This document shows positions 1-64,000 of a DNA stretch of 64,000 bases, in pieces (positions within the stretch are counted from its first letter, which is position 1; each line of letters starts with the position of its first letter). The notes below the pieces were generated by a model. It did not search any database and was not told where the DNA came from. It saw only the letters and a list, made by a program, of their open reading frames with translations. Source of the DNA: an uncultured Bacteroidales bacterium (GTDB taxonomy: Bacteria > Bacteroidota > Bacteroidia > Bacteroidales > Muribaculaceae); NCBI GenBank assembly GCA_949289215.1, contig CASENC010000038.1, forward strand, positions 22,319 to 86,318, read 5' to 3'. The position numbers and the translations under genes were made by a program.

Positions 1-430
1 GTTTGTGAGTGAAGTGCGCGATTGCGGTGCCGAGATAATGAATGTGCACTATGAGGCGTGTACGCACCTTAACCGCACTGTGCAGCAAATCAAGGCTGCC
101 GGGATGAAAGCCGGTGTGACGCTTAATCCGGCAACTCCGGTGTGTATGCTCCGTGACATAATATCCGAGCTTGACTTGGTGTTGCTCATGTCGGTAAATC
201 CCGGTTTCGGCGGACAGAAATTCATCCACGGTACTTTGCGCAAGCTTGCCGACTTGCGTGCATTGATAGCCGAAACAGGATCGAAAGCACTTGTAGAAAT
301 TGATGGCGGCGTGAACTTAGAGACGGGCAAGTTGCTGGCCGGGGCAGGAGCCGACATATTGGTCGCAGGCAATTATGTGTTCAGTGCCGAAGACCCTGCT
401 GCCGCAATTCACGGCTTGAAACAGCTGTAA
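1..430 (+). CDS. rpe: ribulose-phosphate 3-epimerase, C-terminal part (5' end lies outside the window)
   Basis: The reading frame is open from the window edge. Motifs LVLLMSVNPGFGGQKF and EIDGGVN are typical of the Rpe TIM barrel. Confidence 0.85.
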   Translation, partial: FVSEVRDCGAEIMNVHYEACTHLNRTVQQIKAAGMKAGVTLNPATPVCMLRDIISELDLVLLMSVNPGFGGQKFIHGTLRKLADLRALIAETGSKALVEIDGGVNLETGKLLAGAGADILVAGNYVFSAEDPAAAIHGLKQL

Positions 431-491
431 TGTGATATTGCAATGGCAAAAAAAAGTTGCATCGGCTATTGCGATATTGAAAAATAACCCT

Positions 492-499
492 TAACTTTG
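492..499 (+). promoter_or_regulatory. Bacteroides-type -7 box TAACTTTG upstream of tRNA-Ser
   Basis: Exact match to TAnnTTTG, 25 nt upstream of tRNA position 1. No clean -33 TTTG was seen. Confidence 0.4.
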
Positions 500-523
500 C
501 ACTCGCAATTGCGAAAGTGCAAT

Positions 524-610
524 GGAAAGATGCCGGAGTGGCCGAACGGGGCGGTCTCGAAAACCGTTATACAGGTAACTGTATCCAGGGTTCGAATCCC
601 TGTCTTTCCG
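524..610 (+). tRNA. tRNA-Ser (anticodon CGA), long variable arm; CCA not encoded
   Basis: Folded by hand. Acceptor GGAAAGA/TCTTTCC, D stem CCG/CGG, anticodon stem GCGGT/ACCGT with loop CTCGAAA, variable-arm stem ATACAG/CTGTAT, T arm CAGGG-TTCGAAT-CCCTG, discriminator G. Confidence 0.93.
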
Positions 611-618
611 CAAAGCAA

Positions 619-664
619 CGAAACACCGCAGACAATTCAAGTGTGCGGTGTTTCGCTGTTTTTT
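619..664 (+). terminator. rho-independent terminator after tRNA-Ser
   Basis: 12-bp stem CGAAACACCGCA/TGCGGTGTTTCG (619-630 / 644-655) followed by CTGTTTTTT. Confidence 0.7.
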
Positions 665-703
665 GCCCTTAGTGGTTAGTCTTAAAAAACTTTTGTCGGG
701 GCA

Positions 704-738
704 TTTGGGTGTGTTAAAGAGAAATTTTTGTATGTTTG
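704..738 (+). promoter_or_regulatory. candidate Bacteroides-type promoter (TTTG 704-707; TATGTTTG 731-738)
   Basis: Exact TAnnTTTG box with an upstream TTTG 23 nt away, slightly longer than the usual 19-21 nt. It overlaps the 728 start in the ORF track, which argues for a downstream start codon. Confidence 0.4.
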
Positions 739-751
739 TGGAGTTATTAAA

Positions 752-1627
752 ATGTTTATGAAAATGGGAAAATATTTTGTTGTGGTGTTGTCGGCAATTG
801 TGCTTGCCGCTTGTTCGGGAAAAAACGGAACTGTGACCGACAACAATGGGGTGGGAGTTACTGATTTTGAGATTGGTATTGTTGAAAAATCGTTGGCTGC
901 CGATTACTTGTGTGAAGGCGATGCGACTTTTGGCGACAGTGTGAAGCTTTACACGAGAACTCATGTCACTTTGCAGTGGCCCGAAAAACTCGGCAATGCC
1001 GATGTCAAGCCCTTGCAAGACACTTTGTTGGCACGGTGTTTCGGTAATGAACGGCCGACGTCGGTTGATGAGGCAATGAGCCGTTATGTGGCCGATCCTG
1101 TAACCATGGACGACGGCAGCAGGCTTGTGCGTGTGGATTCCGTTCCCGATGTCGATATTGATGTGCGCATATTGGAGCGTAGCATCGACGTGAATGTACT
1201 CAGTGTCAACAGCCGTTATGCCGCATTTGAAATATATGGCTATATGTATGGCGGCGGAGCGCACCCGGTTTACTCGTCTTCGTTTGTGAATTTTGATGTT
1301 GCCGAAGGAAAGGTGCTGGGGTTTGACGACATAGTGCTGCCCGGACGGACAGCTGATTTGACGGAGGCCGTTAGGAGTGCATTGCGCGAGCAATATAATG
1401 CCACTACCGATGAGCAACTTCTTGAATTGGCAGGCATAAACGCTGGAGCCGTAGATTTTTCATTGCAGTCGCCTATGTTTTATTTAGATGGCAGCAATGT
1501 GGTGTTTTATTTCAACCCCTATGAAATAGGTCCTTGGGCAATCGGGGCTGTATCGGTGTCGCTGCCGTGGTATTCGCTCGACACACTTGTGCGGCACGAG
1601 GTGCTTGACTTGCTCGGTTGGCATTAA
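752..1627 (+). CDS. DUF3298/RsiV-like lipoprotein (start could also be 758 or 764)
   Basis: Lipoprotein signal VVVLSAIVLAACSG. The C-terminal FYFNPYEIGPWAIGAVSVSLPW resembles the DUF3298 signature. Confidence 0.6.
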   Translation: MFMKMGKYFVVVLSAIVLAACSGKNGTVTDNNGVGVTDFEIGIVEKSLAADYLCEGDATFGDSVKLYTRTHVTLQWPEKLGNADVKPLQDTLLARCFGNERPTSVDEAMSRYVADPVTMDDGSRLVRVDSVPDVDIDVRILERSIDVNVLSVNSRYAAFEIYGYMYGGGAHPVYSSSFVNFDVAEGKVLGFDDIVLPGRTADLTEAVRSALREQYNATTDEQLLELAGINAGAVDFSLQSPMFYLDGSNVVFYFNPYEIGPWAIGAVSVSLPWYSLDTLVRHEVLDLLGWH

Positions 1628-1666
1628 TAGTGGGCGTGATAATTGGCATTTTGCCGATTTTATGTG

Positions 1667-1674
1667 TAATTTTG
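1667..1674 (+). promoter_or_regulatory. -7 box TAATTTTG upstream of the aminotransferase gene
   Basis: Exact TAnnTTTG, 22 nt upstream of the ATG at 1696. Confidence 0.35.
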
Positions 1675-1695
1675 CAGCAAATTAATTTTATAGAC

Positions 1696-2889
1696 ATGGA
1701 GCATATATCTGAAAGGATTAAGGCAATGTCGCCGTCGGCAACGTTGGCGATGTCGCAGAAGAGCAACGAGCTGAAGGCTCAAGGTGTGGATGTGATCAAC
1801 CTTTCGGTGGGAGAACCCGACTTTTTCACCCCCGACCATATAAAAGAGGCCGCAAAGCGAGCCATCGATGACAATTTCTCGTTTTATTCTCCCGTACCCG
1901 GCTACTTGTCGTTGCGCAAGGCCATTTGTGCGAAATTGAAACGTGAAAACGGCCTTGATTTCGCTTCCGAGCAGATAATCGTGTCAAACGGTGCAAAGCA
2001 ATCGTTGTGCAACTGCATTCTTGCTGCCGTCAATCCCGGCGACGAGGTGATTATCCCCACTCCGGCATGGGTGAGCTATGTGGAGATGGTGAAACTTGCC
2101 GAGGGTAAATGTGTGCTTGTGCCTGCCTCGCTTGAACAGGATTTCAAGATTACTCCCGAACAACTTGCTGCGGCCATCACGCCGCGCACCCGCATGGTGC
2201 TGCTTTGCTCGCCGTCGAATCCCACGGGCAGCGTGTATTCGCGCGACGAATTGAAAGCTCTTGCCGATGTGATTGCCGCTCACCCCGATATCTTGGTGCT
2301 TGCCGACGAGATATATGAACATATCAATTACACCGGCGAGTTTAATTCCATCGCTCAGTTTGAAAATATACGCGACCGTGTGGCAATTGTTAACGGTGTG
2401 TCGAAGGCATATGCAATGACGGGTTGGCGTATTGGGTTCCTTGCCGCTCCACTGTGGCTTGCCAAGGCTTGCAATAAGTTGCAGGGCCAATACACATCGG
2501 GGGCGTCATCGATAGCCCAAAAGGCTGCCGAAGAGGCTTATGTGGGTCCGCAGGATTGTGTCGAAGATATGCGCCGAGCCTTCGAGCGTCGTCGTGATTT
2601 GATTGTTTCGTTGTTGAAAGAAATTCCGGGATTGAAAATAGGCAATCCCGAGGGTGCATTTTATGTGTTCCCCGAAGTGTCGGCTTATATAGGTAAGAGC
2701 TACGGCGGCCACACCATAACCACGTCGGGCGACCTGGCCCTGTACCTGCTCGACGAGGCACACGTTGCCACCGTCGATGGTGCGGCATTCTGTGCTCCCG
2801 GTTACATTCGCATGAGCTATGCCACAAGCGACGACAACATTCGCGAGGCGGCAAAGCGCATAGCCTCGGCACTTGCAAAGTTGCAGTGA
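1696..2889 (+). CDS. class I/II PLP aminotransferase, aspartate aminotransferase-like
   Basis: INLSVGEPDF near the N-terminus, PLP-lysine motif NGVSKAYAMTGWRIG, and IRMSYATS near the C-terminus. The track start at 1618 is a hydrophobic upstream extension that overlaps the previous gene. Confidence 0.85.
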   Translation: MEHISERIKAMSPSATLAMSQKSNELKAQGVDVINLSVGEPDFFTPDHIKEAAKRAIDDNFSFYSPVPGYLSLRKAICAKLKRENGLDFASEQIIVSNGAKQSLCNCILAAVNPGDEVIIPTPAWVSYVEMVKLAEGKCVLVPASLEQDFKITPEQLAAAITPRTRMVLLCSPSNPTGSVYSRDELKALADVIAAHPDILVLADEIYEHINYTGEFNSIAQFENIRDRVAIVNGVSKAYAMTGWRIGFLAAPLWLAKACNKLQGQYTSGASSIAQKAAEEAYVGPQDCVEDMRRAFERRRDLIVSLLKEIPGLKIGNPEGAFYVFPEVSAYIGKSYGGHTITTSGDLALYLLDEAHVATVDGAAFCAPGYIRMSYATSDDNIREAAKRIASALAKLQ

Positions 2890-3018
2890 CCACTTTGCCC
2901 ACACGCGTGCGGCAGGTTCCCTGATGAGAAAGATATATTTGATTTTTAGATAGACAGGCGTGAAATTTTGCGCCTCGATGAAAGTCACGAAGTGTAACAT
3001 TTTAAGTTGGCAATCATC

Positions 3019-3033
3019 GAGACGCAAAATTTT
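3019..3033. repeat. truncated half-copy of the GAGACGCAAAATTTTGCGTCTC palindrome family
   Basis: GAGACGCAAAATTTT matches the left 15 nt of the 22-nt palindrome seen three times at 40.8-40.9 kb. The right arm is degenerate. It is followed by a C6A8 tract (3040-3053). Confidence 0.5.
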
Positions 3034-3181
3034 TTCATGCCCCCCAAAAAAAATACGAGTAAGCGTAATTTTTAATATAAGTGTGAGCGAAATTGTGAAA
3101 TAACGTTGAGAATAAGCGCGGAGGCAAGTAAGATTTTGCAGATGGTCTGATATTTTAGATGAAACAAAAAAAATTGTGATT

Positions 3182-4390
3182 ATGACATCGGTAAAACTTA
3201 AATTCAGGCCATCGACGAATTCCGAAAAAGAGGGGTCGTTGATATTTCAGTTGATTCACGGGCGCACGGTGCGTAGAATCAATAGTAACTATAAAATTTT
3301 TAATGATGAATGGGACGGGGCAAACGGACGTGTCATATTGCCGCCTGCTTCTTCTCCTCGCCATGCCCCGTTGTCGCTTGTTTGTGCCAATGTGGAATGG
3401 GAAATACGGCGGTTGCGGAATATTGCCGAAGAACTGGAACATTCGGGCGATGAATGGAACCTGGAAGAGGTTTCCCGGCGGTTTGTGCCCTGTTCGGATA
3501 CGGGCTGTAGTGTGTTTAATTTTATCCATGCCCAAATCCTTAGGAAGAAACAATTGGGCAAAATGCGTTCCGGCGAGACTTATCAGGCCACATTGAATAG
3601 GTTCATGCGCTTCCGTAAAGGAATTGACCTGACATTTGACATGATGGATGCCGAACTGATGGAATTGTATGAGGCTGAAATGCTCAAACAGGGCTTGTCG
3701 CGCAACACCACATCGTTTTATATGCGCATCTTGCGTACCAATTACCGGCTTGCCGTGGAAAAAGGGTTTACGCACGACAACCGCCCCTTCAAGAATGTGT
3801 ATTGTGGCATGGACAAGACTGTGAAGCGGTGCATTACGCTTAGCGAAATCAAAAGGATAAAAGACCTTGACCTGTCGCGGCAGCCTGCGCTGGATTTTGC
3901 ACGCGATATGTTCATGTTCAGCTTCTACACGCGCGGTATGTCGTTTGTCGATATGGCTTACCTTAAAAAGACCGATTTGAAGAATGGCTTCTTGTCTTAC
4001 AGGAGGAAGAAAACCGGGCAACTGCTCACTATCGAGTGGACCGAACAGATGAAAAACATTTTTGAGAAGTACAAACCTAATCGCTCCCAATACCTGTTGC
4101 CCATCATTACCAAGGAAGACGGAACCGAGCGCCGGCAGTATCAGAATCAGATGAAAAGAATCAACCGCAAGTTGAAAGATGTTTCTGTTTCGGCAAAATT
4201 GGCAATATCATTGTCGCTTTATTACAGCCGCCACAGTTGGGCCACTATCGCGCGAGAGAAAGGAATTCCCTTGTCGGTAATCAGCGAGGGGCTTGGCCAT
4301 AACTCTGAAACTACCACGCAAATCTATCTCGATTCGATAAAGTCGAGTGAAGTTGACAAGGCAAACCGGAAAATCATGAAAGACCTTTGA
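3182..4390 (+). CDS. tyrosine site-specific recombinase (phage-integrase family, Bacteroides type)
   Basis: The C-terminal catalytic region YYSRHSWATIAREKGIPLSVISEGLGHNSETTTQIYL carries the HxxR...H...Y signature. The N-terminal SAM-like domain is typical of Bacteroidetes integrases. An alternative GTG start lies at 3176. Confidence 0.88.
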   Translation: MTSVKLKFRPSTNSEKEGSLIFQLIHGRTVRRINSNYKIFNDEWDGANGRVILPPASSPRHAPLSLVCANVEWEIRRLRNIAEELEHSGDEWNLEEVSRRFVPCSDTGCSVFNFIHAQILRKKQLGKMRSGETYQATLNRFMRFRKGIDLTFDMMDAELMELYEAEMLKQGLSRNTTSFYMRILRTNYRLAVEKGFTHDNRPFKNVYCGMDKTVKRCITLSEIKRIKDLDLSRQPALDFARDMFMFSFYTRGMSFVDMAYLKKTDLKNGFLSYRRKKTGQLLTIEWTEQMKNIFEKYKPNRSQYLLPIITKEDGTERRQYQNQMKRINRKLKDVSVSAKLAISLSLYYSRHSWATIAREKGIPLSVISEGLGHNSETTTQIYLDSIKSSEVDKANRKIMKDL

Positions 4391-4400
4391 CGGCTTTTTG

Positions 4401-4453
4401 TGTTTCACAAAAATAAGCATCTCCTAATGGGAGACGGCCATTTTTGTGAAACA
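4401..4453. repeat. nested 53-nt palindrome immediately 3' of the recombinase gene
   Basis: Perfect 13-nt arms TGTTTCACAAAAA / TTTTTGTGAAACA (4401-4413 / 4441-4453) surround the mini-palindrome TCTCC-TAATG-GGAGA (4420-4434). Both are centred on position 4427. Confidence 0.85.
4420..4437. repeat. left inverted repeat (IR-L) TCTCCTAATGGGAGACGG
   Basis: 17 of 18 nt are complementary to 4593-4610. Confidence 0.85.
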
Positions 4454-4572
4454 ATTAAAAATTAGTTGTTTATTGTATCAGAAAAGTAAGAAATAGTGAA
4501 ACAAACGGGTTGTTGTTACATGAAAAACGTAAATAAAATCGCTAAAAATGAGTATGGAATGAAATTATTTAG

Positions 4573-4580
4573 TACCTTTG
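4573..4580 (+). promoter_or_regulatory. -7 box TACCTTTG inside the IR-bracketed segment, facing the capsule locus
   Basis: Exact TAnnTTTG, 12 nt upstream of IR-R. No convincing -33 TTTG at the expected spacing. Confidence 0.4.
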
Positions 4581-4592
4581 TGACGTGAAAGT

Positions 4593-4610
4593 CCGTCTCC
4601 CATTAGGGGA
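4593..4610. repeat. right inverted repeat (IR-R) CCGTCTCCCATTAGGGGA
   Basis: Reverse complement TCCCCTAATGGGAGACGG differs from IR-L at one position. Confidence 0.85.
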
Positions 4611-4994
4611 CGGCCGTTTAGCCCACTATGTAGTTGAGTTTCGTTACTTATTGCATAGCCAGTATAGCAGAAGATGATGGGTGAGTACATAAGCATTTGT
4701 ATATATATGATGTGTCATGTGTAACTACTTGTAATACTGCAACTTAATATAGATTGCAGGATTAAAAGAAATGCATCTTGCTGAAGTATTGGCCGATTTG
4801 AGTCCGGCATACTTATCCCCCCTTATTCATATTAGTAACTTATCCACTCTTGGACAAAATAGGATTCCAATATTGTTTCCACGGCAGACGGGAAACGCAG
4901 ATATGGAATGTTTCAAGGATGTAGATAGAAATTGTGTGTCATTGCATTGCGCCCGATCCATCGGAGCGTAAAGCTTTATCTCCCCCTTTATATT

Positions 4995-5426
4995 ATGGTC
5001 ATCGCCGTGGATTTTGACGGGACAATCGTTGAGCACCGTTATCCTGAAATAGGTAAAGAGCTGCCTTTCGCCATTGCCACCCTGAAGAAATTGCAGGCCG
5101 AACGGCACTTGCTGATATTATGGACTGTGCGTGAAGGAAAATTGCTTGACGAGGCCGTTGAATTTTGCCGCCGGCGAGGATTGGAATTCTATGCAGTCAA
5201 TGCCAATAATCCCGACGAGCAGGTTCCTTCACACCCCTCGTGCCCTTGCCGCAAATTGCAAGCCGACCTGTTCATCGACGACCGCAACGTGGGCAAGCTC
5301 CCCGACTGGGGCGCCATCTACGAGATGGTCCACAACCACCTGAGCTACCGCCGCTACCTGGCAAGCCTTGATGCAAACTGCGGTGATGACAAGAAGTCTT
5401 TCTGGCAACGCCTGATAGGAAAATGA
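4995..5426 (+). CDS. small HAD-superfamily-like hydrolase of unknown function
   Basis: N-terminal MVIAVDFDGTIVE is a DxDGT nucleophile motif. A later FIDDRN may be motif IV. The start was chosen at the DxD-proximal ATG rather than the track start at 4932. Confidence 0.55.
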   Translation: MVIAVDFDGTIVEHRYPEIGKELPFAIATLKKLQAERHLLILWTVREGKLLDEAVEFCRRRGLEFYAVNANNPDEQVPSHPSCPCRKLQADLFIDDRNVGKLPDWGAIYEMVHNHLSYRRYLASLDANCGDDKKSFWQRLIGK

Positions 5427-5433
5427 GAATATT

Positions 5434-6484
5434 ATGCAGAAGGTTAGGCAATCAAATATAGAATTGTTGCGGATTGTAGCCATGTTTTTAGTATTGGTCG
5501 TTCATGCTGATTTTTTGGCATTGAATATACCTACGCATGACGAAATGGCTACAGAACCATTGTCATCGACTGTACGACTGTTTATGCAGTCTATTTCTAT
5601 TGTATGCGCCAATGTATTTGTGCTGATATCCGGCTGGTTTGGAATCCGGCCGAGTGTCAAAGGTGTATGCAAGTTCCTTTTCCAATGTTTCTTCTTCCTT
5701 TTGGGCGCTTATGTATTTTTCTATTTCTATAACGGGACAAGGTTAAGTTTCGACTACTTGTTTATGAAGGGGGATTATTGGTTCGTCAAGTCGTATATAG
5801 GTCTTCTAATTGTTGCACCGTTAATGAATGCTTTCATAGAGCGTGCGACGAAAAAACAGCTGATGGTATGGCTGATATGTTTTTATGTATTTCAGTCTAT
5901 ATATGGAGGGTTTGTCTCTCATGGAGCGGATTTTTTTATGGGAGGGTATTCTACTATTTCATTTATGGGATTGTATGTTTTAGCTCGTTATGTGAGATTG
6001 TATCCCCCTTCATTTAAGGCAACAACCTATATTGGTATATATTTTATAATCGCAGTTTGTATGACATTCTTATCAGTAATGTTATATAAATACATAGGAA
6101 ACCCCGACATCGTTGAAAAACTTGTGGGTAAATTGGTGGCTTGCTATACGAATCCATTGACGGTATTGGCTTCATTGTGTCTGTTGCTGGCATTTTCAAA
6201 AATGCAATTCCACTCTAAATTTATCAATTGGATGGCTGCATCAAGTTTTGCGGTTTATTTGTTGCAATGGACTTGTTTTTGGTGATTATTTGACTTTGTG
6301 TAGAGCTATATATGAAAGATACGATCACATTATTTATCTCTCATTGATTTTTGCGACGCTTTCAGGTGTTTTCCTGTTCTCAATTATAGTTGATCAAATC
6401 AGAATTTTTTGTTGGAAATACTTGGAAAGGCCGATAATGAGAATACAAAGTCGATGTGATGTCTTTGAAAAGAAGAATGGTTGA
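5434..6484 (+). pseudogene. acyltransferase family 3 (O-acetyltransferase-like) membrane protein, interrupted by a +1 frame break near 6276-6285
   Basis: N-terminal IELLRIVAMFLVLVVHADF and SFAVYLLQ are Acyl_transf_3-like. The frame ends at 6285 and the hydrophobic C-terminus continues in the +1 frame (6248-6484). A T5 run lies at 6276-6280, and removing one T fuses the frames into about 350 aa. Confidence 0.65.
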
Positions 6485-6505
6485 TTTTTGTAGGGGAATC
6501 TTCTG

Positions 6506-7942
6506 ATGTCGGAATTAAAGGAAAAGACCGTAAAAGGGGTGATGTGGAGCAGTATCGACCGCTTCTCCACGCAAGGCATACAGTTTGTTTTCAGCATATT
6601 GATTGCACGGCTGTTGCTGCCCGAGGATTACGGAGTGGTGGCGATGTTGAATATCTTCATGTCGGTTTCACAGAAATTTATCGACAGCGGATTCAGCACG
6701 GCTTTAATCAGAAAATCGGATAGAACAGATATTGATTTCTCTACTGTCTTCTATTTCAATATTGCAGTAAGCATCTTTTTCTATGCCGCATTATGGATTG
6801 CTTCGCCTTACATTGCCGCATTTTATAACATACCGCTATTGGAAGATGTTACCAAGGTTGTGGCTCTCAACCTGGTTATTTCATCATTTGCTGGTATTCA
6901 AAGTGCCAAGCTCACCATTGCCATTAATTTTAAGAGTCGTGCAATAATATCGGTCTCGTCAACTGTGCTGACAGGTTCCGTAGGATTGTGGATGGCATAT
7001 AACGGCTATGGTGTATGGGCTTTAGTCTTTCAGTCTATTTTCGGCTCATTGTTTTGCACCGTAATGCTTTGGCTTTTTGTTCGCTGGATGCCTCGGTTGG
7101 CTTTCTCATGGAAATCATTTCGAGAGCTGTTTTCGTTTGGTTCAAAGTTGCTTGCATCGGGGCTGCTCGACACCATATATAATAATGTATATACGCTGGT
7201 CATCGGAAAATTCTTCTCATCGTCGGCATTGGGTGTGTATTCCCGGGCTGACGGATTGGCACAATATCCTTCATCGAATATTACAAATGTGCTCCAGGGG
7301 GTTACGTTTCCGGTATTATGTTCCATCCAGAATGATATGGAACGCTTGGCCAATGCTTATAAACGTTTTTTGCGCCTTTCGGCTTTCGTAGTGTTTCCCT
7401 TGATGGTGGGGCTGGCTGCGGTGGCCGACCCATTGATACGGTTAGTACTAACCGACAAATGGGAAGGTGCCATATACTTGCTGCAAATTTTGTGCTTTTC
7501 AATGATGTGGTACCCAATACATGCCATTAACTTGAATTTGCTGCAAGTGAGGGGCCGCTCCGACTTTTTCCTTAAAGTGGAGGTTATAAAAAAAATACAA
7601 GGTGTCATTGTGCTTTGCGTCACCTTGCCGTTGGGTGTCGTCGCCATGTGTTATGGCCGAATTGTCGGCTCGTTGCTGTCTTTGATATACAACACTTATT
7701 ATACAAAGAAACTTATCGGTTACGGGTATTTTGCCCAAATGAAAGACCTGTTGCACATCCTGCTCCATTCGTTGGTTATGGGTGTGTGTGCATGGTCGGT
7801 TGTGCAAGCCTTTGATTCCCGGTGGTTGCAATTGACCGTCGGCATTCTGGCCGGTGCCGCCTATTATATAATCGGAGCCAAGCTGATGCGTTTCGAGGAA
7901 TTTGACGAATTGGTTTCATTGATTCGTAAAAAAGGAAAATAA
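6506..7942 (+). CDS. wzx: Wzx-type oligosaccharide flippase (MOP/polysaccharide biosynthesis protein family)
   Basis: 478-aa multi-TM protein. The N-terminus KGVMWSSIDRFSTQGIQFVFSILIARLLLPEDYGV is typical of RfbX/Wzx. Confidence 0.8.
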   Translation: MSELKEKTVKGVMWSSIDRFSTQGIQFVFSILIARLLLPEDYGVVAMLNIFMSVSQKFIDSGFSTALIRKSDRTDIDFSTVFYFNIAVSIFFYAALWIASPYIAAFYNIPLLEDVTKVVALNLVISSFAGIQSAKLTIAINFKSRAIISVSSTVLTGSVGLWMAYNGYGVWALVFQSIFGSLFCTVMLWLFVRWMPRLAFSWKSFRELFSFGSKLLASGLLDTIYNNVYTLVIGKFFSSSALGVYSRADGLAQYPSSNITNVLQGVTFPVLCSIQNDMERLANAYKRFLRLSAFVVFPLMVGLAAVADPLIRLVLTDKWEGAIYLLQILCFSMMWYPIHAINLNLLQVRGRSDFFLKVEVIKKIQGVIVLCVTLPLGVVAMCYGRIVGSLLSLIYNTYYTKKLIGYGYFAQMKDLLHILLHSLVMGVCAWSVVQAFDSRWLQLTVGILAGAAYYIIGAKLMRFEEFDELVSLIRKKGK

Positions 7943-7948
7943 AAATAT

Positions 7949-9058
7949 ATGGAAGAAAAACTGATTACGGTGACTTCTCCGTTGATGCCATCGTTGGATG
8001 AACTGAATGTTTATTTGCAGGACATCTGGAACCGCAAATGGATAACCAATAACGGATATTACCATAAGGAATTGGAAAAAGCCTTGTGCGAATATTTGGG
8101 TGTGCCTTATATCAGCTTGTTTACCAACGGTACGCTTCCGCTTATTACAGCCTTGCAAGCTTTGCGCATAACGGGCGAGGTGATTACCACACCTTTCAGC
8201 TTTGTGGCCACCACACACTCGTTGTGGTGGAACGGCATAAAGCCGGTGTTTGTGGACATTGACCCGGAGACTTGCAACCTCGACCCCGACAAGATAGAAG
8301 CTGCCATCACACCGCGCACCACGGCCATCATGCCTGTGCATGTGTATGGCCGTCCGTGTGATACAAAGCGCATACAAGATATAGCCGATAAATATGGGCT
8401 GAAGGTGATTTATGATGCGGCTCATGCCTTCGGTGTGAAAGTGAACGGGGAAAGCGTGTTGAATGCCGGCGACTTGTCAACGCTCAGCTTCCATGCCACC
8501 AAGGTTTACAACACTGTTGAAGGCGGTGCACTGGTGATGCACGACGAGCAGACGAAAAAGCGTATCGATTATTTGAAAAACTTCGGTTTTGCCGGTGAAA
8601 CCACGGTGGTGGCACCAGGAATCAACAGCAAGATGGACGAGGTGCGTGCGGCATACGGCTTGGTTAATTTAAAGCAGGTTGACCGGGCTATTGAGGCTCG
8701 CCACCATGTGGCCGATGCTTATCGTAAGGCATTGAACGGGGTGCCGGGCATCAGATTGATGGACGATGTGCCCGGTGTGCGGCATAATTATGCCTATTTC
8801 CCCATATTTGTTGATGCCGAGCAATATGGCATGAGTCGCGACGAACTGTATTTCAAGATGAAAGAGCATAATGTGCTTGGTCGTCGTTACTTCTACCCGC
8901 TGATAAGCACGTTCAGCACCTACCGCGGACTTGAATCGGCGCATCCCGACAACCTGCCTGTGGCGACACGCATTGCCGAGCAGGTGATTTGCCTGCCAAT
9001 GTATTACGGGCTTACCGACGAGGATGTGGAAAGGATTATAAAATTGATAGTAAAATGA
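7949..9058 (+). CDS. DegT/DnrJ/EryC1/StrS sugar aminotransferase
   Basis: PLP-lysine motif LSFHATKVYNTVEGGAL, MPVHVYG and ICLPMY are typical of NDP-ketosugar aminotransferases. Confidence 0.85.
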   Translation: MEEKLITVTSPLMPSLDELNVYLQDIWNRKWITNNGYYHKELEKALCEYLGVPYISLFTNGTLPLITALQALRITGEVITTPFSFVATTHSLWWNGIKPVFVDIDPETCNLDPDKIEAAITPRTTAIMPVHVYGRPCDTKRIQDIADKYGLKVIYDAAHAFGVKVNGESVLNAGDLSTLSFHATKVYNTVEGGALVMHDEQTKKRIDYLKNFGFAGETTVVAPGINSKMDEVRAAYGLVNLKQVDRAIEARHHVADAYRKALNGVPGIRLMDDVPGVRHNYAYFPIFVDAEQYGMSRDELYFKMKEHNVLGRRYFYPLISTFSTYRGLESAHPDNLPVATRIAEQVICLPMYYGLTDEDVERIIKLIVK

Positions 9059-9750
9059 AACTGGGAATAATGCAACCTTATTTTATGCCTTATATTGGGT
9101 ATTTTCAATTGATGAAGGCTGTTGATAAGTATGTGATTTACAATGATGTAAATTATATAAAAGGCGGATGGGTTGCGAGAAATAATATTCTGATACAAGA
9201 GCAGAAACAACTTTTTATTATACAGTTACAGGGGGCAAGTCCAAATAAATGTTTTAATGAGATTCATATTTTAGACAATTTCAAGAAATTCAGGAAAACA
9301 TTGGAAATGAATTATTCTAAAGCACCTTGTTTCATTCAGGCAATGGAACTTATGGATAAAATATTCTCTTTTCCGAATAAGAGGTTGGATTTGTTTATTC
9401 AAAATAGTTTTAAGCAAATTTTATCTTATCTGAATATCGATACAGAATTGATATTGTCTTCCGATATAGCAAAAGATAATTCACTTAAAGGCAAAGATAA
9501 AGTACTTGAAATAAGCAAACTTCTTGATGCAGATACTTACTATAACGCAATAGGTGGTAAAGATTTGTATGATAAGAAAGAATTTGCAGACAATGGGATT
9601 TCGCTTCGTTTCTTGAAAACGAACGATACGTTACATTATATGCAATTCCCTGATATTGATTTTGTGCCTAATCTGTCGATTATTGATGTTTTGATGTTCA
9701 ATTCTGTTAAGGAAACTAATAAACTATTAGACAATTATATATTAGAATGA
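9055..9750 (+). CDS. WbqC-family protein
   Basis: MKLGIMQPYFMPYIGYFQLM is the characteristic WbqC N-terminus. An ATGA overlap joins it to the upstream gene. Confidence 0.75.
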   Translation: MKLGIMQPYFMPYIGYFQLMKAVDKYVIYNDVNYIKGGWVARNNILIQEQKQLFIIQLQGASPNKCFNEIHILDNFKKFRKTLEMNYSKAPCFIQAMELMDKIFSFPNKRLDLFIQNSFKQILSYLNIDTELILSSDIAKDNSLKGKDKVLEISKLLDADTYYNAIGGKDLYDKKEFADNGISLRFLKTNDTLHYMQFPDIDFVPNLSIIDVLMFNSVKETNKLLDNYILE

Positions 9751-10697
9751 CAGATAATGGCATTGGTGGTTATTTTGAGCTAGAATTAAGGAAAGGTGCT
9801 GAATTTCATAATGGCGCAATCTGTTTAAATACGGCTCGAAATTGTTTTGAATATATATTATTAGCCCGCAAATATAAGAAAGTTTATATTCCATATTACA
9901 CGTGTGATGTAATACTTCAGCCTTTGCAAAAATTAAATGTAGAATATGAGTTTTACCATATAGGAAGAAATTTTGAACCCTTAGATGATATAAGACTCAA
10001 AGAAGGTGAAGCATATTTATATACAAATTATTTTGGCTTGAAACAATCTTGCGTGGAAAGGTTGGCATCTGTTTATGATGCACGGTTAATAGTTGACAAT
10101 GCGCAAGCTTTTTATTCCCCACGGGTAAGCGGTATTGATACATTCTATTCTCCTCGGAAATTTTTTGGGGTTGCAGATGGTGGATATTTATATACCGATT
10201 GCTATTTGGATATGAATTTCCCTTTAGACAAATCTTACAAACGCATGAATCATCTGCTCGTTAGAATGGAAGACGGTGCCGAGGCTGGATATGCATTGTT
10301 TAAAAGTACAGAAGATAGTTTGGGTAATCAGCAAATATGTAGAATGTCTATATTGACGGACAGTTTGTTGCGCAATGTAGATTATGTTTCTACAAGGCAG
10401 CAAAGATTGGCTAATTTTAACTTCTTGCATGAAAAGCTCAGAAGTACTAATCGACTGGCTTTTGAACTGGCTGACGGTGATTGTCCTATGGTTTATCCTT
10501 ATTATACAGATAGTGTATCATTAAGAAGTAAACTTATTGCAAACAAGGTTTTCGTAGCAAAATATTGGCCTAATGTGTTCGAATGGGCAGGGGAATATTC
10601 TCTTGAAGCACAGATGGCAAACCATATTCTCCCTTTGCCCATAGACCAGCGTTATGGTAAAGAGGAAATGAAACGGATAGTAAGATTACTAATTTGA
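9747..10697 (+). CDS. DegT-like PLP-fold enzyme (second putative sugar aminotransferase)
   Basis: FYSPRKFFGVADGGYL resembles the SFxxxK...GG PLP-lysine box. ATGA overlap with wbqC. Confidence 0.5.
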   Translation: MTDNGIGGYFELELRKGAEFHNGAICLNTARNCFEYILLARKYKKVYIPYYTCDVILQPLQKLNVEYEFYHIGRNFEPLDDIRLKEGEAYLYTNYFGLKQSCVERLASVYDARLIVDNAQAFYSPRVSGIDTFYSPRKFFGVADGGYLYTDCYLDMNFPLDKSYKRMNHLLVRMEDGAEAGYALFKSTEDSLGNQQICRMSILTDSLLRNVDYVSTRQQRLANFNFLHEKLRSTNRLAFELADGDCPMVYPYYTDSVSLRSKLIANKVFVAKYWPNVFEWAGEYSLEAQMANHILPLPIDQRYGKEEMKRIVRLLI

Positions 10698-10710
10698 GGA
10701 ATTTGAATTT

Positions 10711-11385
10711 ATGGAGAAGATAATAATTATTGGTGGACGAGGTACGGCAATTGTAATTGCCGATCAAATAGCAGATGCACAAAAACGATTTAATGCTCCT
10801 ATCGAAATGATAGGCTTGGCTTTAGATGATCTCTCTGGAGGAGACTCTATTTCAGGCTATCCAATATTGTGTGGTATCAAAGAACTATATGAAAAATACG
10901 GCAAATATGGCGATATTAAGTTCCTATATTCCTTGTATCGTCCTGATTGCATGGATGAACGCACAAAAATCTTATATGATTTGAATATTCCGAAGGAGAA
11001 GTTCACGAATTTTATCCATCCTTCGGTGATGCTTGCAAAATCAGCTATTATCGGCATTGGAAATGTTTTCTTGGCTAATGTCGTTGTTAATAGTAATGCT
11101 GTCATTGGCAATTTTAATACGGTCAATTCTGGTACACTTTTAGGACATGATATAAAAATTGGTGATAACAATTATTTTGCAGGTCAGGTATGTGTTGGAA
11201 GTGGTTTACATATAGGCAACCGTAATTTCTTTGGTTTGAATACGTCCATACGAAATGGAATTAGTATTGGAGATAGCAATGTTGTGGGAATGGCTTCTAA
11301 TATAACAAAGGATGTGACTGATCATAATGTGTTGTATGGGAATCCTGCTCAAATCAAACCTAAACTGAATCATATTATACGTTAA
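10711..11385 (+). CDS. NeuD/PglB/VioB-type left-handed beta-helix sugar N-acyl(acetyl)transferase
   Basis: N-terminal Rossmann-like IIIIGGRGTAIVIADQI, followed by hexapeptide repeats (IGNVFLANVVVNSNAVIGNFNTVNSG...IGDNNYF). Confidence 0.75.
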   Translation: MEKIIIIGGRGTAIVIADQIADAQKRFNAPIEMIGLALDDLSGGDSISGYPILCGIKELYEKYGKYGDIKFLYSLYRPDCMDERTKILYDLNIPKEKFTNFIHPSVMLAKSAIIGIGNVFLANVVVNSNAVIGNFNTVNSGTLLGHDIKIGDNNYFAGQVCVGSGLHIGNRNFFGLNTSIRNGISIGDSNVVGMASNITKDVTDHNVLYGNPAQIKPKLNHIIR

Positions 11386-11497
11386 TGTCTTGTGATTAGG
11401 GAATCTTGTAATTAAGTATGATTTTGGCCGAAAAATTTTTCTACTTTAATGAATAGCCGAAATAAAAATCTAAACATTTATCTGTAATGTGTTTGTT

Positions 11498-11956
11498 ATG
11501 AAACAATCTATTTTAGGTCTATATTATGAGGATTTTGAGGTAGGTTCCGAAATCCATCATTCGCTATCAAAGACTATCTTCGAGAGCGATAATAATTTCT
11601 TTTCGCTTCTGACAATGAATCATCATCCTGTACATACCAATATGGATTATGCTTCTAAGAATCAGCATGGACGTATATTGGTGGTAGGAACATTGGTGTT
11701 TTCTTTGGCAGTTGGCATTACTGTTCCTGATATTAGCGGGAAAGCGATTGCTAATTTGGAATATGAAGAGATTAGGCATTTGAATCCGGTATTCCTGAAT
11801 GATACGATTTATGTGCGTACAAGGATATTGGATAAGCGTGAATCGAAGTCCAAATCTGACCGCGGAATAATTTATGTAGAGTCTATTGCTTATAATCAGG
11901 ATGGGGTGGATGTCTTGTCTTTTAAACGGAAAGTATTGGTAAAAAAAAGAAATTGA
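11498..11956 (+). CDS. MaoC-like hot-dog fold (enoyl-CoA) hydratase/dehydratase
   Basis: FEVGSEIHHSLSKTIFESDNNFFSLLTMNHHPVHTN matches the MaoC dehydratase signature region. About 150 aa. Confidence 0.7.
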   Translation: MKQSILGLYYEDFEVGSEIHHSLSKTIFESDNNFFSLLTMNHHPVHTNMDYASKNQHGRILVVGTLVFSLAVGITVPDISGKAIANLEYEEIRHLNPVFLNDTIYVRTRILDKRESKSKSDRGIIYVESIAYNQDGVDVLSFKRKVLVKKRN

Positions 11957-12846
11957 TGGCTATGGATGAAACTTATTTGATGCGTAGTCTGATGTTTGTG
12001 CCCGCACATAATCAAAGGTTGCTGGATAGCGCAGTAAAACGTGATGCAGACGTATTGTTGCTTGACATAGAAGATTCTGTGCCTTATTGCGAAAAGCAAA
12101 ACGCTCGTGATAATATAAAGGAGTTTGTCAAGCGTTCGGATTTGAATGGTAAGTTACTGTTCCCAAGGGTGAACGATCGTGAAAGCGGCGAATTGTTGAA
12201 AGATGCTTACCAACTGACAATAGATGGAATAGCAGGCTTTATGTATCCGAAATCTACGAAAGGAGAAGACGTCTATTTCTTTGGAAAACTATTGGAAACC
12301 ATTGAATATGAAAAGAAACTACCTATAGGGACATTTAAGATAATCCCTTTGATTGAGACAACAGGAGCTGTTATCAATATTAAAGAAATTTGTCAGGCAT
12401 GTACCCGTGTTATTGCTGTTGCGTTTGGGTGTGAGGATTTCGTAACTGACTTACGTGGTAAGCATGATATAGAAGGACAAAGTATTATGATGGCACGGAA
12501 CCTTATTAGCATAGGTGCAAGAAGTTGCGGTATTTTGCCAATAGACACAGTGCATATACGAGTGCATGATTTGGAAGATTTGGAGAAGAACCTTATTATA
12601 AGCAAGCGACTTGGTTTTGAAGGAATGCTAGTTCTTAATCCTAAAGAATTGCCTTTGGTGCACCAATATTATTCCCCGACTTCAGAAGAAGTGGCTTGGG
12701 CTGAGGAAATGCTTATGCTTTCGGAAGAAGCGAAAAATGAGGGCAAAGGTGTGGCTGTTAAAAATGGGAAATTTATTGGTCCGCCAATGGTTAAAATGGC
12801 AAAGAATATACTGAATAAGAAAGCATTGATAGATAGAAAAGGATGA
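11956..12846 (+). CDS. HpcH/HpaI aldolase / citrate lyase beta (CitE, malyl-CoA lyase-like) family protein
   Basis: RSLMFVPAHNQRLLDSAVKRDADVLLLDIEDSV is the CitE N-terminal signature. TGATG junction with the MaoC gene. Confidence 0.7.
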   Translation: MAMDETYLMRSLMFVPAHNQRLLDSAVKRDADVLLLDIEDSVPYCEKQNARDNIKEFVKRSDLNGKLLFPRVNDRESGELLKDAYQLTIDGIAGFMYPKSTKGEDVYFFGKLLETIEYEKKLPIGTFKIIPLIETTGAVINIKEICQACTRVIAVAFGCEDFVTDLRGKHDIEGQSIMMARNLISIGARSCGILPIDTVHIRVHDLEDLEKNLIISKRLGFEGMLVLNPKELPLVHQYYSPTSEEVAWAEEMLMLSEEAKNEGKGVAVKNGKFIGPPMVKMAKNILNKKALIDRKG

Positions 12847-13802
12847 TAGAGAAGAAAGAAACATTATCGTTGGTGGTGACTATCCGCTGTATGACTTATA
12901 ATCACGAGCGGTTTATCCGGCAATGCTTGGATGGTTTTGTGATGCAAAAGACGAATTTCCGCTTTGAGGTTATTGTGCACGATGATGCTTCTACCGATAA
13001 TACGGCTGCCATTATTCGCGAATATGCAGAGAAGTATCCGGATATTATTAAACCTATATATGAGACGGAAAACCAGTATTCCAAACAGGATGGAAGTTTA
13101 AGGCGGATATTGGATGCACACACTCATGGTAAGTATGTGGCGATGTGTGAGGGGGATGATTATTGGACCGACCCGTATAAGTTGCAGAAGCAGGTGGATT
13201 TCCTTGAAAGTCATCCCGACTATGTGATGTGTTCGCATCGCTTTGACCAATATATACAAGAAAAAGGGGTATTGGTAGAAGATGCCGATAAAGATTTCAA
13301 AGGGGCAGACTATGATTTGCAGAACTTGATAGGTGGCAAATGGCTTACCCAGACGCTGACTGTAATGTATCGCCGCAGTGCTCTTGACTTGAAACGATAT
13401 GAGCAATATGGCATGTCGATGGATATCATTCTGTTTTATGAGTTGCTCTTACACGGTAAAGGTTACTGCTTTCCCGAAGCAATGGGAGTTTATCGCTATC
13501 ATGATGGTGGTGTATGGTCGGAAGTTTCGCAAAATCGTCGTCGGCTGATAGAGTTCAAAGCCCGGCTGGCAATATATAGTGTAGAGCAATCGGATATGGC
13601 CGCCAGGTTTCTGCTATACCAGTTTGCAAAGGCAATGAGCCGCAAGTGGGTGCTTGAACAGTGGCGTATGATGGTGAAGGTGTTGCGTATATTGAAAAAA
13701 CATTATGGAAGCAAGCTTGTTGCCAAATTGATGTTTAACAAGTTGGTGCTGAACAAGAATATAAAATGGGAAGAAATATCGGGAATTAAAGCAATTTCGT
13801 AA
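12843..13802 (+). CDS. glycosyltransferase family 2
   Basis: LSLVVTIRCMTYNHERFIRQCLDGFVMQKTNFRFEVIVHDDASTDNT, with a DxD in EGDDYW. Confidence 0.8.
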   Translation: MIEKKETLSLVVTIRCMTYNHERFIRQCLDGFVMQKTNFRFEVIVHDDASTDNTAAIIREYAEKYPDIIKPIYETENQYSKQDGSLRRILDAHTHGKYVAMCEGDDYWTDPYKLQKQVDFLESHPDYVMCSHRFDQYIQEKGVLVEDADKDFKGADYDLQNLIGGKWLTQTLTVMYRRSALDLKRYEQYGMSMDIILFYELLLHGKGYCFPEAMGVYRYHDGGVWSEVSQNRRRLIEFKARLAIYSVEQSDMAARFLLYQFAKAMSRKWVLEQWRMMVKVLRILKKHYGSKLVAKLMFNKLVLNKNIKWEEISGIKAIS

Positions 13803-13868
13803 TGCATTTTGGAATTACTGGGATTTAATTCCTAACTACTAAATAAAACTTCGCGTAAACGAAAAAGG

Positions 13869-14876
13869 TTGAACCACTTTTTAATGGTTAATATGAAAAA
13901 TATAAATGGCATGAATAAGATTATTCGAAAAATCGCGTTTAAACTTTTTCATATAATAGGTTCATTATTCAATACAATTTTATTCTTGTTTGAGGATAAG
14001 AATAAAGTTTTGGTAGTAAATGGCTGGATGGAATTATATGGAAACGCCATTTTACATCAAAATTTAGGAGATGAACTAAATTATTATTTATTAAAGGAAC
14101 TAACAAACCGGAAAATTGTAAATTATAAAAACCTGTATATTAAGTGTATCAATTATTGCTGAGTCGGCTCGGTTATAGATTCGTTGACAGATAGCAATAC
14201 CATAATATGGGGAGCCGGTGTTATTACAGACAAGACGACATTGAATGAAGTCCCATTAAAAGTATGTGCTGTTCGTGGAGCCATAACAAGGAATTTCTTA
14301 TTGGCTGAAGGCATCCAATGTCCGGATGTGTATGGGGATCCGGCACTGTTGTTGCCATTAATATATGATGGTAATAGAATCGGTAAAAATAAGGAAGCGG
14401 CAAAGAAAATTGTAGGACTGATTCCTCATGTTGCAGATTTGAACAATGAAAATGTTCGCAGATTTGTAAATAATGACGGGGTTAAAATAATACGGTTGTG
14501 TGGATATAAACACTGGCATGATATAATCGACGAGATAACCCAATGCGACTTTATTATATCAAGTTCCCTGCATGGTGTGATAATATCAGATGCATATAAT
14601 ATACCGAATGTGTGGGTGGAATTTTCAAATAATGTAGTTGGTAACGGCTTTAAATTCCGTGATTATTATTCGTCGGTAAGAAATAGCATACCAAACCCCG
14701 TAAAAATATTAAATTCCACAAGCCTTGAGGAGCTGTTGGAGCATGAGAAATATTGGGAACCTATAAATATTGATTTAAATAAATTGCTTCAAGCATGTCC
14801 GTTTGAAATAAAAGAAGAATTTAGAAATAAAGGTAGGGAATGGAATCAAATAAGCAAAACGGATTGTCGGGACTGA
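13869..14876 (+). pseudogene. polysaccharide pyruvyl transferase interrupted by one in-frame TGA (14160-14162)
   Basis: ORFs 13869-14162 and 14184-14876 are in the same frame. Read through the TGA, the junction is ...INYC*VGSVIDS.... Motifs NLGDELN, IWGAGV, AVRG and ISSSLHGVIISDAYNIPNVWV fit PS_pyruv_trans. Confidence 0.65.
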
Positions 14877-15889
14877 TGCGCACAAAAAACGAAGCACCGC
14901 TTCTTGGCCCGTGTATCGACTCTTGTATAGATGCCTTGGATGAACTGATTGTCGTTTGCTTTGATTGTACCGACAATGCACTGGAGGTGCTTGAAGAGAA
15001 AAAGCGTCAATATCCCGATAAATTGAGGGTATTTGAGTATAATCATGATGTATTGGCATTTGATTTGACCCGTGAGGAATATGAGATAGCGAAGGCTTTA
15101 CCTGATGATTCTCCTCGCCTTTATTGCAATTTATGCAATTGGGGAATGTCGAAAGCCAGATATAAATATATAACCAAGATTGATGCCGATCAATTGTATT
15201 TTGCCGATGAACTGAAAAAGTGGAGAGATGTTTGCAGTGGGGATGTACCGATGAAATGGCATTTCAGCTTTATTTTCGGCTGGCTGTTTATGATGTACTT
15301 CACGGCCTATCGCCGATTGTCGGTTAAATGTGGAAAGCCCTGCTTGTGGATGCTTCCCGATTGGCTGGTGAAACTGCTTTTCAAGTATTATTCGAGTTAT
15401 TCGAAATGGTTGTTGCAACGTGGAAAAGCACTCATTGCCTTATCGGGCGTGAATGTATTTAAAGACGATCGATGGTATGTGACATTCGACGGTGTAAATA
15501 TCCATCCACCATATAATGGCGAAGGCGATACCGTGATATTTAAAGTTTCAGATCAGACGTATTGGGGCAAGTACCCAAGGGAAAGGGAACCTTATTCGGT
15601 GACAGAAGTATTTGTCAATAAGTCGTGTCGAAAGATTATGTTCACTTACCCCATGTGGTTTCACCTTCATGCCAACCGAAAATACTGCTGCGATAAGGTG
15701 AAGAAGATGAAAGACGAGCATCCTGAATGTTTTGTACCGGTAGAGGATTTCCCGTCGATGACATACAGGCAGGTACTCGACAAAATGGACAAGAAAGCTC
15801 ACACGCTGTTCCAAATGACATTGTTTGCCTTGATACATAAAATAGGAAAAAATGTAATTACGAAGCATGTAAATATGCTGACTTTGTGA
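14840..15889 (+). CDS. GT-A fold glycosyltransferase (GT2-like, KNE-motif subgroup)
   Basis: MRTKNEAPLLGPCIDSCIDALDELIVV and KIDADQ (DxD-like). An alternative start at 14876 would give a TGATG junction. Confidence 0.5.
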   Translation: MESNKQNGLSGLMRTKNEAPLLGPCIDSCIDALDELIVVCFDCTDNALEVLEEKKRQYPDKLRVFEYNHDVLAFDLTREEYEIAKALPDDSPRLYCNLCNWGMSKARYKYITKIDADQLYFADELKKWRDVCSGDVPMKWHFSFIFGWLFMMYFTAYRRLSVKCGKPCLWMLPDWLVKLLFKYYSSYSKWLLQRGKALIALSGVNVFKDDRWYVTFDGVNIHPPYNGEGDTVIFKVSDQTYWGKYPREREPYSVTEVFVNKSCRKIMFTYPMWFHLHANRKYCCDKVKKMKDEHPECFVPVEDFPSMTYRQVLDKMDKKAHTLFQMTLFALIHKIGKNVITKHVNMLTL

Positions 15890-15920
15890 AAGTGATTATG
15901 AAACACGTAATACTTATATC

Positions 15921-17060
15921 ATGAAACAATATGATTATTTGGTAGTCGGCTCGGGGCTGTTTGGGGCAACGTTTGCTTATTTGGCTCATAAGCATGGCAA
16001 GCGGTGCCTGGTTATAGACAAGCGCACACATCTTGGCGGGAATGTGTATTGCGAGAATGTGGATGGGATAAATGTGCACAAATATGGCGCACATATTTTC
16101 CACACGTCTGACAAGGAGATTTGGCAATTTGTCAATTCGATTGTAGAGTTTAATCGTTATACCAATAGTCCGGTAGCCAACTATAAAGGCAAGTTGTATA
16201 ACCTGCCGTTTAATATGAACACGTTCTACCAAATGTGGGGCGTGAAAACTCCGGCCGAGGCGGCAAGCAAGATAGAAAGCCAAAGGCAGGAGGTGAGGGA
16301 GGCACTGGCCTTGCAAGGGACGACGGAACCCCGCAACCTCGAAGAACAGGCGCTGTTGCTCGTGGGAAAGGATATATTTGAGGCTTTGGTAAAAGGATAT
16401 ACCGAGAAGCAATGGGGACGAAAGTGTACCGAACTTCCGGCATTTATCATCAAGCGACTGCCTGTGCGCCTGATATTTGACAACAATTATTTCAACGATA
16501 AATATCAAGGCATTCCCATTGGCGGTTACAACAGGCTGATTGCCGGCCTGCTGGATGGCATTGAAACGCGGACCGGGGTGGATTTCTTTGAGAATCGTGC
16601 CTATTGGGAGGGCTTGGCCGGCAAGATAGTGTTCACGGGAAAGATTGACGAATATTTTGATTATTGTTTCGGGAAGCTGGAATATCGCACGGTGCGTTTT
16701 GAAGAGGAACGGCTCGACATTGCCAATTATCAGGGTAATGCGGTGGTGAATTATACCGACAGGGATATCCCGTACACAAGGATTATCGAACATAAGCATT
16801 TCGAGATGTTCGGGCAACAGGTGTATGATTGCACCCATACCGTCATCAGCCGAGAGTATTCCACCGAGTGGAAAGAGGGGATGGAACCTTATTATCCGGT
16901 AAACGACGATAGGAACAGTGCCTTGTATGCACGTTATAAGGAATTGGTAGATCGTGAGCAGGGGGTAATCTTTGGCGGACGGTTGGCCGAATATAAGTAT
17001 TATGACATGGCTCCGGTGATGGCGGCTGCATTTAAACAATTTGAAAAAGAGGAACGGTAA
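15921..17060 (+). CDS. glf: UDP-galactopyranose mutase
   Basis: YDYLVVGSGLFGATFA FAD-binding motif, HKYGAHIFHT, and the C-terminal FGGRLAEYKYYDM. Confidence 0.93.
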   Translation: MKQYDYLVVGSGLFGATFAYLAHKHGKRCLVIDKRTHLGGNVYCENVDGINVHKYGAHIFHTSDKEIWQFVNSIVEFNRYTNSPVANYKGKLYNLPFNMNTFYQMWGVKTPAEAASKIESQRQEVREALALQGTTEPRNLEEQALLLVGKDIFEALVKGYTEKQWGRKCTELPAFIIKRLPVRLIFDNNYFNDKYQGIPIGGYNRLIAGLLDGIETRTGVDFFENRAYWEGLAGKIVFTGKIDEYFDYCFGKLEYRTVRFEEERLDIANYQGNAVVNYTDRDIPYTRIIEHKHFEMFGQQVYDCTHTVISREYSTEWKEGMEPYYPVNDDRNSALYARYKELVDREQGVIFGGRLAEYKYYDMAPVMAAAFKQFEKEER

Positions 17061-18082
17061 TGAATTCTCCTATAATTTCGGTAATTGTTCCTGTATATAA
17101 TGTGGCGGCACTGTTGCCACGATGCATCGATAGTCTCTTGAATCAGAAGTTCACCGACTATGAAGTGCTACTCATCGATGATGGAAGCAACGACGGCAGC
17201 GGGGATATTTGTGATGAATATAAGGGAAAAGATGCCCGAATCAAGGTAATTCACCAACAGAATGGAGGAGTTTCAAAAGCCCGAAACAGAGGGATAGATG
17301 AGGCACATGGGGAATGGTTAACGTTTGTGGATTCAGATGACTATGTGACCACAGAATATCTTTCCGATATGTATGCGTGTGTTGAACTCGGGATAGAGCT
17401 GGTAATTCATTCGTTAAAGCATATACGTGAAAACGGTGAAATGCTTTATGATTATGAGTTGCCGAAAGAAGTGAAAGTATATTCCACGAGTGATTTTGCC
17501 TTATTGGTGAAAGAGCAGTATGTGTCGCAGCGTGGTTATACGGTTAGTAAGTTGTTTAATAAGCAATTGCTTGATGCCCGTTCTATTCGTTTCAACCCCG
17601 AAATCAAGTTTAATGAAGACTGGGTATTCCTGTTTAGTTATCTGAATGTGATAACCGGCAGTGTCTGTTGTTCCCCGGTGTCAAATTACTTGTATGTGGA
17701 CCGAGAAGGCTCTTTGTCTCATGCAGAGAATGATTTCTATTATAATTATGAGACATTTGGCATAGTTAAGGATTTGACATTGGCATTCTGCAATAAGTAT
17801 GGAGCCAATGCCGTTGACATGGGGCCTACCTACTTGTTACACAAGGCAATTACACTTGTTGATTCAAAAGCTCAGTTATGCAGCATAAAGACCGAGGATT
17901 GGGATTTTTTCAATCGTTACTATCGTGCCACATCTATGAAAACGAAGTGTGACCGGTGGATGGTGCGACATTTCCATTCATGTAAGTCGGTGTTGTTTGC
18001 TTATTTGTATCTTGTCCGTAATTTCAGGAAGATGCTTGAGCGTCATAATTTGTGGTCGATTGTTAATGTCCTAAGGAAATAA
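17060..18082 (+). CDS. glycosyltransferase family 2
   Basis: ISVIVPVYNVAALLPRCIDSLLNQKFTDYEVLLIDDGSNDGS and FVDSDD. Confidence 0.85.
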   Translation: MNSPIISVIVPVYNVAALLPRCIDSLLNQKFTDYEVLLIDDGSNDGSGDICDEYKGKDARIKVIHQQNGGVSKARNRGIDEAHGEWLTFVDSDDYVTTEYLSDMYACVELGIELVIHSLKHIRENGEMLYDYELPKEVKVYSTSDFALLVKEQYVSQRGYTVSKLFNKQLLDARSIRFNPEIKFNEDWVFLFSYLNVITGSVCCSPVSNYLYVDREGSLSHAENDFYYNYETFGIVKDLTLAFCNKYGANAVDMGPTYLLHKAITLVDSKAQLCSIKTEDWDFFNRYYRATSMKTKCDRWMVRHFHSCKSVLFAYLYLVRNFRKMLERHNLWSIVNVLRK

Positions 18083-18090
18083 AAAAGAAT

Positions 18091-19134
18091 ATGTATAAGC
18101 AGTACCGCATAGTGGTCAATACGGCAGCCGGCCGCCGTCGATATATGCAATACCTCATACCTTATATTGTGTCGTCGGGCATTGTCGATCGGTATGACAT
18201 TTGGGTAAATACACACAATGGGGCCGACATTGAATTTTTCAAACAAGTAGCAGCCAAGTTTCCCGTGGTGAATTTGGTGTGGCAGCCCGATGGTGTGGTA
18301 AACGGCAATGCGAGCATCAATGCTTTTTATAAAGATTGTGTGGAACCTGATACTATATATTTCAAGCTTGATGACGATATTATATGGATGGAGCCGGGAT
18401 TGATAGAAAAGATGGTGGCATTCCGCATCGATAATCCGCAATATTTCTTGGTATCGCCTTTGGTTATCAATAATTCCTTATCGACCTACTTGCTTGAAAT
18501 GGATGGTAAAATCAAGCTTGATGATTATTATAATGCTTGCGCCGGCCATTCGGTGTTGTGGTGTAGTGGCATTTTTGCGCAGGAATTGCATGAGTGGTTC
18601 TTAAATAAATACCTTAGAACCGGGAAATGGGAAACACTTCATGTGGGGCGCAAAGAGATGGGTATGACTCGCTTTTCCATTAATGCTGTGTTGTGGTTTG
18701 GTGATGAGATGCGAAAGTTTGGCGGAATTGTTCCCGGCGATGACGAGGAGTTTCTTTCTTGCATTTATCCCACACAGCATGGAATGTCGAATGCATGGAA
18801 CGGAGATGCAATAGTGGCCCATTTTGCTTTCTTCACACAACGCGAACAGCTGGACAGGGCAAATATCCTGGAAAAATATGGCAAAGTGTGTCGAGAACAG
18901 GCTGTGGCCGATAAACGTTTGGACGAATGTTTCGGCGAAGTAAAAAATATACTTGATGCCGTGAATGTCGATGAACAAGAGCTTATGCAGCGCAAGTCGC
19001 CTTACCGGCGCGTGATTAAACCGGTATCATGGCGCAGCAGGCTGAAAAAGCTCCTCCCGGCTTGGATATTGGATATCAAGTCTATCCGGGATGGCAGGAA
19101 AGAGCAGAGGCGCAGCGGCTTCATTGTAGAGTGA
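18091..19134 (+). CDS. hypothetical protein, possible divergent GT-A glycosyltransferase
   Basis: Only a weak motif: FKLDDDIIW (DxD-like) after a beta-alpha-like N-terminus. No family was recognised. Confidence 0.3.
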   Translation: MYKQYRIVVNTAAGRRRYMQYLIPYIVSSGIVDRYDIWVNTHNGADIEFFKQVAAKFPVVNLVWQPDGVVNGNASINAFYKDCVEPDTIYFKLDDDIIWMEPGLIEKMVAFRIDNPQYFLVSPLVINNSLSTYLLEMDGKIKLDDYYNACAGHSVLWCSGIFAQELHEWFLNKYLRTGKWETLHVGRKEMGMTRFSINAVLWFGDEMRKFGGIVPGDDEEFLSCIYPTQHGMSNAWNGDAIVAHFAFFTQREQLDRANILEKYGKVCREQAVADKRLDECFGEVKNILDAVNVDEQELMQRKSPYRRVIKPVSWRSRLKKLLPAWILDIKSIRDGRKEQRRSGFIVE

Positions 19135-19159
19135 AAAAAAACGTAACGGATTTTGTGAG

Positions 19160-20197
19160 ATGAAGAAAATCCTGAGCATAGTAATTCCTGCCTACAATAT
19201 GGAAAAGTTTTTGCCATATTGCCTGGATTCATTATTGGTAAAACAGCGGTTGGAGTCTGTTGAGGTACTTGTGGTCAATGATGGCAGCATCGACCGCACT
19301 TCGGCCATAGCCCACGAATATGAAGGACGTCTGCCCGAAGTGATACGAGTGATTGACAAGGAAAACGGGAATTATGGTTCATGCGTTAATCGTGGATTGA
19401 GAGAGGCTACAGGCAAATACATTAAGATACTGGATGCCGACGACAGTTTTGACACAGGCAATTTTGAATTGTTTATCTCATTCCTGTCTGGGGTGGATGC
19501 CGATTTGATAGTGTCGGATTTTGACATAGTCGATGAAAACCGAGCACTGCGGAAGTCGATTCGTTATGACTTGCCGACGGGGCTACACTCTTTAGAAGAA
19601 ATGTGCGCTTTCCCTACTTTTATGGAGATGCAAATGCACGGGGTGGCTTATCGCCGCGAGATGTTGCTGCAATTGGGATATGTGCAAGCCGAAGGCATTT
19701 CATATACCGATCACCAGTGGATTTCCACGCCCATGATATCGGTCAATACCGTATCTTATTTCGATAAGCCGGTGTATAAATACCTGGTTGGGCGCGAAGG
19801 ACAGACTATGAACCCCGAAGTAAAGGCTCGCAGTATATCGCATATGGCCAAGTGTGCACTGTCGATGTGCCGGGATTATGAAAGGCTGAAAGGCCGTGTG
19901 GCTGATTTTTTGCGTCCGTATCTTTATGGGAAAATGCTGTATATGATAAAGGATGTGTATGTGTTTTGTTTCCTGCACTATTCGCCAAAACTGAAAACAT
20001 TTTTGTGCGAGTTTGACACTGACTTGAAAAATACAAGCATGGAGATGTACATGCAGGCATCGGGCGGCAAAGAGTCAGGCCGCAATTACATCAATTATTG
20101 GCGTAAGCACACAGGGGTGAATGTGTCGGTTGTCAAGGCATTAAGCAAGTGTTACATGAAGATGATAGCCTTGAAGAATAGCATACATGTTTTTTAG
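19160..20197 (+). CDS. glycosyltransferase family 2
   Basis: LSIVIPAYNMEKFLPYCLDSLL, VVNDGSIDRT, ILDADD. Confidence 0.85.
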   Translation: MKKILSIVIPAYNMEKFLPYCLDSLLVKQRLESVEVLVVNDGSIDRTSAIAHEYEGRLPEVIRVIDKENGNYGSCVNRGLREATGKYIKILDADDSFDTGNFELFISFLSGVDADLIVSDFDIVDENRALRKSIRYDLPTGLHSLEEMCAFPTFMEMQMHGVAYRREMLLQLGYVQAEGISYTDHQWISTPMISVNTVSYFDKPVYKYLVGREGQTMNPEVKARSISHMAKCALSMCRDYERLKGRVADFLRPYLYGKMLYMIKDVYVFCFLHYSPKLKTFLCEFDTDLKNTSMEMYMQASGGKESGRNYINYWRKHTGVNVSVVKALSKCYMKMIALKNSIHVF

Positions 20198-20215
20198 TTG
20201 GAATTGAGGTTGGTT

Positions 20216-21133
20216 ATGTGGAAACAGATTGTAAAGTCGCTTGTTCCCGACAGGTTGTTTTCATTTATCAGGAAAAGAATCATTATTGCCAAACAGCACA
20301 AGACGGCATCGTTGTTACGGTATTTGGTGGAGGATTGTGATGCCGGCAGGATAGAAAGGCCTGCGATAAAGGCATTGAAGACGTTCCCCGACGATAAACC
20401 CATTATTTGGCAATATTGGGCACAAGGAATGGATGATGTGCCACCTATGGTGCGCATCTGCATGGAATCGGTGGATCGTTGGGCAGCAACTGATTACCGC
20501 ATCATACGCCTTAGTGATGATAACCTGGCTGATTATATTGAATATCCCGATTGGTTGAAGAAGCGTAAGCAACAAATTTCCAAGGCTCATTTCTCAGATA
20601 TTTTGAGATTTATGCTATTATCGGTTTATGGAGGATTGTGGCTTGATGCTTGTACATTGCTGACAGGCAAATTGCCTGATATGTTTTTGCGGTATGATTT
20701 CTTTGCTTATCAGCGTGACCCGTTGGAACCTCATGTACGCTATTGGGAAAGCACGTTTGCATTTTATTGGGGTTGGGATAAAGACTTCATGGTTAATATA
20801 TTGATAGGAATCATAGGAGCCAAAGCCGGAGGTCGTGTCATATCAGACATCACAGCTATGTTGTTTGCTTTTTGGAAAGAACATAAAGAAGCTCCCGATT
20901 ATTTCTTTTTCCAAATCCTGTTTGACATTTACATTGCGAGGCATAAAGAATTAAACTGCCCAATCTATAACGATTGTGTTCCGCATATGTTGCGTCAGGT
21001 AATCAATGGAGGGTACCCATATATGAGTGTTCCCGAGATTTTGAAGATGACGACAGTTCATTCCCTGAATTACAAAAATCCAAAGGCAGCAGACAACTTA
21101 CGAGTTTTGCTTGCCGAGTTCGGCTCTAAATAA
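20216..21133 (+). CDS. capsular polysaccharide synthesis protein / GT32-like glycosyltransferase
   Basis: PIIWQYWAQGMDDVPPMVRICMESV and AHFSDILRFMLLSVYGGLWLDA resemble Caps_synth and the DXD sugar-binding region. The ATG at 20216 is preferred over the TTG at 20198. Confidence 0.6.
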   Translation: MWKQIVKSLVPDRLFSFIRKRIIIAKQHKTASLLRYLVEDCDAGRIERPAIKALKTFPDDKPIIWQYWAQGMDDVPPMVRICMESVDRWAATDYRIIRLSDDNLADYIEYPDWLKKRKQQISKAHFSDILRFMLLSVYGGLWLDACTLLTGKLPDMFLRYDFFAYQRDPLEPHVRYWESTFAFYWGWDKDFMVNILIGIIGAKAGGRVISDITAMLFAFWKEHKEAPDYFFFQILFDIYIARHKELNCPIYNDCVPHMLRQVINGGYPYMSVPEILKMTTVHSLNYKNPKAADNLRVLLAEFGSK

Positions 21134-21150
21134 TAGGAAGGATTTGTTGA

Positions 21151-22002
21151 ATGAAACACGCATATCTGATTATAGCCCATAACGAGCCGGAGATTTTGCA
21201 ATTGCTGCTTACTTCGTTGGACGACGAGCGCAACGACATTTACGTGCACATTGACCGTAAGGCATCTTTTGATGCTGCAATTTTGCATACAGTAAAGAGC
21301 ATATTGCATATTTTACCATTCCACATGGATGCACGTTGGGGTGATTTCAGCTTGGTTGAAATAGAATTAGCACTTTTTAAAGAAGCCTACGCCAACGGCC
21401 CGTATGCTTATTATCATTTGCTGTCGGGTGTGGATTTGCCCATAAAGTCGCAAGATTATATACACGCTTATTGTGTTGCGCACCAAGGACAGGAATTCAT
21501 CGGGATTGCCAGCCATGCCACACAACGTGAATTGGACTGGCGCTCACAGCATTGGTTTGTCTTCCCTCGTGATTTTAAGTCAGGCAATCTGTTTAAGAAA
21601 ATCATCAGGGCAGTGTTTGCGCGGTTGCAAAGCCTAGTGCATTATCGAAGGACAAAATTGGAAGTAAAGAAAGGATGCCAATGGTGCAGTGTGACTAATG
21701 ATTTTGTCGGGTATTTGTTGCGGAATGTAGGTTTGATACGGAAAACTTTCAGCCATACTTATTGTCCCGATGAGATGTTCATTCAAACGCTATGTTGGAA
21801 CTCTGATTTCAGAAAACATATTTATAACGCTGCCGATGAATTTGAAGGTTGCAAACGATATATAAAATGGATTGACGGCGAGTTAATGCCATTAGAAATA
21901 TCAGAAGTGTCAGCGATGGTTGAATCTAATAAATGGTTTGCCCGCAAGTTCTCGTCACAAGGGATAGTTGTAGTTAAAGAAATTTTAAAGAATATCCGAT
22001 GA
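21151..22002 (+). CDS. GT14 (core-2/I-branching type) beta-1,6-N-acetylglucosaminyltransferase-like protein
   Basis: MKHAYLIIAHNEPEILQLLLTSLDDERNDIYVHIDRKA is a typical Branch-domain N-terminus. Confidence 0.7.
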   Translation: MKHAYLIIAHNEPEILQLLLTSLDDERNDIYVHIDRKASFDAAILHTVKSILHILPFHMDARWGDFSLVEIELALFKEAYANGPYAYYHLLSGVDLPIKSQDYIHAYCVAHQGQEFIGIASHATQRELDWRSQHWFVFPRDFKSGNLFKKIIRAVFARLQSLVHYRRTKLEVKKGCQWCSVTNDFVGYLLRNVGLIRKTFSHTYCPDEMFIQTLCWNSDFRKHIYNAADEFEGCKRYIKWIDGELMPLEISEVSAMVESNKWFARKFSSQGIVVVKEILKNIR

Positions 22003-22979
22003 TTAAAGTTTCGGTTATTGTGCCTGTTTACAAGGTGGAAACATTCATTGAGCGTTGTATCCGTTCATTGATGGAGCAGACACTTCAAGATGTGGAGTTT
22101 GTCATCGTTGATGACTGTTCACCTGACAACAGTATTTCTATTGCGCAGGCTGTCATACAAGATTATCCGGGACGAAAAGAACAGGTTAAACTGATTCGGC
22201 ATAACGTAAACCAAGGTTTGCCCGCAGCCCGCAACAGTGGTTTGACTGTTGCATCGGGCGAATATGTGTTCCATTGCGACAGCGATGATTTTGTAGAGCC
22301 CGCGATGTTGGAACAATTGTATCGAGCAGCAAAAGATGAAAAAGCCGATATCGTGTGGTGTGATTGGATGCTTTCGTTCGGACAAAATGAGCGTTACATG
22401 AAGCAACCCTCCTATGCAACACCAATGGTGGCATTAAAGGGGATGCTGAGTGGAGCGATGAAATATAATGTATGGAACAAATTAGTCTGTCGCCAACTTT
22501 ATGTGGATAATCAAATCTTGTTTCCTGCCGGTTACGGAATGGGCGAGGACATGACCATGATACGCCTTTTTGCCTGTGCGCAAAAGGTGGCGTATATTCC
22601 CGGTGGATTCTACCACTATGTGAAATTAAACAACAATGCATTTTCTAACACCTATTCAGAACGCCATTTGAAAGAATTACGCCATAATACCGATGAAACG
22701 TTGGCTTTCCTGAAAAGTAAGTGTGGAGATGCTTTGGCTTTGGACATGGAATTCTTCAAATTGGATATCAAATATCCATTTCTGATAACCGATGACAAAA
22801 AAAAATACAGACTTTGGGAAACGTGGTACCCGGAGGCTAATCAATACATAAGTTTGAATAAAAATGTTTCGCTCAGGCGGCGTATGTTGCAATTATGTGC
22901 TGTCAAGAAACAATTTTGGTTGGTTGGCTTGTATTATAAATTGGTACATAAATTTATCTACGGAATAGTATATAGATGA
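21999..22979 (+). CDS. glycosyltransferase family 2
   Basis: VSVIVPVYKVETFIERCIRSLMEQTLQDVEFVIVDDCSPDNS and CDSDD. Confidence 0.85.
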   Translation: MIKVSVIVPVYKVETFIERCIRSLMEQTLQDVEFVIVDDCSPDNSISIAQAVIQDYPGRKEQVKLIRHNVNQGLPAARNSGLTVASGEYVFHCDSDDFVEPAMLEQLYRAAKDEKADIVWCDWMLSFGQNERYMKQPSYATPMVALKGMLSGAMKYNVWNKLVCRQLYVDNQILFPAGYGMGEDMTMIRLFACAQKVAYIPGGFYHYVKLNNNAFSNTYSERHLKELRHNTDETLAFLKSKCGDALALDMEFFKLDIKYPFLITDDKKKYRLWETWYPEANQYISLNKNVSLRRRMLQLCAVKKQFWLVGLYYKLVHKFIYGIVYR

Positions 22980-24289
22980 AAGATAATGCTATAATAAAAG
23001 GGATATTGATGGTTCTCACCACTATTATCCTCAATTTCTATTTTTTCTCTATTGATTTGCGCTTTATGCCATCAGTGAATACCAAAATGGTATTGGGCGG
23101 GCTGGGCTTATTCGTGCTTGCCTATCAGTTGGTGAAGAAAGGCGGTGCATTGATCAATAAAGATACTTTCGTTTTGTCGGTGTGTGCGGCGTTGGTGTCA
23201 TTGGCCGGATTTGTCTCGGTTGTGTACAATGGCACACCCGATTACGCGTATGCTACATATTTAATATCCATGTGGGTATGGCTCAGTGCAGCTTATGTGG
23301 TTGTGACTTGGATGCGCTGGGTGCATGGGACGGTTTCGGTATTTATTGTATGTAACTATCTTATAGTTTTGTGTGTGGCGCAATGTTCTTTGGCATTGGG
23401 AATGGAGTTTTATCCCCCATTGAAGCAGGTTGTATATTCGTTGCTCGATGAAGGAACGGTGACATTCATGGAACAAAAAGATCGTCTTATGGGATTCGGT
23501 GCCGGTCTGGATATCGCCGGTTCACGTTTTGCGGCTATTTTGATAATGATACCGTTTGTGTGTATGCAATATAAGCACAAAGTTATCAAATACATACCAT
23601 TGTATATTCTGGCATTTTTCATAATATGTGTTATAGGAAATATGATAGGCCGAACTACGACGATAGGCGCAATACTCGCTGTCGCAAGTTTCTTTGTATT
23701 TTCTAAATTTTATCGGATGGATACATTCAATAAGCGGTTAGGGCTTTGGTTAATGGGTCTGTTGGTTGTCGTTGTTCCAATATGTGCCATAGCATATAAT
23801 ACGGTGCCTGAATTCCACGACTTACTGCGTTTTGGTTTCGAAGGCTTTTTCTCTCTTGCCGAGAAAGGTGAATGGGAGGTACATTCAAATGAGATGTTGA
23901 AAGAAGGATTTATCTTTCCCGACAATCCGAAAACGTGGCTGATAGGCGATGGATATTTCGGAACGACCGACTTAGACCCTTATTACACAGGCAGACGTTG
24001 GGCCGGATTCTATCGTGGATCGGATGTTGGGTATTCCCGTTTCTTGTTTTATTTCGGTCTGTTTGGTTTGTTGGCATTCTCGTTTTTTATTTTCAAGGCT
24101 GGCATGGTATGTGTACGTCGGTTCAATGCGATAAAGTATATGTTTATCGTCTTGTTGGCACTGAACTTTATATACTGGGTTAAAGTTTCGACTGACATTT
24201 TCTTGGTATTTGCTTTGTTCCTATGCATCAGTCAGAGTGAGAATGAAGAATACGAGAAATGTTATTTGATGAATAATCAAGGTCAATGA
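22976..24289 (+). CDS. wzy: Wzy-type O-antigen/capsule repeat-unit polymerase (polytopic membrane protein)
   Basis: 437 aa with about 10 or more hydrophobic segments, inside a Wzx/Wzc-dependent locus. No strong motif; the call rests on context and topology. Confidence 0.55.
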   Translation: MKDNAIIKGILMVLTTIILNFYFFSIDLRFMPSVNTKMVLGGLGLFVLAYQLVKKGGALINKDTFVLSVCAALVSLAGFVSVVYNGTPDYAYATYLISMWVWLSAAYVVVTWMRWVHGTVSVFIVCNYLIVLCVAQCSLALGMEFYPPLKQVVYSLLDEGTVTFMEQKDRLMGFGAGLDIAGSRFAAILIMIPFVCMQYKHKVIKYIPLYILAFFIICVIGNMIGRTTTIGAILAVASFFVFSKFYRMDTFNKRLGLWLMGLLVVVVPICAIAYNTVPEFHDLLRFGFEGFFSLAEKGEWEVHSNEMLKEGFIFPDNPKTWLIGDGYFGTTDLDPYYTGRRWAGFYRGSDVGYSRFLFYFGLFGLLAFSFFIFKAGMVCVRRFNAIKYMFIVLLALNFIYWVKVSTDIFLVFALFLCISQSENEEYEKCYLMNNQGQ

Positions 24290-25425
24290 AGGTTGTTTAC
24301 TGCATTTGTTCGTTGCAGAACCCGGGGGGGATGGAGCGGGTGTTGCTGAATAAGGTGTCCTATTTGGTAAAACATCAGGGTTGGGATATTACCGTGGTGA
24401 CTACCGACCAAAAGGGGAGGCCGACGTTCTATCCGTTTCCCGATGCAGTGAAGATGGTGGATCTCGGTGTCAATTATACCGATGACAATGGCAAGCATCC
24501 GCTGCAGAAAATCTTGGGCTATCTTCGTCGGAGAAGAATGCATAAAAAACGCCTTACGGCTTTGTTGCAACAGGAGCGGGCCGATGTCGTGGTTTCACTT
24601 TACCCGTCGGAGTCGTCTTTTATCCCGGATATCAAGGATGGCAGCAAGAAGGTGCTTGAACTGCATTATTGCAAGTTTTTCCGATTGCAATATAATCGCA
24701 GTGGATTGCTGGGACTTATCGACCGCCTGCGCACCCGGCAGGACGAGCGCATTGTCAGCCGGTTCGACCGGTTTGTGGTGCTGACCAATGAAGATAAAGG
24801 CTATTGGGGTAATCTGCCGAATATCAGTGTTATACCTAATGCGGCCCTTTTACTTGGTGATGCCCGTTCCGACGTGTCATTCAAGCGCGTTATTGCCGTG
24901 GGACGACTGGATTACCAGAAAGGATTCGACAGGCTTATCAATGCATGGGAATTAGTCCAAAAGAACAAGGGTTCCAATGATTGGCATCTCGACATCTTCG
25001 GGCAAGGAGAATGGAAAGAGATGTTGCAACAGATGATAGACAGCAAAGGGCTGCAAGCAAATACGCACATCTGTCCTCCCACCAAGAATATAGGTGCTGA
25101 ATATGCCCGTAGTTCACTGTTGGTAATGAGTTCCAACTATGAAGGATTTCCCATGGTGATGATAGAGGCCATGGCTTGCGGCCTGCCTGTGGTTTCATTT
25201 GATTTCCAGTGCGGACCTAAGGATATAATCAGGCATGGCGAAAACGGGTTGATGGTTGCCAATGGCGACATACAAGCATTGGCTGATGCCATGATGGATG
25301 TGATGGGTGATGACAATTTCCGGAAAATGCTGTCGGAAAATGCCCGTAAGGTAGTTTCCACTTATTCGGAAGAGGTTGTCATGAATCAATGGATTAAGAT
25401 GTTTACTTCGTTAGTTGCGAAATGA
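24286..25425 (+). CDS. glycosyltransferase family 4 (GT-B)
   Basis: GRLDYQKGFDRLI and SSNYEGFPMVMIEAMACGLPVVSFD (EX7E region). Confidence 0.85.
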   Translation: MKVVYCICSLQNPGGMERVLLNKVSYLVKHQGWDITVVTTDQKGRPTFYPFPDAVKMVDLGVNYTDDNGKHPLQKILGYLRRRRMHKKRLTALLQQERADVVVSLYPSESSFIPDIKDGSKKVLELHYCKFFRLQYNRSGLLGLIDRLRTRQDERIVSRFDRFVVLTNEDKGYWGNLPNISVIPNAALLLGDARSDVSFKRVIAVGRLDYQKGFDRLINAWELVQKNKGSNDWHLDIFGQGEWKEMLQQMIDSKGLQANTHICPPTKNIGAEYARSSLLVMSSNYEGFPMVMIEAMACGLPVVSFDFQCGPKDIIRHGENGLMVANGDIQALADAMMDVMGDDNFRKMLSENARKVVSTYSEEVVMNQWIKMFTSLVAK

Positions 25426-26651
25426 AGAAACTGTTGCAAATCAATCCCACGCTGCGCATATCCACTTCCACGGGGCGCATCATGCAGGAAATCGGGGAAC
25501 TGGCCTTGCAAAACGGTTGGGAAAGCTATATTGCCTATGGGAAAGGCCGCGATGGCATAAAGCCTTGCCGGTCGCAAATCATCCCGGTGGGCAATAGATG
25601 GAGCACCTTGTGGCATGGAGCGCAAACCCGCCTGTTTGACAATCATGGGTTGGCATCCACCCAAGCGACTAAAATATTTGTAAAACGAATAGAAGAAATT
25701 GCCCCCGACGTTATCCACATCCACAATATACACGGCTATTTCCTGAACTATAAAGTATTGTTCGATTACTTGTCGAAATGCGACATTCCCGTGGTGTGGA
25801 CGGTGCATGACTGCTGGCTTTACACCGGGCATTGCTACTATTACTCGTATGTGGGGTGTGGCAAATGGCAAACGGGATGCAACCACTGTCCGCAACAACG
25901 GAAGTTCCCGGCCAGCTTGCTGATGGACCGTTCGGCACGCAATTATGCCGATAAAAAGGCTGCATTTACGTCAATGCCCAAGGACAAGTTTGTCATTGTT
26001 CCTGTTTCTGACTGGATAAGGGAAGAAATGCGACATTCCTTTTTGAGCGAATATAATTTCCGCGTTATCCACAATGGCATCAACACTGATGTGTTCCATG
26101 TGTGCGACACTCGTGAATCGGTGTCACGATACGGATTGGCCGGTAAGCACATTTTATTAGGCGTGGCCAGCATTTGGAGCAAGGAGAAAGGCCTTGACGA
26201 CTTTATCGAAATGGCGAGCCTGTTAAAAAATGATGAAAAGATTGTGCTTGTTGGCGTCAAGCCCGAGGAGCAGAAACTGCTGCCACCAAATATATTGGGC
26301 ATATCGCGAACAGGAAATGTTCACGAACTTGCCGAGCTTTATTCAATGGCCGACGCTTTCATCAATCCCACTTGGCAAGACAATTACCCTACAGTCAATC
26401 TGGAAGCCATATCTTGCGGAACGCCTGTGGTGACTTACAGGACGGGCGGAAGCGTGGAGGCTGTTACAGAACAGACCGGCTTTATCGTAAAGCAGGGCGA
26501 CTATAAAGGCCTGCTTGAAGCTGCCCGAGCCATTCGCCGGCTGGGCAAAAGCCATTACCAACCGCTGTGCCGTGAATATGCCTTGGCACATTTTAACAAG
26601 GAAGACCGCTATGCCGATTATTTCCGTCTCTATGACGAACTGATGGCATGA
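25422..26651 (+). CDS. glycosyltransferase family 4-like (GT-B)
   Basis: ADAFINPTWQDNYPTVNLEAISCGTPVVTYRTGG. Confidence 0.7.
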   Translation: MKKLLQINPTLRISTSTGRIMQEIGELALQNGWESYIAYGKGRDGIKPCRSQIIPVGNRWSTLWHGAQTRLFDNHGLASTQATKIFVKRIEEIAPDVIHIHNIHGYFLNYKVLFDYLSKCDIPVVWTVHDCWLYTGHCYYYSYVGCGKWQTGCNHCPQQRKFPASLLMDRSARNYADKKAAFTSMPKDKFVIVPVSDWIREEMRHSFLSEYNFRVIHNGINTDVFHVCDTRESVSRYGLAGKHILLGVASIWSKEKGLDDFIEMASLLKNDEKIVLVGVKPEEQKLLPPNILGISRTGNVHELAELYSMADAFINPTWQDNYPTVNLEAISCGTPVVTYRTGGSVEAVTEQTGFIVKQGDYKGLLEAARAIRRLGKSHYQPLCREYALAHFNKEDRYADYFRLYDELMA

Positions 26652-26873
26652 AGCAATCATGAATATAGATTTTTGATTTTCAAGACATATATAAGCTCCG
26701 AGCCTTATTCTACCTATCAAAGGTTGAGTCTTTTGATAACCAGCAGCGGAGCAAATCTGTGATTAATACCAAATTAAAGAGCAATATGTGGCTCAAGTCG
26801 GGAAAGGTGTTTTGAGTGACGGCCTGACCGATGCTGAATAACCGTCTTTGTAGTATCTGTGTTTGAAATAGTT

Positions 26874-27995
26874 ATGAATGAAAATGAATTGAAAATATTG
26901 CAACTTGGCAAGTTTTATCCCATCCAGGGTGGCGTGGAGAAAGTTGCCTATGACTTGATGGAAGGATTATCTGAGCAAAACATCCGTTGCGACATGATGT
27001 GTGCCGCCACGCAAGGTGCAGGCCGGGTGATTCCCGTCAACGAATACGCGAATGTCATCTGCTGCCACACTTGGTTTAAGGCTGCTGCCACGATGATAAC
27101 GCCTCAGATGATTTTCTCATTAGGGAAAACGTGCAAACAATATGACATCATTCATGTGCACCATCCCGACCCGATGGCATGCCTTGCGCTGTGGCTTTCG
27201 GGTTACAAGGGTAAAGTCATTCTGCACTGGCACGCCGACATACAGAAGCAGCGAATGTTGCTCCGTCTGTACCGGCCTCTGCAACATTGGCTTCTGCACC
27301 GGGCCGACCGGATTGTGGTGACATCTCCGGTATATTTGGCCGAGTCTCCTTTCCTGGAAGGTGTAAGGCACAAGGCCATTTGCCTGCCCATTGGCGTGAA
27401 GGCCATGCAGCCCGAGCCTGAATTGGTGGCAAAGATTAAAAGCCGGTATCCGGGCAGGAAAATCGTCTTTTCGTTGGGTCGCCTGGTTCCCTACAAAGGC
27501 TATTATCACCTGGTCGAGGCCGCCAAATACCTTAGCGACGACTATGTGGTGCTGATAGGCGGAACGGGCATCTTGAAAGACGAATTGGAAAAAGAAATCA
27601 AGGAATTCGGGCTGCAAAACAAAGTGGAACTGCTGGGACACGTCAGCGACGAAGACCTGCCGGCCTATTACGGAGCTTGCAGCGTGTTTTGCCTGAGCAG
27701 CGTTCAACGGACCGAGGCATTTGGCATCGTGCAGATTGAAGCCATGTCGTGTGGCAAGCCCATAGTTGCCACAAATATTCCTCAAAGCGGTGTGTCGTGG
27801 GTAAATGCCCACGGTGTCTCGGGGCTGAATGTGGAACCGGGCAAAGCCAAGGAGCTGGCAAGAGCCATAAAAGAAATTACCATGGACGAAGCGACATACC
27901 GGAAATACGCTTCGGGTGCCAAAAGTCGCTACAATGAATTATTTACCAAAGAGCAAATGATAAATAACTGCATAAAGATATATAAAGGGTTATGA
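26874..27995 (+). CDS. glycosyltransferase family 4 (GT-B)
   Basis: LGRLVPYKGYYHLVEAA and SSVQRTEAFGIVQIEAMSCGKPIVATN. The ATG at 26874 is preferred over the GTG at 26859. Confidence 0.8.
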   Translation: MNENELKILQLGKFYPIQGGVEKVAYDLMEGLSEQNIRCDMMCAATQGAGRVIPVNEYANVICCHTWFKAAATMITPQMIFSLGKTCKQYDIIHVHHPDPMACLALWLSGYKGKVILHWHADIQKQRMLLRLYRPLQHWLLHRADRIVVTSPVYLAESPFLEGVRHKAICLPIGVKAMQPEPELVAKIKSRYPGRKIVFSLGRLVPYKGYYHLVEAAKYLSDDYVVLIGGTGILKDELEKEIKEFGLQNKVELLGHVSDEDLPAYYGACSVFCLSSVQRTEAFGIVQIEAMSCGKPIVATNIPQSGVSWVNAHGVSGLNVEPGKAKELARAIKEITMDEATYRKYASGAKSRYNELFTKEQMINNCIKIYKGL

Positions 27996-28663
27996 AAAGA
28001 GAAGTGACAACCTTAACTAAAACATTAGAGTTAAGTATGATGGACAGTGAACAAGAAAATTGTGATGGAATGTCGCCGGTCGAGCGTGCAATCAAGCGTG
28101 GCTTCGATGTGCTGGCAAGTGCCCTGGGCTTACTTTTGGCATCCCCATTTTGCCTGCTGATATATCTCCTTATCAAGCGCGAAGATGGCGGGCCGGCAAT
28201 CTTTAAGCAAGAGCGCATAGGCTATGGCGGGAAGCCGTTCACCCTGTACAAATTCAGGTCGATGGCTATTACTTCGGAAAAAGACGGGAAACCCGAGCTT
28301 TGCCAAAAAGAAGACAAGCGACTGACTAAAATCGGCCGTTTCCTGCGCGAACACCATTTGGACGAGCTGCCGCAGCTGTGGAACGTGTTGAAGGGTGAAA
28401 TGAGTTTCGTAGGCCCACGGCCCGAACGCAAGTTCTTCATCGACCAAATCATGGCTGTAAATCCCGACTATGAATTATTGTACCAGTTGCGTCCCGGATT
28501 GTTCTCGTCGGCAACCCTGTATAACGGTTACACCGACACAATGGAAAAGATGCTTATCCGCCTCATGATGGACCTGGAATATCTGCGCAGGCGCACGCTG
28601 TGGCTCGATTTCAAGATAATTTTCCTTACTGTGTTTTCCATCCTTACGGGAAAGAAATTTTGA
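27992..28663 (+). CDS. small monotopic phosphoglycosyl transferase (bacterial sugar transferase family; priming enzyme)
   Basis: [70 protein letters not shown]. Confidence 0.88.
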
Positions 28664-28714
28664 CAAATATAACCCGTGTGTGTGAATGAGTGTAAAAAAT
28701 AGGAATTTAAGAAT

Positions 28715-28999
28715 ATGGAAAATAAAGTAGTGTATCCGGCAGAAGGACTTCAATTACGAAAAGTGGGCAAGCAATACATGATTGTCAAGGCCAACGACAA
28801 TAATGTGAACATGAGCGACGTGTACAGCCTTAACAGGGTGGCGGCGCGCATGTGGGAACGGTTGGCCGAGAAGGGTGGTTGCACCGCCGACGACATGGCC
28901 GAATGTCTGTGTGAAGATTTCGATATCGACAAGGCGACTGCCTTGCACGATGTGGAACGGCAGCTTGCCGAGTGGCGCACATTCGGACTGATTTTTTGA
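28715..28999 (+). CDS. PqqD-family (RiPP recognition element-like) small protein
   Basis: 94 aa. The pattern YSLNRVAARMWERLAEKGGCTADDMAECLCEDFDIDKATALHDVERQLAEWRTFGLI matches the PqqD winged-helix layout. Confidence 0.65.
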   Translation: MENKVVYPAEGLQLRKVGKQYMIVKANDNNVNMSDVYSLNRVAARMWERLAEKGGCTADDMAECLCEDFDIDKATALHDVERQLAEWRTFGLIF

Positions 29000-29006
29000 C
29001 GAAAAC

Positions 29007-30125
29007 ATGAAAACAGCGCATAATGGAATACAGAGCAGCCCCGAACGTGAGGCTTTGCTCTCACTTTTGCGGTCGGGCTTGTGGGGAAGCGACCCCGACG
29101 ACGGGTTTTCGTGTTTTCCGTTGTCAGTCGCGGAATGGGATAATGTCTTCCGCCTTGCTCGTCAACAGACCGTAACGGGGCTGGTATTCCATGGTTTGCA
29201 GCATCTGCCCGATGTTTTGCTGCCTTCCGAGGCACTGCTGATGCGATGGGCGGCCGAAACCGATGCCATCGAGCGCAGAAACAAGAAAATGAACGCTGTT
29301 CTTAAAGATATAGTCGCCGAATTCCATAAAAGGGAATTGAATCCCATCTTGCAAAAGGGGCAGGGCACGGCCCGGTTTTACATAAATCCGCTTTTGCGTG
29401 AATGTGGCGACATCGATTTCTATTTCAACAACCGCCAGGCATGGGAGGCGGCTCTCGATTTGATGCGTTCCCGTGGCGCGGCCTTGAAGAAGCAGGGCGA
29501 CGGAAGCGTGGTTTACCGTTGGCGTGGCGTGGAAGTGGAGCATCATCAACGGTTGTTTGATTTGTACAACCCCTTCAAGCAAGGCACCTTGAACCGTGTG
29601 GAGCAACAAAAAGGGTACAGCCGGTTTGCCTTGCCGGCCGCCCCGGGCGGCGAGTCGGTAACCGTGCCGTCTCCTTTCCTGGAATTGCTGTTGCACAATT
29701 TGCACATATTGAAACATTCACTGGGGCGCGGTATAGGCTTGCGCCAACTTTGCGATATGGCGCGTGCCTGCTACCTGTTGCACGGGGAGATAAATCCGGG
29801 CGAGATGAAGGCGGTGTGCCGCAAATTGGGCATTGGCCGGTGGTGCCTGCTGTTGCACGCTTTCTTGACGCAAAAGCTGGGGTTGCCCGAGTCGTGCCTG
29901 CCATACCCCGAAACGGCCTCCACGGCACAGCCGTTGGCCGACATCGTGTGGCGGGGCGGCAATTTCGGACGGCATAATGCAAAGTTCGAGCAAAACGCCA
30001 CCGGGTGGCAGCGCAAATGCCAGACGGCGCGCTCATTTGGCGACAATGCCCGTTTTGCTTTCCGCTATGCTCCCAAAGAGGCATCGTGGTTTCTGTTACA
30101 GTTGATGAAAGGACAAATTATATGA
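29007..30125 (+). CDS. PF14907-type uncharacterised nucleotidyltransferase family protein
   Basis: GDIDFYF nucleotidyltransferase-like acidic motif in a ~370-aa helical protein. 8-nt gap after the PqqD-like gene. Confidence 0.5.
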   Translation: MKTAHNGIQSSPEREALLSLLRSGLWGSDPDDGFSCFPLSVAEWDNVFRLARQQTVTGLVFHGLQHLPDVLLPSEALLMRWAAETDAIERRNKKMNAVLKDIVAEFHKRELNPILQKGQGTARFYINPLLRECGDIDFYFNNRQAWEAALDLMRSRGAALKKQGDGSVVYRWRGVEVEHHQRLFDLYNPFKQGTLNRVEQQKGYSRFALPAAPGGESVTVPSPFLELLLHNLHILKHSLGRGIGLRQLCDMARACYLLHGEINPGEMKAVCRKLGIGRWCLLLHAFLTQKLGLPESCLPYPETASTAQPLADIVWRGGNFGRHNAKFEQNATGWQRKCQTARSFGDNARFAFRYAPKEASWFLLQLMKGQII

Positions 30126-31012
30126 TACCGACAACCTGTTATTACCGTGTGGCCGATTTCACCTTTTCGGTAACCATGGCCGGGGAAGCCGACGTGGACG
30201 CACTGCTGCCGTCGTTCAGGCCGTTCAAGGCCGGCGAGAATGGCAGCCGCCTGCTCGACTTCACGGTGGTGCCTGCGGGCGAGGTTCCCACGGCAGGCGA
30301 GGGCGATTTGCTTGAGGTGGCCGACAATGATATGGGGCACCTGAAGCTATACGCCGCAGCCGGCGGGTATGTGGTCGAGGTTGCCAATGGCAGCCACACC
30401 CACCGCATGGCAGCCACCGCCGACTTTTCTCGCGTAAAGGCCTGCATCCTGCCGCATGACCGGCGTGCGGGCAATGCGTTGTCGTCGATGTTGCGCATCG
30501 CTTTTGCCCAGGCCATATTGCTGCACGGCGGCATATCCATTCATGCTGCGGCCGTGCACTGTGCCGGTAAGGCCTACCTGTTCATGGGAACGAGCGGAAC
30601 GGGCAAGAGCACTCATGCCTCGCTGTGGATAAAGCATATCCACGGGTCGGGACTGCTGAACGACGACAACCCGGCAATACGCATCATCGATGGCAAGGCC
30701 TATGTTTACGGCACGCCGTGGAGCGGAAAGACGGCCTGCTACCGCAACCTGTCGTTCCCCATCGGCGGCATGGTGCGCCTGGCACAGGCACCTGTCAACC
30801 GTTTCCACCGGCAAGAGGGCGTGGACGCATTCGTCACTATATATCCCGGCTGCTCGGTGATAGCCGGTGACAAGCGGTTGCACAACCGGCTCTACGACAC
30901 GGTGTCGGAGCTTGCCGGAATGGTCACCGTGGGCTTCATGGAGTGCCTCCCCGATGCCGATGCCGCACAGGTGTGCCACCGGGCATTGACCGCCGGCGAT
31001 AAAGAGGCGTGA
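30122..31012 (+). CDS. HPr kinase/phosphorylase C-terminal-domain-like P-loop kinase
   Basis: LHGGISIHAAAVHCAGKAYLFMGTSGTGKSTHASLW...LLNDDNPAIRIIDGKAYVYGTPWSGK parallels the HprK core (G-x-SG-x-GKS ... DD). ATGA overlap with the upstream gene. The track start at 30005 was rejected. Confidence 0.65.
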   Translation: MIPTTCYYRVADFTFSVTMAGEADVDALLPSFRPFKAGENGSRLLDFTVVPAGEVPTAGEGDLLEVADNDMGHLKLYAAAGGYVVEVANGSHTHRMAATADFSRVKACILPHDRRAGNALSSMLRIAFAQAILLHGGISIHAAAVHCAGKAYLFMGTSGTGKSTHASLWIKHIHGSGLLNDDNPAIRIIDGKAYVYGTPWSGKTACYRNLSFPIGGMVRLAQAPVNRFHRQEGVDAFVTIYPGCSVIAGDKRLHNRLYDTVSELAGMVTVGFMECLPDADAAQVCHRALTAGDKEA

Positions 31013-31056
31013 TTGGAAACCCAAATAACCAGTTAAACCAACTTTTTTTTAAACTA

Positions 31057-31854
31057 ATGAATATCAACAAACAATTTCTGTGGGCAGGCTTGCTTGCCCT
31101 GTTGCTGATGACCTCATGCTCGTCGAAGAAGGATTTCATTTACCTTGCCGACATGAAGGTGGGAAACAAATACCCCATTGAATCGAAATACGAGCCTGTC
31201 ATTCACAGCGATGACCTGCTTAGTATTACCGTAAGTTGCAAAAATCCCGAATTGGCCATTCCGTTCAACATATATGGCGGCTCGTTCAAGGTGGGTACCG
31301 ACGGCAATGTGACGGCCGATGTTTCATCTTCGGCCAAAGAGAAAGGATACCGGGTTGACGTGGACGGCAACATCGATTTCCCCATCCTGGGCAAGTTGCA
31401 CATCGAGGGCATGACCGTGAGTGCCGTCAAGCAACTTATTTGCGACCTGATTGTGGCCGGCAACTACATGAAAGACCCGCTGGTGTCGATTGAGTTCCTT
31501 AACTTCAAGTACACCGTGTTGGGGGCCGTGGGCGGCAACGGCACATACTCGTCGAAGGGCGACCGCGTGACCATTCTCGATGCAATTGCCAATGCCGGCG
31601 ACCTTAATGCCAAGGCGCGAATCGACCGCGTGGCCGTCATACGCGAAATCGACGGCGAGCGGCAGATTTTCATGCACGACCTTAACAGCACCAGTATCTT
31701 CAACTCGCCTTGCTTCTACTTGCAGCAAAACGACATCGTGTATGTGGAACCGAAATACCGCAAGAAAGACAACGAAGACCGCGGCTGGCAAATCGCAACC
31801 ATGTTGCTGTCGCTTACTTCGGTCGTGTGCTCGGTGTTGTGGGTGATAAAGTAA
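31057..31854 (+). CDS. wza: Wza-type polysaccharide export outer-membrane lipoprotein
   Basis: Lipoprotein signal LLALLLMTSCSS, a Poly_export motif (DDLLSITV), and an SLBB-like segment YTVLGAVGGNGTY...ILDAIANAGDL. Confidence 0.85.
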   Translation: MNINKQFLWAGLLALLLMTSCSSKKDFIYLADMKVGNKYPIESKYEPVIHSDDLLSITVSCKNPELAIPFNIYGGSFKVGTDGNVTADVSSSAKEKGYRVDVDGNIDFPILGKLHIEGMTVSAVKQLICDLIVAGNYMKDPLVSIEFLNFKYTVLGAVGGNGTYSSKGDRVTILDAIANAGDLNAKARIDRVAVIREIDGERQIFMHDLNSTSIFNSPCFYLQQNDIVYVEPKYRKKDNEDRGWQIATMLLSLTSVVCSVLWVIK

Positions 31855-31874
31855 AAATCAACTTAACCTGATAT

Positions 31875-34220
31875 ATGCAAACTAACAATTCAACGAAGAA
31901 CGAGCAAGGCCTGAACCTGATGGACCTGCTTGTTTATCTGGCCTCAAAATGGAAGTGGTTCCTGCTTTCCATTCTGGTGTGTGGAGGCATTGCGTGGTAT
32001 AACTACGCGCGTGCGCCGCTGGTGTACTTCCGGTCGGCAACCATCATCATCAAGGACCCGTCTAACAAGACTGCTACCTCGGGCCTTGACCGTTTCGACA
32101 ACATCATCAACAAGGTTAACGTGGCCAACGAGCTTATTCAGTTCAGCTCGAAGCGGCTGCTCAGGGAAGTGGTGCAGCGTGTGCATGCCGACGTGAACTA
32201 CCGCGTGGAAGACGGCTTGCGCAGCCGCGAGCTTTACACCAAGTCGCCCGTGCTTGTCACATTCCTCGACGCCCTGCCCGAGCAGGCTTTCTCGATGGTG
32301 ATGACACCGATTGATGACAAGACGGTGTCGCTGACACGGTTCTCGGGGGATGAAAGCTCCACGGCACTCACCATCGCGCTCAACGACACGGTGGCGCTGG
32401 CCAACGGTGTGCGCATAATTGCCACTCCCACCAATTATTACAACGAGTCGTGGATGGGCCGGCCCATACAGGTGAGCAAGCGGCCGCTCGAGGCTGTAGT
32501 CAATCACTACAAGGGTGCCATCGGCATAAGGCAGGAAGACGAGGAATCATCGATACTGAACCTTGCGCTGAAGGACAATTCTCCCGAGCGGGCCGAGGAT
32601 ATGCTGAATATGCTCATCACCGTGTATAACGAGGAAGCCATCAAAGACAAGAACCAGGTGGCGGTGAACACGGCCAACTTTATCAGCGAGCGACTTATCA
32701 TCATCGAAAACGAGCTGGGCGGCGTGGAATCTGAACTGGAATCGTTCAAGCAGCGCAACCAGGTTATCGACATCGCCTCGTCGGCAAGCATGTATATGAG
32801 CGAATCGCAGAAGTACAGCACCGACGCGCTGGAGCTGGAAACGCAGTTGCGCCTTGCCGATTACATCAAGGATTACCTCACCGACCCCACCAAGGAGCGT
32901 GACCTTATCCCGTCGAACACCGGTATCGGCGACATGAACATCGAGAACCAAATCAACCTCTACAACACGGCCAAGCTGAAGCGCGACCGCCTGATTGACG
33001 ACAGCAGCGAAAACAATCCCGTGGTGCAAGAGCTCAACAATACGCTCCGTGCCATGAAGCAGAACATTATCCGCGCCGTTGACAATATGATTGTGAGCCT
33101 GAAGGTGAAGCGCAACGATGCGCAGAACCGCGAGTTGCAAGCCCAGAACCGCGTGACGGCCATCCCCACCAAGGAACGCCAGATGCTCTCGATCGAACGC
33201 CAGCAGAAAATCAAGGAAGCCCTGTACCTGTTCCTGCTTAACAAGCGCGAGGAAAACGCACTGTCGCAGGCCATGGCCGACAACAACGCGCGTGTAATCG
33301 ACCCGGCCGACGGCAGCGACGCGCCCATCTCGCCGCAGCGCAACCGCATATTGCTGCTGGGGCTGCTTGTGGGCATTGTGCTGCCCGGCGTGGGCTGCCT
33401 GCTGGTACTGTTCATGGACACCCGCGTGCATGGCCGCAAAGACCTGGAGCGGGCACTCAGTGTGCCGTTCCTGGGCGAGATACCGTTTGAGAAGAAAGCG
33501 TCGAAGCGAAAAGGTGGCGACAGCGGGGAGATAGACGAAGACGGCATCGTGGCCGAGGCCTTCCGTGTGCTGCGCACCAATATGGCTTTCATGTCGCGGA
33601 AAGACCACCCCGTGCAGGTGATTACTTTCACGTCGTTCAACGAGGGGGCCGGCAAGACATTCATCTCGCGCAACTTAGGCATGAGTTTTGTATATGCCCA
33701 CAAGCGGGTACTGCTGCTTGACCTTGACATTCGCAAGGGAACGCTGAGCCGCCACTTTGGCGACCACCACAACGGTGTAACCGAATACCTGGCCGACCCG
33801 TCGGTTGCCATCGACGACATCGTTCGCCACTTGGATGGCTTCGACCTGATTCCGTCGGGCGCGGTGGCTCCAAATCCCGCCGAACTGCTCATGGACGAGC
33901 GGCTCGACGAACTGGTGGCCGAGTTGCGCAAGCGTTACGACATAATCATAGTTGACAATGTGCCCATGGGCATGATTGCCGATGCCAGCATCGCCAACCG
34001 CATTGCCGACCTCACGGTGTTTGTGGTGCGTGCCGGTCGCCTCGACCGCCGTCAGCTGCCCGACATCGAGTCGCTTTACGAGGGCCACAAGCTGCGTAAC
34101 ATGGCACTGGTGCTCAACGGTGTTGACCCCAACAGCCACCACGGTTACGGTTACGGCTATGGCTACGGCTACGGCTATGGCTACGGTTACGGCTACGGAA
34201 AACGAAAAAAGCAGAAGTGA
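31875..34220 (+). CDS. wzc: Wzc-type chain-length determinant / BY-kinase (tyrosine autokinase) fusion
   Basis: N-terminal Wzz-like TM domain, coiled-coil periplasmic region, second TM segment, Walker A SFNEGAGKTF, A' LLLDLDIRKG, Walker B IIIVDNVP, and a C-terminal (GY)9 tyrosine tail. Confidence 0.88.
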   Translation: MQTNNSTKNEQGLNLMDLLVYLASKWKWFLLSILVCGGIAWYNYARAPLVYFRSATIIIKDPSNKTATSGLDRFDNIINKVNVANELIQFSSKRLLREVVQRVHADVNYRVEDGLRSRELYTKSPVLVTFLDALPEQAFSMVMTPIDDKTVSLTRFSGDESSTALTIALNDTVALANGVRIIATPTNYYNESWMGRPIQVSKRPLEAVVNHYKGAIGIRQEDEESSILNLALKDNSPERAEDMLNMLITVYNEEAIKDKNQVAVNTANFISERLIIIENELGGVESELESFKQRNQVIDIASSASMYMSESQKYSTDALELETQLRLADYIKDYLTDPTKERDLIPSNTGIGDMNIENQINLYNTAKLKRDRLIDDSSENNPVVQELNNTLRAMKQNIIRAVDNMIVSLKVKRNDAQNRELQAQNRVTAIPTKERQMLSIERQQKIKEALYLFLLNKREENALSQAMADNNARVIDPADGSDAPISPQRNRILLLGLLVGIVLPGVGCLLVLFMDTRVHGRKDLERALSVPFLGEIPFEKKASKRKGGDSGEIDEDGIVAEAFRVLRTNMAFMSRKDHPVQVITFTSFNEGAGKTFISRNLGMSFVYAHKRVLLLDLDIRKGTLSRHFGDHHNGVTEYLADPSVAIDDIVRHLDGFDLIPSGAVAPNPAELLMDERLDELVAELRKRYDIIIVDNVPMGMIADASIANRIADLTVFVVRAGRLDRRQLPDIESLYEGHKLRNMALVLNGVDPNSHHGYGYGYGYGYGYGYGYGYGKRKKQK
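34143..34196 (+). repeat. tandem hexanucleotide repeat (GGYTAY)x9 encoding the (Gly-Tyr)9 tail of Wzc
   Basis: Read directly: ggttac ggttac ggctat ggctac ggctac ggctat ggctac ggttac ggctac. Confidence 0.9.
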
Positions 34221-34271
34221 AGTAGTGATTTTCACAAACTATAGTTTTTAACAGTTTTAATTTTTATTGCA

Positions 34272-34457
34272 ATGAAAAAAGACAAAGAAAAGTATGAGTC
34301 TCCCGAGACAAGGAGGACTCAGGTAAACCTGGAAAACGGGTTTATGAGTGCATCGGTTGTCGATAAGGAAGAAGACCCGAGCAACGACCCGGTTGATGCC
34401 GGACATCAAGAGATTGAAGGCGATTATGATTTTTCGGATGATAACCCTTGGAGTTAA
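34272..34457 (+). CDS. hypothetical 61-aa highly acidic protein ending in ...DDNPWS
   Basis: ATG-initiated ORF filling the gap between wzc and the next gene (51 nt and 18 nt spacers). No signal peptide and no recognised family. Coding status is unproven. Confidence 0.35.
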   Translation: MKKDKEKYESPETRRTQVNLENGFMSASVVDKEEDPSNDPVDAGHQEIEGDYDFSDDNPWS

Positions 34458-34475
34458 AGAAAGGAGAGAAAACGT

Positions 34476-36938
34476 ATGAAACTTAAATCGTATTTGTATG
34501 CACCGTTGTGCAGTGCAATGGTGCTTTTTGCAATGTCGGCTTGTTCCGACGATTTAATCGATAACGACAATGGCAATCGCCCCCAGGGCAATGGCATTCA
34601 GTTTGGTGCAAGAGCCTCGTATGCCGGTGATGACACCCGCACCGAGTATGGCGATTACAGCCAGGACGGGCTCAGCCAGGAGATACGCTGGACGGCAGGC
34701 GACCAGGTGGAAATTTATTCGCCCGAATCGCCCAATTCCAAGCAGACGGCATATGAAGTTGACTACATCGGCGGTGCCGAAGGTACCGGCGACCGTGGCT
34801 CGGCACTTCTTGCATCACTTGGCGGCGACGGCCTGCAATGGAACAGGACTAACGCAACGCAAAAGTTCTATGCCATCTATCCTTCGGTGCAAAGCATAGC
34901 GAACACTGCCGTTAAGAACATGGTAAGCTTTGAGAACGGTGTCCTCAAGGGATATGTGCCTATCAACCAGCAGCACACCATCACTAAGGACGGTACAGTT
35001 TGGACGGCTACCCCAAATATGGATTACCTTTACATGGCTGCCATACAGGAAAATCCGGTGCCTGCCATAGACGAGGACGGTGCTGTGAACCTTAGCTTCC
35101 AACCGTTGACCACCACGCTGGAAATCACCATCGAAGGCCCCACCGAAAGGCCGCTTGCTTCGTTGAACGTATTTTCAGACAATGTGCCTGTGGTAGGTCA
35201 CTTCACCTGCGACCTGACTGCCGAGGCCGGCACGGACGGTTATCCGCAGTGCGTATCGACGCAAGAGGGAACTACCAACACTTATGCCACCGTCAGCCTT
35301 TACTATGATGATAACGGCACACAGCGACCGTTGTCGTTGGCCGAAGGCGAAAGCGTCACGCTCAATGTGTTCTTGTTGCCTGTAGAGCCGCTTACTAATG
35401 TGAAAATCCGTATTGCCGGCTTCAACTCGGCAAGCAAGAGCATGACGCTTGACACCGACCCGAAGACGGGCAGCAAAATCACGCTTAATCCTCACAAGAA
35501 GACTCGCGTGACCATTCCTGCGCCTAAGATTGGTACGGAGACGAACAACTGGATTACCGGCATCGAGGACAACGTGTATGTGTCGCAGCTCTCAATCCCG
35601 GGTACGGCCAACTCGTTCTCTTATAATTACCCCCAAAATGGTGAAAATCGTACATGGTATGTGGCACAGACTGCCAATTTTGAGAAGCAGTGGAATGCAG
35701 GTATCCGCTGCTTCGAGCTGAAGTGCCCCGAAACTACCGGCGACCTTGGTAACGTTGTCTTGCAGTGTAACCGTAATGATTTGGGTATTACATTCAAGCA
35801 GGCGGTTGACATGATATGGGACAAAGTGCAAAATTCTGGCGAATTTGCCATGATTATCCCGGCATACGAGTCCGGTTCCGGTCACGAAAGCGGCTCGAAT
35901 GCCGCGCACACCGCTGTGCGCAACTTTGCCAATGCGCTGAACACGTTCTATGACAACAACTCGCAATATGAATATATCACCTACGGACGCAATATCACTG
36001 TGGGCCAGGCTCGAGGCAAGCTGATGTTTGTGGCACGCATCACCTCGGAAGAGGATGAGGGTGCAATCAGCGACATTATTCCAAAACAGGGTGTATTCAT
36101 CGAGGGCTGGGGTTCGCTGAAAGACCTGTGGGAACGCCGCGGATATGGCAAGGCTAACTGGGCTAAATGGAGCAATAACAGCTTTGATGGCAACAGTACG
36201 GACTATATGGAGTATTACATGGTTAACGGAAACACCAGTTCAGACCTCAGCTTCTCTTATGCCGGACCTACCGGGCCAACCGGTGCGAAGAATTTCATGC
36301 ACACAACCATACGCAGTGATGCTTCTACCGGTACAGCTTATATACATGACTGGAACCGTGTGTCGCCTAAAAACAAAAATTATAACTTATATAATAATTC
36401 GTCTTATGGACGGGATTATGTACAAAACTGCTACTGGCCGGAATCATTTATAGAAAAATGTGGGGATGTATGGAACACATTCCTGGCTGCTATCGAGGAT
36501 AACAACAATCAACAGGGTAGTACATTCTATATCAATTCGCTTGACGGATACTATATAGATGAAAACATTCCATTGAGTTATAAGCCATATATCGCAGGTC
36601 GTGGAGATGAAGGAGGAACTTGGCCTTCTGATTGGTCTTACGGTTACGGCGATGGTGGTACAGCCGGTAACATTCAGGCCTATGCAGCCGATATTAACAA
36701 CTATTTCTATGGCAAAATTCTTGACTATGGTGCCGACAATATCTATGGCCCGATGAATGTGGTATTGTTGGATATGGTTTACGCATCGGACGATATGACC
36801 GACCCGGGTTCGTATCTGCCATCGGTAATCATCAACAATAACTATCGCTTCCCGTTGATTACAAAAAAAGATAACGGCGGAAGCAGCACCAACAGCGCCG
36901 ATGCCTCTTACAGCAACGGCGGCAACGTTTGGGAGTAA
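34476..36938 (+). CDS. surface lipoprotein: fimbrillin-like N-terminal region fused to a PI-PLC-like (PLC-like phosphodiesterase TIM barrel) domain with substituted catalytic residues
   Basis: Lipobox LFAMSACS and WTAGDQVEIYS (fimbrillin-like). The C-terminal motifs LSIPGTANS, AGIRCFELK, VVLQCNRN, GKLMFVARI, TFYINSLDG and MNVVLLDMV are collinear with Bacillus PI-PLC motifs IPGTHDS, ARIFDIR, IVLHHGP, GKIVLLKR, LYINFTS and WVIQDY. Confidence 0.6.
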   Translation: MKLKSYLYAPLCSAMVLFAMSACSDDLIDNDNGNRPQGNGIQFGARASYAGDDTRTEYGDYSQDGLSQEIRWTAGDQVEIYSPESPNSKQTAYEVDYIGGAEGTGDRGSALLASLGGDGLQWNRTNATQKFYAIYPSVQSIANTAVKNMVSFENGVLKGYVPINQQHTITKDGTVWTATPNMDYLYMAAIQENPVPAIDEDGAVNLSFQPLTTTLEITIEGPTERPLASLNVFSDNVPVVGHFTCDLTAEAGTDGYPQCVSTQEGTTNTYATVSLYYDDNGTQRPLSLAEGESVTLNVFLLPVEPLTNVKIRIAGFNSASKSMTLDTDPKTGSKITLNPHKKTRVTIPAPKIGTETNNWITGIEDNVYVSQLSIPGTANSFSYNYPQNGENRTWYVAQTANFEKQWNAGIRCFELKCPETTGDLGNVVLQCNRNDLGITFKQAVDMIWDKVQNSGEFAMIIPAYESGSGHESGSNAAHTAVRNFANALNTFYDNNSQYEYITYGRNITVGQARGKLMFVARITSEEDEGAISDIIPKQGVFIEGWGSLKDLWERRGYGKANWAKWSNNSFDGNSTDYMEYYMVNGNTSSDLSFSYAGPTGPTGAKNFMHTTIRSDASTGTAYIHDWNRVSPKNKNYNLYNNSSYGRDYVQNCYWPESFIEKCGDVWNTFLAAIEDNNNQQGSTFYINSLDGYYIDENIPLSYKPYIAGRGDEGGTWPSDWSYGYGDGGTAGNIQAYAADINNYFYGKILDYGADNIYGPMNVVLLDMVYASDDMTDPGSYLPSVIINNNYRFPLITKKDNGGSSTNSADASYSNGGNVWE

Positions 36939-37041
36939 AAAACTGCGCACGATTTAGCCGGGCGGTAACGGAGTTGCCGCTACCGCTCGGTTAAACCATT
37001 AACAAAACGAATTATAAACCTAAAAATAAACACGAACCAAA

Positions 37042-39195
37042 ATGAATGTTAAACAAACGATGTGCGGCGCAGCCCTGCTATGCCTTGCGGCCTGTTCCGA
37101 CCCGATGGAGAATATGCCCGTCGATGGACAAAATGGCGGGGAAATAAGCATAACCGGAACTGCCGATGCCTTTACGGCCCTGATGCAGACACGCACGCAG
37201 GTGGGCGAAATAGCTGATGACGGAGCACTGCTCATTGAGTGGTCGGCCGGCGACTCGATAGGTGTTTTCGGAGCAACCGGTGTGAATGCCCTGTTTAAGA
37301 GCGGCAACACCGAACCCGCACCGAGCACCACTTTCTCGGGAACAATGACCGGGGGAGATGTGCCGGCTTATGCTTATTACCCATATTCGGCAGCTGTGAG
37401 CGACGTGGCGGCCATTCCGGTGGAAATTCCTGCCGAACAAATGTACAGGGACGAAACATCGGTAGCGGCATTGGACTTCAAGGCATCAGACCAAATCGAG
37501 GCTCAGGCCGAAGGCGGTTACCGCGTGCGCTTCCGCCAGATGGCGGCACTGGTGCGCTTCGAGGTTGACCTCACGGGCTATCCCGGTCTTGCCGACGACG
37601 AGTTGCTGATGGATGTCACCATCCACCCGGCAGGCACCGGCGGCGCCCCGATGACTGGCAGCTTCACTTACAGCCTCACCAACCTTGCAGCCGGTCTGCA
37701 ACCGGGTGCTGCCACCACCGATGGCATTACCATACGCTTTGCCATGCCCCCGACGGCACGCGAGAAGGCAGTGGCCTATGCCGTGGTGGCTCCGGGCGCA
37801 CACACCGATGAGGAGTGGACTTGCACCTTCACCACCGACCGCCAGCAGGGCGAGTTCACCACAACGGCACTTTGCGACTTTGAAGCAGGGAAGTACTATA
37901 TAGTGCCCCTGACGGCGCAGGTGCTGGTGAACAACGATGCCGTGGTGGAGGAGATTCCCGAAGAGGAACTGGAGGAGACTGCCAACTGCTACATCGTGAC
38001 CACTACAGGCGAGCACAGCTTCAAGGCTACAGTCATAGGCAACGGGAAGAAAGGCATAATTCCCGGTGCGGGCTTCCACACCGAGACGCCTTACATCAAC
38101 CCCAAGTCGGTCAAGGTGCTGTGGAGCGACCGCAAGGACTTCGTTACCAACGTTCGCCTGGAAAACGGGCGCGTGGTGTACACCATACCCGATGCCATCG
38201 CATCGTCGGTTGATGGAACCATCTATGGCAATGCCGTGGTAGCCGTTTACAGCGAGCCCGACTGCCAGGGTGAAATCCTGTGGAGCTGGCACATTTGGGG
38301 CACGAATGATATGCCTAAGGATGTGGAATATACCAACCAGGCCGGTGCGAAGTTTATGGTTATGGACCGCGAGATTGGCAGAATGAATGCCAAGTCGTCG
38401 TCCAACGACTATAATGTGATGCGGTATCAGTGGGGGCGTAAAGACCCGTTCCCCGGCAAGGACATCCAGGTACGCAGCTTCTACATCGACGGCACTACCA
38501 AGGAGGCGATGAGCAACCTGAAGGGTTACAACTATAACCTGGAAACGGATGCCACCATTGCCGATGCCGTGCATAACCCTATGCACCTTATCCACTCGGC
38601 TACATCGTCACAATATGGCTGGCTGGCCGAGTCGAATGTCTATCTGTGGGGTGACGGCGACCGTGAACTGCCCGAGACGCTTACCGATGCAAGCACCGCC
38701 GGTGCGGGATGGAAACAACAAAAGACCATCTATGACCCGTCGCCTGTGGGCTATCGCGTGGCAAGCATCTTCACATTCAGCGGTTTCACCGATATGCCGA
38801 CCGGAACGACGAGTGATGTTACCGAGCCCGATGAAGGCAACTCCATTGTAACGGCTCGTTTGGATTACATCAATTACGTCAAGGTTTCGGGTAGCGACTG
38901 GCATTTCAAGGCGAATGCCGATGATGCCACAGGTGTATATTATCCCGCTTTAAAGTCGCTCGAAGGTAAAAACGGAACCGAGAAGAAGAATGCCGGTTCC
39001 GGCGGTTACTGGTGGGCTGCCGAAGCATTCGTGGGAGAAGATGGCAGAACCTGTGCTTGTTATCTGAATACCGACCAGTACAAGACCGGCTCGGTGGTTT
39101 CGGGTAGCACATCAGGCAACGTTATCGACACGTATGGCCGTGACGAGTATCTGCTGCGAGATGCCTATGCCGTTCGCTGCGTGAGGGAAGAATAA
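37042..39195 (+). CDS. surface lipoprotein: fimbrillin-like N-terminal region with a FISUMP-like (Fibrobacter succinogenes major paralogous domain-like) C-terminus
   Basis: Lipobox LLCLAACS and WSAGDSIGVFG. C-terminal WSWHIWG, MDREIG, YQWGRKDPFPG and YDPSPVGYRV recall the FISUMP pattern. Confidence 0.5.
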   Translation: MNVKQTMCGAALLCLAACSDPMENMPVDGQNGGEISITGTADAFTALMQTRTQVGEIADDGALLIEWSAGDSIGVFGATGVNALFKSGNTEPAPSTTFSGTMTGGDVPAYAYYPYSAAVSDVAAIPVEIPAEQMYRDETSVAALDFKASDQIEAQAEGGYRVRFRQMAALVRFEVDLTGYPGLADDELLMDVTIHPAGTGGAPMTGSFTYSLTNLAAGLQPGAATTDGITIRFAMPPTAREKAVAYAVVAPGAHTDEEWTCTFTTDRQQGEFTTTALCDFEAGKYYIVPLTAQVLVNNDAVVEEIPEEELEETANCYIVTTTGEHSFKATVIGNGKKGIIPGAGFHTETPYINPKSVKVLWSDRKDFVTNVRLENGRVVYTIPDAIASSVDGTIYGNAVVAVYSEPDCQGEILWSWHIWGTNDMPKDVEYTNQAGAKFMVMDREIGRMNAKSSSNDYNVMRYQWGRKDPFPGKDIQVRSFYIDGTTKEAMSNLKGYNYNLETDATIADAVHNPMHLIHSATSSQYGWLAESNVYLWGDGDRELPETLTDASTAGAGWKQQKTIYDPSPVGYRVASIFTFSGFTDMPTGTTSDVTEPDEGNSIVTARLDYINYVKVSGSDWHFKANADDATGVYYPALKSLEGKNGTEKKNAGSGGYWWAAEAFVGEDGRTCACYLNTDQYKTGSVVSGSTSGNVIDTYGRDEYLLRDAYAVRCVREE

Positions 39196-39223
39196 GGTTC
39201 GTGTTTCACGACTCTATTCCGTG

Positions 39224-39258
39224 GCCGGGGGAAACATGGAACTCCGGCCCCGGCTTTT
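39224..39258 (+). terminator. possible rho-independent terminator
   Basis: Stem GCCGGGG/CCCCGGC (39224-39230 / 39248-39254) followed by TTTT. The loop is long (17 nt). Confidence 0.4.
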
Positions 39259-39289
39259 AAGCAAAGCAATTATTTAAACAATAACAATC

Positions 39290-40489
39290 ATGATTAAAAA
39301 AACATTTATTGCAGCCATTTGTCTTGCGGCTGCAAGTACGGCTTTTTCACAGGAAGCCGTAACAGACGACGTTGTAGTCGAAGAAACGATTGAGTATAGC
39401 ACCGACAAGCACAAGGTAGAGACCAACGGCTTTTGGAGCAACTGGTTTGTGAGTGCCGGTGCCGGTGTGCAGATGTACTTCGGCGACCACGACAATAATC
39501 TTAAATTCGGCAAGCGCCTGTCACCGTCTCTCGACATTGCCGTGGGCAAATGGTTCTCGCCCGAAATTGGTGTGCGATTGATGTACAACGGCCTTTCGGC
39601 AAAGGGAGCCACCCGTTGGGGTGTGGCCCATTCCACCGGCGATTTGGTTGAAGGTTGGAACTCGGGGCTTTACAAGTCGAAATTCAACTATTTCAACTTC
39701 CAAATCGATGCAATGTTCAACTTCACCAACATCGTTTGCGGCTACAAAGAGGATCGCTTGTATAACTGCAGCCCCTATGTGGGTGTGGGTGTGATGAAGG
39801 TGACCGATGATCCCAAGGAAGCTGCCCTCTCGGGCCACTTTGGTATCATGAACTCGTTCCGCATAAGCTCGGCCATCGACATCAACCTTGACCTGCGCGG
39901 CACACTCACGAGCGACGAGCTCGACGGCGAGCCGGGCGGACGCTGGGGCGAAGGCCTCTTTGCCGCTACCGTGGGCATTACCTACAAAATCAACCCGCGT
40001 GGCTGGAACCGCAGCAAGACGGTGGTTCGTAACGTGTATAACAATGCCGAACTTAACGCCATGCGCGAGAAGCTGAACCGCATGAACGAGGAGAATGCCC
40101 GCCTGCAAGCTGCACTTGCCGAGGCCGACAAGGCAAAGGCACAGACCGTGGTGAAACAAATTGCATCGAGCAGCCTTATCGTGTTTGAAATCGGGCAGAG
40201 CAAACTCTCGAACCAGGCTCGCGTGAACCTGGGTATGCTTGCCGAAATCATCAAGCAGGGTGACCCATCGACCAAATACACCATCACCGGTTATGCCGAT
40301 GCCGGAACGGGCAGCAAGAAACTCAACGAACGCTTGAGCAAGGCCCGCGCCGAAGCCGTTCGCGACTGCCTGGTTGACGAATTTGGCGTTGACGAGTCGC
40401 AACTCGTCATCGACTACAAGGGCGGTGTTGAGAATATGTTCTATGACGACCCGCGCATGAGCCGTGCCGTTATCACCACAAGCAAATAA
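39290..40489 (+). CDS. OmpA-family outer-membrane protein (beta-barrel, coiled coil, OmpA_C peptidoglycan-binding domain)
   Basis: Signal peptide, alternating-pattern barrel region, the coiled coil NAELNAMREKLNRMNEENARLQAALAEADKAK, and TGYADAGTGSKKLNERLSKARAEAVRDCL. Confidence 0.85.
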   Translation: MIKKTFIAAICLAAASTAFSQEAVTDDVVVEETIEYSTDKHKVETNGFWSNWFVSAGAGVQMYFGDHDNNLKFGKRLSPSLDIAVGKWFSPEIGVRLMYNGLSAKGATRWGVAHSTGDLVEGWNSGLYKSKFNYFNFQIDAMFNFTNIVCGYKEDRLYNCSPYVGVGVMKVTDDPKEAALSGHFGIMNSFRISSAIDINLDLRGTLTSDELDGEPGGRWGEGLFAATVGITYKINPRGWNRSKTVVRNVYNNAELNAMREKLNRMNEENARLQAALAEADKAKAQTVVKQIASSSLIVFEIGQSKLSNQARVNLGMLAEIIKQGDPSTKYTITGYADAGTGSKKLNERLSKARAEAVRDCLVDEFGVDESQLVIDYKGGVENMFYDDPRMSRAVITTSK

Positions 40490-40590
40490 ACTCTCAACTT
40501 AAATAGAAAGCATTTGGGGGGCTTTACCACAGGCGTGTGTGTGATATATGCGCCTGTGTGAATTGGCCGCCGTTTTGTTTGTTTTGTACG

Positions 40591-40641
40591 CATCCCCCTT
40601 CCCCGACTAAGCGTAGTCGCAGGAAGGGGGATGTTTTTTTT
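40591..40641 (+). terminator. strong rho-independent terminator after the OmpA-family gene
   Basis: Perfect 12-bp stem CATCCCCCTTCC/GGAAGGGGGATG with an inner CGACTA/TAGTCG stem, followed by T8. Confidence 0.8.
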
Positions 40642-40768
40642 GTGTTTTATACCACGCCCCGCAGTGCGAGTTTGTCGCGATTCATATTGGTAAGGTGGCT
40701 GTTTTTTGTCATTGTATTTCGTAGATAATAGCTTATTTACAGTGTTTTTATGCAAAATGGTAGTTGTA

Positions 40769-40790
40769 GAGACGCAAAATTTTGCGTCTC
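40769..40790. repeat. REP-like perfect 22-nt palindrome GAGACGCAAAATTTTGCGTCTC, copy 1
   Basis: Read directly. It shares the extended unit GTTGTAGAGACGCAAAATTTTGCGTCTCCACGTGGG with copy 3. Confidence 0.9.
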
Positions 40791-40850
40791 CACGTGGGGC
40801 AAATTCAAATTTAAGGAGGGGCGGCAAATGTTACCATTAGGTGCATTTTT

Positions 40851-40872
40851 GAGACGCAAAATTTTGCGTCTC
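40851..40872. repeat. REP-like 22-nt palindrome, copy 2 (flanks indicate opposite orientation)
   Basis: Same 22-mer. The 3' flank TACGGGCGG is the reverse complement of a GTA-type 5' flank. Confidence 0.9.
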
Positions 40873-40918
40873 TACGGGCGGCAGGCGGTACAATGTCATT
40901 GGGCTCACCCTGGTTGTA

Positions 40919-40940
40919 GAGACGCAAAATTTTGCGTCTC
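40919..40940. repeat. REP-like 22-nt palindrome, copy 3
   Basis: Same 22-mer with the same flanks as copy 1. Confidence 0.9.
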
Positions 40941-40977
40941 CACGTGGGCAAAAGGCATTTTTTTGTTTTATAAGCAT

Positions 40978-40985
40978 TACCTTTG
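40978..40985 (+). promoter_or_regulatory. -7 box TACCTTTG upstream of the peptidase/ABC pair
   Basis: Exact TAnnTTTG, 23 nt upstream of the ATG at 41008. Confidence 0.35.
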
Positions 40986-41007
40986 CAGGTGAGTATTGTT
41001 TTGTGTT

Positions 41008-41499
41008 ATGAGTAGTATGCAACCCGATGAATTGCCGGTGAATAACGATGCGTTTTTTGCCGAGGTGGAGCAGATGCTTGCGCAGGGACACAGTGTGACG
41101 CTGCGCGGCCGTGGCGGCAGTATGTACCCCTTTATAGCCGACGGGCGCGACAGCGTGGTGCTGAGCCGGGCCGCCGGGCTGCAGGTGGGCGACATAGTGC
41201 TGGCCCGGGTGCCCGGCAAGGGATATGTGCTGCACCGCATCTACCGGCTGCAGGGCGACCGGCTTACCCTGATGGGCGACGGCAACTTGCAAGCCACCGA
41301 GCAGTGCCGCCGGGCCGACGTGCGCGGCCGGGTGACCGAGATATTGCGCGGCGGGCGGCGAGTGGAATGTGGGTCGCGAGCCGAAAGGTTCAGGGCGGCC
41401 TGCTGGCGCAAGCTGCTGCCGGTGAGGCGTTACTTGCTGCGCGTGTGCCGATTGTGTCAAACTTTAAAAGAAAGGAATCGAGAGTTATGTCGTCATTGA
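41008..41499 (+). CDS. S24/S26-like serine peptidase domain protein (no TM segment seen)
   Basis: RGRGGSMYPFIADGRDSVVL (GxSMxP nucleophile box) and YVLHRIYRLQGDRLTLMGDGN (resembles the S26 KRVIGLPGD box, with His in place of Lys). Confidence 0.55.
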   Translation: MSSMQPDELPVNNDAFFAEVEQMLAQGHSVTLRGRGGSMYPFIADGRDSVVLSRAAGLQVGDIVLARVPGKGYVLHRIYRLQGDRLTLMGDGNLQATEQCRRADVRGRVTEILRGGRRVECGSRAERFRAACWRKLLPVRRYLLRVCRLCQTLKERNRELCRH

Positions 41500-43124
41500 G
41501 GATAAACGAGTGTGTGAGATGGTTGTGGGCGGCATCGGGCGGTTTCCGCCTGCCGGTGGTGTGCTGCGCCCTGGCGGGTGTGCTGAATGTGTGCGTGTCG
41601 CTGTTTTTCGTGTATGTGTGCAAGCATTTGATAGATATAGCCACCGGAGTCTCGACCGACAATCTTTCCACCTACATAGGCTGGCTTGCAGGCTGCATGG
41701 CGGCGCAATTGCTGCTGTCGGTGACTCGCAGCCGCCTGGCGAGCCGCACCGAGGTGAAGTTGCGCAACGGGCTGCATGGCAGGCTGTATGTGCACCTGAT
41801 GGAGAGCCGGTGGAACGGTCGCGAGGCCTTCCACAGCGGCGACCTGCTTAACCGCATAGAGGCCGACACGGCCTCGGTGACCGATGCCATTTGCCGCACT
41901 GCCCCCACGGTGCTTGTCACAGTGGTGCAGCTGGGGGGCGCGCTCTATTTCCTGTCGCGGCTCGATATGAGGCTCACGGGCATACTTGTGTTCGTCATGC
42001 CCGTGGCGTTGCTTTTCAGCAAGAGCTATGTGCGGAAGATGCGCCGAATGTCGCGCGAAATACGCGAAACCGACAGCCGCATACAGAGCCACATACAGGA
42101 GAACCTGCAACACCGCGTGATAGTGCGCACGCTGGAATATACCCGCCCTACCGAGGATAAACTGGCCGGCCTGCAAGGCTCGTTGCAGGAACAGGTGTAC
42201 AGGCGCACCGATTTCTCGGTGTTTTCGCGGTCGATGGTGCAAATAGGGTTCATGACCGGCTATGCAGTCGCCTTCCTGTGGGGCATATTCGGGCTTCGCG
42301 ACGGCACGGTAACCTTCGGCATGATGGCGGCGTTCCTGCAACTGGTGTCGCAAATCCAGCGTCCGATGGTTGACATGAGCCGGCAGATACCGGCCTTCAT
42401 CAGGGTGTTCACGGCCACCGAGCGTCTGGCCGAGCTAACCTCGTTGCCCCAGGAGCCGCAGGGCAGTCCCGTGAGGCTCGGTGGGGTGCCGGGCATACGC
42501 ATCGAGCATCTGCATTTTTCCTACCCCGACGGCACACGGGAAGTGCTGTGTGATTTCTCGCACGACTTCCGCCCGGGGAGCCTGACGGCGATAGTGGGCG
42601 AGACGGGTGTGGGCAAAAGCACCCTTATCAAGCTGATATTGGCACTGGTGGAACCTAAAAAGGGGAAAATTGTCATTTATAACGACCGCGAGGCGGTGGA
42701 AGTTTCGCCGCAGACGCGGTGCAACCTGTCATATGTGCCGCAGGGCAACACCCTGTTCAGCGGAACCATTCGCGACAATCTGCTCATAGGCAACCCGAGA
42801 GCCACCGAGGAAGATATGCGCCGGGCACTGCATACGGCAGTCGCCGATTTCGTGTTTGCGCTGCCCGAAGGGCTCGACACGGTGTGCGGCGAGCAGGGCA
42901 CCGGGCTTAGCGAGGGGCAGGCGCAGCGCGTGGCCATAGCCCGCGGGCTGCTGCGGCCGGGAAACATATTGCTGCTCGACGAGCCGAGCTCGGCACTCGA
43001 CAGCCACACCGAGCAGGCACTGCTGGAGCGGCTGGCGGCCGAGGTGAAAGGGAAGACGGTGATATTGATTACGCACCGGGAGCGGTTTGCCGGGTACAGC
43101 ACCGATGTGGTGAGGATGGAATGA
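41487..43124 (+). CDS. ABC exporter, fused permease and ATPase (MsbA/type I exporter-like)
   Basis: Six-TM N-terminal half, Walker A GETGVGKST, signature LSEGQAQRVAIARGLL, Walker B LLLDEPSS. Its start overlaps the peptidase gene by 13 nt. The track start at 41304 was rejected. Confidence 0.85.
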   Translation: MSSLRINECVRWLWAASGGFRLPVVCCALAGVLNVCVSLFFVYVCKHLIDIATGVSTDNLSTYIGWLAGCMAAQLLLSVTRSRLASRTEVKLRNGLHGRLYVHLMESRWNGREAFHSGDLLNRIEADTASVTDAICRTAPTVLVTVVQLGGALYFLSRLDMRLTGILVFVMPVALLFSKSYVRKMRRMSREIRETDSRIQSHIQENLQHRVIVRTLEYTRPTEDKLAGLQGSLQEQVYRRTDFSVFSRSMVQIGFMTGYAVAFLWGIFGLRDGTVTFGMMAAFLQLVSQIQRPMVDMSRQIPAFIRVFTATERLAELTSLPQEPQGSPVRLGGVPGIRIEHLHFSYPDGTREVLCDFSHDFRPGSLTAIVGETGVGKSTLIKLILALVEPKKGKIVIYNDREAVEVSPQTRCNLSYVPQGNTLFSGTIRDNLLIGNPRATEEDMRRALHTAVADFVFALPEGLDTVCGEQGTGLSEGQAQRVAIARGLLRPGNILLLDEPSSALDSHTEQALLERLAAEVKGKTVILITHRERFAGYSTDVVRME

Positions 43125-43206
43125 ATGGCGGCGGGGGAAAAAACGGCAACCTGCGCCTGAGGTGAAAATCATGGTTGAAATCGAGGCCTAAGAGAGGGGC
43201 TTATTA

Positions 43207-43238
43207 TTTGCAATTGATTTTAAGTTGCACTATCTTTG
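43207..43238 (+). promoter_or_regulatory. Bacteroides-type promoter (TTTG 43207-43210; TATCTTTG 43231-43238) for fur-purA
   Basis: Both boxes are exact, with a 20-nt spacer. Located 57 nt upstream of the ATG at 43295. Confidence 0.55.
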
Positions 43239-43294
43239 CAGTTGGGCTTGGGCGAAATGCGTGGTTGCGCCCGGGCACACACAAAAAAGTAACG

Positions 43295-43777
43295 ATGATG
43301 ATTGACGACAGGTTGAAACTGAATGCCAAGAGCAAGTTTGCCATGTATATGGAAACTCAGAATATGCGCAAGACGCCCGAGCGGTTTGCCATATTGGAGA
43401 TGGCAATGTCGTTTGGCGAGCATTTCAGTGCCGACGAGCTATATCGCCGCATGGAAGAGGACTCGTACCACGTGAGCCGTGCGACGATTTACAACACGCT
43501 CGACCTGCTGACCGACTGCGGTATATTGCGCCGGCACCAGTTTGGCGGCAACCAGTCGCAATATGAATGTATGGCCGAGACGCTCAACCATCATCACTTG
43601 ATATGCACCGAATGTGGCAAAATCAAGGAAATAAAGGATACCGAGCTGATAAAATACATGAACACGAAGCGGTATCCGGCATTTACGGCGTCGTATTACG
43701 TGCTGTATATCTATGGCGTGTGCAATGCGTGCGCACGCAGGGCCAAACGCAAAATGAATACTAACAAAAAGATATAA
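43295..43777 (+). CDS. fur: Fur-family metalloregulator
   Basis: RKTPERFAILEM...SADELY...ISRATIYNTLDLL winged helix, HHHLICTECGK and VCNAC metal sites. Confidence 0.8.
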   Translation: MMIDDRLKLNAKSKFAMYMETQNMRKTPERFAILEMAMSFGEHFSADELYRRMEEDSYHVSRATIYNTLDLLTDCGILRRHQFGGNQSQYECMAETLNHHHLICTECGKIKEIKDTELIKYMNTKRYPAFTASYYVLYIYGVCNACARRAKRKMNTNKKI

Positions 43778-43790
43778 CACCATCAAGATT

Positions 43791-45062
43791 ATGAAAGTGG
43801 ATGTATTACTGGGCCTTCAATGGGGCGATGAAGGAAAAGGGAAGGTAGTGGACGTGTTGACGCCGCATTATGATGTGGTGGCTCGTTTCCAAGGCGGGCC
43901 AAATGCCGGCCATACCCTTGAATTTGAGGAAAAAAAATATGTGTTGCGCTCGATACCGTCGGGTATATTCCAGCATGGTCAGATAAACATAATAGGTAAC
44001 GGCGTGGTGCTCGACCCGGTATTGTTTATGGATGAGGCCGAGTCGCTTATGCACAGCGGCGTTGACTTGAAACACGTGTTGAAAATATCGAAAAAAGCAC
44101 ATTTGATAATGCCTACGCACCGTCTGCTCGATGCCGCATATGAGAAACTTAAAGGTGATGCAAAAATCGGCACCACGGGCAAAGGCATAGGCCCCACATA
44201 TACCGACAAGGTGAGCCGTAACGGATTGCGCATAGGGGATATATTTTGCAACTTCGACGAAAAGTACCGTATTGCCAAAAATCGCCATTTGAATTTGCTT
44301 AATGCACTGGGCGAGGCGGTTGACATTGCCGAGGCCGAGGCCAAGTGGCTCGGTGCCATAGAATACTTGAAGCAATACGACATAATCGACAGCGAATTTG
44401 TGGTAAACAAATACCTGTCCGAGGGAAAGAAAATATTGTGCGAGGGAGCACAAGGCAGCATGCTCGACGTGGATTTCGGTTCGTACCCCTTTGTCACCTC
44501 GTCCAATACCGTTTGCGCCGGTGCTTGTGCCGGGCTTGGCGTTGCCCCGAATAAAATAGGTGAGGTGTATGGCATATTCAAGGCATATTGCACCCGCGTG
44601 GGCAGCGGCCCGTTCCCTACCGAATTGCATGATGAAACAGGAGCGAAGATACGCGACATAGGACATGAATACGGGGCTGTCACAGGCCGCGAGCGCCGTT
44701 GCGGCTGGATCGACCTGGTGGCATTGCGTTACACCATAATGCTTAACGGGGTAACCCAGTTGATAATGATGAAGAGCGATGTGCTCGATGGTTTCGAGAC
44801 CGTGAAAGTGTGCAACGCTTACCGCGTGAACGGTGTGGAAACACGCGATTTCCCCTATGACATAGAGCATGGCATAGAACCCGTATATACCGAAATGGAA
44901 GGTTGGAACGTGGATATGACAAGCATCACTTCACCCGACCAGTTCCCACGGCAGTTCAAGGACTACATCAGTTACCTTGAAAAGGAATTGAATGTGCCAA
45001 TCACCATCATTTCGGTTGGCCCCGACAGGAAGCAGACTATAGATTTACGAAATAACCGATAA
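43791..45062 (+). CDS. purA: adenylosuccinate synthetase
   Basis: LLGLQWGDEGKGKVVD, GPNAGHT, TTGKGIGPTY, GAVTGRERRCGW. Confidence 0.95.
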   Translation: MKVDVLLGLQWGDEGKGKVVDVLTPHYDVVARFQGGPNAGHTLEFEEKKYVLRSIPSGIFQHGQINIIGNGVVLDPVLFMDEAESLMHSGVDLKHVLKISKKAHLIMPTHRLLDAAYEKLKGDAKIGTTGKGIGPTYTDKVSRNGLRIGDIFCNFDEKYRIAKNRHLNLLNALGEAVDIAEAEAKWLGAIEYLKQYDIIDSEFVVNKYLSEGKKILCEGAQGSMLDVDFGSYPFVTSSNTVCAGACAGLGVAPNKIGEVYGIFKAYCTRVGSGPFPTELHDETGAKIRDIGHEYGAVTGRERRCGWIDLVALRYTIMLNGVTQLIMMKSDVLDGFETVKVCNAYRVNGVETRDFPYDIEHGIEPVYTEMEGWNVDMTSITSPDQFPRQFKDYISYLEKELNVPITIISVGPDRKQTIDLRNNR

Positions 45063-45066
45063 GACT

Positions 45067-46314
45067 ATGGTAAAGGTAAAACCGTTCAAGGGTTTGCGCC
45101 CCCCAAGGGAGATTGTGGAGAAAGTGGCTGCACGCCCGTATGATGTGTTGAATTCGGCTGAGGCGCGAAAAGAAGCCGCCGGCAATGCGCAATCGTTATA
45201 TCACATCACCCGGCCTGAAATAGAGTTCCCCGAAGGAACCGATGAACATGACGGCGAGGTGTATAAGCGAGCAGTGGAAAATTTTGCCATGTTCCAGGAA
45301 AAAGGCTGGCTTGTGCAGGATGACAAGGAATGTTATTACCTGTATGCCCAGACGATGGGCGACCATAAGCAATATGGACTTGTGGTGGCATCGAATGTGA
45401 ACGATTACTTGGAAGGCCGCATAAAGAAACATGAATTGACACGGCACGACAAGGAGGAAGACCGCATGAAGCATATCCGCAACACACGTGCCAACATCGA
45501 ACCGGTGTTCTTTGCTTTCCATGACAACGAGGAATTGCAAAGCGTAATCGACAAGGTGTCTGCCGGGAAACCCGAATATGATTTCACGAGCGAAGACGGC
45601 ATAAGGCATGAACTGTGGGTGATAAGCGACGATGATACCATAGGCCGCATCACACGGGCGTTTGAGTCGCTTGGTGCATTGTATATCGCCGACGGGCACC
45701 ACCGCACGGCCGCTGCCGCCCTTGTGGGAGCCGAGATGGCACGCAACAACCCTGGTCATCGCGGTGACGAGGAGTATAATTATTTCCTTGCCGTATGTTT
45801 CCCCGAATCGCACCTTAAGATAATCGACTACAATCGCCTGGTAAAGGATTTGAACGGGCACAGCGAAGAGGAATTTATAACTTTGCTTGGCAAGCATTTC
45901 GACGTACAGCTCATGGGCAAGGAGATTTATCACCCGGCAGGGTTGCATAATTTTGCGATGTATGTGGGGGGCAATTGGTATTCGCTCACGGCTCATGCCG
46001 ATACCTACGACGACAACGACCCTATACTTTGCCTCGATGTTACGGTATCGTCGAAATATATACTTGACGAGATATTGGGCATAACCGATTTGCGGCGCGA
46101 CAAGCGCATTGATTTCGTCGGCGGCATTCGCGGCCTCGGCGAATTGCAGGCACGTGTCGATAGCGGCGAAATGGCCATGGCTTTGGCTCTTTATCCGGTG
46201 ACCATGCACCAGTTGCTGGCTATTGCCGACAGCGGCAATATAATGCCGCCAAAGACCACTTGGTTTGAGCCTAAATTGCGGTCGGGGCTTGTGATACATA
46301 AGTTGGAACAATAA
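45067..46314 (+). CDS. DUF1015 family protein
   Basis: VKPFKGLRPPREIVEKVAARPYDVL and ADGHHRTAAA are characteristic of DUF1015. Confidence 0.75.
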   Translation: MVKVKPFKGLRPPREIVEKVAARPYDVLNSAEARKEAAGNAQSLYHITRPEIEFPEGTDEHDGEVYKRAVENFAMFQEKGWLVQDDKECYYLYAQTMGDHKQYGLVVASNVNDYLEGRIKKHELTRHDKEEDRMKHIRNTRANIEPVFFAFHDNEELQSVIDKVSAGKPEYDFTSEDGIRHELWVISDDDTIGRITRAFESLGALYIADGHHRTAAAALVGAEMARNNPGHRGDEEYNYFLAVCFPESHLKIIDYNRLVKDLNGHSEEEFITLLGKHFDVQLMGKEIYHPAGLHNFAMYVGGNWYSLTAHADTYDDNDPILCLDVTVSSKYILDEILGITDLRRDKRIDFVGGIRGLGELQARVDSGEMAMALALYPVTMHQLLAIADSGNIMPPKTTWFEPKLRSGLVIHKLEQ

Positions 46315-46319
46315 ATTTA

Positions 46320-47678
46320 ATGAAGAAGTCATTATTTATCACTCTGATATTCCTGTTTGCGGCATTTCTTGAAGTTATGCCGCAACAGGTTTATTTTACA
46401 GGCGGCAGTCGTGCCGTGTTTGAAGAACAACCTGCCGCATCGACGGGGCTTGACTGCATATATGTGATATATGGCTGTGACGGCGTGTCGATGAATTACA
46501 GGCAAAACAACACGGGTGCCACTGTAACATGGTACGCCTATAATGAACGTGGCGGCGGATATGCCGAGGTGGTTTCGGGTGTGGAGCGTGTCGATAGCCG
46601 TGTGACTCGCTTGCCGCAAGTGATGCCCGATTGCGGATATATCATAGAGGAAGGAACCGACCGGACATATGTGTGGGTGATGGATTATGAGGATTATGCA
46701 CTGTCGTTAAGCGCCTTAGGTTTCGATTCACAGCGAGACTGCGGCACGACACGGATTTTTGTCGATGGCAGTGGCCGTGAAATGACTTATTATACCATAA
46801 ACGGTGTGCCGCAACAGCTTGACCGAGGGTTGACATTGGCTTACCGCACTCTTGAATGGAACGATGAAAACATGGCGTGGGAAGAGACCGAGGTCGAGGA
46901 AAATATAGAAACATTCGGCACGGCCATAGCTGTGCCGGCACCGTATTGCAATACCGAGTTCACGTTGCATGGCGATAGGTTCTTGCGCTTTTGGGGAATG
47001 GAAGAAAGCGTGACGAGCAGCACCTATGTGACGAGTGCAGTCGCCGTTGAAACCACGGCGGTACAGGAAGAGCGCGATGTGGCCAATGAAAAAGGTTCGG
47101 GCGAAGAAGATGGTTCCACTATGGGCGGTTCGGCTCCGGTGACAATAACGTTCACAGCTTACTGCACCGATGCAATGATGCACAACGAGTGGCAGATGTC
47201 GCGCGACCAGGAATTTAACAACATAGAAAGCCGTTTCAACCAACCGGAAATTACTCAAACGTTTAACGAAGGCGGAACATTTTATTTCAGGTTTTATGGT
47301 GCCGACGGCTCGGGCGAGTGTGAAGCGATAGGGGAGACATATACTGTATTCATAGGCGAATCGAGCCTTGAATGCCCTAATGCGTTTTCACCGCAAGCGA
47401 GTGAAGGCATCAATGACGAGTGGCGAGTGTCGTACCGCTCGATTGTGGAGTTCCATTGTTGGATTTTCAATCGTTGGGGCGTTAAAATTTGCGAGCTGAA
47501 TAGCCCCGACCAAGGATGGGATGGAAAATACAAAGGGAAATATGTGAAGACAGGAACATATTTCTATGTGATAGAGGCTCGCGGTGCCGACGGCGTGGAA
47601 TATAAACTGAAGGGCGACATAAACATATTGAATTACACCGGTACCGGTCGCAGCAGTTCGGGCGGCATGACCGAATAG
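46320..47678 (+). CDS. secreted protein with a T9SS type-B (gliding-motility-associated) C-terminal sorting domain
   Basis: Signal peptide. C-terminal PNAFSPQASEGINDEWRV...FNRWGVKICE...GWDGKYKGKYVKTGTYFYVIEA. Confidence 0.7.
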   Translation: MKKSLFITLIFLFAAFLEVMPQQVYFTGGSRAVFEEQPAASTGLDCIYVIYGCDGVSMNYRQNNTGATVTWYAYNERGGGYAEVVSGVERVDSRVTRLPQVMPDCGYIIEEGTDRTYVWVMDYEDYALSLSALGFDSQRDCGTTRIFVDGSGREMTYYTINGVPQQLDRGLTLAYRTLEWNDENMAWEETEVEENIETFGTAIAVPAPYCNTEFTLHGDRFLRFWGMEESVTSSTYVTSAVAVETTAVQEERDVANEKGSGEEDGSTMGGSAPVTITFTAYCTDAMMHNEWQMSRDQEFNNIESRFNQPEITQTFNEGGTFYFRFYGADGSGECEAIGETYTVFIGESSLECPNAFSPQASEGINDEWRVSYRSIVEFHCWIFNRWGVKICELNSPDQGWDGKYKGKYVKTGTYFYVIEARGADGVEYKLKGDINILNYTGTGRSSSGGMTE

Positions 47679-47694
47679 GAGAAAAAGCACGAGG

Positions 47695-48651
47695 ATGAAA
47701 AAGATATTTTTGGCGTTGATGTTGCTTGTGGCGGCATCGTGTGTGGCATTGAAGGCCGAAGACAAACAGAACTTCGGGCCGTTTATAATCGGACTTCACC
47801 CCATTTCGGCAAATCCCGATGTGCCGATGGCTGTGATGATTGCCGGAGAACAGGTGTTGCTCGACCGCATAGACATGTATGAACGGCTCGACCGTGAAAT
47901 GACGCAAATCATTTACGGACACAGCAATTTGTTCCTTTCGATAAAAAGGGCCAACAGGTATTTTCCGGTGATAGTGCCTATATTGAAAAAGAATGGTGTG
48001 CCCGAAGATTTTGCTTACCTTGCCGTGGTGGAAAGTTACTTGAGCCCCACGGCTCGTTCTTATGCCGGGGCAGTGGGAATGTGGCAGTTTATGAAAGGCA
48101 CGGCCAAGCAATACGGACTTATTGTGAACGATGAGGTGGACGAACGTTATGATCCGGAGAAATCGACCGAGGCCGCTTGCCGCTATTTGAAAGATGCATA
48201 TGCAAAATATAAGCACTGGCCCACTGTGGCAGCTTCTTACAATGCAGGCATGGGGCGCATATCGAAGGAGCTGGAGCGGCAGTTTGCCGAAAATTCGTTT
48301 GATTTGTATCTGAATGAGGAAACTTCGCGGTATGTGTTTCGCTTCATTGCCATGAAGTTGATAATTGACCAACCCAAAAAGTATGGTTTTTTCATCACCA
48401 AGCGGCAGTTGTACCAACCGGTGAAATATACCGAGGTTAAGGTATCGGGTGGTGTGGCAAGTTGGAGCGAATGGGCGCAAAAGCATGGAACTACCTATTC
48501 GCAGTTGCGGGACATGAACCCGTGGATAAGATCGTCGAAACTTGTCAACAGGGAGCGGCGCACATATACGGTGAAGATACCTGTGCAAGACAGCCTGTAT
48601 CGCAGCAAGATGACTTATAGCGTGTATAACCCAAACTGGATTGTCGATTAA
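47695..48651 (+). CDS. lytic transglycosylase (SLT/MltD-like) domain protein
   Basis: [25 protein letters not shown] and [10 protein letters not shown]. Confidence 0.8.
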
Positions 48652-48660
48652 CAAAGAACG

Positions 48661-51516
48661 ATGGAGCTTAACGGAAAAGAAACAGATTGCGTGTCGGTGC
48701 TGGGCGCACGTGTGCACAATCTGAAAAACATAGATGTTGACATACCCCACGACAAGTTGACCGTGATAACCGGTCTTAGCGGCAGCGGCAAGTCGTCGCT
48801 TGCATTCGACACGATTTTTGCCGAGGGGCAGCGTCGTTATGTCGAGACGTTCTCGGCATATGCCCGCAATATGCTCGGGCTGCTTGAACGTCCCGATGTG
48901 GATAAGATTACCGGCCTTAGCCCGGTGATTTCGATAGAGCAAAAGACGGTAAACAAAAATCCGCGCAGTACCATAGGTACCACAACCGAGATTTATGATT
49001 TTTTGCGATTGCTATATGCCCGTGTGGCCGATGCTTATTCATATGTTTCGGGCGAGAAGATGGTGAAATTTACCGTCGAGAAAATCATCAACATGATTTT
49101 GCAGAAATACGTCGGGCATCGCATATTTATTTTGTCGCCGCTTGTGAAGAACCGCAAAGGGCATTACAAGGAACTGTTTGAACAGTTGCGCAAGAAAGGT
49201 TACCTGACGGTGCGTGTCGATGGACAGCTTACCGAGATAAAATACGGTATGAAAGTCGATCGATACAAGAACCATAGCATCGAGCTTGTGATTGACAAAT
49301 TGCGTGCCGACGAAAAACAAGTGGAACGGCTTAAAGCATCGATAGATACCGCATTCAAGCAAGGTGACGGGCAATTGATGATACTTGATGCCGATGATGG
49401 TAATAGTATAGGGCATTACAGCCGCAAACTTATGGACCCTGCGACAGGACTGTCGTATGCCGAGCCTGCACCGCACAACTTCTCGTTCAATTCGCCGCAA
49501 GGAGCTTGCCGCAAGTGTAAAGGACTTGGCTACGTGAATATTATCGACCGTGGCAAGATAATGCCTAATGCCGACTTGTCGATACACGAGGGTGGTATAT
49601 TGCCGCTTGGAAAATATAAAAACTCCCTTATATTCTGGCAAATATCGGCAATATGCGAGAAATACGGAGTTACCATCAAAACGCCCATCAAAGAATTGCC
49701 CGAGGAAGCCATCGATGACATAATGAATGGAACCGACGAGCATCTTGATATAAAGAATGAAACACTTAGCACATCAAACTATTTCTTACGTTATGATGGC
49801 TTGGTGAAATATATCGAGATGCAGCAGTCGGATGAGGCAACATCACAGGCACAGAAGTGGGCAGGCCAATTCTTTTCACGTGTCACTTGTCCGGAGTGTC
49901 ACGGAGCACGGCTTAACAAGGAGGCATTGCATTATTATATAGGGGGTAAAAACATAGCCGACCTTTCGGCGATGGATATATCGGAACTCAGGGATTGGAT
50001 GGGGAATATAAAGGATTGTTTCACCCCGAAGCAATGGAATATAGCCCGGGAAATAGTGAAAGAGATTAGCGGACGGTTGAATTTCCTGGTTGATGTAGGA
50101 CTTAACTATTTGGCTCTTAACCGTAATTCAGCGACATTGTCGGGCGGCGAGAGCCAACGCATAAGGCTCGCCACGCAGATAGGTTCACAACTGGTGAATG
50201 TGCTTTATATCCTTGATGAGCCAAGCATAGGATTGCACCAACGCGATAATGTGCGGCTTATTAACTCGTTGAAGAAGTTGCGTGATGCCGGAAACACCGT
50301 TATTGTAGTCGAGCATGACCGCGACATGATGTTGCAGGCCGATTATATTGTCGATATAGGGCCAAAGGCCGGCCGCAAGGGCGGGCAAGTGGTCTTTGCC
50401 GGAACGCCTGGGCAAATGCTTGAAAGTGATACCATAACCGCACAGTATCTTAACGGGCAACGTGAAATAGCGGTGCCTGTCGAGCGAAGAAAGGGTAACG
50501 GCAAGTTCCTTGAACTTAAAGGGTGCAAAGGTAACAACCTGAAAGGAATAGATGTAAAAATTCCGCTTGGTGTGTTTGTATGCGTAACCGGAGTGTCGGG
50601 CAGCGGCAAGTCTTCACTGATTAACGGTACACTCCAGCCAATATTGAGCCAACGGTTTTATAAATCGTCGCAAGAGCCGTTGCCATACGGGGAGATTTCC
50701 GGTATCGAGAATATCGACAAGGTTGTAACCGTCGATCAGTCGCCACTTGGGCGCACTCCGCGTTCCAATCCTGCTACTTATACCGGGGTGTTTGCCGATA
50801 TCCGGAACTTGTTTGTCAACTTGCCCGAAGCTAAAATCCGCGGGTACAAGGCCGGGCGTTTTTCGTTCAACGTGAGCGGTGGACGTTGTGAGGAATGTAA
50901 GGGTAACGGTTATAAGGCCATAGAAATGAACTTTCTGCCCGACGTGCTTGTGCCGTGCGAGGCGTGTGGCGGTAAGCGTTACAACCGTGAGACGCTTGAG
51001 GTGCGTTTCAAGGGCAAGTCGATTGCCGATGTGCTCGACATGACTATCAATCAGGCTGTGGAATTTTTTGATTCAATACCGTCGATATTGTCGAAAATCA
51101 AGGTGCTGCAAGAAGTGGGGATGGGCTATATAAAGCTCGGACAGCCTTCAAGCACATTGTCGGGCGGGGAGAGCCAGCGTGTGAAACTTGCAGCCGAATT
51201 GTCGAAGAAGGATACCGGCCGCACGATGTATATACTTGACGAGCCTACCACAGGGTTACATTTCGAGGATATAAAAGTGCTGCTTGAGGTGCTTAACCGC
51301 CTTGTCGAGAAAGGTAACACGGTTATAGTGATTGAGCATAATATGGATATAATAAAGAATGCCGATTATATCATCGACCTCGGCCCCGAAGGCGGTAATG
51401 CCGGCGGACGAGTGGTAGCTACCGGAACGCCCGAAGAAGTGGCAACAGATGAGCAATCGCTGACAGCGCAATTCCTTAAAGAAGAATTGAACCGACATGG
51501 AACGGAATGTGCCTGA
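48661..51516 (+). CDS. uvrA: excinuclease ABC subunit A
   Basis: [46 protein letters not shown], two ABC modules and zinc-finger cysteines. Confidence 0.95.
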
Positions 51517-53509
51517 CATAGACTTCGACAATCCCGACTTCATCACTGCCATCGACATGGTTAATAATACCAACCGGTCGATATTCCTCACAGGAAAGGC
51601 GGGGAGCGGGAAAAGTACGCTGTTGAAGTATATATGCGAAACCACGCGGAAAAAATATATTGTGCTTGCGCCCACCGGCATTGCCGCAGTGAATGTGGGC
51701 GGAATGACGATGCACTCGTTCTTCAAGATGCCGTTGAAGCCGCTGTTGCCCGATGATCCCGATTATTCTCCGCGCAACATAAAGGACACATTGAAATATT
51801 CGCGCGATAAAATCAAGATAATCAAAAATCTCGACCTGATAATAATAGATGAAATCTCGATGGTGCGAGCCGACATGATTGATTTCATGGACAGGGTTTT
51901 GCGCTATTATTCGGGTAATAATCGCGAGCCGTTTGGCGGCAAGCAATTGCTGCTGGTGGGTGATATTTTCCAACTTGAACCGGTGATTAAAAGTGATTTT
52001 CGCGAGATATTGCGACGATATTATAGTAATTTCTTCTTTTTCAATGCCATGGCATTTTCGCGCATAAAACTTGTGTCGATAGAATTGCGCAAGACTTACA
52101 GGCAAAAAGACGCACGTTTTGTGGAGTTGCTCGACCGGGTGCGCGAGAACAAGGCTACCGCCGATGATTTGAATAAAATAAACAGCCGTTGCAATCGAGG
52201 CGAAAAAATAGATGGCGGGAAATTTGTGATGACGCTTGCCACACGTCGCGACACAGTGGATTACATAAATGACCGCAAACTTGATGAACTGCCGACCGAA
52301 TCGCATAACTTTGAAGGCGAGATTGAAGGTACGTGGCCCGAGTCGATATTGCCCACATCGTTGAATTTGACCCTGAAAGAGGGTGCGCAGGTGGTGTTCA
52401 TACGCAACGACAAGGAACGCCGATGGTATAACGGTACCATTGCACGAATAGCCCGTATAGACAATGAGGAGATAACCGTGGAACTTGAAGACGGCGAGCA
52501 TTATGTGCTCGACCGTGACCAATGGGAAAATGTGCAATATGAATATGACGACAAGGAAAAGCGCATTAAGGAGACGGTGCTCGGCACATTCAGGCAGTAT
52601 CCCATAAAGCTTGCATGGGCTATGACCATACACAAGAGCCAGGGCCTGACTTTCAACCGGGTGATAATCGACATGGAAGGTGGTGCATTTTCATGCGGGC
52701 AAACTTATGTGGCACTTTCGCGCAGTACTGCGCTCGAAGGCATAACGCTTAAAAATCCCATCACATATCGCGATATTTTTGTAAATCCCGCAGTGATTGA
52801 ATTCAGTAAGCATTTTAATGATGCCATGCTCATTAGTGAAGCCAAACGCGATTATATGGTGCGCAATTTGATGAGTGCGGCCAACAAGGCTTTTGATGCT
52901 TTTGATTTCAAGACGTGTGTGGAAAATTTTGCCGAGGCTGTCGATTTGCAAGGTAACTTCGGTGGTGCCACGGTGTGCCGTTTTGTTAGGTATAAACTTA
53001 GGGCTTATTCAAGGCTCAAGAGGCAAATCGATGAAAAGCAGGCCGTCATTGACAAGCAAAACGAGGTGTTGAGGAACCTTGCAATGGAATATGTATTCAT
53101 GGGCAAGGAATCGTTGACTATGGCCGATGACAATGACATGGCAGTGAATGCAGCAATTGCCAACTTTGACAAAGCCATCAGGATTTATCCCGATTGTGTT
53201 GACGCCATGATGGAGAAAGCAATGTTACTGACAAAGCTAAACCGTGTGGATGAAGTTGAGGTATTGCTCAAGAAAGTTCTGAAACTTGACAAGAACAACT
53301 CGGCGGCAAATTACGGATTGGGATTGATATATAAGAACAAAAATAAATTGGCAAACGCATTGAAATATATGCGTATTGCATTGAAAGCTGCTCCAACTGT
53401 GCCACATATACATAACCAACTTGCTGCAATATATGAGAAGATAGGCCTTGACGACAAGGCTGAGGAACATCGTGAACTTGCCCGCCGTTTCAGTCGCAAA
53501 AAGAAATAG
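51497..53509 (+). CDS. Pif1/RecD-like SF1 helicase with C-terminal TPR repeats
   Basis: LTGKAGSGKSTLL, VLAPTGIAAVNVGGMTMHSFF, IIDEISMV, TIHKSQGLTF. The C-terminal repeats look like TPR (ANYGLGLIYKNKNKLANALKYMRIAL). Confidence 0.8.
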   Translation: MERNVPDIDFDNPDFITAIDMVNNTNRSIFLTGKAGSGKSTLLKYICETTRKKYIVLAPTGIAAVNVGGMTMHSFFKMPLKPLLPDDPDYSPRNIKDTLKYSRDKIKIIKNLDLIIIDEISMVRADMIDFMDRVLRYYSGNNREPFGGKQLLLVGDIFQLEPVIKSDFREILRRYYSNFFFFNAMAFSRIKLVSIELRKTYRQKDARFVELLDRVRENKATADDLNKINSRCNRGEKIDGGKFVMTLATRRDTVDYINDRKLDELPTESHNFEGEIEGTWPESILPTSLNLTLKEGAQVVFIRNDKERRWYNGTIARIARIDNEEITVELEDGEHYVLDRDQWENVQYEYDDKEKRIKETVLGTFRQYPIKLAWAMTIHKSQGLTFNRVIIDMEGGAFSCGQTYVALSRSTALEGITLKNPITYRDIFVNPAVIEFSKHFNDAMLISEAKRDYMVRNLMSAANKAFDAFDFKTCVENFAEAVDLQGNFGGATVCRFVRYKLRAYSRLKRQIDEKQAVIDKQNEVLRNLAMEYVFMGKESLTMADDNDMAVNAAIANFDKAIRIYPDCVDAMMEKAMLLTKLNRVDEVEVLLKKVLKLDKNNSAANYGLGLIYKNKNKLANALKYMRIALKAAPTVPHIHNQLAAIYEKIGLDDKAEEHRELARRFSRKKK

Positions 53510-53762
53510 CTAATGTGGGTGTGACGGTAAAATCGGGTGACAATTATCGTCGGTATGCTTTGCTCGATGCCGCGGTTGAGATATTCGGTGATAAAATAGG
53601 TCGGGTCGTAGTTTTCAGTAAATTTAATGTAGGCCGGGTCGGACGCGTTATATATTATCCGCTTTAGATGACTATGTTTCTTTAGCCCTCTTATTCTACT
53701 TCACGTAAAGTTTTTTCCTGATTGTTTTTTTGCTTGATGTATAGAAAAAACTAACCGGTTAT

Positions 53763-53793
53763 TTTGTGCGGTGGGGGAATTGTTGTAACTTTG
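53763..53793 (+). promoter_or_regulatory. Bacteroides-type promoter (TTTG 53763-53766; TAACTTTG 53786-53793) for the hut operon
   Basis: Both boxes are exact, with a 19-nt spacer. The -7 box lies 27 nt upstream of the ATG at 53821. Confidence 0.55.
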
Positions 53794-53820
53794 AATAAAA
53801 ACCGGATAGATTGTTTTTAT

Positions 53821-55524
53821 ATGGAAAGGCAGATTGTGGAATGCGTGCCTAATTTCAGCGAAGGGCGCGACAAAAAAGTTATAAAACAGATAACCGACGT
53901 GATAGAGGCTGTGGATGGCGTGCGCCTGCTTGATGTGGATCCGGGCGAGGCGACCAACCGCACGGTAGTGACATTTGTGGGATCGCCCGAGGCTGTGGCA
54001 GAGGCTGCTTTCAGGGCAGTGGAGAAAGCCGGGGAAGTGATAGACATGAGGCAGCACCATGGAGCGCATCCGCGTATAGGTGCCACCGATGTGCTTCCAA
54101 TTGTGCCGGTGAGCGGAATCACGCTTGAGGAATGTGCCGAGATAGCCCGAAAACTTGCCAAGCGTATTGCCGATGAACTTGCCATACCATGCTATTGCTA
54201 CGAGGAGGCTGCCTTCAAGCCCGAGCGTCGCAACCTTGCTGTGTGCCGAAAGGGTGAATATGAGGCCATAGCCGAACGTATCACCGACCCTGCCGAAGCT
54301 CCGGATTTCGGGGCAAGGCCGATGGACGAACGCATTGCGCGGACCGGTTGCACGGTGGTCGGTGCGAGGGATTTTCTTATAGCCGTGAATTTTAATTTAA
54401 ATACCACATCCACCCGTCGAGCCAATGCTGTGGCATTTGATGTGCGAGAGAAAGGACGTCCCGAGCGTGAGGGCAACCCCATAACCGGCAAGATAAAGCT
54501 TGACGCCGAGGGGCGGAAAATCATGCGTCCCGGTACATTGAAAGCGACCAAGGCTATAGGGTGGTATATCGAGGAATATGGCATTGCGCAAGTGTCGATG
54601 AATATAACCAATATAGGTGTTACGCCGCTGCACAAGGCTTTTGATGAGGTGTGCCGTTGTGCCGCCTTGCGTGGCTTGCGTGTCACCGGAACCGAAATTG
54701 TGGGGCTTGTTCCCGAGCGTACCCTGCTCGATGCCGGGCGGCACTATTTGCGTTTGCAGCACCGTTCTACGGGGATACCCAAGGAAGATATAATAAAAAT
54801 AGCCGTGAAGTCATTGGGGCTTGACGATTTGCGACCTTTCGATTCGCAGGAAAAGGTGATTGAATATTTGCTTGATGCCGACAATGCCTCGGAAAGGCGG
54901 TTGACGGCAATGCCTGTGAAAGATTTTGCCGATGAAACGGCTCGCGAGTCACCTGCCCCGGGTGGAGGTTCGGTATCGGCATATATGGGCGCACTTGGTG
55001 CCGCTCTCGGCACGATGGTTGCCAACCTGTCGGCGCATAAAGCCGGGTGGGATGACCGTTGGGAAGAATTCAGCAACGTGGCCGACAAAGGGATGCGGTT
55101 GCAGGAGGCCTTGTTGCATCTTGTCGATGAAGATACCGATGCGTTTAACGGAATAATGAATGCGCTCTCGATGCCTAAGGGCAGCGATGAAGAGAAAAGG
55201 CTTAGGGCCGAAGCACTGGAGGCGGCCACATTGACGGCTGCACGGGTGCCGCTTGAAACCATGCGCCGAGCCTGTGAAGTGTTTGCAATATGTCGGGAAA
55301 TGGCTGTCAATGGTAATCCGGCCAGTGCCAGCGATGCTGGAGTGGGGGCGCTTGCTGCCCGCAGTGCCGTGCTTGGTGCCGGATTGAATGTGAAGATTAA
55401 CGCTGCCGGTCTTGCCGACAAGGAGCAGGCTGCCGAATTGGTCGCCGAGGCCAATCGTCTTGCTGCAGAAGCCATAAAGGCCGAGGCCGAAGTGTTGGAT
55501 ATTGTAAATGAAAAAATCAAATAA
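53821..55524 (+). CDS. ftcD: bifunctional glutamate formimidoyltransferase / formimidoyl-THF cyclodeaminase
   Basis: ECVPNFSEGRD N-terminus, with a C-terminal helical cyclodeaminase-like domain. Confidence 0.85.
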   Translation: MERQIVECVPNFSEGRDKKVIKQITDVIEAVDGVRLLDVDPGEATNRTVVTFVGSPEAVAEAAFRAVEKAGEVIDMRQHHGAHPRIGATDVLPIVPVSGITLEECAEIARKLAKRIADELAIPCYCYEEAAFKPERRNLAVCRKGEYEAIAERITDPAEAPDFGARPMDERIARTGCTVVGARDFLIAVNFNLNTTSTRRANAVAFDVREKGRPEREGNPITGKIKLDAEGRKIMRPGTLKATKAIGWYIEEYGIAQVSMNITNIGVTPLHKAFDEVCRCAALRGLRVTGTEIVGLVPERTLLDAGRHYLRLQHRSTGIPKEDIIKIAVKSLGLDDLRPFDSQEKVIEYLLDADNASERRLTAMPVKDFADETARESPAPGGGSVSAYMGALGAALGTMVANLSAHKAGWDDRWEEFSNVADKGMRLQEALLHLVDEDTDAFNGIMNALSMPKGSDEEKRLRAEALEAATLTAARVPLETMRRACEVFAICREMAVNGNPASASDAGVGALAARSAVLGAGLNVKINAAGLADKEQAAELVAEANRLAAEAIKAEAEVLDIVNEKIK

Positions 55525-55526
55525 AT

Positions 55527-57536
55527 ATGACACAAGAAGAATTTTCGCGACAGATACGTGTCGGCATTCCCGATGAATTGCCGCAGCCGCAACCATATGA
55601 CGAGACTGTAAATCATGCGCCCCGCCGCAAAGATATACTTACCGATGATGAGAAACGGCTTGCATTGCGCAATGCATTGCGTTACTTCCCACCTAAATTT
55701 CACGCCACGCTTGCACCGGAGTTTGCCGAGGAATTGGAAAAATACGGGCGAATTTATATGTATCGTTTCCGTCCGACTTACAAGATGTATGCCCGACCGA
55801 TAGATGAATATCCGCATCGCAGTCGTCAGGCGGCCGCAATAATGCTGATGATACAAAACAACCTGGATCCGGCCGTAGCCCAGCACCCACATGAACTTAT
55901 AGTGTATGGCGGCAATGGAGCGGCGTTTCAGAATTGGGCGCAATACCTGCTCACGATGAAATACCTGAGCGAGATGACCGATGAGCAGTCGCTGGTGATG
56001 TATTCGGGGCATCCTCTTGGATTGTTCCCCTCGCACCGCGATGCTCCACGAGTGGTTGTGACAAACGGCATGGTAATTCCCAATTATTCGAAGCCCGATG
56101 ATTGGGAACGTATGAACGCACTGGGTGTGAGCCAATATGGGCAGATGACCGCGGGGTCGTATATGTATATAGGTCCGCAGGGTATAGTGCATGGTACCAC
56201 TATAACTGTGCTTAATGCCGCTCGTAAGAAACTTGCCGATTATCCCGGACGTACCGATATCCATGGTATGCTTTTCGTTTCATCGGGGCTTGGCGGAATG
56301 TCGGGTGCTCAACCCAAGGCCGGTAATATAGCCGGAGTGGTGAGCGTGGTAGCCGAAATTAATCCGCAAGCCGCACAAAAACGTTACGACCAGGGTTGGG
56401 TGGATGAGCTGCATGATAACCTTGACGAATTGATACCTGTAATAAAGAGTGCCGTGGCCGAACGCAGAACAGTGTCGTTAGCCTATGTGGGGAATGTGGT
56501 TGACTTGTGGGAGAGACTTGCCGATGAGGAAATCCACGTTGACTTGGGCAGCGACCAGACCTCACTCCACAATCCGTGGGCAGGAGGATATTACCCCGTA
56601 GGGTTGACGTTTGACGAGTCGAAGCGCATGATGGCCGAAGATCCCACCACATTCAAGCAAGCGGTAGAGAATTCGCTGCGCCGGCAAGTGGCTGCAATCA
56701 ACAAACTGGCTGAGCGCGGAATGTATTTCTTTGACTACGGCAATGCATTCCTGTTGCAATCTCGGCGGGCAGGTGCCGACATCATGTCGCCCGACGGGAA
56801 ACGTTTCCGTTATCCGTCGTATGTGCAAGATATCATGGGTCCCATGTTTTTCGATTACGGTTTCGGGCCTTTCCGTTGGGTATGTACTTCGGGCGACCCA
56901 GCCGACCTTGCGCTTACCGACCGACTTGCAACCGAGGCACTTGAAGAGATACGCAAAACAGCTCCCGAAGAAATACACGGGCAACTTGATGACAACATAC
57001 ACTGGATACGTGAAGCTGGCCGCAACCATCTTGTGGTAGGGTCACAGGCTCGTATCCTATATGCCGATGCCGAGGGGCGCACCAAGATTGCACTTGCGTT
57101 CAACCGGGCTGTTGCAAGCGGTGAATTAAAAGCCCCTGTGGTGCTCGGACGCGACCATCACGATGTGTCGGGTACCGATTCGCCGTTCCGCGAAACGAGC
57201 AATATATATGACGGGTCGCAATTCTGTGCCGATATGGCTGTGCAGAATGTAATCGGAGATGCATTCCGTGGAGCCACATGGGTGTCGTTGCATAATGGCG
57301 GCGGCGTAGGCTGGGGCGAAGTTATAAATGGCGGTTTCGGCATGGTTGTCGATGGCTCGGCCGATAGCGAACGTCACATACGCGAGATGCTGTTCTGGGA
57401 TGTGAACAATGGCATTGCACGTCGCAGTTGGGCCCGTAATACAGGTTCAATGCACTGCATAGAGCGCGCGATGCAGCTTTGCCCGGAACTGAAAGTGACC
57501 ATGCCCAACCTTGTTGACGACAGTTTATTGAAATAA
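55527..57536 (+). CDS. hutU: urocanate hydratase (long form)
   Basis: 669 aa. YGGNGAAFQNW, GMSGAQPKA, HDVSGTDSPFRETSN. Confidence 0.92.
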   Translation: MTQEEFSRQIRVGIPDELPQPQPYDETVNHAPRRKDILTDDEKRLALRNALRYFPPKFHATLAPEFAEELEKYGRIYMYRFRPTYKMYARPIDEYPHRSRQAAAIMLMIQNNLDPAVAQHPHELIVYGGNGAAFQNWAQYLLTMKYLSEMTDEQSLVMYSGHPLGLFPSHRDAPRVVVTNGMVIPNYSKPDDWERMNALGVSQYGQMTAGSYMYIGPQGIVHGTTITVLNAARKKLADYPGRTDIHGMLFVSSGLGGMSGAQPKAGNIAGVVSVVAEINPQAAQKRYDQGWVDELHDNLDELIPVIKSAVAERRTVSLAYVGNVVDLWERLADEEIHVDLGSDQTSLHNPWAGGYYPVGLTFDESKRMMAEDPTTFKQAVENSLRRQVAAINKLAERGMYFFDYGNAFLLQSRRAGADIMSPDGKRFRYPSYVQDIMGPMFFDYGFGPFRWVCTSGDPADLALTDRLATEALEEIRKTAPEEIHGQLDDNIHWIREAGRNHLVVGSQARILYADAEGRTKIALAFNRAVASGELKAPVVLGRDHHDVSGTDSPFRETSNIYDGSQFCADMAVQNVIGDAFRGATWVSLHNGGGVGWGEVINGGFGMVVDGSADSERHIREMLFWDVNNGIARRSWARNTGSMHCIERAMQLCPELKVTMPNLVDDSLLK

Positions 57537-57576
57537 CACTAAGAGGGGTGTGTCGAAATTCTAATATTGATATTGT

Positions 57577-57600
57577 AGAGACGTGGCGTGCCGCGTCTCG
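57577..57600. repeat. REP-like hairpin AGAGACGTGGCGTGCCGCGTCTCG (arm A)
   Basis: Self-complementary GAGACG...CGTCTC stem with an inner GGC/GCC pairing. Perfect reverse complement of 57649-57672. Confidence 0.9.
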
Positions 57601-57648
57601 ATAACAGCAACGATTGATTTATAATGATTTATGCAATGTTACTTGCTA

Positions 57649-57672
57649 CGAGACGCGGCACGCCACGTCTCT
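57649..57672. repeat. REP-like hairpin CGAGACGCGGCACGCCACGTCTCT (arm B)
   Basis: Perfect 24-nt reverse complement of arm A, 48 nt downstream. Confidence 0.9.
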
Positions 57673-57748
57673 CTACGTATGACAAAATTGTATTTCGATA
57701 CACCCACTTGAGGTTTTCATCCATTCATACCTTCTAACAATACATTTT

Positions 57749-59248
57749 ATGGTACATAAAATATCGGCCGAACATCTTTCCATTGAGCGTGTCGGGGAAA
57801 TTATCCGCAAGGGATATAAAATAGAACTTAGTGATGATGCTCGTAACCGCATTGTGCGTTGCCGCGAGTATCTCGACAAGAAGATTGCCGAAAATCGTGC
57901 TCCTATTTATGGCGTTACTACAGGTTTCGGCTCGCTTTGTAATGTTTCGATAGGCGGCGACCACCTTGCCCAGTTGCAAATCAACCTTATGATGTCGCAC
58001 GCTTGCGGTACCGGCGACCGCGTTCCCAATGAAATCGTGAAGATAATGTTGCTGCTGAAAGTGCAGTCGCTCAGTTACGGATATTCGGGGTGCAAGCTCG
58101 ACACAGTGGAACGCCTTATCGATTTCTTTAATAATGATATTTATCCGGTGGTTTATATGCAAGGATCGCTTGGAGCTTCGGGTGACCTGGTGCCGCTTGC
58201 GCACCTGACGTTGCCGCTTGTGGGGCTTGGCGAAGTGGAATACAAGGGTAAAATCATGTCGGGGGCCGATGTGTTGCGTCGCAAGGGCTGGAAGCCCATA
58301 CAACTTGCCTCGAAGGAAGGGCTTGCATTGCTCAATGGCACGCAAAACATGGGTGCTTTTGCCGTGTGGGCTTTGCTTGAAAGCCGCCGGTTGTGCCATT
58401 GGGCCGATGCGATTGCAGCAATGTCGCTCGATGCGTATTGTGGGCTTGTGGAACCGTTTACCGATGCCGTTCACCAGGTGCGTCCGCATAACGGGCAGAT
58501 TGCCACGGCTGCCGCCATGCGCAGGTTGCTTGCCGGCAGTGAAATTGTGGATACTGCCAAGTCATATGTACAAGACCCGTATTCGTTCCGTTGCATACCG
58601 CAAGTGCATGGCGCGGCAAAAGATACGCTCGATTATGTGGAGTCGGTTATCGATACCGAAATAAATTCGGCCACCGACAATCCCACTGTGTGTCCCGATG
58701 ACGACCTTATAATTTCGGCAGGCAATTTCCATGGAGAACCTATAGCCATGCCCATGGATTTCCTTGCAATTGCCATGAGCGAACTTGCAAACATATCGGA
58801 ACGCCGCATATACAAGCTTGTTTCCGGTACACGCGGATTGCCCAGTTTCCTTGTCGCCAATCCGGGTGTGAATAGTGGTTTTATGATAACGCAATACACT
58901 GCTGCATCGATTGTAAGCTTGAACAAGAGCCTGTGTACGCCGTCGTCGGTCGATAGCATTCCGTCGAGCCAAGGTCAGGAAGACCATGTGAGCATGGGAG
59001 CAAATGCAGCAATTAAGTTGTATAAAGTGGTGTTGAATACCGAGCGGGTGCTTGCCATCGAATTGTTCAATGCGGCACAAGCCCTCGACTTTAGACGTCC
59101 GCTCAAGTCTTCACCGATGATAGAGGAAATATACAGTAAATATCGCGAGGCAGTGCCGTTTATCGTCAATGATGAGGTAATGTACCCGCATATCAAACAT
59201 TCGATTGAATTTATTGAACAAAATCAATGTCCACCTGTATGCGACTGA
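57749..59248 (+). CDS. hutH: histidine ammonia-lyase
   Basis: MIO-forming motif GSLGASGDLVPLAHL. Confidence 0.95.
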   Translation: MVHKISAEHLSIERVGEIIRKGYKIELSDDARNRIVRCREYLDKKIAENRAPIYGVTTGFGSLCNVSIGGDHLAQLQINLMMSHACGTGDRVPNEIVKIMLLLKVQSLSYGYSGCKLDTVERLIDFFNNDIYPVVYMQGSLGASGDLVPLAHLTLPLVGLGEVEYKGKIMSGADVLRRKGWKPIQLASKEGLALLNGTQNMGAFAVWALLESRRLCHWADAIAAMSLDAYCGLVEPFTDAVHQVRPHNGQIATAAAMRRLLAGSEIVDTAKSYVQDPYSFRCIPQVHGAAKDTLDYVESVIDTEINSATDNPTVCPDDDLIISAGNFHGEPIAMPMDFLAIAMSELANISERRIYKLVSGTRGLPSFLVANPGVNSGFMITQYTAASIVSLNKSLCTPSSVDSIPSSQGQEDHVSMGANAAIKLYKVVLNTERVLAIELFNAAQALDFRRPLKSSPMIEEIYSKYREAVPFIVNDEVMYPHIKHSIEFIEQNQCPPVCD

Positions 59249-60471
59249 TTGTAATTAACATAGGAACACTGGTATGCGACCGCCACGGGTGCATGAAGCT
59301 CGCGGGAAAAGAAATGTCACGGCTCGATACCATCGACAATGCTTATTTGCTTGTGGAAGATGGCACGGTGGCGGTATTCGGCAAAATGGACGAGTTGCCA
59401 GGCGATGGTGTCGGTGCCGATGAAACGGTCGATGCCCGTGGCGGCATGGTGTTGCCGTCGTGGTGCGACCCTCACACGCATATTGTGTATGCAGGCAGTC
59501 GTGAAGGGGAATTTGTGGATAAAATACGCGGATTGAGTTATGCCGAAATCGCCCGCCGTGGCGGCGGCATACTCAATTCGGCCGACTTGTTGCATACGCT
59601 GTCGGAAGACGAACTTTACAGGCAGTCGATGCCACGTGTGCGCGAAATAATGGCAAAAGGTACGGGCTGCGTGGAGATAAAAAGCGGATACGGGCTTAAT
59701 ACTGCCGATGAGTTGAAGATGCTTCATGTGATAAGGCGTATAAAAGAGAGTGTGCCTATGCATGTGTCGGCAACTTTTCTTGGAGCACATGCCGTGGGGC
59801 GCAATTACAGCAAAGAACAATATGTGGAATTACTTGTCAATGAAATGATTCCCGAGGTAGGACGCGAGCAGCTTGCCGAATTTATCGACGTGTTTTGTGA
59901 CGAAGGCTTCTTCACGCCCGATGATACAGAGCGAATACTTGAAGCCGGTGCCAAGTGGGGCATGAAGCCCAAAATTCATGCCGATGAGCTTGCTGCGTCG
60001 GGCGGCGTGGAAGTGGCCGTGAGGCACGGGGCACTGTCGGTCGATCACTTGGAACGCATCACCGATGCCGAGATTGAATTGTTGCGCACGTCGGCGACCA
60101 TTCCTACGGGATTGCCCGGAACATCGTTTTTCCTGAATATGCCATACGCCCCGTTGCGCAAGATGATAGATGCCGGGTGCAGTGTGGCAGTTGCCAGTGA
60201 TTATAACCCCGGGTCAACGCCATCGGGTGACATGAAATTTGCCGTTTCGCTTGCATGCATCAAGATGCGCCTGTTGCCTGCCGAGGCCATCAATGCCGCC
60301 ACCATTAATGCCGCCTGTGCAATGGGGCAAAGTTGTGATTACGGCTCGATAACACCCGGCAAGCGTGCCAATTTCTATATTACCAAGCCGCTGCCATCGG
60401 TGGATTTCATACCCTATGCCTACACCACTCCCATCATAAGCCGCGCATACATCGGAGGCCGCGAATTGTGA
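59239..60471 (+). CDS. hutI: imidazolonepropionase
   Basis: DPHTHIVYAG, KIHADEL and the amidohydrolase fold pattern. An alternative start lies at 59227. Confidence 0.9.
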   Translation: MRLIVINIGTLVCDRHGCMKLAGKEMSRLDTIDNAYLLVEDGTVAVFGKMDELPGDGVGADETVDARGGMVLPSWCDPHTHIVYAGSREGEFVDKIRGLSYAEIARRGGGILNSADLLHTLSEDELYRQSMPRVREIMAKGTGCVEIKSGYGLNTADELKMLHVIRRIKESVPMHVSATFLGAHAVGRNYSKEQYVELLVNEMIPEVGREQLAEFIDVFCDEGFFTPDDTERILEAGAKWGMKPKIHADELAASGGVEVAVRHGALSVDHLERITDAEIELLRTSATIPTGLPGTSFFLNMPYAPLRKMIDAGCSVAVASDYNPGSTPSGDMKFAVSLACIKMRLLPAEAINAATINAACAMGQSCDYGSITPGKRANFYITKPLPSVDFIPYAYTTPIISRAYIGGREL

Positions 60472-60525
60472 TATGTTGGCAAGGCTGCCCTGTCATCATT
60501 TATAAAAAACATTACTAAAACAAGC

Positions 60526-63500
60526 ATGGAAAAGAAAAATTTGGAATTAGATGTATTAAGAAAGGAAAAGGGCTTGGGTAGCAAGGGGGATTCCTACGTA
60601 GTAATGTATGAAGGCAAGGAGTGGCGTGTGCCTATGTTCAGTTTCCAAATAGACGGCGAGTGCCCGGAAAAGGTGAAATGCGTCTTCAAAAATAACGAGC
60701 TGGTGCAAGACACGCAGGTGGTGGCCGAGAAATATTACAGGGTGGGCAGCACTTATTTGTTTACAATAAAGAAAAAGTGGCCGACCTATAAGTATTATGA
60801 ATTGCAGGATAGGAATGTAAACGAGAACGGGTTCAAGATTTATTTACAGTTTCCCGATTCCCGCAACGATTTGAATGTGGGGCAGCAAGTGGAGTGCATA
60901 GTGAAAGAGATACGCGACGGTAAGCCATTCCTTTCGCTAACCGATGCCAATCCCAGCCGAATGGAATTTAAAAGCAGGGAAAAAATTTTCAAATCGGGCG
61001 GGATGGCGTATGCGGCTTGGATTGACGAGATTTTCAAGGCTCCATTCCTTGGCGAGGTGACACGGTTGCACGACGATGGTGATGGCAAGTGGGTGTGCTT
61101 GTTTTCGAAAGAGATTGAGATGGTAATATATTCACTGCTTGTGTCGGAGAATGACGGCAAGGCCGAAATATTGGCAGCCTTGTGCCGTGACTGGATCGAT
61201 GCGATAGAATATTCCACATTTATGGGTGGGCTGTCGGTACAGGAAAAGCAGGATTACAACTATTTGTTGGCACATTCGATAGAGGTCTGCGAAGATTTTA
61301 TGGATGCACTGCTGTTGCCGGACAAGGAAGAGAAAGCCAGAGAAATAATCAAGTCGCTCGACCCGCAATATTACCGCTATCGCATCGAAAAGCGTTTTAG
61401 GACGCTCTCGTGCATATTTTCGCTCGACAAGGAAGTGATTGACGGTAATATTGATGATATGCTTGACAGAATAGGCTGCCTGGGAATGGAAGAATGTAGC
61501 AGCGACTGTAATTATATATGGATGATGGCAATACTGAAGATGTGTGCCACGGCATCGACCGGACGGTTGGATGGATGCTTGTCGGTTTCGAGCAGCGGCA
61601 AGAGCAAAATAAAGAACGGCATATTGTCGCTGTGCTATTTGGCCAAGGTGATGAGTTGCCGTGGAGATACCGATGCCGGCATAGTGGCAGGTAAGGCATA
61701 TCTATTGGCATCGGCATATATGCTTGGCGACAAGGAGAAGTTGCAATTGTTGGGCAATGCCTATTTGTGCTTGTTTGCAGGTTGTTCAGCAATGTCGCAG
61801 TTTAAGTGGGAGCAATTGGGTGGTATGGTAAAAACAGAACTTTACCGTATGTGCAGTGACATTCCTTCCGACGAAAGAAAGAGCCTTGTATATGTAAATG
61901 ATGTGTCTTATTGCAAGCTATCGCCCAAAGGGATAAAATTGGCTCCGCGCAATTATAATGGCGATTTTGCCGAGTTTAAGATTACGGGTGTGGAGCTTGC
62001 GGTTTCAATCAGTTATACCAAGAGCCTTTCTCGGATTGAAGAAGAAGATAATTTCCTCGACATAAGGAACGCCTGGCGCGAAGTAAGCGACACTGTGGCT
62101 TCACCGGTGCGCAAAATCGAAGAGCGCAAGGTGCTGCAAGATAACGAGGAGGTGGATGTGTATGTGACAGGTATCAAGGACTATGAAACCATGCAGTGTC
62201 GTGCTGTGGGGTATGGCGATGAAGGTATAGGTGAAATGAAGTTTAACGACTTGCTGTTCTATCGCCGGCCAAATTTGTGTATCGAAGATTTTGCGGGCAC
62301 CGATGGCTCAGGCTTGGTTTTCCCTGCCATTTACAGTTTGGAAGATGGCAAGCCGGTATTTTATGCCAAAAAATACAAGGTGAACTTTGCCATATATTCT
62401 TTCAATGATGGCGATGAAGTGTTGTGCAAGGTGTTGACGGTGAGGGATAATGGAACGTGCGTGTGCGTTACTGCCGATGGTCTGTTTATGTCGGTGAATG
62501 CTCTTGGCAACGATGTGGCAACGAATTGCTATATCATGGCCGAAGTTACCGGTAAAAACCGCGATACGGGGTATGCATACGCCGAATTTGTTGAATTTGC
62601 CGAGCAGTCGTTTGCCGGGCGCAATGTGTATGCCGAGTACCTAAAGGCGTTCAACAAGTGGTATTACAAAGGAGAAATGACACTTGATGCTCTTGAGGCC
62701 GAGGGGGAATCGTCGCCTCAGGACGAAACATTGTCGAAAGCGTCGAGGGGGCAGATGTTGCTGCTTATGGACGTGTTCAACAAGCTTTCGGAACTTGAAG
62801 ATGCCCGACGAAGGTATTGCTGCTTGGCCATTAGCAAGATTGTGGCAGCCATAGTGGGTGACGAGTGGTATATACGGTTGATAGAGTTGCGGATGAAATA
62901 TGCCGAGCAACTGTATAGTTTTTCGCTTAACAATAAGTTGCAAGAAACGGATATAGAAGCATTCTGCTTTAAGGCGGAAGAGTATGGAATGTTGAAATTG
63001 CCCGAGATTGCCGAACGGCTGAATGTGCTTAAAGTGCTTTGTTGTTATGGCGTGTCGGTAGTTGGTGACAGGGTCGATGGTAAGCTGTTGGAGCATATAC
63101 AGAAGGCAGCATCTCCACTTGAAAAGGAACTTGCCACGTTAGTGCTTTCGGGCAACTTGCTGTCGGGGTTCAGGAATGATGCCTTGTGCGACAAGGTGCT
63201 CGACGAAATAGGCAATGTGCTGCGCGTGTGTATAATCAAGCCGCAAAGCATACACATAGGCGAGGAGGGCAAGAAACTCGAGTTCAAAACTTCACTTGTG
63301 TATCCGCCCGGAAACCACGGCAACGAGGGCTTGGAGGAACAAACCGAGAACATAATGCATGCAATCATGGGCATGATGAATGCCGATGGTGGTGAACTTT
63401 ATATAGGAGTGAACGACAATGGCAATGTAGTTGGACTTTACGACGACTTGACGTATTTTTCGCGCCGCGACAATAATTGCAACGAGGAGAAGGCAAAGGA

Positions 63501-63681
63501 TAATTTCAAAAATTATTTCAGTTGGAAATTGCAGGGTCGCATAGGCACGGATAATGCAGCAAGATTTGAATATGAATTCGAGGAGAAAGGGGCATATGAC
63601 GTTTTCCATATAATCATACCCAAGTTGCATGTTGATGGGAATAACGTCATACGAGTAGGAACAATAAGTATAGATAAATGA
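60526..63681 (+). CDS. large (1051 aa) uncharacterised protein with a C-terminal AlbA_2/Schlafen-like domain
   Basis: The last ~145 aa (EEGKKLEFKTSLVYPPG...IMHAIMGMMNADGGELYIGVNDNGNVVGL) match the AlbA_2 pattern. Several short OB/S1-like stretches lie upstream (GQQVECIVKEIRDGKPFLSL; DGDEVLCKVLTVRDNGTCVCV). The rest is unrecognised. Confidence 0.6.
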   Translation: MEKKNLELDVLRKEKGLGSKGDSYVVMYEGKEWRVPMFSFQIDGECPEKVKCVFKNNELVQDTQVVAEKYYRVGSTYLFTIKKKWPTYKYYELQDRNVNENGFKIYLQFPDSRNDLNVGQQVECIVKEIRDGKPFLSLTDANPSRMEFKSREKIFKSGGMAYAAWIDEIFKAPFLGEVTRLHDDGDGKWVCLFSKEIEMVIYSLLVSENDGKAEILAALCRDWIDAIEYSTFMGGLSVQEKQDYNYLLAHSIEVCEDFMDALLLPDKEEKAREIIKSLDPQYYRYRIEKRFRTLSCIFSLDKEVIDGNIDDMLDRIGCLGMEECSSDCNYIWMMAILKMCATASTGRLDGCLSVSSSGKSKIKNGILSLCYLAKVMSCRGDTDAGIVAGKAYLLASAYMLGDKEKLQLLGNAYLCLFAGCSAMSQFKWEQLGGMVKTELYRMCSDIPSDERKSLVYVNDVSYCKLSPKGIKLAPRNYNGDFAEFKITGVELAVSISYTKSLSRIEEEDNFLDIRNAWREVSDTVASPVRKIEERKVLQDNEEVDVYVTGIKDYETMQCRAVGYGDEGIGEMKFNDLLFYRRPNLCIEDFAGTDGSGLVFPAIYSLEDGKPVFYAKKYKVNFAIYSFNDGDEVLCKVLTVRDNGTCVCVTADGLFMSVNALGNDVATNCYIMAEVTGKNRDTGYAYAEFVEFAEQSFAGRNVYAEYLKAFNKWYYKGEMTLDALEAEGESSPQDETLSKASRGQMLLLMDVFNKLSELEDARRRYCCLAISKIVAAIVGDEWYIRLIELRMKYAEQLYSFSLNNKLQETDIEAFCFKAEEYGMLKLPEIAERLNVLKVLCCYGVSVVGDRVDGKLLEHIQKAASPLEKELATLVLSGNLLSGFRNDALCDKVLDEIGNVLRVCIIKPQSIHIGEEGKKLEFKTSLVYPPGNHGNEGLEEQTENIMHAIMGMMNADGGELYIGVNDNGNVVGLYDDLTYFSRRDNNCNEEKAKDNFKNYFSWKLQGRIGTDNAARFEYEFEEKGAYDVFHIIIPKLHVDGNNVIRVGTISIDK

Positions 63682-64000
63682 AGGCTTGCAGGGTTATAAG
63701 TTTAGTAATAATAGCCGTGTTGGGGTGCGTCGGCATGGCAAGGGCTGCGAAGGTGCAATTTAATACCGATTCGCTGCTGCGTGTGCTCGACGGCATAGTA
63801 GAGGGTTGTGAACATATCAAGGAGAAGAAGCAAGGCATGATTGCCGCGAGCCGTGCCAGGCTGGAAAAAGCCAAGGGAGATTCGGCCCGGTTTGTCGCAC
63901 TTGGTGAAATGTTTAGGCAGTATAGGAAGTACAGGCTCGATTCGGCACTGTATTATGCCAGGCAGCGGGTGGAGATTGCGAGCAATCGCGAGTGGCGTGA
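63678..64000 (+). CDS. 5' part of a DUF6377-like regulator (runs off the window); start is approximate to within 1 nt
   Basis: ATGA-type junction with the upstream stop. Signal-like N-terminus, then TDSLLRVLDGIVEGCEHIKEKKQGMI...YRKYRLDSALYYA, reminiscent of DUF6377 N-termini. Confidence 0.4.
   Translation, partial: MKACRVISLVIIAVLGCVGMARAAKVQFNTDSLLRVLDGIVEGCEHIKEKKQGMIAASRARLEKAKGDSARFVALGEMFRQYRKYRLDSALYYARQRVEIASNREWR

Follow-up and report, generated by a model that had tools for sequence, protein, structure and literature searches.

A probable tyrosine-recombinase-linked promoter inverton, captured in the ON orientation, upstream of a capsule locus in an uncultured Bacteroidales lineage

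A 155-bp segment lying between a tyrosine recombinase gene and a 29-kb capsule locus is very probably a promoter inverton of the tyrosine-recombinase-linked class common in Bacteroidales, captured here in the ON orientation. We analysed it within a 64,000-nucleotide stretch of DNA (the window) from an uncultured gut Bacteroidales bacterium, and judging from the sequence its identity as a recombinase-linked promoter switch is close to certain. The class has been known since 2007, and the locus appears to be an ordinary, real member of it in an uncultured, probably Muribaculaceae, lineage, with two unusual features—upxY is deleted with its leader retained, and one recombination half-site is mutated. 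In principle the locus adds little that is new; it extends the described switch class to an uncultured lineage. In Bacteroidales, susceptibility to phages, recognition by the immune system, and colonisation of the gut all depend on phase-variable capsules, and correct annotation of such switches thus matters for the interpretation of metagenomes.

The recombinase and the adjoining switch comprise the following features, with positions counted from the first letter of the window.

3182-4390, + strand: tyrosine site-specific recombinase of 402 aa, putative invertase (Pfam and conserved residues)
4401-4453: extended palindrome with 24-nt arms and the left recombination site at its centre
4420-4437: left recombination site (IRL), TCTCC-TAATG-GGAGA followed by CGG, reading TCTCCTAATGGGAGACGG
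4438-4592: predicted invertible segment of 155 bp, in the ON orientation here, colinear with the ON form of the related locus L091
4573-4580, + strand: Bacteroidota -7 box TACCTTTG, 12 nt before the right site; predicted promoter
4593-4610: right recombination site (IRR), CCG followed by TCTCC-CATTA-GGGGA, reading CCGTCTCCCATTAGGGGA, with a mutated outer half-site (G4608)
Modelled junctions of the flipped segment 4438-4592: ...GGGAGACGG joined to ACTTTCACGTCAC... and ...TGTTTCACAAAAATGG joined to CCGTCTCC...

The initial annotation had described an 18-nt inverted repeat around about 155 bp, starting 30 nt past the recombinase stop codon; both statements hold, the arms being complementary at 17 of 18 positions at the coordinates first given to them, with the stop codon at 4388-4390 and the left arm running from 4420. 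The two arms share an exact 15-nt core (4423-4437 and 4593-4607). Exact inverted repeats of this length, spaced 40-500 bp apart, are expected 0.055 times per 64-kb window and occurred at least once in 4% of Markov shuffles (n = 200); scaled to the intergenic region of ~600 bp, we estimate a chance expectation of ~5e-4, and the repeat exceeds chance. Further copies of the core were absent from the 64-kb window, where the sole match with two mismatches (at 41268) is at chance level. What the initial annotation had overlooked is that each arm is also self-complementary (TCTCC-TAATG-GGAGA on the left, TCTCC-CATTA-GGGGA on the right). Each arm is thus a small palindrome, so that the pair looks like direct repeats too, and their relative orientation is set solely by the asymmetric 5-nt centre and the flanks.

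These features suggest a mechanism in which recombinase dimers would bind core sites at 4420-4434 and 4596-4610, in each of which half-sites of 5 nt (TCTCY and RGAGA) flank an asymmetric centre, also of 5 nt. As the two sites face in opposite directions, strand exchange at their identical centres (TAATG/CATTA) would flip the intervening 155 bp. The segment would hold a single Bacteroidota promoter, its -7 box 12 nt from one end. In the ON orientation, transcripts from it would run rightward across the right site and a leader of 385 nt to the 29-kb capsule operon; inverted to OFF, the promoter would face the recombinase gene from its 3′ side, leaving the operon silent. We infer that the adjacent recombinase is the catalyst and that the -7 box belongs to an active promoter.

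The same architecture recurs widely among 80 genome loci encoding homologous recombinases. Approximately 45 of the 80 carry an inverted repeat of 15-28 nt around 134-171 bp, starting mostly 27-41 nt past the recombinase stop codon, and they repeatedly show the site design TCTCY-N5-RGAGA. The centre of the site is palindromic in none of 50 loci, and the centres of the two arms are mutually reverse-complementary in all 50; the centre sequence varies from locus to locus, with both arms changing in step. Half-site variants follow clade, TCTCC/GGAGA predominating at recombinase identities of at least 75% and TCTCT/AGAGA at 42-55%. Of 44 scorable loci, 38 have a -7 box at a distance of 5-17 nt from an arm (31 in the OFF orientation, seven ON). 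Internal segments of two pairs of loci align better as reverse complements than directly (85% vs 60% identity for L052 and L059, and 77% vs 53% for L007 and L009); the segment of the window matches L002 at 69% on the minus strand and at 77% on the plus strand. Contig ends fall within 600 nt of the recombinase on its downstream side in 16 of the 80 loci, versus six upstream, and two contigs (L102 and L103) stop at the final base of the left arm. The switch is where assemblies break off, which explains why contigs so often end at the recombinase-side arm. The same cassette also precedes defence, restriction-modification, and fimbrial genes in other loci. These regularities provide a signature that is recognisable without reads, namely TCTCY-N5-RGAGA sites, a ~155-bp bracket that usually begins ~30-40 nt past the stop codon of a recombinase gene, and, 5-17 nt from an arm, a -7 box.

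Inversion itself is observed in the closest set of relatives. Ten contigs from ten different samples encode an identical recombinase (P0010), 81% identical to that of the window, and they have identical flanks around a 152-bp segment, complete in nine of the ten, that occurs as exact reverse complements. Four contigs carry the OFF form (L089, L090, L093, and L094) and five the ON form (L091, L092, L095, L096, and L098), and the remaining one, L097, is cut just past the left arm and has a partial segment that reads OFF. The homologous switch inverts in nature, in populations of close relatives. The switch of the window is colinear with their ON form from the left arm to the right, including the -7 box, and on into the leader.

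The recombinase is intact. It matches three Pfam domains (Arm-DNA-bind_5, Phage_int_SAM_5, and Phage_integrase) and aligns to XerD and XerA across the RHxxA...LGH...Y motifs; residues R251, K277, R350, H351, H373, and Y382 are invariant among the 17 family members compared, the most distant at 42% identity, and the protein agrees with every family-invariant column. An alignment to XerD places Ser at the first catalytic Arg, from which a dead enzyme might be supposed; we dropped this reading because the motif concerned, TRGMSFVD, is invariant across the recombinase family.

The leader that follows the switch could be delimited by alignment to relatives.

4611-4994, + strand: leader (5′ UTR), from alignment with L091, L099, L003, and L002
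4720-4773: conserved leader hairpin, in which CTGCAA (4737-4742) pairs with TTGCAG (4754-4759)
~4789-4797: remnant of the upxY start, followed by ~190 nt of unrelated sequence, from the leader alignment

An exact TAnnTTTG box pointing toward the capsule genes from 12 nt inside the right arm had been noted, and we confirmed it as TACCTTTG at 4573-4580 on the + strand, the sole + strand match to TAnnTTTG in the intergenic spaces from 4391 to 34220. Transcription would start at ~4586-4588, within the invertible segment. Inspection by eye found no clear TTTG element at -33, and a generic sigma-70 promoter scan was set aside as uninformative for Bacteroidota. The hairpin at 4720-4773 is probably an UpxY recruitment or pause element; an Rfam search of the switch and leader returned sub-threshold noise only, and an open reading frame at 4771-4971 matches no family. 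The initial annotation had also remarked that no UpxY-like gene follows the switch, which was borne out by searches of the whole window: the best tblastn matches had E values of 0.43 and 2.1, and there was no Pfam or NCBIfam match, while relatives L003 and L091 encode UpxY at 122 and 128 bits (cutoff 100). Given the retained leader and start-codon remnant, the absence of upxY is a secondary loss. In the literature, upxY is frequently but not universally the first gene after such switches, and intact, partly degenerated, and fully degenerated states have been documented downstream of invertible promoters (PMC8748976).

The operon begins with a phosphatase gene and continues through a long run of capsule genes.

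4995-5426, + strand: BT0820-family HAD-type phosphatase, first gene of the operon (NCBIfam NF046079, PDB 2obb)
5434-34220, + strand: capsular polysaccharide biosynthesis and export genes, including those below
6506-7942, + strand: Wzx flippase
27992-28663, + strand: Bac_transf, initiating sugar transferase
31009-31854, + strand: Wza
31875-34220, + strand: Wzc

The phosphatase scores 202 bits against NCBIfam NF046079 (cutoff 165), matches PDB 2obb at E = 8e-50, and has its counterpart in the second gene of L091 (62.5% identity); in relatives, its place is right after upxY. Further genes encode an acyltransferase, an aminotransferase, WbqC, and GT4 glycosyltransferases, and by its gene content the interval 4995-34220 is a capsule locus, 29 kb in size with 28 open reading frames, all on the + strand. 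The co-orientation and mostly tight junctions reported earlier for the genes up to 34220 stand, with 22 of 27 junctions overlapping or at most 31 nt long and five wider gaps of 103, 207, 220, 343, and 381 nt. GC content is 36-45% over 4-26 kb, compared with 48-57% in the flanks.

We then come to the part of the earlier interpretation that stood only in part, an ON/OFF switch caught ON: membership of the class and the alignment to the ON form support it, whereas no flipped copy of this very locus was observed. Only one other assembly contains the locus (L001, found by its identical recombinase); it is identical and also ON, and the OFF form of the exact locus was not found in the assemblies or metagenome contigs scanned. 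A scan of metagenome contigs with TCYCCTAATGGGAGACGG, for either arm in either state, gave seven matches, all attributable to chance and otherwise unlike the window. Exact-protein look-ups returned no record for the HAD phosphatase with either start, and for the acyltransferase a 1.3-kb contig that ends short of the switch.

The sole mismatch between the arms, G4608 where A is expected, falls in the outer half-site of the right arm. Among 188 half-sites from 47 other loci, 184 have T (A on the opposite strand) at the corresponding position, the third, and the four exceptions reflect a register shift in one locus. A mutation at so conserved a position, together with the deletion of upxY, means that the switch may be slowed or locked ON. 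Fixation of this kind—an inverton by descent, in which the mutated outer half-site blocks or greatly slows flipping and leaves the promoter fixed ON—is a possible, though not a likely, state of the locus, and it would add that, with upxY deleted, the 29-kb operon may be poorly transcribed. Both available assemblies are ON, upxY is lost with its leader retained as in the degeneration documented past invertible promoters, and mutating one half-site is an experimental way to lock such switches in the laboratory (PMC4611039). On the other hand, a fixed state cannot be deduced from only two assemblies, and just one of the four half-sites is altered, with both centres and the recombinase intact. A single weakened half-site is often tolerated by tyrosine recombinases, for example in mutant lox sites. 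None of the 28 reading frames of the operon is interrupted and the junctions are tight, which speaks against a long period of silence. With one half-site mutated and upxY gone, we therefore lean only modestly toward a copy that still inverts at a useful rate. UpxY has been reported necessary for capsule synthesis in B. fragilis (cited in PMC12632263 and PMC11685472), so that its absence counts against a working switch here. The combination of upxY loss, a retained leader, and a mutated half-site makes the locus a natural test case for the decay or fixation of a switch.

The lost upxY also admits a more speculative and rather unlikely arrangement, in which the capsule operon would be a dependent one that keeps its own flip switch and the leader hairpin at 4720-4773 and needs UpxY in trans for transcription of the full 29 kb. 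A candidate source would be the paralogous phase-variable locus in the same sample, which has an 81% identical recombinase and a near-identical leader motif. If so, expression of the dependent operon would need two independent switches to be ON at once, amounting to an AND gate between capsule loci and the reverse of the known cross-inhibition by UpxZ.

The same paralogous locus bears on whether the inversion might be catalysed in trans, by a paralogous tyrosine recombinase or by a global Mpi-like serine invertase, which we regard as improbable. There is precedent in B. fragilis, in which seven capsule promoters are all flipped by Mpi, a single global invertase (PMC12632263, PMC1892571), and opportunity in that the sample ERZ17292903 contains both L001 and L094, the latter with the 81% identical recombinase; the sites of the two loci are the same apart from the centre and a single half-site base. 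However, recombinase gene and site are physically coupled in ~45 loci, the half-site variant tracks recombinase clade, and site centres are locus-specific. The Mpi-type repeat motif is ARACGTTCGT. It has no match within or near 4391-4994, and five matches with one mismatch elsewhere are at chance level. That the neighbouring recombinase is dedicated to this switch, as the initial annotation proposed, is plausible.

We consider it very improbable that the recombinase is instead the integrase of a flanking mobile element, with the repeats as element ends or att-like sites. Its Pfam domains are those found in integrases of phages and conjugative transposons, the P0010 loci are directly preceded by a gene for a TraG-like T4SS coupling protein, strains whose flanking aminotransferase is 93% identical lack the recombinase and capsule locus at this chromosomal position, a tRNA-Ser gene lies at 524-611, and related invertase-linked switches are often found in ICEs (PMC8748976). 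Against this, the relatives show inversion of the segment with unchanged flanks, not excision, and the repeats are inverted, stand 155 bp apart, and enclose a promoter only. The initial annotation had named membership of the recombinase in a flanking mobile element as a finding that would refute the switch; the tRNA-Ser gene proved to be 2.6 kb away with two conserved housekeeping genes between, and there were no conjugation or mobility genes among the flanking genes scanned in the window. A mobile or variable carrier region would in any case be compatible with switch function. That the arms are mere hairpin terminators or repetitive extragenic palindromes sharing a stem, with no recombination, is effectively refuted as a reading of the element family—each arm is self-complementary, a hairpin with T-tract was scored on the minus strand at the left arm, and another palindromic repeat family occurs in the window at 40766-40940, but in 50 of 50 loci the two 5-nt loops match each other exactly as reverse complements, the homologous segment is flipped in relatives, and the right arm has no T-tract.

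Among described systems, the inverton in the window is closest to the CPS switches of B. thetaiotaomicron, Phocaeicola vulgatus, and Parabacteroides distasonis, in which likewise a tyrosine recombinase lies upstream, a repeat-flanked promoter follows, and a capsule locus is downstream, with both orientations seen in assemblies (PMC1892571; surveys PMC11892184, PMC8748976). A tyrosine recombinase directly upstream of upxY was reported at many CPS loci, with inversions seen in assemblies (Xu et al. 2007, PMC1892571), and invertase-adjacent invertible promoters followed by upxY have been described since (PMC8748976, PMC11892184). In P. vulgatus ATCC 8482, locus L072 shares the site design, as TCTCT-TATTA-AGAGA, with 165 bp between its arms. 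Unlike these switches, that of the window is missing upxY, has TCTCC/GGAGA half-sites of which one is mutated, and belongs to a host that is probably of the Muribaculaceae, not Bacteroides. The invertase-adjacent invertible promoters of antibiotic-resistance genes (IP-ARG classes) derive from glycan-locus switches (Yan et al. 2022, PMC8748976); some loci have two adjacent invertible regions, and the elements are often on ICEs (PMC8748976). Two adjacent invertible regions are also present in L002, which together with the TraG gene upstream of the P0010 loci recalls the IP-ARG arrangement; however, IP-ARG cargo consists of resistance genes, whereas the window has a complete capsule locus and no ICE genes among the scanned flanking genes.

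With the Mpi promoters of B. fragilis (PSA-PSH), the switch shares a function, turning a capsule on and off by promoter inversion, and the long PSA-PSH leaders carry UpxY recruitment (ops) pause sites (PMC12632263, PMC11685472); Mpi, however, is a global serine invertase encoded elsewhere that uses another repeat motif, whereas the window has a local tyrosine recombinase. The BT1927 S-layer switch and B. fragilis Tsr26 also pair a local tyrosine recombinase with a promoter inverton whose arms are imperfect palindromes and which mutation of a single half-site can lock, but that class has GTTAC-N7-GTAAC arms, a segment of 256-301 bp, and lipoprotein or OmpA cargo (PMC4611039; bioRxiv 10.1101/521070). 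The GTTAC-N7-GTAAC motif was not found in the arms of the window, where the segment is 155 bp.

In E. coli fimS, the tyrosine recombinases FimB and FimE are encoded beside a short promoter inverton, which at 314 bp, with 9-bp repeats and two recombinases, has no sequence relationship to the switch described here. The likeness is that the recombinase transcript reads into the switch, so that its 3′ end depends on orientation. In the window, the palindrome with 24-nt arms is predicted to exist in the ON state alone and to form a hairpin in the recombinase 3′ UTR: folding of 4401-4453 gave -27.3 kcal/mol for ON vs -14.9 for the modelled OFF form, and the same hairpin in the 81% homologue gave -24.1 (ON) vs -9.3 kcal/mol (OFF) for the observed forms. 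By analogy with fimS, such a hairpin may exert orientational control here. It is conceivable, though weakly and only partly supported, that the recombinase-side arm and its T-tract might act as a terminator insulating the recombinase from OFF-state transcripts.

Across the homologous loci, we also observed that T-runs of at least four occur in 13 of 44 outer-left flanks vs one of 44 outer-right flanks, and that a T-tract is also present past the cargo-side arm in the 81% relatives.

The initial annotation proposed a capsule promoter switch next to a tyrosine recombinase gene, and its description of the inverted repeat, the bracketed segment, the spacing from the recombinase and the TAnnTTTG box 12 nt from the right repeat is accurate for this sequence:

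Features of the switch and the genes on either side (window positions)
3182-4390: recombinase ORF, with Arm-DNA-bind_5, Phage_int_SAM_5 and Phage_integrase domains
4420-4437: left arm, TCTCCTAATGGGAGACGG, with the small palindrome TCTCC-TAATG-GGAGA
4438-4592: bracketed segment, 155 bp
4573-4580, + strand: promoter -7 box, TACCTTTG, 12 nt from the right arm
4593-4610: right arm, CCGTCTCCCATTAGGGGA, with the small palindrome TCTCC-CATTA-GGGGA
4995-5426: first operon gene, a BT0820-family HAD phosphatase, 62.5% identical to its counterpart in the related locus L091

The arms are complementary at 17 of 18 positions, with an exact core of 15 nt, and the left arm starts 30 nt past the recombinase stop codon (TGA, 4388-4390). 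An exact 15-nt inverted repeat with a spacing of 40-500 bp is expected by chance 0.055 times per window and was present in 4% of 200 shuffles; no further copy of the arm core was found within the window. That each arm is itself palindromic was absent from the initial annotation. A longer palindrome, its arms 24 nt each (4401-4453), is centred on the left arm; it exists only in the ON state—that is, with the promoter directed toward the capsule locus rather than the recombinase gene. The GTGAAACA motif occurs three times (4401-4408, inverted; 4446-4453; and 4497-4504).

Beyond the switch, the co-oriented and tightly joined genes noted up to 34220 comprise 28 ORFs from 4995 onward, with 22 of the 27 junctions overlapping or at most 31 nt long; their products include an acyltransferase, a Wzx-type flippase, a DegT aminotransferase, WbqC, GT4 glycosyltransferases, an initiating sugar transferase, Wza, and Wzc. 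The reported absence of a UpxY-like gene after the switch also held, as protein-family and translated sequence searches recovered no upxY in the window. Scanning the intergenic spaces of the + strand from the recombinase to the end of the locus, including five internal gaps of more than 100 nt, yielded no other TAnnTTTG, leaving the invertible -7 box as the sole candidate promoter of the capsule locus by this measure. Read on the minus strand, the flank outside the left arm (4408-4415, TATTTTTG) is a formal TAnnTTTG match directed into the 3' end of the recombinase gene; this is probably a by-product of the A/T-tract flanking the half-sites.

Inversion is visible among close relatives. Contigs from ten separate samples carry the gene for P0010, a recombinase 81% identical to that of the window; all of them match exactly over the 300 nt preceding the switch, as do those that are long enough over the 150 nt following it. 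Between these flanks, a 152-bp segment is identical to that of L091 (ON) in L092, L095, and L098 and differs by one base in L096, while in L089, L090, L093, and L094 it is the exact reverse complement (152/152, OFF). The L097 contig is cut off 8 nt inside the OFF form, and for two loci with a related recombinase, P0006 (L102 and L103), the contig stops at the final base of the left arm. The window switch is colinear with the ON form all the way from the left flank to the leader, taking in both arms, the promoter-distal GTGAAACA motif, and the -7 box. Because the P0010 loci show both orientations and the window matches one of them, its element is, as judged by homology, the counterpart of a switch demonstrably flipping in nature, captured ON, which supports the ON state originally proposed. 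That the window copy itself flips is something we infer, since the only other assembly of the exact locus is identical and ON, and a metagenome scan with further look-ups of the same locus gave nothing useful and no OFF form. In the nearest genomic homologue (L002), one copy of the bracket matches that of the window on the minus strand (69%), and a second copy matches its promoter half on the plus strand (77%). This region (L002:7240-7840) holds three recombination sites, two copies of the promoter end and leader, one each way, and hence a 70-nt perfect inverted repeat. Either it contains a pair of neighbouring invertible regions, like class IP-ARG-2 (PMC8748976), or the two switch states were joined into a chimera during assembly.

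The arrangement recurs well beyond these relatives. The recombinase family is very large (>8000 matches at E <1e-20), and we compared 80 genome loci with recombinases 42-78% identical to that of the window. In about 45 of the 80, the best inverted repeat 3' of the recombinase is 15-28 nt long, starts mostly 27-41 nt past the stop codon, and brackets 134-171 bp. Cassette arms follow a common plan—TCTCY, a 5-nt centre, RGAGA—in which the centre varies from locus to locus, both arms changing together; it is palindromic in 0 of 50 cases, and within each locus the centre of one arm is invariably the reverse complement of the other. This layout is that expected of a tyrosine-recombinase core site, with two putative binding half-sites around an asymmetric crossover region. 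Of 44 scorable loci, 38 have a TAnnTTTG box 5-17 nt from one arm on its inner side, directed toward the recombinase in 31 and toward the genes beyond the switch (the cargo) in seven. Opposite orientations also appear between pairs of related loci, where internal segments are more similar as reverse complements than directly (85% vs 60% for L052 and L059; 77% vs 53% for L007 and L009). Contigs tend to break at the switch: of the 80, 16 stop no more than 600 nt past the recombinase (eight at 2-61 nt past the match), whereas only six do so within 600 nt upstream. Contigs, from this set or from the P0010 and P0006 loci, that stop within a few tens of bases of the stop codon (L005, L006, L018, L028, L045, L056, L058, L062, L097, L102, L103) look like a systematic assembly break from mixed switch orientations. 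Taken together, the window element almost certainly belongs to the class of tyrosine-recombinase-linked capsule promoter switches.

Cargo is highly varied in the loci with recombinases 42-55% identical to that of the window (L005-L081), where the cassette, with its ~155-bp switch, precedes UpxY/capsule genes (10 ORFs), DISARM DrmD-like SNF2 helicases (4), Eco57I/N6 methylases, restriction-modification enzymes, DUF6079, DUF3575/DUF5119 fimbrial-type proteins, AraC regulators, SrfB, and BspA-LRR proteins. Phase variation of defence against phages thus seems to be widespread among Prevotellaceae and rumen MAGs. In a Bacteroidaceae MAG whose recombinase is 73% identical (L004:7207-7960), TGTTTCAC follows the stop codon with no recognisable switch downstream, and this may be an orphan recombinase or one whose switch was lost through deletion.

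The window recombinase looks functional from its alignment: R251, K277, R350, H351, H373, and the nucleophile Y382 are invariant in 17 members, down to 42% identity, and it agrees at every invariant family column. A serine at the XerD Arg-I position was considered as a defect and rejected, as it reflects a family-wide alignment shift in which TRGMSFVD is invariant. This adjacent enzyme is likely the catalyst of inversion, given its tight linkage to the site, the lack of any Mpi-type repeat at the switch, and a half-site variant that tracks the recombinase clade (TCTCC/GGAGA predominating at ≥75% identity, TCTCT/AGAGA in a more distant clade). The left arm is included in the recombinase 3' UTR, where a long hairpin forms only when ON, with predicted folding of -27.3 kcal/mol ON vs -14.9 OFF in the window and -24.1 vs -9.3 kcal/mol in the observed P0010 forms. 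Speculatively, such a state-dependent 3' hairpin could allow orientation-dependent control of the recombinase, as occurs for fimE in E. coli. A weaker idea, that a terminator insulates the recombinase side, is only partly supported.

We also considered that the recombinase is a mobile-element integrase rather than a switch invertase, as a tRNA-Ser lies at 524-611 and, in the P0010/P0006 loci (L089-L102), the gene for a TraG/T4SS coupling protein of 728 aa precedes that of the recombinase by 50 nt. On the contrary, two housekeeping genes, syntenic in related strains, separate the tRNA-Ser from the recombinase, and relatives show inversion of the segment with unchanged flanks; since this is what is observed, the tRNA, the variable region, and the TraG-like neighbour are not in conflict with a switch. 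By sequence comparison, the recombinase-capsule module sits in a variable region, usual for capsule loci, because L104-L106—which share the DUF3298 and aminotransferase pair at 93% identity—carry a HigB/HTH toxin-antitoxin pair and unrelated genes in its place; GC content falls to 36-45% over 4-26 kb of the window. Such switches are reported to travel often on ICEs (PMC8748976), and those of L089-L102 may lie at the edge of a conjugative element.

Two features set the window copy apart from its relatives. The single arm mismatch, G4608, is position 3 of the outer right half-site (4606-4610), which reads GGGGA, not GGAGA. Among 188 half-sites at 47 other loci, 184 carry T here (A on the opposite strand), and the remaining four reflect a register artefact in one locus. 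Laboratory locking of such switches relies on mutation of one half-site (PMC4611039), and G4608 may slow or lock the window switch, though we lean toward a copy still inverting at a useful rate. Second, L003, L089-L096, and L099-L101 are ordered as switch, leader, UpxY (122-128 bits vs a cutoff of 100), and a homologue of the window's first gene. The window leader is homologous to theirs through a conserved hairpin motif (4720-4773; CTGCAA...TTGCAG, then GATTA) up to the upxY start codon, where relatives have ATGGCTGAT and the window TTGGCCGAT (~4789-4797); upxY is replaced by ~190 nt of unrelated sequence, including a 66-aa ORF (4771-4971) without a family match. The leader motif TGTAAC...CTGCAA-N11-TTGCAGGATTA (window 4720-4800), common to L002, L003, and L089-L101, lies just 5' of the relatives' upxY start. 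It probably serves to recruit UpxY or to pause transcription, by analogy with the pause-hairpin (ops-type) recruitment sites of B. fragilis (PMC11685472), which it resembles in both placement and shape. A mutated half-site and loss of upxY with the leader retained suggest regulatory decay.

The class to which the window switch belongs is already described, in accounts from 2007 on: Xu et al. (PMC1892571) placed a tyrosine recombinase directly upstream of upxY at 5/9 CPS loci in B. vulgatus, 11/13 in B. distasonis, and 4/8 in B. thetaiotaomicron, with inversions visible in their assemblies. Later surveys (PMC11892184, PMC8748976) linked tyrosine invertase genes with Bacteroides-promoter invertons and upxY, the invertible region lying directly downstream of the invertase, some with two adjacent regions, and reported upxY degeneration. 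The site design of the window recurs at the P. vulgatus ATCC 8482 locus (L072), whereas the B. thetaiotaomicron S-layer switches form a sister class with GTTAC-N7-GTAAC arms and longer segments (PMC4611039; bioRxiv 10.1101/521070), and in B. fragilis the equivalent role is filled by Mpi, a serine invertase unrelated to these enzymes (PMC12632263). The defence and surface genes among the cassette cargo fit the phase-variable genes of B. thetaiotaomicron (bioRxiv 10.1101/521070). What is unusual in the window switch is limited to its probable Muribaculaceae host, the loss of upxY with the leader kept, and the mutated half-site.

The host is probably a member of the Muribaculaceae, not Bacteroides proper, because named relatives of the aminotransferase upstream (80-84% identity) and the nearest genomic recombinase homologue (L002, 78%) both come from Muribaculaceae MAGs. 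The genes upstream of the recombinase are housekeeping (Rpe, a DUF3298 protein, and the class I/II aminotransferase). Co-oriented genes immediately 3' of the capsule locus (34476-40489) encode an 820-aa protein without a Pfam match, an Mfa-like fimbrillin (37042-39195), and an OmpA-family protein (39290-40489). They are followed by three intergenic copies of a perfect 22-nt palindrome, GAGACGCAAAATTTTGCGTCTC (40769-40790, 40851-40872, and 40919-40940), with a TACCTTTG box soon after (~40970), and a half copy, GAGACGCAAAATTTT, lies at 3019-3033, ~150 nt 5' of the recombinase start. The GAGACG and A/T-tract resemble the recombination half-site and flank (GGAGACGG-CC-ATTTTTG), and the repeat (40766-40940, 3019-3033) may represent an extragenic palindrome particular to the species or a site bound by a protein.

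Follow-up and report, generated by a model that had tools for sequence, protein, structure and literature searches.

The three genes at positions 28715–31012 of the window (the whole 64,000-nt stretch of DNA analysed; all genes given below lie on its + strand) are interpreted, with a probability of roughly 0.55, as part of a seven-component RiPP-like system of peptide maturation and export that is conserved across Bacteroidota. The components of this reading are a precursor peptide, a lipoprotein, a PqqD protein, a kinase, a PF14907 nucleotidyltransferase, an S24/S26-like peptidase and an ABC exporter, and the system appears to be functionally tied to an exopolysaccharide/surface-lipoprotein locus. 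A literature search gave no paper on such a system. The trio had been called an orphan in the earlier note; a gene-neighbourhood census of 80 related loci contradicts this and identifies the peptidase (41008–41499) and the ABC exporter (41487–43124) as its partners within the window.

The trio consists of a PqqD-type RiPP recognition element (28715–28999, 94 aa, PF05402), a candidate peptide chaperone; a PF14907 nucleotidyltransferase (29007–30125, 372 aa, motif G134-D135-x-D137); and a P-loop kinase with the PEPCK/HPr-kinase fold, probably of the PF27840 'ScmC' family (30122–31012, 296 aa; assigned from residues, fold and annotated homologues). The start of the kinase at ATG 30122 was confirmed by alignment with 28 homologues. 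The ORF coordinates place the trio between the end of the priming transferase gene (28663) and the start of wza (31057), as the earlier note had it; the sizes given there (94, ca. 370 and ca. 296 aa), the ATGA overlap of the nucleotidyltransferase and kinase genes at 30122–30125 and the motifs GDIDFYF, GTSGTGKST and NDDN were all found, and its four hand-counted GC values were exact on recount (63.3, 61.7, 33.3 and 48.3%). Its 8-nt gap between the PqqD and nucleotidyltransferase genes is in fact 7 nt (29000–29006); the gaps along priming transferase/PqqD/nucleotidyltransferase/kinase/wza are 51, 7, −4 and 44 nt. High GC is shared by wza-wzc (55%) and by the S24/ABC pair (61.5%), and the conserved genes stand 3–5 GC points above the locus mean in the 80 related loci; the composition of the trio is therefore no mark of an island.

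The PqqD protein matched PF05402 (E = 3.2e-13). Its nearest NCBIfam models were the HPr-rel-A PqqD (TIGR04353; best score, 29.0 bits against a cut-off of 35, a near miss) and then the lasso PqqD; TIGR04353 was matched at E < 0.01 by just 8 of 24 PqqD relatives, and the lasso PqqD model by 23 of the 24 aligned family members, all below the strict cut-off, so that by sequence the family is probably closest to the lasso B1 chaperones. The nucleotidyltransferase matched PF14907 at E = 7.1e-40 (137.6 bits; cut-off 31.2); G134, D135, D137, E178 and H180 were invariant in 35 homologues, G134-D135-I-D137 being a GxDxD motif of the Pol-beta type. Its AlphaFold model (pLDDT 90) gave Foldseek matches to proteins of the nucleotidyltransferase fold, 5uvd (E = 2e-4) and ANT(2'')-Ia (TM 0.68). 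According to the census, this enzyme is absent from many modules.

In the kinase, H141, G156, G159, G161, K162, S163, D181 and D182 were invariant (alignment of 29 sequences); all eight residues of the H-G-G-G-K-S-D-D motif conserved in lasso-peptide kinases, as listed for BsfK (PMC10368454), are thus kept. Profile searches gave weak matches below the cut-offs: Hpr_kinase_C (E = 2.4e-3); ScmC TIGR04249 as the best NCBIfam match (E = 3.4e-5, 23.3 bits against a cut-off of 125); HprK_rel_A TIGR04352 at E = 7e-4 (18.8 bits against 200). None of 12 diverse Bacteroidota relatives came near the TIGR04352 cut-off (best E = 3.2e-6; about 17–22 bits against 200 where scores were shown). Identity with HprK/P was rejected (TIGR00679, the hpr-ser model: 18.7 bits against 240). 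The AlphaFold model (pLDDT 92) matched PEPCK (E = 2e-7) and HprK/P (E = 1e-5) in Foldseek; superposition on the HprK/P structure 1kkl was limited to the P-loop domain (TM 0.53 on target), and PEPCK fitted the whole model better. PF27840 'ScmC' is annotated on many homologues, including one of 99% identity (P0001). Because the fold is also that of PEPCK, the kinase may act on a non-peptide substrate. The family assignments proposed beforehand thus stand by HMM for the PqqD and PF14907 proteins and by fold for the kinase, which is sub-threshold by HMM; the NCBIfam models that the earlier note had mentioned exist (TIGR04352, TIGR04353, TIGR04355), and the cut-off was reached by none of the proteins.

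The S24/S26-like serine peptidase (41008–41499, 163 aa), a candidate leader peptidase, matched Peptidase_S24 (E = 9.7e-8, 32.2 bits; cut-off 23.3) and the archaeal-type signal peptidase I model (E = 1e-6). GxSMxPF, HR and GDGN were invariant in 40 members, none of which carries an N-terminal membrane anchor or signal peptide, and the enzyme is therefore presumably cytoplasmic. Its putative activity and the likely general base are deduced from the sequence; family membership is the ground on which a leader cleavage site and the role of leader protease are predicted. The ABC exporter (41487–43124, 545 aa; fused permease and ATPase, ABC_membrane E = 1.7e-30, ABC_tran E = 7.2e-27) showed no C39 peptidase domain in the Pfam scan; the first 13 nt of its gene are shared with the end of the peptidase gene, and the protein is 40–69% identical to the in-module exporters of other loci. 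In the window, the pair lies 10 kb downstream of the trio; elsewhere the trio is constantly accompanied by peptidase and exporter, in many loci in one contiguous run, and in 28 of 31 distant loci the peptidase gene adjoins those of the kinase and the PqqD protein. The gap before the peptidase gene in the window holds three exact copies of a 22-nt palindrome, GAGACGCAAAATTTTGCGTCTC (40769–40940, no strand assigned; 0 expected by chance); whether it belongs to the system is uncertain.

The candidate precursor peptide (34272–34457, 61 aa; family alignments and reverse look-ups) has a lysine-rich N-terminus, a leader-like YESPET...VNLENGFMSAS segment and an acidic, variable tail whose last residues are ...NPWS. 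A full-library search gave 573 representatives of its family at E ≤ 1e-3, and all of the 150 matches listed were 45–93 aa long. The lysine-rich start, the YxxP leader motif and the variable acidic tail are features of the family; Y8, P11 and E21 are invariant and S28 nearly so in the alignments, Y-x-x-P being followed in most members by T, L, I or V at +5. No conserved acidic residue was found at core positions 7–9, and short cores occur without one; some putative cores are devoid of Ser, Thr and Tyr. Nor do the family alignments show a conserved C-terminal Ser of the kind that, as the earlier note had it, is phosphorylated in paeninodin-type clusters. The same note had pointed to the 61-aa ORF, and this proved a good lead. 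In the reverse census, the neighbourhoods of 7 family peptides were looked up: in 7 of 7 the peptide gene stood directly upstream of a gene for a large protein (in every case with inspected sequence, a lipoprotein), and on all contigs of sufficient length it had genes for the kinase, the peptidase, the PqqD protein, the nucleotidyltransferase and the exporter beside it. Three loci (L081, L083 and L092) hold an operon AraC-peptide-lipoprotein-kinase-S24-PqqD(-NTase-ABC) with no polysaccharide genes. A family peptide was not detected within 10 kb in about half of the free-standing modules, nor within 10 kb of the contiguous Sphingobacteriia and Flavobacteriia loci.

The peptide gene is followed in the window by that of an 820-aa, weakly fimbrillin-like lipoprotein (34476–36938; lipobox ...MSAC), for which an identical database protein is weakly annotated as Mfa_like_1. 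Of 34 distinct proteins encoded downstream of family peptides, nearly all had a signal peptide and a lipobox cysteine; these partners fall into at least 6 sequence families. Further downstream lie a fimbrillin-like (Mfa_like_1) protein (37042–39195, 717 aa; PF13149, E = 3.3e-12), found at the equivalent position in loci L087 and L095, and an OmpA-family outer-membrane protein (39290–40489, 399 aa; PF00691, E = 4.3e-16), whose gene has the same place, after the lipoprotein genes and before the S24/ABC pair, in L087, L094 and L095.

Upstream of the trio, the exopolysaccharide block (21999–28663) comprises a GT2 (21999–22979, Glycos_transf_2), a multi-pass membrane protein, likely the polymerase (22976–24289), three GT4 glycosyltransferases (24286–25425, 25422–26651 and 26874–27995; Glycos_transf_1) and the priming phosphoglycosyl transferase (27992–28663; Bac_transf E = 7.5e-60); its order is kept in related loci at 55–75% identity. 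Downstream follow the Wza-type outer-membrane polysaccharide export protein (31057–31854; Poly_export E = 1.9e-16, and SLBB_2) and the Wzc-type chain-length regulator/tyrosine autokinase (31875–34220; NCBIfam Wzc E = 1.4e-50; eps_fam domain 135 bits, cut-off 108) with a (GY)8 tail. In the census, wza lay immediately downstream of the kinase gene in 41 of 73 loci, and the order PqqD-nucleotidyltransferase-kinase-wza was found in 35 of the 42 loci with a kinase of 40% identity or more, a recurrence far beyond chance. The synteny of trio and wza spans three classes of Bacteroidota; in Sphingobacterium, Pedobacter and Elizabethkingia the five-enzyme block is contiguous, and the link to wza/wzc is seen there too. 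A systematic Wza/Wzc neighbourhood, suspected in the earlier note, is thereby confirmed. In Bacteroidales the system is interleaved with the conserved exopolysaccharide locus (three blocks around wza/wzc in the window); in other lineages it forms one contiguous block beside wza-wzc or a free-standing operon. The kinase co-occurs with S24 (28 of 31 distant loci), PqqD, ABC and often nucleotidyltransferase genes in tight operons with overlapping or near-abutting genes. The free-standing modules are surrounded by unrelated housekeeping genes: in the 130 genes next to 29 such loci, no Pfam family occurred in more than 4.

From the observed fit of each protein to its family we infer a series of steps in which the PqqD protein would bind the peptide leader, YxxPx(T/L/I/V), as an added beta-strand and present it to the kinase. 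The kinase would phosphorylate a hydroxyl group, the near-invariant Ser at the leader/core junction being the only universally available acceptor; the nucleotidyltransferase, where present, would add a nucleotidyl or glycosyl group to the phosphate or hydroxyl, as in pseudomycoidin. The cytoplasmic S24/S26-like peptidase would then cut off the leader, taking the role of lasso B2, and the ABC exporter would carry the product over the inner membrane, where it would work with the neighbouring surface lipoproteins and the polysaccharide exported by Wza/Wzc. A more far-reaching version, which we regard as quite unlikely, is that of a new peptide class whose junction Ser is phosphorylated and then nucleotidylated or glycosylated and whose product is physically coupled to the exopolysaccharide pathway. 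Such a product could be joined by a phosphodiester link to polymer or lipid carrier as primer, cap or anchor, or could be a secreted cofactor gating Wza/Wzc export and assembly of the fimbrillin-like lipoproteins; if true, gut Bacteroidales would commonly have a hybrid pathway that unites peptide and polysaccharide.

The strict adjacency of wza, kept in three classes, suggests some part in polysaccharide export, on which the peptide model stays vague, and the packing of the trio between priming transferase and wza, the wza adjacency in 35 of 42 close relatives and that in Sphingobacteriia and Flavobacteriia would fit a kinase and nucleotidyltransferase acting on a lipid-linked repeat unit, the polysaccharide, Wzc or the priming transferase, with the PqqD protein as adaptor and the module as an accessory of Wza/Wzc export. 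This view, taken in the earlier note, also agrees with the match of the nucleotidyltransferase fold to FKRP-like sugar-/alcohol-phosphate transferases and to sugar-acting aminoglycoside nucleotidyltransferases, and with the resemblance of the kinase to PEPCK, a small-molecule kinase. It is nevertheless thought unlikely: PqqD proteins are peptide binders, peptidase and ABC exporter have no obvious use in glycan modification, and the module genes also occur on their own, as operons amid unrelated housekeeping genes (29 loci). Compact operons with the peptide and without polysaccharide genes likewise do not fit it; they point to an autonomous peptide-directed system and not to enzymes of a lasso cluster repurposed for the capsule, as had been suggested before.

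Another reading takes the neighbouring lipoprotein or fimbrillin-like protein as the substrate, which would be processed by the peptidase and would receive phosphoryl or nucleotidyl groups; the small YxxP protein would then be an accessory (chaperone, donor strand or regulator) and no precursor. This, too, is rather improbable. The gene directly after the peptide gene is always that of a lipoprotein (lipobox in nearly all of 34), modules without the peptide still adjoin a gene for a secreted protein or lipoprotein (families of 130–160 aa and ca. 300 aa), and S26B-type signal peptidases dedicated to one substrate are known, such as SipW for TasA. However, the lipoproteins would be a poor common substrate, since at least 6 families without sequence relationship are found among them; they are processed outside the cytoplasm, where the peptidase presumably does not reside; and the build of the peptide, its leader conserved and its tail hypervariable, is what one typically sees in a precursor. 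As for a decaying, non-functional remnant of a paeninodin-type lasso cluster that has lost cyclase and B2, the combination of PqqD, HPr-type kinase and PF14907 proteins is otherwise described only in such clusters, but the genes are full length, their catalytic residues are invariant over more than 3000 kinase and 1100 nucleotidyltransferase relatives (database searches), the synteny is kept over three classes, and a different peptidase family is consistently recruited. Neither cyclase nor B2 was found in the window or recurred in the loci inspected: no Asn_synthase match to an Asn-synthetase-like cyclase was obtained among the Pfam-scanned window ORFs (which include every ORF of at least 340 aa), none recurred in the 130 genes neighbouring the 29 free-standing loci, and a transglutaminase-like B2 protease was neither present in the window nor recurrent in related loci. 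This reading is close to refuted. Radical-SAM domains were likewise absent from the scanned window ORFs and from the recurrent neighbours; of the earlier statement that cyclase, leader protease and radical-SAM enzyme are all missing from the 64 kb, the part on the leader protease falls, the S24/S26-like peptidase being a candidate in the operon position equivalent to B2.

Compared with known systems, the peptide-directed system lies in a locus that is ordinary for the Wzx/Wzy-dependent type (priming transferase, glycosyltransferases, flippase, Wza (OPX) and Wzc (PCP-2a) are present); unlike in described loci of this type, an RRE/kinase/nucleotidyltransferase cassette stands between priming transferase and wza, an arrangement for which no paper was found. 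With S26B-type signal peptidases (SipW-TasA, Bacillus) it shares a small Ser/His-type S24/S26 peptidase beside the presumed substrate; the present enzyme differs in having no membrane anchor and in its association with an RRE, a kinase and an ABC exporter. The SynChlorMet cassette (ScmC, ScmD, ScmE/ScmF) likewise has a PqqD homologue (ScmD), partnered with a protein, ScmC, to whose family the kinase may belong, as the PF27840 annotation of its homologues suggests; the radical SAM/SPASM enzymes of that cassette (ScmE, ScmF) are replaced here by peptidase, exporter, nucleotidyltransferase and lipoprotein. A PqqD-family chaperone with a distant HPr-kinase relative is also found in the HPr-rel-A system (TIGR04352 and TIGR04353) and with kinase B (TIGR04355); every score from the window lay under the HPr-rel-A cut-offs.

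Close parallels are found in the lasso-peptide clusters of paeninodin (pade), pseudomycoidin (psm) and Bradymonas (bsf), composed of A, B1, B2, C, D, K and N, which have in common with the present system a discrete PqqD protein, an H...GxxGxGKS...DD kinase, a PF14907-type enzyme and an ABC exporter. The peptide leader, Y-x-x-P-x-(aliphatic or Thr) ca. 20 residues before the presumed cleavage site, recalls lasso precursors, in which YxxPxL stands at −17 to −12 (PMC10368454). Phosphorylation dependent on the RRE is documented for BsfK of the lasso clusters (PMC10368454; PMC8498205), an HPr-type kinase strongly stimulated by the RRE (PMC10368454), and in pseudomycoidin hexoses are attached to the phosphoserine by the PF14907-type enzyme (PMC8498205). 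The present system has no Asn-synthetase-like cyclase, hence no lasso product is expected. Unlike the lasso clusters, it employs an S24/S26-like serine peptidase in place of the transglutaminase-like B2 and an unrelated precursor family, whose members have long acidic tails or short cores rich in Gly and Trp and lack a conserved C-terminal Ser; it has an obligatory partner lipoprotein, and it is located within or beside Wza/Wzc export loci of Bacteroidota.

The three genes between the priming transferase gene (stop at 28663) and wza were found on the + strand where the earlier note had placed them: a PqqD-type gene (28715-28999, 94 aa), a PF14907 nucleotidyltransferase gene (29007-30125, 372 aa) and a kinase gene (30122-31012, 296 aa), the stop of the last lying 44 nt ahead of the wza start. 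The motifs quoted for this trio and the ATGA overlap of the nucleotidyltransferase and kinase genes were present in the sequence; the gap between the PqqD-type and nucleotidyltransferase genes, given as 8 nt, was 7 nt on recounting. A longer, GTG-started version of the third ORF is possible; ATG 30122 was the family start in the alignment with 28 homologues. The three assignments were upheld at family or superfamily level; no trio protein is a member of the curated NCBIfam systems named beside them, the scores falling short of the cut-offs.

The window kinase scored 17.9 bits against Hpr_kinase_C (cut-off 33.3), 23.3 against ScmC TIGR04249 (125), 18.8 against HprK_rel_A (200), 16.9 against HprK_rel_B (200) and 18.7 against the HprK/P model (240); none of these curated thresholds was reached, and 12 diverse relatives scored no better. 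The newer Pfam model PF27840 ('ScmC') is annotated in the database on kinase homologues, one of them 99% identical. Sequence search of solved structures gave P-loop matches to PEPCK and HprK for the kinase, all sub-threshold, and no match for the nucleotidyltransferase, and folds were therefore compared. The kinase AlphaFold model, built from 29 sequences (pLDDT 92, pTM 0.90), matched ATP-dependent PEPCK (E = 2e-7) and HprK/P (E = 1e-5, TM 0.53 on target) in Foldseek. Residues H141, G156, G159, G161, K162, S163, D181 and D182 were invariant in the alignment and reproduce the motif conserved in lasso-peptide kinases, H148-G163-G166-G168-K169-S170-D186-D187 (PMC10368454). The family (3188 sequence clusters at E ≤ 1e-3) ranges over Prevotella, Bacteroides, Phocaeicola, Alistipes, Muribaculaceae, Sphingobacterium, Pedobacter and Elizabethkingia. 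One kinase homologue, P0060 from a Xylanibacter rarus MAG, is named 'phosphoenolpyruvate carboxykinase' by NCBI, probably a misnomer derived from the shared HASA...GxSGTGKST segment; such naming of some family members is worth correcting.

The PqqD protein matched PF05402 (E = 3.2e-13); its best NCBIfam scores were for the chaperone of the 'HPr-rel-A system' (29 bits; cut-off 35) and for lasso B1 chaperones, and the lasso PqqD model was matched, below its cut-off, by 23 of 24 PqqD family members. The nucleotidyltransferase matched PF14907 (E = 7.1e-40); its AlphaFold model (pLDDT 90) has a Pol-beta-type nucleotidyltransferase fold, with 5uvd and ANT(2'')-Ia, an aminoglycoside nucleotidyltransferase, as best matches, and G134-D135-x-D137 is invariant in homologues.

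Two extra families recurred in related loci, an S24/S26-like peptidase (~150 aa) and an ABC exporter (~540 aa), and the window encodes both: the peptidase at 41008-41499 (members of the recurring family up to 57% identical) and the exporter at 41487-43124 (up to 69% identical). The claim that the 64 kb holds no leader protease thus became untenable. The peptidase matched Peptidase_S24 over the Pfam cut-off (E = 9.7e-8) and the archaeal-type signal peptidase I model (E = 1e-6); the boxes G-x-S-M-x-P-F, H-R and G-D-G-N were invariant in 40 family members, none of which has an N-terminal membrane segment, and with these two features it looks like a cytoplasmic Ser/His (S26B-like) peptidase. The exporter has ABC_membrane and ABC_tran domains without a C39 peptidase domain. 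In four related loci of the window type (L008, L018, L087 and L094) this S24/ABC pair also lies downstream of wzc, past lipoprotein and OmpA genes; the peptidase was present in 28 of 31 loci of a more distant group. To our knowledge, no S24/S26-type leader peptidase has been described in RiPP systems. Between the ompA-like gene and the peptidase gene lies a gap of 520 nt, and only there does the 22-nt palindrome GAGACGCAAAATTTTGCGTCTC occur, in three exact copies (40769-40790, 40851-40872 and 40919-40940; 0 expected by chance). The copies could be a REP-like element, a terminator set or an operator.

The candidate precursor, a 61-aa ORF (34272-34457), has clear relatives immediately 3' of wzc in other loci. 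Alignments of these peptides gave a lysine-rich N-terminus, a leader-like segment Y-E-x-P-x-T with invariant Tyr and Pro, a segment V-E-L-E-x-G-(F/I)-(M/C)-x-A-S with invariant Glu and nearly invariant Ser (S28), and a variable, mostly acidic tail of 12-45 residues with Trp close to the end; a short form reads MKENxTKETYVKPESEIINIEVEQPILSGS-APDFGNGGRWGF. A profile search covering all proteins of a 1.84-billion-sequence library (E ≤ 1e-3; clusters at 50% identity) returned 573 representatives; all 150 listed of these were 45-93 aa long. The window peptide ends in Ser; a paeninodin-style C-terminal Ser was rejected as a conserved feature, relatives ending in D, E, Q, K, N, F, W or G. Directly 3' of every family peptide found in loci a large protein is encoded (34476-36938 in the window), and nearly all of 34 distinct downstream proteins have a signal peptide and lipobox cysteine. 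A single common lipoprotein family was rejected, since phmmer all-against-all left at least six unlinked sequence families, some weakly fimbrillin-like. The hypervariable peptide, together with the diversity of its lipoprotein partners, suggests that diversifying selection acts at the cell surface. Around the locus of a Bacteroides MAG (L037; 500-3900 and 14200-20700) stand six paralogous genes in tandem for lipoproteins of ~510 aa, at least two of them preceded by a YxxP peptide gene of their own, which suggests that the peptide-lipoprotein unit is open to amplification. The strongest terminator-like hairpin of the region (34500-34524, 11 pairs and a T run) follows closely on the peptide gene and lies inside the lipoprotein signal-peptide codons. 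It was not conserved in 31 homologous loci, in which the 90 nt downstream of the peptide gene folded no better than background (mean z +0.58); an attenuator 3' of the peptide gene was therefore rejected, and the hairpin is probably due to chance.

A kinase scan of one genome per species gave at least 595 loci, the nearest species representative being Prevotella sp. CAG:1185; the window proteins were mapped onto the best 80 of them (10-kb flanks each) and all locus ORFs were clustered, so that the fractions describe the nearer relatives. Loci of the window type (type A: GT4-GT4-GT4-priming transferase-PqqD-nucleotidyltransferase-kinase-wza-wzc) were carried by Bacteroidaceae, Prevotellaceae, Muribaculaceae, Rikenellaceae and Cryptobacteroides. 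A contiguous type A' (GT4-[~150-aa protein]-PqqD-nucleotidyltransferase-[~540-aa protein]-kinase-wza-wzc) was found in Sphingobacterium, Pedobacter, Elizabethkingia and one Dysgonomonadaceae MAG. Free-standing operons (type B: kinase-[~150 aa]-PqqD-(nucleotidyltransferase)-[~540 aa]) have genes that nearly abut or overlap, among housekeeping genes unrelated between loci. Directly 3' of the kinase gene stood wza in 41 of the 73 loci with at least 1.5 kb downstream, and in 35 of the 42 whose kinase is at least 40% identical to that of the window.

In a reverse census seven family peptides were looked up on their own contigs. Three (loci L081, L083 and L092) lay in compact operons without polysaccharide genes, in the order AraC-type regulator, peptide, lipoprotein, ScmC-type kinase, Peptidase_S24, PqqD, followed by NTP_transf_5 and ABC where the contig extends; three others lay in window-type loci, where the trio precedes them or the S24/ABC pair follows; the exact window peptide occurred only on short contigs repeating the window context. 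In Sphingobacterium corticibacterium a single run reads wza-wzc-PqqD-kinase-nucleotidyltransferase-peptide-lipoprotein-x-S24-ABC, and in two Bacteroides loci the peptide-lipoprotein pair is divergent from the enzyme operon. The best argument that the pair and the enzymes work together is this linkage, seen in several independent gene orders. No family peptide turned up within the 10-kb flanks of roughly half the free-standing modules, nor in the contiguous loci of Sphingobacteriia and Flavobacteriia; searches with an HMM of the leader alone and with a relaxed regular expression returned nothing convincing for Pedobacter, Elizabethkingia, Sphingobacterium modules without Wza/Wzc or Prevotella modules with a gene for a ~140-aa secreted protein. 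In eight Prevotella-type free-standing modules (L046, L055, L066, L068, L074, L076, L078 and L079) kinase-S24-PqqD follows a conserved gene whose 130-160 aa product has a signal peptide at its N-terminus, and this gene is preceded in several of them by an rpoD-like sigma-70 gene; no ABC exporter, nucleotidyltransferase or YxxP peptide was seen near them.

Pfam was run on 43 of ~50 window ORFs, including all of at least 340 aa. On the upstream side the hits were to glycosyltransferases, a flippase, aminotransferases, UDP-galactopyranose mutase and an integrase; on the downstream side they were to Fur, purA, UvrA, a helicase and genes of histidine utilisation. For the conserved ORFs 22976-24289 and 18091-19134 Pfam gave no hit at E ≤ 1e-5; the first, of 437 aa, is part of a family conserved in related loci, of which a fetched member looks multi-pass and hydrophobic, and probably encodes a Wzy-type polymerase. 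The tyrosine cluster at the Wzc C-terminus (~34140-34217) is a perfect repeat, HHGYGYGYGYGYGYGYGYGKRKKQK. Two genes further downstream are unrelated to the module: 46320-47678, whose product has a type IX secretion C-terminal domain (CHU_C), and 60526-63681, whose product of 1051 aa has a Schlafen/AlbA_2 domain. The GC contents counted by hand for four lines were exact on recomputation. The trio has 57% GC, wza-wzc 55% and the S24/ABC pair 61.5%, against 47.7% for the whole window and 49% for the downstream housekeeping genes. A GC island or recent transfer of the trio was rejected because wza/wzc, the ompA-like gene and the S24/ABC pair are GC-rich as well and because conserved genes are generally so: across the 80 loci, genes for the kinase, the nucleotidyltransferase, ABC, Wzc, OmpA and GT4 proteins stood 3-5 points above the locus mean in ~90-100% of cases. 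The contrast pointed out earlier comes mainly from the low-GC variable glycosyltransferase block (9000-15000; 30-40% vs ~48% for the window). A tyrosine integrase gene (3182-4390) stands at the 5' end of the polysaccharide locus. This looks like its exchangeable part, as against the conserved part at 22-43 kb.

Families, folds, conserved catalytic residues, gene partnerships and the leader-like architecture of the peptide are matters of observation; the reading of the system as one of peptide maturation was given a probability of about 0.55. Lasso leaders carry YxxPxL at -17 to -12, and precursor phosphorylation by the HPr-type kinase BsfK, which does not accept the core alone, is strongly stimulated by the B1 RRE (PMC10368454); in pseudomycoidin biosynthesis the cluster's nucleotidyltransferase attaches one or two hexoses to phosphoserine (PMC8498205). 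By analogy, the Y-x-x-P-x-(T/L/I/V) segment would be bound by PqqD, a hydroxyl group would be phosphorylated by the kinase and the site extended by the nucleotidyltransferase where present, the leader would be removed by the S24/S26-like peptidase in place of a B2 protease, and the product would be exported by the ABC transporter. Ser, Thr and Tyr are all missing from some of the short putative cores; as the C-terminal Ser is not conserved either, the junction Ser is left as the only universal candidate for the phospho-acceptor, whose identity is uncertain.

Synteny with wza/wzc across three Bacteroidota classes supports the coupling to Wza/Wzc export proposed in the earlier note; the free-standing operons do without polysaccharide genes, which shows that the enzymes do not require them. 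Both arrangements could be reconciled by a product that works on, or together with, the polymer once exported or the surface lipoproteins encoded nearby. An enzyme set directed at the glycan or at Wzc, favoured by the synteny and disfavoured by the free-standing operons, is unlikely. Processing directed at the lipoprotein, with the small protein as an accessory, was judged improbable. A dead remnant of a lasso-peptide cluster is scarcely credible and was rejected: the reported absence of a lasso cyclase and a radical-SAM enzyme held for the Pfam-scanned window ORFs, which lack a B2 protease as well, and none of the three recurred among 130 genes near 29 free-standing modules.

If the peptide-maturation reading is true, gut Bacteroidales have a widespread peptide natural-product pathway, one that would be missed by genome-mining tools keyed on cyclases, radical-SAM enzymes and lanthipeptide synthetases, with a possible new RiPP logic of RRE, kinase, nucleotidyltransferase and S24/S26-type leader peptidase. 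Its fixed place next to wza/wzc ties it to the export of capsule or exopolysaccharide, one of the main factors governing colonisation and interactions with phages and the immune system. No description of the system was found in the full-text literature, and it is absent from a survey of Bacteroidales RiPP clusters (PMC10352776). Among characterised systems the phosphorylated and phosphoglycosylated lasso peptides come closest; unlike their clusters, the window system lacks both defining enzymes and uses another protease family, a new precursor family and an obligatory lipoprotein. It is filed under putative RRE-guided peptide maturation rather than as a lasso cluster.
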